This document shows, piece after piece, positions 1 through 44,595 of a stretch of 44,595 nt of DNA (within the stretch, counting starts at the first letter, position 1; every line of letters begins with the position of its first letter). Location of the stretch: contig JALAGF010006634.1 of the NCBI GenBank assembly GCA_030167865.1, positions 1-44,595 on the forward strand, given 5' to 3'. The notes beneath the pieces were generated by a model. The model was not told the origin of the DNA and did no database searches. It saw only the letters and a program-made list of their open reading frames with translations. The position numbers and the translations under genes are program-made. This stretch comes from Craspedostauros australis. Its lineage: Eukaryota.

Positions 1-236
1 TGGTGATGTCCGAATGTGAGAGTGTCTTGATGTGCCAGTGTGAGGACGTGCTGATGTCCAAATGTGAGAGTCTGTTTTTGTGCGAGTTCGAGGATGTGCT
101 GATGTGCTGATGTGCTGATGTGCTGATGTGAGAGTGTCTTGGTGTGCAAGTGCAAGGATGTGCTGATGTCCAAATGTGAGAGTGTCTTGATGTGCGAGTG
201 CAAGGATGTGCTGATGTTCGAATGTGTTGATGTTGG
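1..236. repeat. 48-bp degenerate tandem repeat with an internal (TGCTGATG)x4 run; truncated by the window edge
   Basis: Units like TGCTGATGTCCAAATGTGAGAGTGTCTTGATGTGCGAGTGCAAGGATG at 1-48, 49-96 and 161-208, with partial copies at 129-160 and 209-236. The 8-mer run is at 97-128. Confidence 0.85.
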
Positions 237-481
237 ATTGTGTGGGTGAGTGTTGTGTTTTTTATGGCAGCAATGATTTGTTCGAGTGGGTTGTTTTGAC
301 ATGTTGAGAGGCAATACCACTGCAAGCCTTGTTTGGTGACGCTGCTCTGTGGGTGTTTGGTTGCCTCTGTTCTTCCAGTGCGCTGAAACAAACCAGCACG
401 GTCGTGCGCTCCATTGCGATGCAAATTCCTTCCTTCGTGGCCATGCGTACGTGCAGAACCGGCGCAGTTCCATCGCAGCGA

Positions 482-692
482 CGCATTCCGCATCAGTGGT
501 CGTGGATGATTTCGAATGCTGCGAAAAGACCAAGCAGGGCCGGACAGTCCGTTGGCGCGGTCGAATACCACATGGTGAGACGAAACCGAATACATTGAAG
601 TTTCGCATTCCGCGGAAGTATTCGCGTGTGACTTGGAAAGTCGCAAAAAGACCGAGCAGGATCGGACAGTCCGTTGGTTCGGTTGAATACGA
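482..692. repeat. Two-copy imperfect direct repeat, 122-bp period
   Basis: CGCATTCCGC occurs at 482 and 604. AAAAGACC(A/G)AGCAGG..CGGACAGTCCGTTGG..CGGT.GAATAC occurs at about 524-568 and 646-690. Confidence 0.75.
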
Positions 693-1269
693 CCTAGTAG
701 GAATGGGCTCGGAACCACGTCGCAGTGTACAACCACACTAAATAGCGTCGCAGCGAACCCAAAACGCGACATGTTGGTCCCAAATGGCACTTTGAAAGAC
801 TTTGATAGCCCCAATAGTGTCACTCGCTGCACAATAATTGACAAGAATGGGTCTAAGTAATGCTGTTCTTGGTCGAAATCGACACCAAGGCATAAAATAG
901 TCTCAACATTACGTCAATTGGCGCAGAAAGGGGCTAACAAATGCCCAAATGGTGTTGCTCGAACCGTTCATCCTGAAACTGCCTGTTCAGAACTGCCACA
1001 ACCAAAACATCATTCCTGGCACATCCGGACGCAGGGAGCAATCCGTTCAAAACTGCAGTGTATGTACAAACAGACCAACATGTTGGGCGAATGCGCCAAA
1101 GGCGACGCAGTCGAAACACTGTTTCGGTCCGGCCAACGCAGAAAAAATGGCACAAATGAGAACATGTTCCACGATTCAACGGCGAGATGGAAAAAACGGT
1201 GCGAATGTCCGAGGGAAACAGTAACAGACGAATTTCGCACAGGACGAATAAATGTGACAAAGCGCTTCC

Positions 1270-2790
1270 GGTCTTCATCTGTGTGTATGCGTGCACCGGT
1301 CTTGTTCCTTCGTTTGGATTTAACCTGTCTGTTCTTACTGACATTGTGCATGTGACAAGTTCGCACGATCAACCCTGCGCGCCATGACGCCATACCCTGT
1401 TTGTTGCAACCGTACTAGACACGACATGAAGAACACATCATCCCACGTACAACATCACTCGCGCACCATCCGACATGATCCTCCTGCTCTTGGTCTGTTT
1501 CTGTGTGTGCCGGTAATTTTTGTTCGTCTCGATTGAACCGGTCTGTTCTTGCCGACGTTGCACATGTGACAAGTTTGCACGATCGACCCTCTGTGTGCCA
1601 TGAGTCCACACCCTGTTTGTTGCAACCGTACTAGACACGACATGAAGAACGCATCATCCTACGTACAACATCACTCGCGCACCATCCAACATGATCTTTC
1701 TGATCTTTGTCCGTTTCTGTGTGTGCTGGTCTTTTTCGTTCGTTTCGGTTGAACCTGTCTGTTCTTACCGACTTTGTGCATGTGACAAGTTTGCACNATC
1801 GACCCTGTGCTCGATTACTACATACCCTGTTTGTTGCAACCGTACTAGACACGACATGAAGAACACATCATTGTGCATACAACATCACTTGCGCACCATC
1901 CGACATGGTCCTCCTTCTCTTTGTCTGTTTCTGTGTGTGCTGGTCTTTTTCGTTCGTTTCGATTTAGCCTATCTCTTCTTACTGACGTTGTGCATGTGAC
2001 AAGTTTGCACGATTGACCCTCTGTGTGCCATGACGCCATACCCGGTTTGTTTCAGGAACACTGCACAGAGACATGCCAGAAACGACGTGCGGAACAACAA
2101 ATTATCCCACGTACAACATCACTCATGCACCATCCGACACGGTCCTCCTGCTCTTGGTCTGTTTCTGTGTGTGCCGGTAATTTTTGTTCGTCTCGATTGA
2201 ACCGGTCTGTTCTTGCCGACGTTGCACATGTGACAAGTTTGCACGATCGACCCTCTGTGTGCCATGAGTCCACACCCGGTTTGTTTCAGCAATACTGCAC
2301 AGAGACATGCCAGAAACGACGTGTGGAACAACAAATTATCCCACATACAACATCACCCACACATCATCCGACACGATCCTCCTGCTCTTCGTCTGTGTGT
2401 ATGCGTGCGCCGGTCTTTTTTGTTCGTTTCGATTGAATCTGTCTGTTCTTGCCGACGTTGCACATGTGGCAAGTTCGCACGATCGACCCTGTGTGCCATG
2501 ACGCCATGGCGGGTTTGTTTCACCAACACTGCACAGAGACATGCCAGAAACGACGTGCGGAACAACAAATCATCCCACATACAACGTCGATCGCGCACCA
2601 TCCGCCACGTCCCTCCTTCTCTTTGTCTGTTTCTGTGTGTGCTGGGTCTTTTTGTTTGTTTTGATTTAGCCTATCTGTCCGTACTTGTTCATGTTGCACA
2701 TGTTACTACTTTGTATGGTTGGCCCTGTGCGCCATGACTCCATACCCGGTTTGTTGGGACAATACTGCACAGACATGAGGCCCACGTACA
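1270..2790. repeat. Tandem array of about 7 units (214-236 bp) in two subtypes, directly upstream of the transposase
   Basis: The anchor ATGTGACAAGTT(C/T)GCAC or a variant recurs at 1350, 1564, 1780, 1994, 2228, 2464 and 2700 (degenerate). Periods are 214, 216, 214, 234, 236 and 236. The first three units carry GTTGCAACCGTACTAGACACGACATGAAGAAC; the next three carry CTGCACAGAGACATGCCAGAAACGACGTG. Confidence 0.95.
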
Positions 2791-3064
2791 GAATTGCGCG
2801 GGCAGAATCAAACACAGCACATCCAACCCTCCTCTGTGTCCGTGAATGCACTGCGTTTTTTGCCAGTCCGAACCAACACAAATGGCGAATGCCAACAAGC
2901 CGCACAACATGCTAAATTTTGCATGTTCTTGTGTGTTCAGAACAAATCAACAATAGCAGCACTTGCCCTGCATGTTTTCCTCTCTCTGTTGCTGAATTTC
3001 ATAGTTCACTGCTTGATGTCACAATTTTGTCCTCCATCCTGTTGGTACATCAAGGCACATCAGA

Positions 3065-4599
3065 ATGGCATCAGAGACAACAGAGACAGCCATTGCATGC
3101 AAGGGAATGGAGCTTCTGGGACAAGCGTTTGAGCCTAGACTCCAGACTCCACCATCGTACGGCGTGCAAACATGTTTCCGAAGCAACTTCGGAACCCACA
3201 CCAAAGTGGCAGCCATGGCGTGGGACAGACTGAATGAGGAGGACTTACTGCCGTGGAATGCAACAATGGAGCACCTGCTGTGCGCTCTCATGTTTCTCAA
3301 ACAATATTCGACATGGGGCGTGCTGGCAGGGCAAATGGGAAAGGATGTGAAAACTATACAGAAGTGGACCTGGATTATTCTTCGTGCGTTGGGTCTCCTC
3401 AGCCGTGAACTTGTAAGTGGCACAACTTTGGAACATCAACATCCAGACTGCAACATACACAATGCAATTGATGAGCAGCATGCCTTACGTCTCACATTCT
3501 CTTTATCTTCCAATGTTCACATGTGTTCATCCTATCCCAGATATGTTTTGAAGATCGGAAAATGGGATGTGCACCAGGAACTACAACAATGGCATCTGTA
3601 GATGGCACTGACTTCCCCATCATGGAGCCTGTTTTGTATGATCCAGGCTGGTATTCCCACAAATTTCAAGCTGCAGGGCTCCGATACGAAACTTGCGTTT
3701 CCATTGCAAAAGGGCACCTTGTGTGGGTGGATGGACCATATCCTTGTGGGGAGTGGCCGGACATCAAAATTTATCGAGAGAAGCTCCTACATGAGTTGGA
3801 TCCTTTCGAACAGGTCATTGCAGACCGTGGGTACAGAGGTGAGCGAAGCTGCTGCTTGGATCGCACTCGACGCAATGGTGTGATTCGTGCACGCCATGAA
3901 ACCGTACACAAAAGGTTCAAGAACTGGAAGTGCCTGAAGCAAAAATGGCGGCACTTACTGGAGAAGCACCAGTATGCAATGTACTCGGTNNNNNNNNNNN
4001 NNNNNNNNNNNNNNNNNNNNNNNNNNNNNNNNNNNNNNNGTTTTGAAGATCGGAAAATGGGATGTGCACCAGGAACTACAACAATGGCATCTGTAGATGG
4101 CACTGACTTCCCCATCATGGAGCTTGTTTTGTATGATCCAGGCTGGTATTCCCACAAATTTCAAGCTGCAGGGCTCCGATACGAAACTTGCGTTTCCATT
4201 GCAAAAGGGCACCTTGTGTGGGTGGATGGACCATATCCTTGTGGGGAGTGGCCGGACATCAAAATTTATCGAGAGAAGCTCCTACATGAGTTGGATCCTT
4301 TCGAACAGGTCATTGCAGACCGTGGGTACAGAGGTGAGCGAAGCTGCTGCTTGGATCGCACTCGACGCAATGGTGTGATTCGTGCACGCCATGAAACCGT
4401 ACACAAAAGGTTCAAGAACTGGAAGTGCCTGAAGCAAAAATGGCGGCACTTACTGGAGAAGCACCAGTATGCAATGTACTCGGTTGCCGCAATCACGCAA
4501 TTGGAACTGAAACATACAAATCCGCTGTTTAACCTCACCGAAACGATGGGGGTCATCAGAGAGATGGACGATTGGTTGGATTCCCTGGTGGAACCGTAA
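3065..4599 (+). CDS. PIF/Harbinger (DDE_Tnp_4-like) transposase, 2 exons, about 303 aa after removing the gap duplication
   Basis: Exon 1 is 3065-3412 with an HTH-like segment HLLCALMFLKQY...KTIQKW. A phase-0 intron runs 3413-3540 (GTAAGT...CCCAG). Exon 2 starts at 3541 and has the catalytic motifs VDGTD, YSHK, IADRGY and RARHETV. Confidence 0.9.
3990..4039. other. 50-N scaffold gap flanked by a 445-bp duplicated overlap
   Basis: Positions 3545-3989 are repeated at 4040-4484 (offset 495). One difference was seen: 3629 C versus 4124 T (Pro versus Leu). Confidence 0.95.
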
Positions 4600-6009
4600 G
4601 AATAAGCAATACTCACATGCAACAAAACAACAAACTTTAAATAGCAACAACAACCATCACTTTTCAATCTATTCGTCACCGGAACTGCTGGAAAGTTGAT
4701 GCAGTTGGCTGCACCAACAGACAAGTATCCCAGGCCAAACCAAGGTGGACTGAAGGAGCGATCCTTGTCTCCAAAGGTAAGGACAAGGACAAGGAGAAGA
4801 AACAGAGGCACGAAGCAGTTTGTATGCAATCATGATTGTGTTGTTGACAAACACATGGGGGAACAAGAAGAAGCTGCTTGTACAACATAAGAACAACAAC
4901 TATGCATATAGCCTGGTAGTTTTGGACTCCTGCATCCAACAAATCCGGCACATCATGCAACCATCAAGGTCCATGGAGATGGGGGCTGAGCTCGTTGTTA
5001 CAGGTCTCAGCATCCTGAAGCAAGGCAGCACTCCATCAGAAGGAAGCAACTACATGTCAATCGACATCATCAAGGAAGCTTGGCAAGGAGCAGGCTGAGA
5101 CGGCCTGATATGGACTGCACGGTTCGACTGTGGAGAAAGCATGGTCGAAACCCTGCCAGGTCATCAGAGCGCCGCAAACCCTTCCACTGGCAAACCAAAG
5201 TGACTCGCGAGCTGTGACACGTGACATTACAACAATGGTCAGGCCTAAATCACCTCCTCCTCGAAGAAGGCCAGTGCAGCATCATGTTGCAGTGCATGGA
5301 CACCTATTGCCAAGCCTTTGCAGAGCTGCCTCGAAGATCTATGCTTACCCACCGTGTGTAAGCTGGCTCTGCACCTAGCAGGAGCCAGGACGACTCTAGC
5401 AGGCCAGCTTCTTGCCATGACACATGGCAAGCCATATATGGAGGCCACAGTTGGTCCAGAGCATGGAGCATGGCTGCACCGTTCACCATCTGCATCCAAC
5501 ATCCTCCAGCGTGACCACACGCCCGGCATGCCTCACACGAGTCACTGCAATGGCAGCTGGCACTGCCACGTGTGTCTCCCGCATGTATGTAATGTATGTA
5601 CAGGCATATGCAATGGCATGCAACCACACGGCAAGGCAAGACCTGCCAACAATATCCATTCCCACTGAATGGTTCATGTGGAATGAACATGGCGGTACGA
5701 AAGCACCGGTGGCACATAGTTTTGGAATACAGTCTATATGGTACAACAATAACAGAAACTATCTGTACACAGCATGCACGGGGAGGAAGAGAGAAGCAGC
5801 TTGCATTGTTTGTATGGTGGGCTGGACCACTATTAGTTGTTACAGGGTGGTGGTAAGGTGTGGATGCAAATTATGGACGAAGTTGCAATGGGGGATGGGC
5901 TTGTTCTCCCAAACCCAAAGCAAGTCACAAAAATACGAGGAAAGCAGCAGCAGACCCTGTGAAATGGCTGATTCCAACGAACAGCAGGAAAATCTGGAAA
6001 ATAGCAACA

Positions 6010-7162
6010 ATGGACCCACTTTCTATTCTTTCTGAGTCGCAATTCGCAAAAAACGCCGTTTTCCCTTCCCCCCTGAGCCAAGCGATACCCATACCACCAA
6101 GGCTGAGTTCCCTTGTTCACGCGATGCGTGATTCGGTCGTGTTCGTATGTTGTCCGCACATGCGCACGCAAGTATTTTGGACCAACAAAGGCCCATCAAA
6201 CAAACAGCCGACCAGTATCTCAGTGATGTCACCCTTGCGTCCACCGAAGGAGAAAACTTAGGAACAGTAAAGAAATCCTGTGACATCTGGACAAGAACCG
6301 TTGGAAGCCATTGCCGTCAGCGATATCCGACGACCTATCGATTGGGCCAGACATGTGGACATTCAACCTCGTGGGTGGTGGCGATGTCGCGACCGACGTT
6401 GCGGACAATGTTGCGATTTTGGAGTTGCCATCGAGCCTTTGGTTGTTGTATCGACATGCGCTAGCCGTACCAAAGGGAGAGAGAGTGCTGGTGCAGTTTC
6501 GTGGTCGAGTTCCCTTTCGTTGTGTCGTCCAACCGTCGCTGTTGCCTTCGATGTGCACCCGTGCGGACGACCACGTGTGGATTCCGGCCAGGATTGCGAA
6601 GATTCGCAACGAGGACGAGATCCTGACATACTTGTGGTACCGCACGCACCATTCCCACATGTGAGAGCGCTCTCGGGTCGAGCAAGAGCGATGTTACTGC
6701 GCTGTAACAGTGACCAAGCCCATCTCAGTCCAAGTCCCCCAGAGCAGTCCCATGGTGGCGCTGTCCCGAAGAAGCGAAGATCAATCTGTTGCGCCAAGCG
6801 TTCCGCATTCCGAGGCCCACAAATGTACCATACAACTCCTCGAAGCAGTCAATGAACATCCATAAGCTGCGTGCTTCTTCGTAGAGAGATGAATGCCACT
6901 CGTCGTGAGGACTCAACTCTCTACAATAGTGTGCACCATTGCATGAGAGCACTCCACTCCACTCTTCCGCAAACTCACCATGGACATGTACATGGTCTTC
7001 TTCCGTACGAGTATTTACCTGCTTGCTATATTCACCCATCCACATTCCTTCGCGTTGATGCTGTTTTGCGCATGCCATGTGCACGAATCTTCACAGCCAA
7101 CACTCGAAGGCGTCAAGTCGTTCTGTGCGGACTGCGGCACCTGGCAATACCATCTACTCTAA
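6010..7162 (+). pseudogene. Possible decayed protein-coding gene of unknown family
   Basis: Protein-like reading from ATG 6010 (MDPLSILSESQF...) continues after a frameshift as RRKLRNSKEIL*HLDKNRWKPLPS...VWIPARIAKIRNEDEILTYLWY and reads past the TGA at 6662. Several stops and frame changes are present. Confidence 0.3.
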
Positions 7163-7255
7163 CACTATATATTATTTTATGATATCATATTCGTCGCGCT
7201 CTATCGAAGCGTGACTATCATCATGGATTCCGTCGTAAGGGTATTTCACAGCGCA

Positions 7256-7672
7256 TCACTCAAGTCCTGCAGCCTCTGTTTGTTCACCCGCATCAACATC
7301 GAACGATGAGAAACTGGTATCGAGAATCTCTTGCGACTCGTTTGTGGGGCTTGGTGCTGCACGGCGGCTGTTGTTGCCGCTGCCGTGAACGTGATCATGG
7401 GAGACGATTTCCTCATCAGACCTTTCTCTTTCGCACGCCAGTACCAACTCGCAGCCTTCATTGCGCTCGGCGGGAGCACCGTCAGATTGGGTACAAGCAC
7501 GATCTTCGCCCAGGATTTCGAGGGCATTGTCCAGAAGCCTCAGCAGCCCCGCCTTGTCGAGCGGCGGAATGACAACCAAATTTGCTGCCCCGGTGGAGCA
7601 GCCACCGATCAGGTTCGTCGTTGTGACGCCGTTGTAGCGCATCGTGCGGAGAAATGGTTCCGATCGCGTCAT
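7256..7672 (-). CDS. Hypothetical protein, 138 aa
   Basis: ATG-initiated ORF with an acidic C-terminus and a CA-rich upstream leader. No recognisable domain. Confidence 0.3.
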   Translation of the reverse strand: MTRSEPFLRTMRYNGVTTTNLIGGCSTGAANLVVIPPLDKAGLLRLLDNALEILGEDRACTQSDGAPAERNEGCELVLACERERSDEEIVSHDHVHGSGNNSRRAAPSPTNESQEILDTSFSSFDVDAGEQTEAAGLE

Positions 7673-9097
7673 TGTGTGCTTTCTGCGAGTCGAACAGAGC
7701 GATTGGATTCAACAAGTATTGGTCCGAGTAGTTCGTGCCAAACTCCCACAACACGAGATGAGTTGTGCTGTGCTGTGTTGTGCTGTGTTGATAGTCTGGA
7801 CGTGTGCAGTTGTGGCCAACGCCGCAGTGTTGTGCTGATTTCGCGATCGCAGTGCCGTAGCTCTTGGGCGTACGAGTATGTATGGCAAGGTTGCAATGTG
7901 CTCCCTTTGTTGGGTTGATCGGGCTGGCTGCGTGGCTGAATGATGGATGGATGGATGGATGGATTGATGAAGAATACAGATTATGAGATGATGACACAAG
8001 TACGAGTGTGTATGGTACAAGTCCTCTGCAAGTTTGCGAAGCAACACAGATCACAGGCAATGACCGACGTGCGCCGTGCCTGTGGTTCTCTCGCAATGCC
8101 TTCTTTGTTGCCGCTGCTTGCCTTGCCCAGTGGATGTCGCCATGTTGGTCTGTCACCTCATCTCCAGCCCTACCCCGGGATGCATTTTTCTGCCTTGGTC
8201 TCCCCAGAGGTGGATGCATTCGGTTGTCCAGAGGGTGTGAGAATGCCCAAGGGTTCACGTTGTGTGAGCGAAGCAATCTCGAGTCGCTCGTGGCTCTTTC
8301 GGACGGCGAAAAGGTATCTTCGCTTGCCTTGGGTGGCAGCGTCCAGGTACGTAGTTCTGACGTTGTCCCGTCGTCTTGGTGATCGCAGGATAAGCGGTGA
8401 GTTCAGCAGTTCTCGTCGGATCCGATCGTCGGTGCCGATCACTCGAATGACGCATCTGCGATGGTGCCATACGCACCAATGCGTGTGCCCAGGAAGATCG
8501 TGTTGGTGCATTCCGCCGGGGGTGGTCCAGCGAACTTGCACTGGGCGTTGTCCCCTCTTGCGAACATCCGAAGGTTCGACAACTGTGAGGTGACAATGTG
8601 ATAAAATGACGTTGGTCGAAGCTCCGGAGTTGATACGCACATTCCCAAAGCACAAGGACACAGGGGCGCGGGTGTGCCGACACAGGACCGTGCCAGGTGA
8701 AGGGTAGCATAGTAGTAGTAGCCATGGCACTCGGTCCATGCTGCCATCGCCGTCCACGGCTGTTCCGTTCCAGACGCAGATGACCACAACACTTCGCGAC
8801 GAGAACGTACGAAGGCCGGAACGTGACAAAAAGAGAAGCATGACGATGGACGGCGCCCGGTCGCATTTGCAGAAGTTCCGCAGAAGGATTCAAGGCAATG
8901 GAGGGACGGGAAGTCTCTCACCACCATTTCGCATGGACTGGAAGCCACCGGCGAAGAAGGCTGCTGAGCGTATGTCATGGTACAATCAGAACAATAGTTG
9001 TTTCAAAATTGAGAAATTAGTGATCGACCAGTGGTGCGTGCGCGCGTATATGATTTGTTTTGGAGCAATAACTTGTGCATTTTATTCCAAAGCATCG

Positions 9098-11668
9098 TCA
9101 TCTGGTGGCTGCGATGGATCGCTTCTTGGGCCGCTTGATGACCCGGACTCGTTTGGCTTCGAGTTGGGGTAGCTCCTCCGTCGGCGAGACGGCCTTAATT
9201 GGCTGCTTGGTGGTCTGTGCCGGTGGTTGGTGAATTGGCGTCTGTGTTTGTAGTTGAGTTTGTGCTTGCGCTTGCTTTGAAGAGTTCTGTGATTGTTTCG
9301 TGGTGGAGGTCGTAGTAGGTTTGTTAGCTGCCGAGGGGATAGCTCGCGGTTTTGGTGAAGGCGTGGGCTTTGCCTTCTTTGTCGGTGGCTGGTGCTTCGC
9401 TGAAGCAGGTGGAGCTGGTGCTGCAGACTTGGTTGTTTTCGCCTTGATGGCCACAGGAGGTTTACGTGCCCCTGTCTTGACGACCACTGACGTTGCTGCA
9501 GTTCTAGACAGCTTCGCCTTGATGGCCACAGAAGACTTGGCTGTCTTGGCCTTGATGGCCGCTGGTTTTGTCGCAGACTTGGCTGTTTTGGCCTTGACGG
9601 GCACTGAGGTTGGTGCAGACTTGGTGACTTTCGTCTTGGTAACGTTAGACGACTTGGTTGCCCTTGCCGTGACTGGCTTGGCCGGAAGTGGCTTGGCCTT
9701 GAGCTTCTCCCTATTCTTGGCCTTGGCCGTGAGCTTGACGGCGGCATTGACGGGCATCTTTGGCTTGGCGATCTTGGAGTAAATCTTCCTGCCGTTCTTG
9801 GTCTTGCGCGGCTCCCAGCAGAATCCGAGCTGTTCGAGCTGCTGGATGCGATCCGTGGTGATGTTGCATGGCTGGATGGTCTTGCCGTTGTCCTGGCGGG
9901 CCTTGAATGACTTTTTGGGCGGTTTCCCCTGCTGGAAGAGCTTGTACTGGCGTCGTTGGCATTTGACCCAGATGGCGAGGGGTTGGTTGGCGGGGAATGA
10001 GGAGGGGACGTTGGCGTGGCCGTACTCCTTCTTGAAGTCCTTGAGCTGCTGGATGCGCTCGGACCAGGATGCCTGATGCGAGTCCCAGACGAAGCCGACC
10101 GCGTTGAGGAGTATCTCTCGGTCGCGCGTGAGGGTTGAGTGCTTGCCCTGCTGCTTGACCTTGTACTGGCAGCGTTGGCGCTTGACCCAATGTGCGAGGG
10201 CCGGGTTGGGAGGGTACTCCAATGGTACGAGCGCGTGGCCGTTCTTCTGGACGAAGTCCATGAGCTGACGGTACTTGATCTGCCACTTGGCAGTGTGGGA
10301 CTCCCCGAAGCGTCCCTTTCCATTGCTGAGCTGCTCGTTCTGCATCTTCTGCAGCACACTCTCTGGTGAGACCGGCGGCGGCGGCTTCGGCTTATCTTTG
10401 GCCGCCTTCGTGTTCATGGCGGCGCTTCGGCTCACGTCCGCCATGTAACCGTAGGCATTGTTAGTGTGATTGGCTGGTGCTGCAGCGATAGCGATGTGGT
10501 TGCTGCGACTGCGACTGCTGCTGCTGGAGGGGATGGTGACGGGGATTGTAGCGGTTGCGTTGGCGTTGGCGTTGGTGGGTGTTGGTACAGTTGCGGTTGT
10601 AGTGGCGGAGGCGGTGTTGATATTGTGGCTGGCATCCTTGGCGCTCTCGTGCGAGTCACCCAGAGACGGCTGCGAGCTGGAGTCTGGCGGTGGGGCATGC
10701 GTCGACAGCATCTGGTGCGTGAGAACGGCGTGCTTCGGAAGGAGAAGGGGGCGGGCGGTCGGAAAGAAGCCGGACTGCGCCGAGGGCAGGAGGCCGGGAG
10801 CGGCGGAGAAGGCATTGGCGAATGTGGGCCTGTTCGTGCGATTGGCCTGCATCTGCATTTGCATCTGCGCACACGTTTGTGCGTGGATGTTGGCGAAGGC
10901 GGCAGCGTTCATGTTGGCATTGAGAGCAGCGTCCTTGGCCGCTGTGGATGACGCCGGCGACGATGATAGCTGGTGTCCCAGGGTGGAGTCGCCGTTGTTC
11001 TTCTTGTTGGCGAACAGAGAGAGGAGACGGTTCTGCTGAGCGGATTGCTGTGGCTGCGTCTGCAGCTGCGATTGCGCCTGTTGGGAGAGCTGCTGCTGCT
11101 GCCGTTGGTACTGCAGAAAGAGCTGCTGCTGCTGCTGCTGTTGTTGCTGGTGGTGTTGCTGCTGTTGACGGTGCTGCTGTTGCAAGAGCAGAGCATGCAG
11201 GGCGTGCTGCTGATGGATGAAGGCTGCGGCGCTGGCAGTTGCACCTGCGTTTGCGGCGTTGTTGGCGGTGGTCGCGCCAGGCATTCGTCCAGCTTCTGCG
11301 GCTGCGGGCGTCGCTGCGGCCAGGGTCGGCGTGCCTGGCAGAAGACCGGGTGTGAAGTGCAGCGGTGCCATTGCTGGGGACCTGCCACCTGCTGCTGCTG
11401 CTGTGGCCGTTGCACTTGGAGCTGCGGGTGGGGCTGTCGCGGAGCCTCCGGAGGATGGCGCCACTTTGGCCGCTGCCGTGTCCGCGTTTGTCTCTGCAGG
11501 TGCTGTGGCGCCACCTGGTGCAGCTGAAGGAGGTCCAACACCGACACCTGCTTGCGCTTGGGCTTGCGATCGAATGTGAGTGTGAAGCTGATGCTGATGC
11601 TCTCTCTGCAACTGAAGCTGTCTTGACAGCAGGTAAGAGGAGATGCTGGAGGAAACGTCGCCGTTCAT
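9098..11668 (-). CDS. Helicase-associated (HA) domain protein, putative DNA-binding regulator, 856 aa
   Basis: Two HA repeats: KWQIKYRQLMDFVQKNGHALVP...LAHWVKRQR...GFVWD and SWSERIQQLKDFKKEYGHANVP...LAIWVKCQR...RIQQLEQLGFCW. The N-terminus is poly-Q/Ala-rich and the C-terminal tail is Lys/Ala/Thr-rich. Confidence 0.9.
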   Translation of the reverse strand: MNGDVSSSISSYLLSRQLQLQREHQHQLHTHIRSQAQAQAGVGVGPPSAAPGGATAPAETNADTAAAKVAPSSGGSATAPPAAPSATATAAAAGGRSPAMAPLHFTPGLLPGTPTLAAATPAAAEAGRMPGATTANNAANAGATASAAAFIHQQHALHALLLQQQHRQQQQHHQQQQQQQQQLFLQYQRQQQQLSQQAQSQLQTQPQQSAQQNRLLSLFANKKNNGDSTLGHQLSSSPASSTAAKDAALNANMNAAAFANIHAQTCAQMQMQMQANRTNRPTFANAFSAAPGLLPSAQSGFFPTARPLLLPKHAVLTHQMLSTHAPPPDSSSQPSLGDSHESAKDASHNINTASATTTATVPTPTNANANATATIPVTIPSSSSSRSRSNHIAIAAAPANHTNNAYGYMADVSRSAAMNTKAAKDKPKPPPPVSPESVLQKMQNEQLSNGKGRFGESHTAKWQIKYRQLMDFVQKNGHALVPLEYPPNPALAHWVKRQRCQYKVKQQGKHSTLTRDREILLNAVGFVWDSHQASWSERIQQLKDFKKEYGHANVPSSFPANQPLAIWVKCQRRQYKLFQQGKPPKKSFKARQDNGKTIQPCNITTDRIQQLEQLGFCWEPRKTKNGRKIYSKIAKPKMPVNAAVKLTAKAKNREKLKAKPLPAKPVTARATKSSNVTKTKVTKSAPTSVPVKAKTAKSATKPAAIKAKTAKSSVAIKAKLSRTAATSVVVKTGARKPPVAIKAKTTKSAAPAPPASAKHQPPTKKAKPTPSPKPRAIPSAANKPTTTSTTKQSQNSSKQAQAQTQLQTQTPIHQPPAQTTKQPIKAVSPTEELPQLEAKRVRVIKRPKKRSIAATR

Positions 11669-14583
11669 TGATTCTTGTTCTTGCTCAGCCTCTTGCTTTC
11701 TATTCTATGTCTTGTTTGTGTTGCCTGTGTTGCCTGTGTTGCATGTGTTGCAGGAGCTATGATAGCGAGAGGAGAGTGATCAAGAACTCAGATGCTGCTC
11801 GTACTACTATTACTATTATGCACTGATTCTACCTTGGGATGTGGATGTCAGCGACTGCAGCCAAGTCCTTTGCTCGGATTGCCAGTATTGCTATCTTTGT
11901 TGTCTTTGTTGTCGCTGATGTTGTGTTTTGTTGCTTTTGTTGCCTTTGTTGCCTTTGATTGTGGTTGCGTCCGTTGCCGCTCGATGTTGCTGGTCGTTGT
12001 GATAGACTGCCGCTGATTCTTGCTGCCACCCACGCGATTTGCTTGTGTTGTATCTACCGTTACCGTGCAAATCCGTGTTGACGTGTGCAACTTTGCCCGT
12101 TTGGCGTGTTCTTGTCGCTGTTTTGTTAATGGGCTGCCGTTGCGCTGCGGCAGAACTACCAACAGAGGAGGCCTTTCTACTTTTCTGTCTTTCCTCACGT
12201 CGGTGTGTGCACGCACTATTCGACTGCTACCAGTGTGCACTTGTTTTACCGCATTGTCCAATCAGGTACTCGCGAGCGCGGCACGCTGTTTGCGCTCTAT
12301 GTGTTTGGATTGGTGCGACAACTGCTTTCGCATTACCACCACCAACAACAACGAACCGCGTGCTCCCTGCTGCCGGCTGAGCGTTGTTTGCCTCCTTCGT
12401 GTCTCTTTTCTCTCTCTCTCTCTGCCTGTCTCTCTGTGTCCTTCCTCCTTGTTCGCTGCAACCACGCTTGCCATCCACTAATTATTCGTTCATGTGATTC
12501 TGGAGTAGTACTGCATACACGCAATCGTACATACGCTGTCTCACCGTACTGAACAGTACTCAACGGTGTTGAACCCAACCCCAGCGTGTCTTCCAGGCTC
12601 GTAGTGCGCTGTACCAATGCTACTGCGTCAAATGCCTTTTTTCTTCTGTACGTTGAATTTCGATGGCGTGCGTGTGTTCTTCGTTCTTTTTGAACTCTCC
12701 CGTGCTGTATTTATTTGTGATTCTGTCCTTCGCTTCTGCATTTTGTGTGCTTTTTTGTTCTTCACGCAGAAGTCCGTTGAGTCAGAACCACCAACACGTC
12801 AACGAAGGTGTCAAGGCGGAAGATCGACAGGAACAGAAGCCCGTCTGAAGTGAAAGAATCTTCGTGAAGGCCAAGGAAGGGAGTAAATCGGCGGAGAGTG
12901 CAACAAAGTCCGTGGTTCCGCGCGGAGGTTGTCACGGGAGGTAATGGCACGAAAAACAGCTCGTACCAATAGCCGCATGTGTACTCGCTCGGGCGGAGCG
13001 AATATCGCGCGCAGAAGTGCAACAACAGCAGCACAACAACAGTAGCGGTAACGAGCCAAAGGAGAAGGCCGAGTTGAGTGAAGAGGCGCAGTTGCGCTGT
13101 CGAAAGGCTTGGATCTGTTGCCTCTCGCCTTCGTTCGACGATGGCCTCCTCTCTCCTTGGGCGGCGCTGCTGGGGTGGATGTTTGGTGGCGAGCGGTGCG
13201 GAATGACCTCGCTGTGAAGGTCAAGATGATCATGACACGACATGGCATGACACGACATCACATGAAGCTCTTTATCAATGTTTCCTTCAGCGTGCTCCTG
13301 GCCCGACAGGCAGGGTGGCGCGTTTCTGGTGCGTGGATCGCATGCTCGATCAGGCCATCATCTCTGGTCAACCTTGCCCTCCGCTTTCAAATTGAGGGGA
13401 GCAAAACGATTTCATCATCTTGATCACAGAGCCAGCACTTGTCAAGTGTTGGTCGATGCCTGGTGCTATGCTCTGCTCGAACTTGTTCATGTTCGTGCTT
13501 CACTCACACTCTGCTGACACTTGGAGCGGATTGGGGTGTATTTGGATTGTTTTTGTGCACTTTTCCATCAGAATTACAACCACCAAGATGTCAGACAACA
13601 TTCGCACTTTCGCAAAACCATCCAAAACCTCCATCTCTCATTCTCTTGTCGTCGTCGTTGGCGTTGCTACTATTTGTGCGTGGTATTATACCCATGGATC
13701 GTGCCATACTGTACAAGCAATTCTGCGCTGTAGTCGCGGCGTTCGTCGGTGCAACGAAAGGCATCCACGCAGAGAGGGATCTCGCGACAATCGCCTAACG
13801 CAACGACTAATGTGTCCAACGCCGGCGGCGAATGCGTCAGGAGAGACAATGTGAGCACTTGGGAGCAACGAGTGGCTGATCCAGCTTCTTCATCGCTGAT
13901 GTGATGCGCTCATCATCGACAATGCCAACAGAGTACGATATTGTACACATCAATGATGACTTGCTACTCTGTCGAACACGAGGGAGAATGAACGATTGAC
14001 TCACCCTTGCTCTGCTTACGCCTCCATTTTGCGTGGTGAACAAAGAGGCTCTCTCCATCACACCTACATACCTGTACCATGTACAGCGGCGCTGATCTGC
14101 ACCTGCGTCTGTATGTCCATGTGCGTATGTCGGTGCTTGCGTCGATGCCGTGTGGAACACAATACGTCCATACCTGCCATCGTACAACGAGTACAATACG
14201 AGGAGTATGTAATACATAATACTGGTGTGTTTCCCCTTTTTGAATGTGTATTAGACGTTGTGGACGTTATCACTGTGTTGTTGTATAATAAATAAAGTAG
14301 TACTCGCGGTGCTGGCGTATGCTCCCACTCAGCAAATGTAGAGCAGCAGAGCGCTCTGTACGCATATGTGTGTGTGAGTGTGTTGAGCCCGCGACACTGA
14401 TCTCATTGACCTTCATCCCCACGATGGGAGCAGCAGCAGCAGCTGTCTGAAGCGAAGCGCTGCTTTCCATTTTCCTTCACGTTGAGCTGCACCTGTGTTG
14501 TGTTGTAACATATTACTTTGCCTTGCAGCAGTCGTGACACTCTTGGTGACAGCGATGACAGACAACAGGCAATGCTGCGACGG

Positions 14584-16551
14584 CTAAGAGTACTTGTTCT
14601 TGTTGTGCTCTCGCGGCGTGAAGATGAAACCGATCTTCTCCAGCAGGCTGATGCGCTCGGGGCTGATGTTGCTCTTCGCGCCCTGTCGGAAGAGCTTGAA
14701 CTGACGGCGCTGGCATTTGACCCAGACCGCGAGCGATGGATTCTGCGCGTACTTGGAGGGGACGTTGCAGTGCTTGTACTGCTGGCGGAAAAAGTAGAGC
14801 TCCTGGAACTTCTCGTGCCACGCGGCCTCGTGCGAGTTCCACACGAAGCCCAGCTGTTCCAGCATGAATTGACGGTCGTCGGTCATGCTGGAGGGGCTGC
14901 CGGACTGCTTGAGTTTGTACTGGCAACGCTGTCGCTTGACCCAGTGCGACAGCGACGGGTTCTCCTTGTATTCCAACGGAACGCACGAGTGTCCATGTTT
15001 CTGCACGAACTGCTGCAGCTCCTTGTACCGTTGGTTCCATTTCTCAACGTGCGACGCCTTGATGCGCGGGTTGCTGGAGCTGTACTGCGACACGCGGGAG
15101 ACCAGACTGGCAGTGCTGCTGTAGTAGTTGGAACCGCGCGAGATACCGGATGCGGCGGACGCATCGTCCGCCATGTTCGCGGCGCTGCCGTAGCTCATGG
15201 TGCTGTGGTTGCTCCCGTCGAGCCCCGAATTGCTGTTCATGGTGCAATCGGACACGACCGAGTTGGCGGAGTTCCGTCGCTTGAGATTCCGTCCTGTGCG
15301 ACCGAACGAGCTGATGTTTGGTCCGGCCGCTGTGAGGCAGCCCATTATTGATGAGAAGGCGGCCGTGTCATTGTTGCCTTGACCGTTGGAGGATGGCATT
15401 CCGCTGCTGCCTGCGTTGGAATTCGATGCGGCGCCCGAATTCATGCCCATGGCCAGGCTGGGGTTCATGATGGCGGGTGCAGCGCCGGGCATGCCCGAGA
15501 ATGGCATTGACATGGCTTGGTTGGCATTCTGATTCATGTTGTTGTTGTTGTTGACGTTGTTGTGCATGCCCATGAGGTTGATATTGGAATTATTGTTCGT
15601 ATTGTTCATGCTGGCGCTGTTCATGTTGTTGTTCATTCCCATGCCAGCAGCACCCATGTTCATGTTCATGTTCATATTCATGCCACCACCCATGCCGGCG
15701 GCACCCATGCCCATGTTCATTCCCATGCCAATACCACCACCCATGCCCATGTTCATTCCCATGTTCATGTTCCCGTTCATGTTGGAATTCATATTCAACT
15801 GCATGCTGTTGTTGTTGCTGTTGTTGTTGTTATTGGCCATACCAGCGCTCATGTTGTTCAAGTTCAAGTTTGGATTCGAGGTTGTGGTGGAATTGGATTG
15901 TGGCATTGCCTCTGGGAATGGCATCTGAGACGAAAAGCCCGGCATCGAGTCGACCACCTTCATCTGGTCTCTCGAGGCGATGGGCGTGGGTTCGAACATG
16001 GCCGACATCCATGGTGCATCGTCCGTGTTGATCTGCGTCGAGCTCCCGTTGCCGAAGTTGAGATTGCTGTTGGTGTGTTCGTTGGCGGTGTCATTTCCGC
16101 TGCCGTTGCCATTGTCCGCGCCGTTGGTGTTGTCCCAGAGGAAGAGCGGATTGGGATTGGAACGGTCAATGACGATCTCCGAAAATCCACCGTCGAAGTT
16201 GGAAGCAGCCGTGTTGACAGTCGTCGCCGTGTTGCTGCTGTTGCTTGCAGCCTTCTTCGGGTTGGAGCCGCCCCTGTTCAATGGCAGAGGGTCGAGGCAT
16301 GGCATGGATTCCATCATTTTTCGTTTCCCGGCCAGCGGTGTACCAGGGACATTCTGTGCAGCGCCACTAGCATTACTGGTGCTGCTGTTCCCCTGCTCGT
16401 TGACACCACGATTGCCAATGTTATTGCCATTGATATTGTTGGTGACATTAATGCCATTGATGCCATCGTTGTTGACTTGTGTTTCCGTCGCAGTGCCGTT
16501 CGCACGTGCCATGTTGGCCATGTAGCTCTGCATGAAGTCGTCGTTCATCAT
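14584..16551 (-). CDS. Helicase-associated (HA) domain protein with an Asn/Met/Gly-rich low-complexity region, 655 aa
   Basis: Two C-terminal HA repeats: KWNQRYKELQQFVQKHGHSCVP...LSHWVKRQR...LGFVWN and AWHEKFQELYFFRQQYKHCNVP...LAVWVKCQR...RISLLEKIGF. Strong GC3 codon bias in the domain region. Confidence 0.92.
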   Translation of the reverse strand: MMNDDFMQSYMANMARANGTATETQVNNDGINGINVTNNINGNNIGNRGVNEQGNSSTSNASGAAQNVPGTPLAGKRKMMESMPCLDPLPLNRGGSNPKKAASNSSNTATTVNTAASNFDGGFSEIVIDRSNPNPLFLWDNTNGADNGNGSGNDTANEHTNSNLNFGNGSSTQINTDDAPWMSAMFEPTPIASRDQMKVVDSMPGFSSQMPFPEAMPQSNSTTTSNPNLNLNNMSAGMANNNNNSNNNSMQLNMNSNMNGNMNMGMNMGMGGGIGMGMNMGMGAAGMGGGMNMNMNMNMGAAGMGMNNNMNSASMNNTNNNSNINLMGMHNNVNNNNNMNQNANQAMSMPFSGMPGAAPAIMNPSLAMGMNSGAASNSNAGSSGMPSSNGQGNNDTAAFSSIMGCLTAAGPNISSFGRTGRNLKRRNSANSVVSDCTMNSNSGLDGSNHSTMSYGSAANMADDASAASGISRGSNYYSSTASLVSRVSQYSSSNPRIKASHVEKWNQRYKELQQFVQKHGHSCVPLEYKENPSLSHWVKRQRCQYKLKQSGSPSSMTDDRQFMLEQLGFVWNSHEAAWHEKFQELYFFRQQYKHCNVPSKYAQNPSLAVWVKCQRRQFKLFRQGAKSNISPERISLLEKIGFIFTPREHNKNKYS

Positions 16552-17250
16552 CTTGCGTCAAAGGCGATGCGCCAGTGGTGTGACAGAACGGAGTTGGGAG
16601 TGATGCTGTCTCTGCCGTCGCAATTGCTGTTGCAATTGTTGCTGTTTTTACAGTTGTTGTCAACGCAGTCGTTGCTGCGTTCGCGCTGGTTGTGATGACC
16701 GAGCGAGCTGCGAAAAAAAACGCCTGTTTTGGCTTCTGCTGTTGCTGCTTCACGACGACAAGTTTCCGGCTCTTGTGCCCTGTTCGTGTTGTCCAGCGAC
16801 AGGTGATGTTCCTTGTGGTTTGGTGGTGTGGGTTGTTCCAGCCGTTAGATTTCCGTTACTCGAAGACGGACAAACACACGCGATGGTTGACTCTGCGAAA
16901 AGGGGCTGGTGTGGTGTCGGTTGCGAAGGGCGGAAAGTGCGGCGAAGCGGATGTCGCTGTCAAGGCGACGGTCTTTTGCGATGCGTTCGTTGTTGCGGGT
17001 TGGCTGGTTCTTTCTTGGTCGCTTGTCTCTCTTTGTCTTGTGTGTGCGGGTGTGCGTGTTCAAACAAGACGAGATGATGGAGAGGAGGGATGATGCGGTT
17101 GCAGACGTCGGTGCGGATGGATGATGGATGAATGACTTGACGGGGGTGCCTGCGAGAATTTCTGCTCGTTGCCTTCGATGTGGGCAGTTGGTCGGTAGAT
17201 CACTGTTGTGGCTGTTCAGTTGATTGGGCCTGGTATCCTGTTGCTTTCGG

Positions 17251-17303
17251 GTTTGAGCTTGAGTTCGAGTCCGAGTCCGAGTTTGAGCTTGAGTTCGAGT
17301 TTG
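17251..17303. repeat. Degenerate hexamer microsatellite (GAGTTY/GAGTCC/GAGCTT)
   Basis: GTTTGAGCTTGAGTTCGAGTCCGAGTCCGAGTTTGAGCTTGAGTTCGAGTTTG. Confidence 0.6.
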
Positions 17304-19557
17304 TGCTCTTGTGGTGCTGCTGTGCTGTTAAACTTGGCTGTCCGACGTGGCCTCTCGATCGTGTGTGTTCCCAAGCTTCGTGTTGGTGCAGTTCTTTGCG
17401 TTCGGCTCCGCAAGAATGAATTTAATGCTCACGTCGAGGTTGGTGGTACTGTGGGCAAAGGCATGCAAGAATGGAATGGATGCCGGCGGGTAGAGATGGA
17501 TGGAGATTGATGATCTGATACTGTGTGTCGGAAAGTGTGAAGCCGGCGAAGGATGCGGAAGCTGTGTTGCGCAAACAGTGATGAACAATTTTCGTCGTGG
17601 TCGTTGTTGTTGCTGTTTTCGCTGTGACGGACCAAGAGGGAGAACGAAGAAGGACAATGAAGGCGGCATCAGCCTTCGTGGTTGCCTCGTTGGATTGCTA
17701 CCACGAACCAACGTCACAATCGCTTGTTTTCGCTTTGGTTGTGGTGCACAACGCTCTTCGTACGTTATTTTGCGCGTGCAAATGCACCTCCATAGCAGCA
17801 GTGTTTGTTGCTCCCTTCCACCACACCCAACTCGTTTCAACGCCTGCGCAGCGCACGGAAGGACTTTCTATGCCTTCCTCGGGTTGAACTCGCTAGTTTA
17901 TCCGATATCATCCGCAACCCGATCACTACCTTTTGCGCCTACAAAAGTACTATTTCAACGCAGTACCGAGTTCACAACGTCGATTTGCCAAATTCTAATC
18001 CCTTCCTTCGTCTTGCGTTCTCACAATTTGGCACTTCGTGTGAGGCCTTTGGGTGTGAATGTGGGTGTGATTGTGCGTGTGATTGTGAATGTGAATGTGG
18101 ATGTGGATGTGGACGAGGGGGCTCTGTGAGAGGTGTGCCTTCGTTCTCTTCCGTTATCCACCACTGGACTGTTCTTTTCCTACCTTGGCGAAGTCCTTTG
18201 AGTACTTCTCTATTACTATGGATGGCACTCGTGCGATCTACTCGTACAAGAGGAAGTTGATGCGTTGCGTTGCGCTGCGCTGCGTTGTGGTTCGGCGAGT
18301 CGAGTTGGAAGCCACATCTTGAGCTGTCTCATGTTGGTCACCAAGGTTGTGATCGGCGTGAAGCAGGTCACGGACAACGCCCATGCCACTTGGAGCCGCG
18401 TATCTCTCATTCGTGATGGAGGTGGAAGAAAGTGCCATCACAAATTGGGGGCAGCAGAGAAGAGTTGTGGCGAGTAGTCGTGCGAGAGCGGATCGGGTGA
18501 GGTCTCAGAGAGCAGTACCGCTTTTGGAGAGGGGCGACGCCAATACGGCAAAGCGGATGATGAATGGTAGAGTATACTCGTAGGCATCTTTGTCACATCC
18601 TCATTCTCTGGCAAGTCTTGGGATCTTCCTCCAGGCGATGGTCATTGGAGAGATACGCCGCCCGTCAAAACCAAGGACAAATGGCTCTTGGGAGACAGAT
18701 ACTCCAGAGGGTACTCGCATGCACGAATACACGGAGGAGTGCGGGATGCATGCTGTGTGACGCGTGCAGACGACTATGGTTGAAGGTGCAGCTACACACA
18801 CGTACGTACATGTAAGGAGGTGGTGGCAATAATTGCAGCTCTTCAACTCGACGCAAACAACAATGAGTGAGTAAAGGTGTCACGCAAGTCGCTGCTGTTT
18901 GGCTGCATCATCAAGTTCAAATTCTATATTACGCTACACGTTCCGAGAGTACCCATGCACTTGTCATCGTGCTGACGAAGTCAACGCGGGACGGCCATTG
19001 ACGTTCATCGTGACAAGAGAGATTGGGGATGATGGCTTCATCATGCGTCGTCGACGAGGACGATCACAGCCGTCTGAGATACCCTCAAACTTCGACAACA
19101 CGGGTGGAGAAGGACATCCCATCATCCTTTTTGTGCGATTGCTGTCAAAAGGTGGGGGCTTGGGGGCGACTTCGTCAGTGCGGCAGATCCTGAGGCGATG
19201 GAACATAATGCGCGTGCTTCTGGCTGTGTACTTTGACGACTCTCGCCAGAGATGATTGCAGGTTTTCTTCAGATGAGCTGTGTATCCACTATCATCCAAC
19301 CATCCACCCAACCAATCCGATATATTATAGTTGTCTCGCAATCTACGCTGTTTCATGCAGGAATGTTCGCGGTCTGGCTGCACCCTCACCTTCCTGTTGG
19401 TTCCAAGTTGCCGTTTGTTTCTCTCCAATTTCGATTGTTGCTCTGGTTTGTCTCAACGCTGTCATGACTGTCACGTTCCACCAAGTCCAAATACTGATTA
19501 TATGTATATATAATATGATAGATATAATGCAAGTGTGGTCTGTTCATGATTTCACAC

Positions 19558-20247
19558 TCAGTTGATGCCTCCCGGGCGGAAGAAAAGACGGATCTCATCT
19601 TGCTCCTTGTAATCATGCGCCGCGCTGGTGGTGGCGTTGCCATCACCGAATGTGGGAGAGTAGCGATCGAAGTCGCGCACCGGCACATCCATCTGCCAGT
19701 CCACATCGATTTCTGTTGGTGGCGTCGCTCTGCGACCGTAAGGATCGGTTGGAACCGCCTGCTGCCTCTTGCCCTGATCGTTGCCCATCTGCCGGATGAT
19801 ATCTTCCTCTTCGCTACCGAGGGTGGTATCGTCGCGACAGACCAAGGACTCGACATTCTCAAAGACGTAATCGATGACATCGCCCCTCTGACCGATCGGC
19901 TTGATGCTCTTCTTGACAGGCGCCGGTCGCCCCAACAGCTCGCCTTGCGGATCGGGCTGCGTGTCGCGCAGGGATTCGTCGGTGACCAGCGAGTTGTCGC
20001 GGCCGATGTTGTACGGTGTGACCTGCTCGCTTTCATCCTCGACGGTGCGTTCGTCAGCGCAGATGTAGGATTCGACGTGTTCAAAGACGTAGTCGACCAC
20101 GTCTGGTTCGGTCGGTTCCTCGCGTGCGTTGCTTTGCAACGCGGTGGGTGAAGGGCAAACGAGGCCCTCCACCATGCCGAAGAAGGAATCGAGGGCATCC
20201 GGCGACTTGGTCGTCAGGTGTTTGGTCTCTGTTGTCGTGGACATCAT
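19558..20247 (-). CDS. Hypothetical protein (229 aa) with three copies of a D-x-x-D-x-x-F-x-x-V-E-x-x-x-C motif
   Basis: Likely start is MMSTTTE at 20247, after a low-complexity leader. Motifs are DALDSFFGMVEGLVC, DVVDYVFEHVESYIC and DVIDYVFENVESLVC. Codon usage is coding-like. Confidence 0.75.
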   Translation of the reverse strand: MMSTTTETKHLTTKSPDALDSFFGMVEGLVCPSPTALQSNAREEPTEPDVVDYVFEHVESYICADERTVEDESEQVTPYNIGRDNSLVTDESLRDTQPDPQGELLGRPAPVKKSIKPIGQRGDVIDYVFENVESLVCRDDTTLGSEEEDIIRQMGNDQGKRQQAVPTDPYGRRATPPTEIDVDWQMDVPVRDFDRYSPTFGDGNATTSAAHDYKEQDEIRLFFRPGGIN

Positions 20248-21117
20248 GTTGAATCGGCTGATGAGCTGGCTGTTGAATGAAGAAGTGAATGAGTGAGCGA
20301 TGGATTGATGGAAAGATTGAGGGAAAGGTCGAACGAGGGTTCGTATGAATGAGGGTCGGAATGAGTTGGTTCTTTGGTGGGAGTGGATCTGATTGTGTGG
20401 ATGTGTGTGGATGCACTCGTAAAGGGTATTGGTATTAGTGCAAGTGGGTGAGAGAAAGAGAGATGACAAGGTGTCAGGTTGCTGTTGTGGTTGCGACAAG
20501 CTTCCGGTCCAGTTCGGCTCAGCTCGTTCGGCAACGATCAGATGATGGAGGTGCAGATGAGAATGGTGAGTGATGTTGTTGTCCGTCTCTGCCTCTCTTT
20601 GTTTGTGCATCATGGTTGGGCACAAACCAACAGACATGTGTTGGAGTGAGGCGAAACGATGACCGCCATGTGGTTGCGCAAGAGCGCCCGTGCCCTCGCG
20701 CTATGTAATTCTCGCATTTGGCGGTATCAACCGTTATTTTACCCATCTCAACGTCCGAGCGTGAGCGTCCGCTTAGTGCAATTCGTGTCGTTAAATTCCA
20801 ATGTGCAGGAATTTTCAATGTCGGAGCGACGCTCTATTCTCCAAACTTCATGTCATTGTTAACGTCTCATCTCCGGCAGAGACAACAACGGATGCATATT
20901 TATTCGTGAATAAATTGCGTTCGTCCATGTTGAGTCACGTTAATAGTTGCTCGGATTGAACTAGAGCACTCTCGCTTCACAGACCTCATGGCATGTATAA
21001 TACCCCCAGTGCAACCCTCAATCCCTGGAAGCGCAGGTATGCACAATTCGAAACAACTCGATCATATCACTGTGCTCCACCATACATCAGATATTATAAC
21101 AATTGTAGCCACCCACT

Positions 21118-22959
21118 CTATGAGTGCTGAACTGTGGACCCGCTTCCCTGCTGTCCACCGCCAAATGCGATGGGAAAGTTGCCACGCACGCCGACCGGCT
21201 TCTTGGGCTTTTGTTGCAGACTATCTACGACGACAGACTCGACAATGGGCTTCACCGCCATGCCGGCCCTGCCCAGCGCCTTGTTCGACACGACCTCGGC
21301 CGCCAGCTTGCCGCTCAGCACGGCGCCTTCCATGGAACCCAGGAACTTCTGGCTCGCAAAATCGCCGGCCATGACGAAATTCTCGATGGGACTCTGCTGG
21401 CTGGGCCGAAACTTGTTGCGTCCCGGCGTCGCGGCGTAGACCGATCGTGGCACGCGCACGACGGTGGATTTGGTGATCTGCGCGCTCTCCGGTGCGTTGT
21501 CGCCAATCTCCGTGGGGAACAATCGCGACAGTTCGTTCATGGTGGCATCCACAATCTCTTCGTCGCTCGCTGCGATCCAGTTCTTGTCCGATCCGGCAAT
21601 CTCGGAGCACGGCGCGAAGACGAGCTCCAGCATGCTGTTCGTGTTGGAGGCGTACTCCTCGCAGCACACGCTCATGTCGGCGTAGACGCTGAGCAAGGGG
21701 GAGCGCGAGAAGCAGAGGCCGTCGACGCTGGAGAGCTTGCGGTCGAACCAGATCTGGATGTTAATGACGGGGATGCCCTCGAGCTCGTCGAGCTGTCGGA
21801 AGTAGGGCTTGGTGGACCATGCCTCCGGCACGAGTCGCTTGACGACGTCGACGGGCATGGCGGAGACGTAGTAATCAAAGTCATCCAGCGTGGTGCCGTC
21901 CGCGAACTCGAGGGACTTGACGGTGCTGCCGCTGTCGTCGTTGACATGAATTGCGGAAATGGGCTTGCCGGTGATGACATGACCGCCCTTGGATTGGATG
22001 TGGTCGACCATGGGCTTGCAGAGGCGCTCGGGCTGGTTGCCATCGAGGAAGGCCGTCTGGCTGCCATCAGCCTCGTTGATAAATCTGTTCATGGCGGTGA
22101 GCACCACGGTCATGCTGAGCTTGTCGGGATCGATGAAGTCCAGCGCCTTGCCCATGGCGATGAAGATCTCGTCGTTGACCCTGGACGGCATGCCGTACTT
22201 TTCCATGAACTGCAGCACCGACAGCTCGTCCTGGCCGTCGATGAAGCTCTGTCCCTCAAGCAGCATGGGCAACAGCGCCGGCACCATCTTGACCTTCTCC
22301 TCCAACGTGAGCATGTCCGTATTGGTGAGGATGGCCGACGCCATGTTAAACGGCGCCGGCACCAAGGGCGGGAATTCGAACCTGGTGAACTCGCCTGGCT
22401 TGTCGGCCATGGCGAAGGTCATCTGGTGCGACTTCCACTGCAGCCGATCCTCGATGTCCAACTCCTCGAACAGATTCATCATGTTGGGATACGCTCCGAA
22501 GAAGATGTGCAGCCCCGTCTCAACCCAATCCCCGTCGTCATCCTGCCAGGCAGAGACCTTGCCGCCCAGCACGCCACGCGCCTCAAAGACGGTTGGTTTG
22601 TGTCCTGCATCGACGAGATACTTGGCGCACGCCAAACCTGACAGGCCACCACCCAGGATGGCGACCTTCTTCTTGGCGTTGGCGGATTGAATGATGTTGC
22701 CATCCTGCATCAACTTCTCGGACAAGGCTTTGGCTTGCTTCCAGTTCTCCGTGAACTTGATGCGTCGTGGTGTGGCACCGCGGCTGGTCTTGTATTCGAC
22801 AGCGTTGTCAGATTCGGCATGCAGAGCGCTGCGGGGATTGGCATGGGGCCTGTTTGCGATGAATGCGCACGCGTGCGGCACGAAGACGAGAGCGGTCACA
22901 ATAGACACGATGCAGGTCATTGCTGAGGCCGATCGCATGGCGACTGTGGATCGCGGCAT
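21118..22959 (-). CDS. PDS: Phytoene desaturase (15-cis-phytoene desaturase), plastid-targeted
   Basis: FAD-binding VAILGGGLSGLACAKYL, GGKVSAWQDDDGDWVETGLHIFFGAYPN, AFLDGNQPERLC, FSRSPLLSVYADMS and LGSMEGAVLSGK. The signal peptide ends ACA|F, matching the diatom bipartite motif. The start is placed at MPRSTV (22959); alternatives are 22938 and 22920. Confidence 0.96.
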   Translation of the reverse strand: MPRSTVAMRSASAMTCIVSIVTALVFVPHACAFIANRPHANPRSALHAESDNAVEYKTSRGATPRRIKFTENWKQAKALSEKLMQDGNIIQSANAKKKVAILGGGLSGLACAKYLVDAGHKPTVFEARGVLGGKVSAWQDDDGDWVETGLHIFFGAYPNMMNLFEELDIEDRLQWKSHQMTFAMADKPGEFTRFEFPPLVPAPFNMASAILTNTDMLTLEEKVKMVPALLPMLLEGQSFIDGQDELSVLQFMEKYGMPSRVNDEIFIAMGKALDFIDPDKLSMTVVLTAMNRFINEADGSQTAFLDGNQPERLCKPMVDHIQSKGGHVITGKPISAIHVNDDSGSTVKSLEFADGTTLDDFDYYVSAMPVDVVKRLVPEAWSTKPYFRQLDELEGIPVINIQIWFDRKLSSVDGLCFSRSPLLSVYADMSVCCEEYASNTNSMLELVFAPCSEIAGSDKNWIAASDEEIVDATMNELSRLFPTEIGDNAPESAQITKSTVVRVPRSVYAATPGRNKFRPSQQSPIENFVMAGDFASQKFLGSMEGAVLSGKLAAEVVSNKALGRAGMAVKPIVESVVVDSLQQKPKKPVGVRGNFPIAFGGGQQGSGSTVQHS

Positions 22960-23712
22960 TTTTCTGCTGGTCGGTGATGGATATGGATGGTGTTGATGTT
23001 GCTGCTGCCACGAGTATAGTACTGTGAATCGATGGTCGAGTGTTGGATGGACAATGTGGCTGTGGATGTGAATGTGAGAGTGAGAGTGTATTGAAGAATG
23101 AGGACTCTGCTTCTGAACGACAGCAACGTGAATGTGATGTGGCGTTGCTCCTTGATCCTCTCCTATTCGTCCTGCAAATAGAGTATTGCGAGCGATACAT
23201 GAAGCCGATCGGAACAAAGGGACATCAACCAACTCATCCGGTGGACTCTTCCCAAAGAATACCATCACCAACACCCACCAACTCACCAACTCACCAAGGC
23301 AAGTCGAGAGTCACAAGAGAGAGGCCAATGATGTGGATTGCACCTTGTCATCAGCCATCAACGAATGCAGTTGATGTGTGTCTGTTGTTGTGGTGTCGGA
23401 TCCAAATGCGTCAGAATTCGTATCCACGATTGACGACAAATCGATTCCCACAAATCCGCAATCACGAGTAAGACATGCCTACGTCATCCAATACGCAAAG
23501 ATTGGAACACAAACGTTGTTCGTTGTTTGTCGCGTGACCCATCAACACAATGATCTCTGCGATGATGCTGTCGCGGTTGGTGTTGTTGTTGAAGAGGCTC
23601 TGGGACTCCACTGGGCACTTTGTTCATTGATCGACAGTCGTCACAACAACGACAGATGCACACACACACACACTGCATTGGCACTCTATCAGTATTGAAT
23701 TGACTTGCAAAG
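22960..23712. promoter_or_regulatory. Divergent (putative bidirectional) promoter region between PDS and the INO1-like gene
   Basis: The two start codons are head-to-head about 750 bp apart. No specific cis-elements were identified. Confidence 0.4.
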
Positions 23713-25140
23713 ATGGAAGCACCGAAGAAGGTCGGAATCCTGACAGTCGGCATTGGCGGAAACAATGGCGTGACGATGATCGCCGGCATCCTTGCCAACC
23801 AGAAGAAGTTGGAGTGGGAGACATCGTCGGCGGGACGCGTCAGCGCTCCCAACTGGAATGGTTGCATCACGCAGCTGGAGCCACGCGGTGTGCCAGGATG
23901 CGAGGGCGTGGGCTTCAAGGGCCGCTACCCCCTTGCGGATGCTGCCACGGCCGCCTTTGGCGGATGGGACATTCGGCCCACGAAGTTGGGTGACTCCCTT
24001 TATGACTCTCGTGTCCTCGACTACGACCTCGTGCGGCAGGTGCGAGACGAGATGAATGAGATGGCCATCCTGCCGGGCGTCTACGATGCCAGCTTCCTGG
24101 GCGAGAGCCAGCATCCCACGGCCACCAACATCGTCACGGACGCATCGACGTTCCTGGAGAAGGTGGAGCATCTGCGCAAGGACATTCGCCAGTTCATCGC
24201 GGACAACAGCATCGACGGCCATACCACCGTCATATGGTCCGCCAGCGTGGAACGTCCCAGCGAGGCTCAGTTCGCCTCGGCCGATGCTCTGCTGCAAGCC
24301 ATCCTCGACAACAGCACCGACATGGACATCTCGCCGTCCATCCTGTACGCCGTTGCGGCCGCGCTGGAGGGATGCTCCTTCGTCAACGGCGGTTCGCAGA
24401 ACACCATGTCCGCTTCCATGATGCAGCTGTACGAGGCGTCGTACCGATCGGGTGCCTCCGCGGTCCTGGCCAAGTACGCAACCGTCTCGACCAAACCGGC
24501 CTACTGCCTCGGCACGGATTTCAAGGCCGGCCAGACCAAGTTCAAGACGGCCGCCGTCGAGTACATCCGCGCCTTGGGTCTCACGCCGCGCGTTATCGCC
24601 TCCTCCAACCACCTCGGCAACAACGACATGCTCAACCTCACGAGCAAGAAGACCGTGCAAGCCAAGATGCGCGTCAAGAGCAACATCTTCGGTCCGTGGC
24701 AAGAGGACCAGCTCGATCACCAAGTCCGAGTCATGTACACGCCCTTCATGCTCGACGAAAAGCGCGACGTCGTTGAGTACACGAGTCTGGGATTCCTGCA
24801 TTGCCCCCACACCATGCTGACTTACACGCGCTGCATGGACAGCGTTCTGTGCGTGCCGCTCATGATCGATGCGGCCGTGTGGTGCGATTTGTTTGCGCGC
24901 CACGACAAGGATTCGGCATTGGTGGCGCGTGCCACGGCCTACCTCTTCAAGGTGCCCGAAGGTGGAGCGCAGGGTGTCGATCCGGGATTCCAGCGGCAGA
25001 TGGCGGCGTTGGAAGATGCTTTGCGTACGACGGTCGGTGGCGGCGACGCGGATGCAGCGGTGTTGGCGGAGTTGCTGCAGAAGGGCGTCGCGGCGGGCAT
25101 CATCGATCAAGCGCAGGCTGATAAGCTCAAGGCGCTGTAG
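23713..25140 (+). CDS. INO1: Myo-inositol-1-phosphate synthase (inositol-3-phosphate synthase)-like protein, divergent, 475 aa
   Basis: [62 protein letters not shown] and YLFKVP correspond in order to the conserved MIPS blocks. Confidence 0.88.
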
Positions 25141-25434
25141 ATCAGGTCGTTGCCGCATCGTGGTGGCGACGCTGCATGGTGCGCACACTCACTCGTGCGT
25201 TAAGGCAAGCACGGCGGGCACAGACGAGTACTCCCTACAAATAGAGAGAATAGTCGTGAAACATCGGTGCGATACTCAGGATCAATAACAGATGATGTTA
25301 GTTCGATGTTAGATAATCATGGTCATCATGTCAATTGGACTGTCCGTGCTGCCTCCAGAATACTACATACGAGTGTATGATAATGTTTGCTGCCCTATAC
25401 TCTATGCAGTCGTGCCAATATGTAGTGCTCGTGT

Positions 25435-26794
25435 TTATTTCCTCTTCTTCTTCTTGGACTTGGTGGTGGGCGCGACCTCACCGTAGACGTTGTCGACCTT
25501 GTTGCCGGTCTTCATGTCGACGCAGATCATGGCGGGCAATCCCTGGCAGCAGACGGTGCAGCAATCGCATCGGACCTCCGGCTTGTGGCCGTAGCAGTCG
25601 GCGGCCAGGACATCCAGCTTTCTGTCGCAGATCTCCTGGGGCATTGTGCCCGTCAGGTTGTTGTCGTGCAAATCGAGCACCTCTGCAGATGTAGTTGCGT
25701 TTCGTTGCATTGCATGGCGCAGCCATTTGGTTGAATCCGGATTGGCATGGAGCAGGAGAGGATTCGGATTCGAGCAGTGGGAAAGGGGGGCAAGAAGAAT
25801 GCGGAGATGACGTGAGCATTTGAATTGCCATAGCCAATGCAGTAGAGCAACTTGAATCCCCGACAGATTCCCATCTCCAAAGGTTTCATTCGAGTGGTCG
25901 GCATGCTGCGTGCTGCAAACTGTATCTGTCATCTGCCCATCATGATGTCCATCACAAATACTATATGACAATCAACCAATTCGGCGATGAATCAATGAAT
26001 GAATCATGACAAAGAAGCCCAACCAGATGGAACATACTCAATTTGGGCAACCGCGCCAACTCCTTGGGAATGCGACCTTCGAACATGTTGGCGTAAAGAT
26101 CGATGACCTCGAGCTTCTTGAGGCTGGCCAGTTCGCGTGGAATGGTGCCGCCCATGTAGTTGCCAAAGAGATGGATCTCCCGCAGCTTCGTCATGTGCGC
26201 GATCTCCTTGTGCAAGGCGCCGAACATGCCGTTCATGTGCAGACGCAAGTACTCGAGCTTGTTGATGCTGGCAAAGAGCTTGTGCGGGATGACGCCCTGC
26301 AGGTCGTTGCCGTGCATGTCGAGGTCCTTGAGGGCTGTCAGCATGCCGAGCTCGCGCGGCAGGAGGCCGTCGACCTTCATGTATCCCAGATCCAGCTCGA
26401 CGACCGTCTTGAGGGCGTTGCACTTGACGCCGAACCACTTGCACTCGTGGCTGGCAGTCATCCATCCGGAGTTGTAGTCCCAGTTGATGCCCTTCGTGGC
26501 GAAGTAGACGACGGCCAGGGCGAATCGCTGCGGGTTCCATCCCTTGTTCTCGCGCAGCATCCAGCAGGCGGCCTCGTGCTGCGGCGAGGTGGACAGCTTG
26601 AGGGAGGCCGTGCCCACCTGGCCGACCAAGGCCTTCAGCACCTTCTCGTGCTTGCGCTCGATCACCGGCTGCCCGCTGCACAGATTCTGGTAGTTCTGGT
26701 AGATCATCTTGTTGCTGGCGGCCGCTGCTGGCTGGGCCATCAGGGCCAGCAGCGTCATCGCGACCATCAGGCAGGCCTTCATTGTTCCTGTCAT
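25435..26794 (-). CDS. Secreted leucine-rich-repeat protein (diatom LRR type), 2 exons, about 334 aa
   Basis: Signal peptide MKACLMVAMTLLALMAQPAAA. The LRR N-cap reads QRFALAVVYFATKG..W...HECKWFGVKC, followed by plant-type LxxLDLxxNxLxGxIP repeats. Exon 1 is 26794-26038, a phase-1 intron spans 26037-25683 (GTATGT...TGCAG), and exon 2 is 25682-25435 with the C-cap LAADC...CDCCTVCC. Confidence 0.9.
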
Positions 26795-29208
26795 TCTTCC
26801 AATGCGGCTGCTTCTGCGGTGCTCACAATCTCAAGGTAGGTGGTCTACTGGCAGTTTAACTAACTGAGTGGTGCCGCGAGGGAGCGTCTTCCTTTCGTGT
26901 GGAACAATAGCAGCCCCGACAACGTTTTCAGGAGTTGATGTCAATCTCAACGGCGTCAGCGCTTGGGCTGGTTGATTGATGGGTGGGCTGAATGGATCGG
27001 CATGGGGCTGGCGGAAACAGCGATGTGTGATGGCCCTCATCCTTTTGCGCGCATTTTCTGTTGGAGTTTCGGCGTGTTGATGGAATCACGTCATGATTTG
27101 TTTCCAGGTGGCAAACGATGATTCTCGCGATGCGTGCGCATTCCAGACAAAACAAATGTTGTTTTGTTTCCGATCCGATGGATCGATCATCCGACTAGAC
27201 TTTGAGAGTAGAGTAGAGCAGAGCATCTTGTCGTATCCAACGGCGAACTCTTCGCAGGGATACGCGAACTACAAAACACGACCACCGCAGGTACTTGTAA
27301 TGCGCAAAGACCCACAGTTGGTGCTCGGGTTGGGCTCCTGGTGTCTTGTTCTTACCGCCCACTTTTTACTTTGTGCTTGTCGCAAACGGCGCAACACCAG
27401 AGAGTCGGCGACCTGCTGGTGGTTCGGTTGCAGAACATTCTCCGTATCCACCCACAATCGAATGGCTGATGTGGATTCGAATGTCCTGAGGGAGTCTTGT
27501 TGATACGGATACACAGGCCGAGGGAGCGGGGGAGATATGGTGAATGGAAACTGGTGATCTGGGCGGAGAATCCAAGTCGGGCCCAACGCATTACAGGAAG
27601 GCACTGGGGCATAGCTTTTGCTGTTCCCATCATCGACATTGACACGAACATGTCTTGGATGTTGCTAGAGCGGAATGGTGGTAAAGCGCAGGCAGGACAC
27701 AGTTGGGCAGTTCGAGCATCCCATTGGATTCTTTGGCCGTGAAAGGACATCTTGAGCAACAACAACAAACCAGCCTCTTGGCCGTCGACTTGGAGACGTG
27801 CGGACCTTTCTTCTCCATGTCTTTGCTGTGATGTTGTGATGTTGTGGTGCCAGTTTTCTGTTGCCCATCTCCCTCCTGCTCCTGCAAGGAAGTGCATGGG
27901 GGGTGCCGTATGTTTGATCGGCAACGCAACCGCACTCGTAGGTACAATGGGCAGTTTCCATGGTGCCTCCTCAGCTAGCCAGCTTGTACTCTCTCGCGAG
28001 TATTTGGCTCGCTGGTATCCGCACAGAGCGTCGGGACTGAAAGATTCGCAAGCCACATCATCTTTGGTTGGACACGATGGTTTGCACAAAAGCCGACCAG
28101 TACTTCACCCATCATCACCCCGCCAATGAGATGGTCGGAAGGGAAAGTGAAGCTGTGGAGCAAGACCAAACTGGTTTTGAGGACCTGCACACTGTCGCAG
28201 ATGTTCTTCGTCCCGGCATGAATGAATGATGACGTTGCCATCCGCTGTCAAGAGTAACAAGGCAGCTTGTGCCACCAACTGCCTGGGTCAAGGTCCAAAG
28301 AACCGCAAAGTCGGCAACAACATCTACGGTCGGCTCGCACATTGACCTGCTCCACGAGTGGACGAGTGGACGAGTCGACGAGTCGATGAGAAGTGAGGAA
28401 GTGTACGATGATCGATGATGGGCAGTGCAAGGCTTCTACCCGCATCATAGCATAGCGCACATCACTATTGAACAGCAGACACGTGGTCAATCGCGTTGGT
28501 TGGCTGAGGAACCGAGTTGCCGGCGGATGAATGGATGGATGAATGGATGAATGGATCGCTCCATCGCGCCGACAACCTGCAAAAGAGCGAGCACATAAAA
28601 CTACTGCGAGTACGAGAATGCTTTTGGTTGAACCGTGCATGTCTTGTCACAAACCTCGCCTCCACGCCCATACATCAAAGGTTCCAATGACACGTATCAA
28701 GGCAGGAGCAAAATCAGGAGTTTCAACTAATCATGTGTTAGTGAGCACCATGCTCGCACACCTTCCTTGGTGCTGCGACTCGACACACACGCAAAGAATG
28801 CTTGAGTTGCTCTGTGTGTGGCAACGGGTTGGAATTTATTGAGTTTGAAGTTTGAGACTGTTGGAATAGATGAGGTATTATAGAATGCATTACGGCAACC
28901 ACAACTGCAACATCATGCACGTTGTACGTGCGCACGTTAATGGGCATGCGAGTCTGGATACACTGGTGGTACTGATGCTTCTGCGTCCGACTCGGCGGTA
29001 TCGCAATGATGTCGGTTTTGCTGACACTGTTGCCGCCGCTACCGTTGTTGAATGAAAATTGACGTCGATGACGATGAAAATGAAGATGCAAATGAGAAAG
29101 GATGGCGCGGATTGCGATCATCGAGAAGGCAACAAATAGTCGCGGCGCGGTGTTGCATTTGTGCCGCGTCCAGGTTGAATCGAACGACGTCGAAGCGCGC
29201 AGCACTTC

Positions 29209-30387
29209 CTATGCCGCACCTGCGTGCCTCCTCGATGGGTCCAGCAGCTTCCTTATCGCTTCAATGACCGATCGATGCATCACCGGGCTATCGCTGTTGC
29301 TAATGTCGGTGAAGGGGTCTCCACGCGTGTCTTGACGTGCTCCAAAACCATATCCCGCGTCGTCGCCGTCTTCTGCGCTCTCGCTCACGCCTGAAGATGG
29401 ATGAAGGTTTGCGGTGTGGCTATAGCTGTGATTCACATCGGTGTTGCGCGACGATGTGTCTGGTGTGGTGGGTTCTCCGGCGGCATTCAAGTCCGGATCA
29501 TCCGCGTAGTTGTAGGTGGTGTAGGTGAATTGGAAGCTCCACGGCAGGGAGATCATCTGCGGCGGTGGCATTCCATTGAGATGCAAGAGCACGAGATTTA
29601 CCGCTTGGTACACGCAGTGCTCCATGATGGAATCGACGACGACGACTGCCCGGTGCTGCAGGATCGCCATGGCATACTCCAACGACGCTCGCGCACGACC
29701 CCATTGCCTGGCCGAGAGGAAGATGAGGCCAACGTCGTACCATGTCATCGCCAACGCTGTCGGAGATAGCGTGCCGGGATCGTTGAGAAGCACCTGCAAG
29801 AAGAGCTGCCCTGCCAAATCCTGCCGTCCCCGCAGCAGATGGACCTGCCCCAGCCGATGCTTCGCCTGGGCCAGCAATGTGTGGAACGGATTCGGGTCCT
29901 TGCTGCCATTCTCATCCGTCATGGTCGACGCAGCAAGCGCGGCGTCAAAGTCGTTTGCGTCGGAGCACAGCGCCCAGTTCTCCAGCAACGAGCATGCCTG
30001 GATGAGTGCGACCTCTGCAACGGCGGGGTCTGTGGATACAGTGCCAACGTGCAGAAGCTTCTTTGCCACCTGGAGCTGCTCTTCGATGAGCTCTGTCGTC
30101 ACCACTGCCTGCTGTATCGATTCGAGCGACATCGACAGTGTGTGCGGAGTGCTCGAGACATGCAACTGTGTGGACGGCAATGTCGATTGCTGCTGCTGCT
30201 GCAGCTGTTGTGGATAACGATGACGGAAGCCCTGGTGCTGGATTTGATGGAGATGGTTGCCCCAGTGTTGTTGTTGTTGCTGCTGCTGCTGCATACTGAG
30301 ATTCATCTGGTCATTCGATGGAGTGGCGACGACGCTTTGTATGATCATCATCATCATCTGCGACGGTGGGGTGATGGCCGAGTGCAT
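29209..30387 (-). CDS. TPR-like helical repeat protein with a poly-Q N-terminus, 392 aa
   Basis: TPR-like segments AQAKHRLGQVHLLRGRQDLAGQLFLQVL and AMTWYDVGLIFLSARQWGRARASLEYAM. The protein ends in HAGAA. Confidence 0.7.
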   Translation of the reverse strand: MHSAITPPSQMMMMIIQSVVATPSNDQMNLSMQQQQQQQQHWGNHLHQIQHQGFRHRYPQQLQQQQQSTLPSTQLHVSSTPHTLSMSLESIQQAVVTTELIEEQLQVAKKLLHVGTVSTDPAVAEVALIQACSLLENWALCSDANDFDAALAASTMTDENGSKDPNPFHTLLAQAKHRLGQVHLLRGRQDLAGQLFLQVLLNDPGTLSPTALAMTWYDVGLIFLSARQWGRARASLEYAMAILQHRAVVVVDSIMEHCVYQAVNLVLLHLNGMPPPQMISLPWSFQFTYTTYNYADDPDLNAAGEPTTPDTSSRNTDVNHSYSHTANLHPSSGVSESAEDGDDAGYGFGARQDTRGDPFTDISNSDSPVMHRSVIEAIRKLLDPSRRHAGAA

Positions 30388-33300
30388 GGTTGGAGAAGTG
30401 AATGTGCTCTTGGAATGTACTGTGCTCTTGAGATGTGCTACCTCCTCTGAAGTGCGAGTGCGAGTGCGAGTATGCTGTTTTTATGATGGGCTTGTGACTA
30501 CTCGCAACCTTGGTCGGTTTTCGTCGATGGGATGATGTGGTTGTTCTCCTGGTCAGAGTCTTCTGATTTTGGTGGCAGAGAGAGCCGTGGTTGCAGGGTG
30601 ATTGGCTGGCTTGCTGGCTGGGCGTTTGTTGATCCAATGCAGAAGCGTTTACGTCAGTGGTGGTGGCGATGTCCTCGTCCTTGGCGTTGTTGGCGGTGTT
30701 GGCGTTGTTGAAGATGTTGGCGGGATTTGTGAGAGTTGTGAGAGATTGGTTGGCTTGGCTTCGTTTGTGCAGTTCAGCGTTTTGTGCTTCTGTCAAGGGA
30801 TGGCGACGGTAGGAATTGTCGCGAAATGAGGCTGTGCATCTCGGGTGACCTTCTGTTTGTGCCTGTCAATCTTGTGGGCATACGATCGTGCATCATGATG
30901 TTCACGAGGGGCCTGCAACATTGCAACAGTTCCAACGGTGTCTTCGGCAGGGGAATAACAAGAAGCAGCTTGCGTGTACTTACCCAGCCGCAACAACAAA
31001 GAGAGAGAGAGAGAAGCAAAGAGAAATGACAAGCACAGCACGAGCATGATGTGCCGTGGTATGTACGTCCGCATCTGGCAGCGGCTGTCGGCAGCCGCCA
31101 CAGGATTCTGTGGGAAAAAATGAGGATTGTGCCCATGACATTTCCGTGAAAACACGTCCAAGAAATAGGCCGGCTGTTGTTGGCGCTTCGCAAAATGTCG
31201 CACGTTCTCCAATAATAAGTCGTTGTGGGCAGCGCCACGACCAAAAGAAACAACAACCAAGATGGGGCGTTTGTCCTTGACGATTTGTCCTGGGCGATTT
31301 GTCCAACGCAGATCTTCCTTTCATGTGCCAATGCCCGTTGGATTCCGAACTCCCGTTTCATGTGTTTTTGCCTTGGTGCAAGGTTGGTTTGGGCTGATCC
31401 AGAGAGACGAGCACAAGGAAAAGAAAACGAAACAGCCCACCACGGAGTGGGCACAGGCTGGCACTCACTCTGAGTGCGCATGTTCGTGCATGAGCCATGT
31501 GAGCTGCTCGACAAATGTGGACGATCATCGTACCAGTGTGTAGGGCACGGTACATCCAAACATCCAAACATCCATACATGCTGACCTCCGATACGCAGCG
31601 GGTGCATTGTGCGGATACGACTGCCTCCATCAAATGAGGCAAGGAGACGTGACACATTTGTCGCAGGCGAGGGACTCGCAGCGTTTGATGCCTCCGAAGA
31701 TTGGTCTCGGATTGATCATGTGTTGGAGATGTCATGCGAGCGTCGACTTTGGGCAAGGGTCTTGTCACACCGAGAGAGGACATTTCTGAAGGGACAACAA
31801 AAGGTTGTACTCGGGCCAAAAGCGGAACAGATGCATCATTTGTTTCTTCGCGGTTGTGCTGTATGAGCGGGAAACGAATCTCAGCGCCTCTGGACATCCT
31901 GGCAATCCTCACGAGCAAGACCCAGTGCAGGTAGTAGGACGTGCTGCCACAATCGCAACGCGCACAAAAAACGAGCAGGAAGAAAGGTCCCTCGGCCGAC
32001 CTCGGAACTGTGTTTGCCTATTTGATGTGCGTGTACGAGTACAACTTCAGAAGAGCATACCAAACGTACATCGCAGAGAATTTCACTCTTCCGCAAGTTT
32101 TGGTGTGGATGTCATTGGACGCGGAGCCTGGGGCCGGTACCGCTATTAGTAAGAATACATTTTTGCACCGCTGTGTCCGCAACGCAGGCCGTGACCGTAT
32201 GACAACAGGTCTGGAGGAATCATGTAAGAGAAGGGAGCTCCCGCGCCATAATGGGCAAGGAGGATGGGTTTTGCGATTTGCAAAGTATAATATTCTATGT
32301 ACGAGCCAGACCATGCAATCGCACCTCGGAGACGTGGACGGACTACCAGTGTCAATAGTCGCCGTACGAGTATGGTAGCGCATGGTCGTCTTCCACCCAT
32401 CATAGCTCAGTTCAGTTCGTCCATGCATGGTGCCCACAGATGTCGCGAATCTGGACGGCCGCAGAGACGCTGCGTTGCTCCATCGTGTGGCGGCATGAGT
32501 CGACTCACCCGGACGAAGGCCGCGAAGCATGGCCTCCCCGAGATTGGGCGATGGCACATCGCCTGTCGGACAACTTGGATCAAAGCGGCGCAAACTTGGA
32601 GTTCGATGATGGACCGCTTTGATGCCGATTGCTTATCGCGGATTGCGCTGATCTACGACTATGTGGAGACACCAATGTGACTACGGCACAGGTCTCGTAT
32701 AATAGAGTGCAGGACTCCGCAGGGGAATCGGCGCCGAGTGACATTCAGCAACCAAACTCTATCGGCCCTCACTCCATGCCCTGGTTGTATTCGCCCGCCA
32801 CGAAGAAGGGGGACCAATTGTGACGTCATGGTTGGAGGTTGGTGATCGATGCTCGCTGCGAGCACGAGCTATCGATGAGGTTTGGTCGCTCGTACAAGCA
32901 CGAGTACGAGTAAGAGTACTCCAAAAAGCAGGAGCACAGTGCCTTGGTCGTGGCCATCCCTCTTCGCTCCTGCTGATGATACGTAGAACAGCTCTCTCGC
33001 TCTTCGTTTCGACAAACAACGCCCATGGAAATGATCACCCCATCCTCTTCATACGACTAGACCAAGATAGGACAAGATGTCTCATGACCATGATCACAAA
33101 CATCTACTCTCCGCCGAGATGAAGTCGATCTTCGCCACAGGCCGAGCGACTGTTTTGCTGCCGATTCGCCATTTTCGATGATTTATCTCATGTCCGTTAG
33201 AGTACTCGGTTTGGACATAGTCCATTGAGTCGTAAACGGACATACATTGAAACGAGTGATGAACAGACCGAATATTTGACTGTTTCATATCGTATCTTTC

Positions 33301-33583
33301 GTTGTTTGATTTCAACCACAAACACAACAACAACAATGCCAACGACAACAGTTTGTGAGCAATGGAAGGGAGACGAAGGAGCGAAATGGGCGACCATGAG
33401 GATCAGCGGCTGCGACCGATCTGATTGCACTTGGACTCCTGCTATGCTACGAGCACTGTTATAGAGACTGTGGCAGCATCGTTCAATCCTATTCTATTCT
33501 ATAATATTATATTCGAGGTCGTCTTATACTATACAGCAGAATACAGTGTTGCAAAGAGCGTTCGACGAACTGACTCTACAACC

Positions 33584-34615
33584 ATGACGAGCAGCTCCAT
33601 TTCGATGCAGAGATGCCTCTCGGTCCTCTGTGTGGTGGTTCTCGTGGGAGGAGCATCCGCGTTCCAGGGTGCGATCGGCTCCACCGCCTTCCGCAGGTCG
33701 CCCTCGAGCACAGCAAGACCAGCGGCGGTTGGTGTGGACAGCGATGGCGATCACTTCCAAGCTGAAAACACGGACAAGTCGGTGGCGACGTCAGCAATCT
33801 CGCGACGATCCTCGCTCGGCCTTCTTGCTTGCGGATTGCTCGCATCATCCACATTGGCGCCGTCCATCGCCAACGCCGACGCATCGACCGCATCGCAAGT
33901 CACGGACAAGATCTACCTCGACGTGAAGGGCATCCCGCAGTACGCCGCCGACGGCACGCAGCTTCCGCCATCCAGCGCCACGCAGCGCATCGTCATTGGG
34001 CTGTTCGGTGAGCAGGCACCAGACTCCACCAACAAGCTGAAGCAGCTCGTCTCGGGCAATGGATTGCCGGCCGAATGCAAGCCGCGCGAGGAGCGCACGC
34101 TGCAGAGAGAACAGCTCGAGGCCAACAAGGTCTACAACTCCTGCGTGGAGGGTCAGGACAAGGGCGTCACGTACGATTACGCGCAGGTGTGGCGCATCCT
34201 CGCCAACGAGCGCATCGACGTGGGCGCCGTGGCGGGTCGGTTCGTGGCGCGCGAGAGCCCGTTTTGGTCGGAGCGCAGCGCGACGTCGTTGCCGCATGAT
34301 CGCGCTGGGCTCGTGTCGGTCAAGCGCGGCACCGACAGCGGATTCGGCTTCACCATTCTGCCGTCGGCCAACAAGGATCTGGATGGCGACTTCATCGTCG
34401 TGGGACAGGTGATCGAGGGCATGGACATCGTGCAGCAGATCAACGCGATGCCCGTCGTCAGGTCGTCCAATGTCAGCTACATGGCGCTGTCGGGCGGGCC
34501 CAAGAACAAGTCGGCGCCGACCAGGAGCTGCAGGTACGGGTCGTCAGATCTTTATTGCAACGAGAACAAGCCATTGCAGAAGCTCACCATCCTGAGAACG
34601 GGGGTGTTGTCGTGA
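33584..34615 (+). CDS. Cyclophilin-type peptidyl-prolyl isomerase-like protein, thylakoid lumen targeted (CYP26-2/CYP28-like), 343 aa
   Basis: The signal peptide ends ASA|F, followed by a twin-arginine SRRS, a hydrophobic stretch and an ANA cleavage site. Cyclophilin motifs are VTDKIYLDV, RIVIGLFG, HDRAGLVS, GFGFTI and LDGDFIVVGQVIEGMDIV. Confidence 0.88.
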   Translation: MTSSSISMQRCLSVLCVVVLVGGASAFQGAIGSTAFRRSPSSTARPAAVGVDSDGDHFQAENTDKSVATSAISRRSSLGLLACGLLASSTLAPSIANADASTASQVTDKIYLDVKGIPQYAADGTQLPPSSATQRIVIGLFGEQAPDSTNKLKQLVSGNGLPAECKPREERTLQREQLEANKVYNSCVEGQDKGVTYDYAQVWRILANERIDVGAVAGRFVARESPFWSERSATSLPHDRAGLVSVKRGTDSGFGFTILPSANKDLDGDFIVVGQVIEGMDIVQQINAMPVVRSSNVSYMALSGGPKNKSAPTRSCRYGSSDLYCNENKPLQKLTILRTGVLS

Positions 34616-36111
34616 TCGTCGTTGCAACGATGTGAGTATGGTATCTCGTGGTCGTACGGTATCGCAGCAGGCGGCACATGTGGGAAAGTGATAAATTCGC
34701 TTCGGTCTACCATAAATCTAGAGACAGCAAGCGCGTGCCCATCGCCCCAACACCACGCTCGCCTGTTCCGATAGCAACGAATGAACGATGCCTTTGTCAG
34801 ATGTGCGCCAGAACACGCACTTGAGGCGTTGCACAAGACCAGAGCGAGCCCCACTTCACTTCACATGTCGGAGTCACTTGCGCGCTCAAGTCCGTAGCGA
34901 GTCATCGATGCCTTTTTTCCAGACGAGCATCCGCTTCAGTGCGTTCGCAGGTGTGGAGACAGAGTACTATTATCTTGCAGGGGACTATGTACGCATGTCT
35001 TAGTGGTTAGATCCATTGTTGAACTGACAAAACCCTCCTGCGAACGCCCACCAGCAGCGCCACCAGTACCCGTATCCAGCGCAAAAAAGGAGAGTTCCAA
35101 CAGAAAACAACCCAGCTTCGCATGACTCGGACACCAAAGCGCCGATGATGAATGCCAATTCGCACCACTGGTGATGTTGCGGTATTGGTTGGGAACACGC
35201 CAAACACGCGATGCGCAGAGAGGAGACAGAGAACGCGCCACTGCCACCGTGTTGGGGTGCATCGATGGCGCGTGTCGCATGCTATCGCGCCATGACTCTG
35301 CCATACCTGTGCGCAATCATAGAATACGTATTAACGTGCAGACCTATCCTACACCAAGCACTGCTGCTTGGTTGTTGCCGTGTTCTGCTTATGTACTAAC
35401 TATGCTCCGGAGTTCACGTGGATGTCGATAAGCATGCGCGCCTATCGGCGGCGTGGCTTTCAGCCGCCAGATGTTGGCTGGTGAACGCCATGATCGTGTT
35501 GTCGGTTGCGAAATCGAGATCTCTGTGAGTGACTGGAACTTTCTGTGCCTCTTCGTTGCTGTGCCGGAGATGATACAATTCCGTGCCAACCACTTAACCT
35601 TTTGGGTCGTGGGTCTGACCTAGGTAGATTGTTCGCCTGTGCGGACTGCAACGACGCCATGAGAAACCGAACTGCTGTGTTGCCGATACTTTCGCAGTAC
35701 TCGATGCGAAGATATAGTACAAGTACCCGTAGTGGCAGTAGCAGTAGAGCATCGCGATGGTGAGATCGAATGACAGGAAGCGTACCAACACCAGCAGTAC
35801 CAGAGCGGGGAGGACTTGGTGGTCCAATTTTCCTCTTCTTGGCTATCATCCCTGTGGAGATGGGAGCTTGCGGGTGTTGTTGGTATGCTGATGATGGCCA
35901 TTGCTGAACCGTTTCGAACCTTGCCACTCCCGTGCTCCATCTTGTATCACGTTGGCGTCAGCGCTGGTCGATTTGTTGCTTGTTCACTCTCTTGATCGCT
36001 GTCTGTTTGACCAGCGTAGTCAGACCACTGCACAAAGCAGATGTCTCCCAACTGAGTATACTAGTTGCGAGCATCGCGTGCAGCGGCTGATGGGACGAAA
36101 GGCAGCGGAAC

Positions 36112-36615
36112 TTAGCATTGGAGGACGGAAGCGGCGCCGCCGGCTTCCAAGAAGCGTCCCTGCACCCGGTCGCATCTGACGTTGCGGTCAGCGAATTCCT
36201 CACAGCCCAGGACGTTGCAGTAGGTGTTGCAAAGGATCTCCTCTTGCTTTGTGTTGGTCGCGTCCGAACAGACAAAGTCCAGCTCCTCGTAGATGATGTT
36301 GCCATCCCCGTCGGTCTTGCGTATTCTCGGGCCGCGCTCTCCGAGGAAGTTGCGTCCGCGTCCCAGGGGCGCGTCCGTCGTGATCTCCAGCGATCGGCTG
36401 CCTCTCATGTTGCCGTTGCTGCTGACGACGGCGCTGCCCATGCCGTTGTTGTCGACACCTCCAGCACCGAAACTGAAGAAGCTGGGAGGTGCGAGCCTCT
36501 GGCGAAGGTTGGATCGGGAGGCACCAGCGTCGATCTGGTTCTCGGACAGGACGGTCATGGCCATGCTGGCGAGCACAGCCACTGCGAGCGTGATCTTGGT
36601 GGTGAAGCGTGCCAT
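36112..36615 (-). CDS. Small secreted protein with a C-terminal six-cysteine domain, 167 aa
   Basis: Signal peptide MARFTTKITLAVAVLASMAMTVLS, an Arg-rich pro-region with an R-x-L site (RSL), and a C-x12-C-x3-C-x4-C-x9-C-x18-C domain. The leader is CAA-rich and codons are GC3-biased. Confidence 0.8.
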   Translation of the reverse strand: MARFTTKITLAVAVLASMAMTVLSENQIDAGASRSNLRQRLAPPSFFSFGAGGVDNNGMGSAVVSSNGNMRGSRSLEITTDAPLGRGRNFLGERGPRIRKTDGDGNIIYEELDFVCSDATNTKQEEILCNTYCNVLGCEEFADRNVRCDRVQGRFLEAGGAASVLQC

Positions 36616-38542
36616 GGTTGATGATGTTGATGTTGTTGTTGTTGTTGCTTCAATTGATCTGTGCTGTTGCTGTTGCTGTTACTGGTACTGGTACTGGCGT
36701 TTGTGTCCCTGGCGATAAGATGCTTTTGGAATGCAGAGCAAACGGAGCTGGTCAAGCAGAAGTGAATGCGAGGCGAAGACGCTCGAAGACGCTGGGAGAA
36801 ATGGAAATCGAAGCGCGAGAGGCCAACGAGGAGACTGGTGAAGTGAACTTTGTGAGATCAGTCGCACCCGACAACACCAGCCAACAAATTTTGCCGCCGA
36901 AATTGTTGCCGTTGGCCCCACTCACGCGATTGTTCGCACAAGTCGGGGGATTCTGTTCTTTGCACCAACACGTCGCTCGTTTGCTGGTGCTTGTTGCCGC
37001 CGCCTGCCGCTATCCTGGTATTTATTGGCTGCACCCGTGCGGATCTGGTGGCTTTGGTGCATTCCACACGTTTTCGCGCACCAGCCAAGAGCCCACACGG
37101 GAGAATCTGCCCCTGGGGTCACAGTCACGCGAGACCATGGCTTCCTTCAAGGCGACAATCGCAACCTTCGGTACTCAGTTTCATACAAATCGACACAGTG
37201 AGACATCACCGTGCTTGTACCCGTACAAGTACACGCTATGGCAGCTTAAATCATTCTTGGACATCGCCCAGGGAACTTCCAACCTTTCATATTCTTGCGT
37301 ACAATGACTCATCGCAACGAAATAAAAACCATCATCACCCAAGACTCGCGTCGCATCTGCTCTGCGCATCATAGTGCCGGATGAGGCGAACGTCGTTTAA
37401 TCTGGTGCACGCCCGAATCAGATCCACGTTGGATCACTTCTCGCTTTCACCTGCCAGTTGATATCTTGTTGCGACATTGGAAACATGTGTAAACGTTTGA
37501 AACATTGGATACGATGACCGGATCGTTTTTGACTGAAAATATATATTCCAACGTAGCTTCCAAAAGACGCTAATGGTGCTCTTTTATCGAACAGAATGAT
37601 CACAGTATGTCCGTTATTGATAATATTATCGAACGATTGGTCTGTACTTTTTGTCCGCATTGGTGTCGCATGTATGTCTGTGTTGTGTCTTTTCTGTCAC
37701 GCACCGCAGCCGGGCGATCTGTGGAAATGGACTCAATGGACTACTAGCACTCACGTTTCCGAACGGCGCTGTCTGCCAAAGGAGAGTAGAAAGTGAACGA
37801 GCCGCGTGCTACTCCCCATGCCATGCGCATGGCACAACTCCGTGCGAGTGGGAACACTGAAATGGCTGGCGACTAGTTCTACGTATGCTATTTCCATGCT
37901 TTCATCATGCAAAACACTCGTCTGCTTCGTCCTCTCTCAACACGCTATCGATTTGGATGCTGCAGCGACTTAGGCACCTTCCTTCTTGCGCAGGTACTGC
38001 GGTTGTGGCTTCTCATAACGTTCTGCAATCCTCCACTCCACTCCACTCTACTCTGCTCTACTCTACTCTAACTGAGATGCGATAGAGACTGCTGAGCTCG
38101 AGGAAGTCGACAATTGCAGCACTTGCAGCTGTTTCTACCCGCAGGTCACCAACAGTCTACCGATCCCGACACGATATTGCCAGTTGAGGTGGAACAAATA
38201 TAATATTATAGTTAGACTTGCGGATTGGATCATGTAATACGAGAATGGTGGTGGTGGAAAATAGTACATGTAATGCCATGTAATAACATACCATAATAGT
38301 GCTAGTAGTGTTATTATGTGATGTTTTACTCTTATAATGGTCGCGACTTCGTGCTGCTCATGGATATGGGACTCCAGAGGTAAAGCATGGTAGAAGCCAT
38401 ATCCGTTGCTCCAAAGAGATCACGTACCGTGAAGATACGAGTGGAGTAGCCGTCTGTGTTATACTCAATTCTGCCGGCGCCGCGTCTTTTCGTTCCTGTG
38501 CTCTCCTCTTCTTGTTGCTAGTCGGCGTTCGCTCTTCGTTCT

Positions 38543-38857
38543 TTATGGAGTGGTGTCGTAGCAAGCTGGAAGTTCACGCGCTGGATCCTCGGCATTTCGG
38601 AAGTGTCGTTCGAGACGGGTGCAGCGGCGGCGCCTGTGGCGCTCGCGACGTCCACTGGACGGTTCGGCGCCAACGAACTGTGGGCAATCCAACCTGTTGC
38701 AGAGGAGGTGGCATCCTCGGATATCGCGTCTGCTCTCGAACACGGCGGTGCAGTCAAAGTTATCAGGCTCCGACGTGGCAGTCACCATGTTGGTGGTGTA
38801 CGACATGGCCACAAGGGCGACGACGAGCATGAAGAAGGTGTTGGTGAGCTTGTTCAT
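38543..38857 (-). CDS. Small secreted six-cysteine protein, 104 aa, probable paralog of 36112-36615
   Basis: Signal peptide MNKLTNTFFMLVVALVAMSYTTNMVTA and a C-x12-C-x3-C-x4-C-x20-C-x19-C pattern. The start context is AAAACAATG. Confidence 0.78.
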   Translation of the reverse strand: MNKLTNTFFMLVVALVAMSYTTNMVTATSEPDNFDCTAVFESRRDIRGCHLLCNRLDCPQFVGAEPSSGRRERHRRRRCTRLERHFRNAEDPARELPACYDTTP

Positions 38858-39962
38858 TGTTTTTGTTGTTGGTGGGGCTTGGATCCGTGTGGTGAGTTGT
38901 GGTTGCTTGTGGAGTGGCGTTTGTTCGGACGATGCGATTATGAGATGATGTATTGGTAAACAGGAGATGGATGATGCAAGAAATTCAGCGAGATCTCCTG
39001 TGGAAACAAGGGCGTCACCAACAACAGCACCACCACCAGCAGCAGCAGCATGACCAGTGTCAACAGTATCAGGTTCGACCTAAGAGCGCGTGGAGACAAA
39101 GTGGCCGCCAAATCGATCGATCAGTTGCCGTGCTTTTGCTTTGCTCTGTGCGACACCAAAAGGCGTTGGTGAAGCCCTCGCTACCTTGCTGCGTCGTGAC
39201 GGATGCTCTGTTCTGTCAAGAGAATAAATAACCACAATGACCCTTTCACCAGTTACGTGAAAGACGTGAATCTCTGGAGCCGGACCATGTGCCGTCTGGA
39301 TGCTCCGTCAAGGATGATTGCGAGAGGCATCCAAGAATGACATTGTACATCCTTTTGACATCCTTATCATGGACGCGTCACGCACCATACTGGCAGAGTT
39401 ATATGTATAGTACGCGTACGTGTATGTACGTGTACGTAGGTGTCGATCGTCGGTATGGTATTATCCCAATCTTCGGTTTCGCCAGGCAACCTCCCTCTCA
39501 GATGCGACAGAAGCGACGTTACGAGATCTCATGTGTCCCAACCAGTCATCAAGGAGACATCGCCGCCGTGGATGTGTGAGTGAAATACTCAAGTGAGAGA
39601 GAACAGGGGAGAATAAACTTCGAAATACTCGACGCTCAGAGTACAATACGACTACTCGTCGAATCAACGACCTCCGCACCCCAGCAGGGAGGCGCGGTAA
39701 TGCCATAGATCAAAATATAAGAACGCGAAGGAAAATAAGGAACGAAAACGCAAGGAAATTGTCGTGTCCCAAATCATGTTTTATTTTACAAGCTGAAAGT
39801 AGGTGGAATCGCAGATTGTATTGTTTTCACAACAGAATATCGTTGTTTCCAGATCATTTCTATACGACGATCTGCTCAAAACAAGTGGGTTGACTTCTAC
39901 TGTAGATGAGTGTGTGGGTGTGGCTTGGTTTGATGACTATTATGGTTATGATATGGTAATGA

Positions 39963-42078
39963 TTACTCCTCTGCAGCATTGGACTGATCAGGTGAAGACT
40001 CACCAGATGAAGAGCCGTCTTCGGTCACCCCCAATTGCATCAATGCATCGCCTTCCTCCTCACCAATTGCATGCATGCAATGCTGCTCGTCTCGCAGGCA
40101 TTCTGGAAGGGGAGCATCACTCCATTCGCCACAGAGAAGATGTTGCACACCCTCCTCCAAACGAGGCTAGGCTGCCTCCTGTGCTGCTGCCTCTTGTGCT
40201 GCTGCTTCTGTTGTTGCCCTCTTGCCAGCAGCCTCTTCTGCTGCCTCTGCCCGTACTGCGATTGCCAGAGCTCGGACAGCGAAGGCTCTGGCCCTTGCTG
40301 CTGCTGTTGCCTGCGGGGTGTGGGAAGGTGGGGCGGGAGGCTTGTGGTACTCCACTACGCCGCCATGGAGGCCTGGAGGGGCTGGCGGGGACTTGGTGGC
40401 AGAGCGGCCGGCCGCCATCGCGATGCCATTGGCAATCGCGGTATCCACAGCATGCTTGGTTGGTGGTGGAGGTGGAGGTGGTGGTTCAGCGTGTGGGATG
40501 GCTTCGGTGGTTTTTGTGGCCACCTTCTTGCTCTTCTTCTTCTTCTTCTTCTTCTTCTTCTTCTGGTGTTTGGCCTTGCGAGCGCTTTTCTCGCTTGTCT
40601 TACCAGATGCACTGAAGCGGCTGCTGGTGGCGCTGATGCTTTTTCCCGAGCAGCTCGCCCCGTCGCGATGAGCCTCAGGGAAACACTCGCCAAACACGCC
40701 ACGCTGTTGGGAGAAGAAGTCAGCAAAGCAGTGGGAATCGCGTGGGTGAGTGCGCACATCGAGTCATTGCAGATCGTGAAATTCAGTCATCGTGTTCTTG
40801 CTTACCTCAACTCTTCCTGTCCTTTCATACGTAGATGGCGCATGGCATGTTGCGGTTCCAATGCTGGAGTCATCGCAACGGGAGGGCACACATGTTTTGC
40901 GCGTGTTGAGGTCAAGCCGGGATTGGGGCGTAGTCGCCCCAACCAGCGACAAGCCAGCGATGACAGTGCGCTTATGTGTAGAACGAGCTTGTGGAACAAA
41001 AGAAACGATGGGATGAGAACTGTTCTGTTCCACAACGCGCACGATTAGAACAGGCGCCCTTACCACCCCTTGTTTGTCGTTTGTCTGAACCTCAAGTTCC
41101 AAGTAGTTGATGCCGTTGAGAACACCATCTGTCGCGCGTTCCCATCGATTTGTCACAGCAAACGGCAAATTAACGACCTGAGTTCGCACCGGTGCTCCGT
41201 CGCGCTGTTTCATGCGAGACAATGACTTCATGGTAGCATCCGCACGTGCCTTCTCGTCGATGAAAGGCGACACCCACTGTCCGTTGGCAAGTGTGAAGTC
41301 ATCGCGCAAATGGTCATGCAGAAGTTCCATGTTCGCAAGAGCAGCGTTTTGGGTCACTTCAAGCACAACAGACATGCCGCCAGGCGCGACATGAACACGA
41401 AGGTCTTTGTGGCAAGTGCCACCGGTGAGTTCAAACGCAAGATCAATGACGCGTTCACCATTGTTGTTGCGGTAGAAAGTGCGAGTGACTGGAAGTTCGT
41501 GTTTGTTGTTGGCGTCGAGCCAATTCATGACATCGGCGTCAGTTGTGGCGACTGGTGGTGAAGGAGTCATCTTGGTCGTGGCTGGTGGTGGGTGGTGTGG
41601 AAGGGTGATGGTGGTGGTTGTTTGTTTTGGCGGTGGTGGTGATGGCTTTGTTGCGTTGTTGTTGTCTACCTCGGTTAGGTCGATGTCAGTTCGGATCATT
41701 CGAGAAGCTTCTCGAATCGTTTTTGCGTTCGCAGCAAGCTCAGAAACGGTCGGAGATTCGTTGGGATCTTTCCTGACTGAAACAATCCAATCACGAGTCA
41801 CAAATTATGAGTCACAAATTATGAGTCACGCATACAGTAGTCAAGCAAGTCATGTTTGTCTGCATCGATTCAAGGTACTTACTCTGTTCCTGGCGGACCT
41901 TGGCACGAAGATTCGACAGATTCCGAGGGAATTCGCTCCAGATGAACAGCCGTGCTGTTTCGGACCTCTCCCACACCTCTTTTGCACTCCACTCGGGTTT
42001 GATGGTTTCACTCCGGATTTGGTTTTTGAGCTCTTGCACTTGGGCGCTGCTATACACCCAACGTTTGGGTTTGGCCAT
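39963..42078 (-). CDS. Putative transposon accessory protein, 3 exons; 567 aa to the first stop, or about 635 aa if the TAG at 40169-40167 is a nonsense mutation
   Basis: Exon 1 is 42078-41883 (MAKPKRWVYSSAQVQEL...W...W...FPRNLSNLR). Intron 1 is 41882-41777 (GTAAGT...TTTCAG, phase 1). Exon 2 is 41776-40806. Intron 2 is 40805-40704 (GTAAGC...GCTGAC...CAACAG, phase 0). Exon 3 starts at 40703 and contains poly-K and poly-P. All junctions keep the frame, and the frame continues to 39963 after one TAG. Confidence 0.7.
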
Positions 42079-42376
42079 GTTGCTTTTTGTGTGTTGGTCT
42101 GTGAAACGACAGGTGGTAACATCCTCCCAACCACACTCTTGCAGTGCATCCTGATGTCTTGTTGCAAACCATTGAAACGGCCAGCCTTGTAGTAGTAGTA
42201 GTCCATACGAACAGCAGAGCTATTAAAGTCCTGCCTCTATGTAACAGACTTCGTGGCGGGAACTTCCTGTTTCGGCGCTGTCCCGCATACATGATAGCGC
42301 GTTACACGACAGCATTTAGGCGCGTCTCTACGAGAGCGCCTCCGAAAGTCACAGCAAATCACGCTGTATTGTTCCC

Positions 42377-42767
42377 GAAATGTTTCGTCCATCCCGAATT
42401 ATTACAATTGCAATACCGGGTGAAATTGTACTATTCATACATTTTTAACTGTTAACGTATGATTCATATGAACACGACGGATGAAATGTTTCGTCCATTC
42501 CAAAATATTACAAGTGTACTTTCCATAATTTTTTAACTCTCAGCGTATTCTCCGTGCATTCTCGTGGTGAACATGACGATGAAATTTTTCGACCCAAAAC
42601 AAACAATTCTCATTACAATTCCGGGTGGAATTATAATTTAAATTAATTTTGAATTCTCAGCGTATTCTTCATCTCAAGACGACGGAAGTGTGAGATATTT
42701 CGCTTTTTGGGCCGGAATGCTAGGGAGCAAGGGCCGGAATTATAATTTAAATTAAATTGGCAATACC
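42377..42767. repeat. AT-rich imperfect tandem repeat (about 100-bp period, 3-4 copies) between the accessory gene and the transposase
   Basis: GAAATGTTTCGTCCAT occurs at about 42377 and 42483, and GAAATTTTTCGACC at 42581. CTCAGCGTATTCT and GGAATTATAATTTAAATTAA each occur twice. Confidence 0.75.
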
Positions 42768-43563
42768 GAGGGGCCCACAATTATTTGGAACTCACGGGGC
42801 AGATTTCCACATCCCACATGGAACTTTCCAAGTTGGCGAAGGCCGCGAATTGCGTTGCGTATCGGGGGAGAGGCGCCGATGTGCTGGCATTGAGTGGCGC
42901 CAATGTGCCGCCGTACAGATTCGTTGCCACCGTCTCTGTTCGTGTTGTGTCGTTTGTAGGTGGCGCGCCAAGCTGCAAGAGTCCCAAGGACTGACGGTGC
43001 TTGTTCGCCATGTGTCGATGGAACAAGACGAGCAAGCCGACAGCGGACTTTGGTTGAGGAGTCCACCATTTCCCATACTAGAAGTCTTTCATTGCGTATG
43101 AGCACGTGGGTCATCAACATTGCATTCCGGTCAACTATATAAGCACGCTTGTCTAGGCGCTCATTGCTGTAGTCATGGAGGGTCAAACAGTCCAATGCCC
43201 CCGATGATCGTGAATGCCTAGATGTCCTGCTTTTCTACTGCCAGCATCTCTCCTTCTTGTAAGCCACACAGCAAGAGACGGATAACATCAAGTGGGACAT
43301 CCAACATCATCGGTGGCAAACGAAGTCATGGGAGGGTCGAGCATGGCTATACATCGCATGCCATACAGGCTTGGAGTTGGCAACTGGAGGAGCTAATTTG
43401 TAGACTACATGGGCATCGGCAGCCTACGATACAAGCAGCCACTTCCTCCTTGACCACTCAACTTGCCAATGTTGCTGTCACTTCACAAAATGTTGTCTTC
43501 GTGGAAATCCGCACGAACTTTGACTCCACGTAGTCGAATCAGCGCTCGCACAAACCCACAAGC

Positions 43564-44573
43564 ATGGAACTGGAGGACAGGCACGCAGGTGAATTCGCCG
43601 TGGAAGGCTTTGCGCTCATGCGACGCGAACTGGATTGTCATGATGCCAACGTGCTCAACGATACACAGTTGCGAGAGTTTCGCGGGATGTTTGGCACTGA
43701 CCCATACATCACTCACCTCCTCTGGGAAGACCTGATTGGCACAGGTCTTCTCCCTTTCGATGCGAAGCCGAAGCACCTCCTTTGGATGTGCGCGTTCCTC
43801 CGAATGTATTTGGCGGAGACAGTGGTGGCGCGGATGATGGACACCGACGCGAAAACTTTCCGCAAGTGGGCGTGGGCCATGGCCCGAGCTGTGGCAGAGT
43901 TGCGCCACGACATTGTAAGTACAGCACATGAGAACCCCAAAAAATGCGAGCTCTCTTTTTTTCGCCTACCACGACTCACTCACAATTTCCATTCGTGACT
44001 GCTCGTATCCATCTTGCTTGCCTACAGATCGACCTAGACAATCGCTTCATTGATGCAGACAGAGATGGAAGTGCTTTCTTAACTGTAGATGGCACGGACT
44101 TTCGCACTAACGACCCAAAACCATTCAACAGAGTGTGGTACTCGCACAAGTTCAAAGCTGCTGGTGTGAGGTATGAAGTTGCTGTTTCCATCAGTAGAGG
44201 AGACATTGTTTGGGTGAACGGCCCCTTTCCGTGTGGATACATGAACGACCTGGCCATCTTCCGCTCTGAGCTTAAACAAGCAATACGGGCAGACGAGGTT
44301 GTGATTGCTGACAACGGCTACAGAGGAGATGACAAAGTGTTTCCTCCCACGTACAAAGCGGATGGCATTCTTCGTGCTCGCCACGAAACGATTAACGGCA
44401 GATTGAAGCAATGGGGCTGTCTGGGACAAAAGTGGCGTCACCATGTGGACAAGCATCACACAGTGTTCCATGCAGTGGTGGTCATCACCCAGATCGAACT
44501 CGGTAATGGCTATCCAGCGTTCGACGCCGACAAGGCGCTGGCCACAGCCCGACAGCGAATGGGTCACGACTAG
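43564..44573 (+). CDS. PIF/Harbinger (DDE_Tnp_4-like) transposase, 2 exons, 298 aa, apparently intact
   Basis: Exon 1 is 43564-43914 (HLLWMCAFLRMY...KTFRKW). A phase-0 intron spans 43915-44027 (GTAAGT...CTACAG). Exon 2 is 44028-44573 with VDGTD, YSHK, IADNGY and RARHETI. Confidence 0.93.
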
Positions 44574-44595
44574 ACTGCATATTTCATTTAAAGTA

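Follow-up and report, generated by a model that had tools for sequence, protein, structure and literature searches.

The water-borne pheromones of the ciliate Euplotes are exported, are made as pre-pro-precursors, fold into a helical bundle with three disulfides and diverge around a fixed Cys scaffold. The insulin framework has an adjacent Cys-Cys pair and a connecting peptide with basic sites on both sides, cysteine-stabilised alpha-beta defensins and scorpion toxins combine a C-x3-C helix with a C-x-C strand and are usually cationic, and mammalian defensins are made with an anionic propiece and a cationic peptide. Eukaryotic genomes commonly contain lineage-specific orphan families of small secreted cysteine-rich proteins. 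To our knowledge, peptide and protein signalling in diatoms is almost unexplored, and a literature search on small secreted cysteine-rich proteins in diatoms, covering sources outside subscription journals, listed no paper that describes a family such as that reported here. Two types of diatom protein bear directly on the comparison. CaTrailin3, a 95-kDa adhesive-trail protein of Craspedostauros australis, is reported to consist of eleven tandem, uncatalogued repeats, each with six conserved Cys, and the repeat is reported in centric diatoms and fungi as well (bioRxiv 10.1101/2023.03.06.531300). Biosilica proteins typically have an RXL domain after the signal peptide (PMC5525289, PMC9650480), a segment of ~30 aa that follows the signal peptide directly and ends in R-x-L (PMC5525289).

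The window, the whole 44,595-nt stretch of DNA analysed, contains two small, co-oriented genes, designated A and B (Table 1), with 1,927 bp between the start codon of A and the stop codon of B. The sequence-only reading that drew attention to these genes had placed them 1.9 kb apart; the ORFs are present as it described, and the peptide strings that it quoted match their translations exactly. Codon usage in both is gene-like. Gene A scores 0.35 bits/codon, seventh among the 106 ORFs of at least 100 aa and immediately after the six Pfam-supported genes used for training, with a GC3 of 0.79 as compared to 0.69-0.85 in those six. Gene B scores 0.087 bits/codon (rank 12 of 106; GC3 0.70), and in both cases the proposed coding frame is the top scorer among its own six frames. 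Comparison of the two loci for DNA repeats revealed only short chance or microsatellite-like matches, and the duplication must therefore be old. Neither A, nor B, nor any protein at least 50% identical to either is present in a collection of 15 billion proteins, so that either these genes are unannotated or the genome is missing from that collection.

Table 1. Features of genes A and B, with positions in the window
Feature	Position	Strand	Description
Gene A	36112..36615	-	Single-exon CDS, 167 aa pre-pro-protein; stop codon 36112-36114
A residues 1-24	36544..36615	-	Putative signal peptide; n-region R3/K7, hydrophobic core ~8-23, candidate cleavage SMA/M or VLS/E
A residues 25-100	36316..36543	-	Pro-region; basic, Gly/Arg/Ser/Asn-rich, pI 11.6, net +4.8
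A R74-S75-L76	36388-36396	-	Sole R-x-L of pro-region
A R97-I-R-K100	36316-36327	-	Basic cluster at C-terminal end of pro-region
A residues 101-167	36115..36315	-	Acidic six-Cys domain, from motif, alignments and charge; Cys6 is the last residue
Gene B	38543..38857	-	Single-exon CDS, 104 aa pre-protein without N-terminal pro-region; stop codon 38543-38545
B residues 1-27	38777..38857	-	Putative signal peptide; K3, core 8-18, candidate cleavage AMS/Y after 19 or VTA/T after 27
B residues 28-104	38546..38776	-	Six-Cys domain, from motif, alignment and AlphaFold
B residues 62-78	38624..38674	-	Insertion, from alignment gaps (11 residues relative to A, 6 relative to P0003); ends in RRERHRRRR

The six Cys are at residues 116, 129, 133, 138, 148 and 167 of A and at residues 36, 49, 53, 58, 79 and 99 of B. 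In a regular-expression search of all six frames of the window, F-x-C-x12-C-x3-C-N-x-L-x-C-x2-F was matched only by A and B; both have the six-Cys framework exactly as the sequence-only reading quoted it, and it is found at no other place in these frames. The sub-motif C-x3-C-N-x-L-x-C occurs twice in the window and in none of 50 mononucleotide shuffles (mean 0.0, maximum 0). On its own, R-C-x-R-x4-F is weaker, with three matches in the window relative to 0.64 expected and a shuffle maximum of 4; the third match, at 6262-6288, is in an unrelated frame. Positions conserved in addition to the Cys residues include a Phe two residues before Cys1, the C-N-x-L-x-C core, a Phe six residues after Cys5 and an Arg, four residues upstream of Cys5, that is invariant in A, B and the one relative identified below. 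Overall identity is, as had been claimed, low. BLASTP aligns A with B at just E = 0.005 (28% identity over 32 aa), and the aligned domains are 30% identical.

The profile of the two domains was read exhaustively, with no limit on length, against 1,835,955,588 proteins. There were three matches at E≤0.001 and one of these, P0003 (36.3 bits, E = 5e-4), is a true relative with all six Cys and with C-N-x-L-x-C and C-x-K-x4-F retained. P0003 is UniRef entry A0A7R9WW08, an 'uncharacterized protein' of 121 aa from the raphid pennate diatom C. australis. Its source is MMETSP, a transcriptome project, and P0003 is therefore transcribed. The other two matches, P0001 (68 bits over 12 stretches; 960 aa) and P0002 (37.5 bits over 3 stretches; 186 aa), are tandem-repeat proteins in which the six-Cys framework is absent. 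Both were rejected, as their scores add up over the repeats and neither covers the profile in full (positions 5-35 and 35-60). BLASTP aligns P0003 with A at E = 9e-11 over 114 aa, extending into the A pro-region, and with B at E = 9e-8, and through this link the homology of A and B is secured. As deposited, P0003 has no signal peptide and its Met1 aligns to Met59 of A, so that the entry looks 5′-incomplete. Word-indexed searches, restricted to proteins of 91-293 aa for A and 57-182 aa for B, returned 279 and 1 candidates, respectively, none at E≤0.1. When the profile was built from A, B and P0003, the only member returned among 206 candidates was P0003 itself, a result that is circular as evidence. 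Among 185,579 bacterial and archaeal genomes there were 8 pattern matches, none of which was confirmed by tblastn, and an HMM of the three domains matched only A and B (E = 9e-33 and 9e-34) among the 1,003 stop-to-stop frames of the window. The next-best frame had an E of 0.14, and no third copy or pseudogene was found in the window.

The sequence-only reading had been left to stand or fall by a further homologue with the same Cys spacing, and P0003 does keep the framework. The alignments support A and B as real paralogues of a six-Cys family that is itself real and undescribed, with A, B and P0003 as its members so far. That A and B are chance ORFs or pseudogenes without a product might be argued from their absence from the public protein collections searched, but is extremely improbable as six Cys and several other positions are kept in A, B and the transcribed P0003, both frames are intact with N-termini that resemble signal peptides, and the proposed frame has the best codon usage. 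With three members known, the apparent restriction to raphid pennates may reflect the weakness of a two-sequence profile together with sparse sampling.

The family had been presented as unrecognised, and the searches agree. None of the 24,736 Pfam-A models matches A, B or P0003 at E≤10, profiles A1 and A3 have no match at E≤10 among 177,635 distinct PDB sequences, and no PDB fold was matched at E≤0.001. For the A domain, the AlphaFold model places helices at domain residues 23-35 and 51-58, at a confidence that is low (pLDDT 51.7), and Foldseek found no match to this model in the PDB. The model of the B domain, built from the three-sequence alignment, is of middling confidence (mean pLDDT 72.3, pTM 0.54) and has helices at domain residues 16-28, 32-35 and 43-62. 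Its 31 Foldseek matches in the PDB at E≤10 (best E 2.8, probability 0.21) were all rejected as generic helical matches at E≥2.8; they include a vanadium-nitrogenase chain, C5a and a vicilin leader peptide. With models of low to middling confidence, a shared fold with a solved structure may have been missed. No strands are predicted in either model, and the six-Cys domain is predicted to be mostly helical. The ESM Atlas provided no usable match for A. For B, the top neighbour was the cluster of arthropod eclosion hormone (PF04736), a secreted peptide that is comparable in size and has six Cys in three disulfides. The score, 0.77, is below the threshold for a lead, in a third of cases shuffled proteins score as high as 0.8, and none of A, B and P0003 is matched by PF04736 at E≤10; this candidate was rejected as a chance neighbour. 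In being lineage-specific, with a putative signal peptide, ~50-170 aa in length, an even number of Cys and little conserved beyond these, the proteins are of the same general kind as the oomycete PcF/SCR-type proteins, the elicitins and their fungal counterparts. They differ in that no Pfam model for such proteins matches A, B or P0003, and in that this organism, judging by the ASAF-type plastid signals and the phytoene-desaturase-like gene in the window, is photosynthetic and free-living and not a pathogen.

Among its concrete features, the one that most sets the family apart is the pairing of basic segments (pI ~11) with acidic Cys domains (pI ~4). In A, the basic pro-region precedes a domain with a pI of 4.1 and a net charge of -8.6. 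The N-terminal part of P0003 aligns with the A pro-region from M59 on, residues 1-44 have a pI of 10.8, a KRK is present upstream of the domain at residues 31-33, and the domain has a pI of 4.4. This resembles the arrangement of the mammalian defensins with the signs inverted. In B, the regions that flank the basic insertion have pI values of 4.65 and 5.56. The RRERHRRRR at the end of this insertion occupies residues 70-78 and abuts Cys5 (C79) directly, a correction to the position first given. The stretch contains dibasic and R-x-[KR]-[KR] sites and had been described as a free, polybasic loop. That description was not supported. AlphaFold places the stretch in the N-terminal part of the last helix (block pLDDT ~80) and, judged from the alignment, it is an expansion of a basic element conserved before Cys5. 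The location of the stretch between Cys4 and Cys5 is reminiscent of insulin and relaxin, as its excision, suggested in the sequence-only reading, would leave two disulfide-linked chains, both of them acidic. Unlike these hormones, however, A, B and P0003 have no Cys-Cys pair and no Pfam match. B alone has a basic cluster, confined to the Cys5 side and within a modelled helix, and there is none at this location in A and P0003.

The charge of the domain also bears on a role in defence or allelopathy, with the proteins acting as antimicrobial, anti-grazer or anti-competitor peptides and the paralogues having diverged in an arms race. Small size, six Cys, putative export, a domain identity between paralogues of just 30% and the poly-Arg stretch in B are all features expected of such peptides. 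Typical antimicrobial peptides are, however, cationic whereas the A and P0003 domains are strongly acidic, and at E≤10 there is no match to any Pfam model of a toxin or defensin. The C-x3-C of the cysteine-stabilised alpha-beta peptides is shared, but C-x-C is present in no member of the family, and the strand that it would form is not among the predicted elements. We consider a defensive role fairly unlikely.

The R-x-L in the A pro-region had been read as a processing site of the type known from silaffins, and this was not borne out. At least one R-x-L is present in 51% of 10,000 composition-preserving shuffles of the A pro-region, the triplet also occurs within the Cys domains (at residue 154 of A and residue 94 of B, with none ahead of the domain in B), and there is no R-x-L in P0003, even though its pro-region aligns with that of A. 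The 'RQRL' at residues 38-41 of A is not an R-x-L. A does resemble the RXL biosilica proteins (silaffins, cingulins and silicanin-1) in having a putative signal peptide followed by an N-terminal segment with one R-x-L, but this R-x-L is 52 residues past the putative cleavage site, and the composition of the segment is not the Lys/Ser-rich composition of silaffins. These observations weigh against the proteins being matrix, adhesive or biosilica components of the mucilage, trails or frustule, with silaffin-like processing at R-x-L and with basic segments that bind silica or acidic polysaccharide. Such a role would fit a family whose sole known relative is from a benthic, adhesive, gliding diatom, the same species as CaTrailin3, which likewise has an uncatalogued six-Cys domain. 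By its published description, CaTrailin3 is a multi-repeat protein whereas A, B and P0003 are small and each has a single domain. Pro/Thr/Ser-rich and Lys/Ser-rich regions are absent from A, B and P0003, and there was no multi-repeat Cys-repeat protein from a diatom or fungus among the matches of the exhaustive profile search. On balance, a structural role of this type is unlikely.

Each N-terminus combines a basic n-region and a hydrophobic core with several sites that have small residues at -3/-1; the 9-residue Kyte-Doolittle maxima, at residues 8-16, are 2.8 in A and 3.28 in B. These features are consistent with signal peptides, and entry into the ER could be followed by export or by retention in the ER, the periplastidial space, the plastid or the lumen of another endomembrane compartment. 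A-x-A-F is the plastid-targeting cleavage motif of diatoms (ASAFind), and an aromatic residue at +1, as in the candidate B site AMS/Y, can also support plastid import under the ASAFind rule. F is not, however, present at +1 of a candidate site in either protein, and the sequence past the putative site in B is short, acidic and does not resemble a transit peptide. The C-termini, VLQC in A and DTTP in B, are not of the K/HDEL type that signals ER retention, and six conserved Cys are a better fit to the oxidising secretory route. An internal destination is thus very unlikely. Two plastid enzymes encoded in the window, a cyclophilin and the phytoene-desaturase-like oxidase, do have A-x-A-F-type motifs (GGASAF and HACAF, respectively).

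We propose, tentatively and with somewhat less than an even chance of being correct as a whole, that these proteins are exported, disulfide-locked ligands of diatoms, masked in A and P0003 by a pro-segment. The proposal builds on the genes, the family, the Cys framework, the charge architecture and the lack of a match to a known family, all of which are observed. A and B would have arisen by an old tandem duplication within a lineage-restricted family of diatom proteins that enter the ER by means of an N-terminal signal peptide and are then exported. The functional unit would be the C-terminal module of ~60-77 residues, mostly alpha-helical and presumably locked by three disulfides formed from the six invariant Cys. 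In A and P0003, the strongly basic, Gly/Arg/Lys-rich pro-segment ahead of the strongly acidic domain may mask or chaperone the domain within the secretory pathway and, in A, would then be cut at the basic cluster ending in RIRK100 by a convertase of the kexin/furin type. B lacks a pro-segment and instead has its basic stretch as the insertion just before Cys5. Outside the cell, the most likely role of the compact domain would be that of a diffusible ligand that signals between cells or between a cell and its environment. A function as an enzyme or as a component of the wall is unlikely. No observation, however, favours signalling in particular above defence, adhesion or other extracellular roles.

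The nearest analogues for how A and B may work are the Euplotes pheromones, which are also small, helical, six-Cys proteins made as pre-pro-precursors. They differ in having no sequence relationship detectable with Pfam at E≤10, a different Cys spacing and an origin in an unrelated lineage, and the A and B domains are longer (~60-77 aa) with a helical fold that is, as yet, predicted. Extended to its most specific form, the analogy would have these proteins as diffusible signals of raphid pennates, for example mate- or kin-recognition pheromones, made as charge-masked precursors, with divergence of paralogues on a fixed three-disulfide helical scaffold providing specificity. In B, the basic mask would have moved inside the domain and might be excised to generate a two-chain peptide. 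As a detailed scheme this is speculative and decidedly unlikely to hold in full.

As it stands, the sequence family is new but its kind is familiar. Should the proteins have no special role, they would add another to the lineage-specific orphan families of small secreted cysteine-rich proteins. If true, a compact, genetically encoded scaffold that is exported and confined to raphid pennates would lend itself readily to expression, secretome and knock-out work, and could open a way into how members of this ecologically dominant group communicate with one another, live in biofilms or defend themselves.

Two ORFs, designated A (167 aa) and B (104 aa), are transcribed in the same direction with 1,927 bp between them, and the peptide strings quoted for them in the sequence-only reading match both exactly. 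A six-frame regular-expression scan of the window finds the full motif, F-x-C-x12-C-x3-C-N-x-L-x-C-x2-F, in A and B only, and its core, C-x3-C-N-x-L-x-C, occurs twice versus 0 times in 50 mononucleotide shuffles. The R-C-x-R-x4-F element is less specific, with three matches in the window versus 0.64 expected, one of them unrelated (6262-6288). When 1,003 stop-to-stop frames of at least 25 aa were searched with an HMM of the six-cysteine domain, A and B were returned at E ~1e-33 and, as the next-best frame has an E value of only 0.14, the window contains neither a further copy nor a remnant of one. As had been noted, A and B have little overall identity (direct BLASTP is marginal, E 0.005, 28% over 32 aa), and the duplication must be old, as no DNA-level repeat joins their loci.

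With six Pfam-supported genes of the window as the codon-scoring reference, A ranks seventh among 106 ORFs of at least 100 aa, right behind the six training genes (0.35 bits per codon; GC3 0.79), and B ranks twelfth (0.087 bits per codon; GC3 0.70). For each, the proposed frame has the highest codon score among its own six frames, and the first ATG past the upstream stop opens a signal-peptide-like N-terminus. That A and B are not genes is barely credible. Microsatellite-like runs are present upstream of both, a trinucleotide (CAA/CAG/CAC-type) run just before the A start codon and a run in the opposite orientation about 150-200 bp from B; comparison of the two upstream regions found no common promoter element.

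Word-indexed homologue searches with A or B as a single query found nothing, and neither A, B nor any protein at least 50% identical to either is present among 1,835,955,588 representative proteins; they are either unannotated genes or from a genome outside this collection. Bacterial and archaeal genomes, when scanned, yielded no relatives. A two-domain profile (A plus B) searched against the entire protein collection gave three matches at E<=0.001, of which two, P0001 and P0002, are tandem-repeat proteins without the cysteine framework and were rejected. The third, P0003 (121 aa, E 5e-4; UniRef A0A7R9WW08), is an 'uncharacterized protein' from Craspedostauros australis, a diatom that belongs to the raphid pennates (order Mastogloiales). 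It has all six cysteines, with x11 rather than x12 between Cys1 and Cys2, retains C-N-x-L-x-C and C-x-K-x4-F, and has a Leu-Pro-x-Cys ending that resembles that of B. The sequence originates from MMETSP, a transcriptome project, and this homologue is therefore transcribed. BLASTP aligns P0003 with A (E 9e-11, 31% identity, 114 aa) and with B (E 9e-8), similarities that link A to B. The alignment with A extends into the A pro-region, with P0003 Met1 opposite A Met59, and P0003 is thus most likely a 5'-incomplete A-type precursor.

Consistent with the claim of an unrecognised family, no Pfam model matches A, B or P0003 (3/3) at E<=10, and two- and three-sequence profiles have no match at E<=10 among PDB sequences. 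AlphaFold2 models, calculated from the three-sequence alignment, are poor for the A domain (pLDDT 51.7; helices over domain residues 23-35 and 51-58) and middling for B (pLDDT 72.3, pTM 0.54; in the mature part, 77 residues long, helices span 16-28, 32-35 and 43-62). The structural check suggested at the outset thus predicted helices and gave no fold match at E<=0.001, with Foldseek against the PDB returning nothing for A and only generic helical matches for B (best E 2.8, probability 0.21). ESM Atlas had no usable match for A; for B, an arthropod eclosion-hormone cluster (best 0.77) fell under the lead threshold, had no Pfam support and was set aside. The domain is uncatalogued and, as modelled, probably helical.

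Hydrophobic cores at residues 8-16 (Kyte-Doolittle maxima 2.8 for A and 3.28 for B), basic n-regions and several -3/-1 sites make the signal peptides proposed for A and B plausible, although still putative. An A-x-A-F junction, the plastid-type cleavage motif of diatoms, is absent from both, unlike the cyclophilin and the phytoene-desaturase-like oxidase encoded in the window, and retention in an internal compartment, with no export, seems very unlikely. The cyclophilin has an N-terminal signal peptide ending in GGASAF and the oxidase has HACAF downstream of an internal Met, ~100 residues into a long ORF whose start is probably set too far upstream; the two resemble bipartite plastid presequences of the diatom type.

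The pro-region of A had also been credited with a silaffin-like R-x-L processing site. Its sole R-x-L, R74-S75-L76, is at chance level, as 51% of 10,000 shuffles of the pro-region contain at least one, and the motif recurs inside the domains (A residue 154, B residue 94) and is absent from P0003. In biosilica proteins, according to PMC5525289 and PMC9650480, the RXL domain is ~30 residues long, immediately follows the signal peptide and is cut off by an unknown protease, to which A is a poor fit. CaTrailin3 of Craspedostauros has a six-cysteine repeat (bioRxiv 10.1101/2023.03.06.531300), a point in favour of a matrix, adhesive or biosilica component, but the R-x-L argument fails and this is quite an unlikely identity for A and B. 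A more plausible processing site, from its sequence, is the basic cluster R97-I-R-K100 of A, 15 residues ahead of Cys1, with KRK in a comparable position in P0003 (residues 31-33).

In A, B and P0003 alike, Cys5 is preceded by a basic run, and the Arg four residues upstream of this cysteine is invariant; this region of B is longer by 11 residues than in A and by 6 than in P0003. The polybasic stretch in B had been regarded as a cleavable loop, whereas in the AlphaFold model it begins the last helix (block pLDDT ~80). B might be cut there to a two-chain peptide, of which both pieces would be acidic (pI 4.65 and 5.56), but this is not a family-wide feature. The A pro-region is basic (pI 11.6, +4.8) and its domain acidic (pI 4.1, -8.6), as are the N-terminal part (pI 10.8, +8.5) and domain (pI 4.4, -8.1) of P0003; in B, the basic insertion is internal, flanked by acidic segments. 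The charge architecture, a feature not noted before, is conserved while its layout varies.

It is very likely that the genes form a true family whose products are exported, helical and rich in disulfides. A and B would be made as ER-targeted pre-(pro-)proteins, with a C-terminal helical domain locked by three disulfides, and would then leave the cell. A-type proteins would have their acidic domain shielded in transit by the basic pro-segment, which would then be cut off at the basic cluster, and the freed domain could be a diffusible ligand outside the cell. This reading as a whole, anatomy, masking and removal of the pro-segment and extracellular ligand together, is tentative, and the signalling role is far less certain than the anatomy. 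The exported domains might instead act in defence or allelopathy, an unlikely role for which their acidity weakens the case.

By its gene content, which bears the hallmarks of a diatom and includes DDE_Tnp_4 transposases, the window comes from the nucleus of a photosynthetic stramenopile. Both helicase-associated (HA) domain paralogues have long low-complexity N-termini, one rich in Gln/Ala, the other in Asn/Met/Gly. The ORF that runs across a 51-N assembly gap has a ~160-aa segment, from MGCAPGTTTMASVDG, present twice in near-identical form with at least one P/L difference, which suggests a transposon-like gene, tandemly duplicated or mis-assembled. The C-terminal part of the open-ended ORF at the window edge is repetitive and His/Ser/Thr-rich, with recurring HISTSAH-like units, and the ORF is probably translated simple repeat DNA. 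The long antisense ORFs, which have poor codon scores, are not genes but a by-product of the high GC3 (0.7-0.85) of this genome.

Features of the window
Feature	Positions	Strand	Remark
Open-ended ORF	2-772	minus	
ORF across assembly gap	3562-4599	plus	
HA-domain (PF03457) paralogue	9098-11668	minus	2 HA, C-terminal; Gln/Ala- or Asn/Met/Gly-rich
HA-domain (PF03457) paralogue	14584-16551	minus	2 HA, C-terminal; Gln/Ala- or Asn/Met/Gly-rich
ORF, 359 aa	19558-20637	minus	no Pfam match; codon score 0.16, moderately gene-like
Phytoene-desaturase-like amine oxidase	21118-23265	minus	
Antisense ORF	23689-25158	minus	opposite synthase; codon score -0.07
Myo-inositol-1-phosphate synthase	23713-25140	plus	
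Leucine-rich-repeat (LRR) protein	25961-26794	minus	
Antisense ORF opposite LRR gene, codon score -0.085	26006-26839	plus	
ORF, 392 aa	29209-30387	minus	no Pfam match; codon score 0.22, moderately gene-like
Cyclophilin-type isomerase	33584-34615	plus	
A	36112-36615	minus	
Microsatellite-like run, A	36616-36700		
B	38543-38857	minus	
Microsatellite-like run, B	38990-39060		
ORF, 311 aa	40764-41699	minus	no Pfam match; codon score -0.10
DDE_Tnp_4 transposase	43944-44573	plus	

Pheromones of the ciliate Euplotes, made as pre-pro-precursors and released as helical proteins with three disulfides, divergent in sequence around a fixed scaffold, may be the closest analogue in possible mode of action, followed by oomycete and fungal small secreted cysteine-rich proteins. 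Where membership could be tested, A and B belong to neither group, nor to the insulin-like, defensin-like, eclosion-hormone or RXL-domain families, and such a diatom family was nowhere found described in the portions of the literature searched. A, B and P0003 form a sequence family that is new but of a kind already familiar. Orphan secreted cysteine-rich families are common, only three members are known here, and no particular function is yet indicated, but the family, real and clean, offers a testable way into diatom peptide biology.
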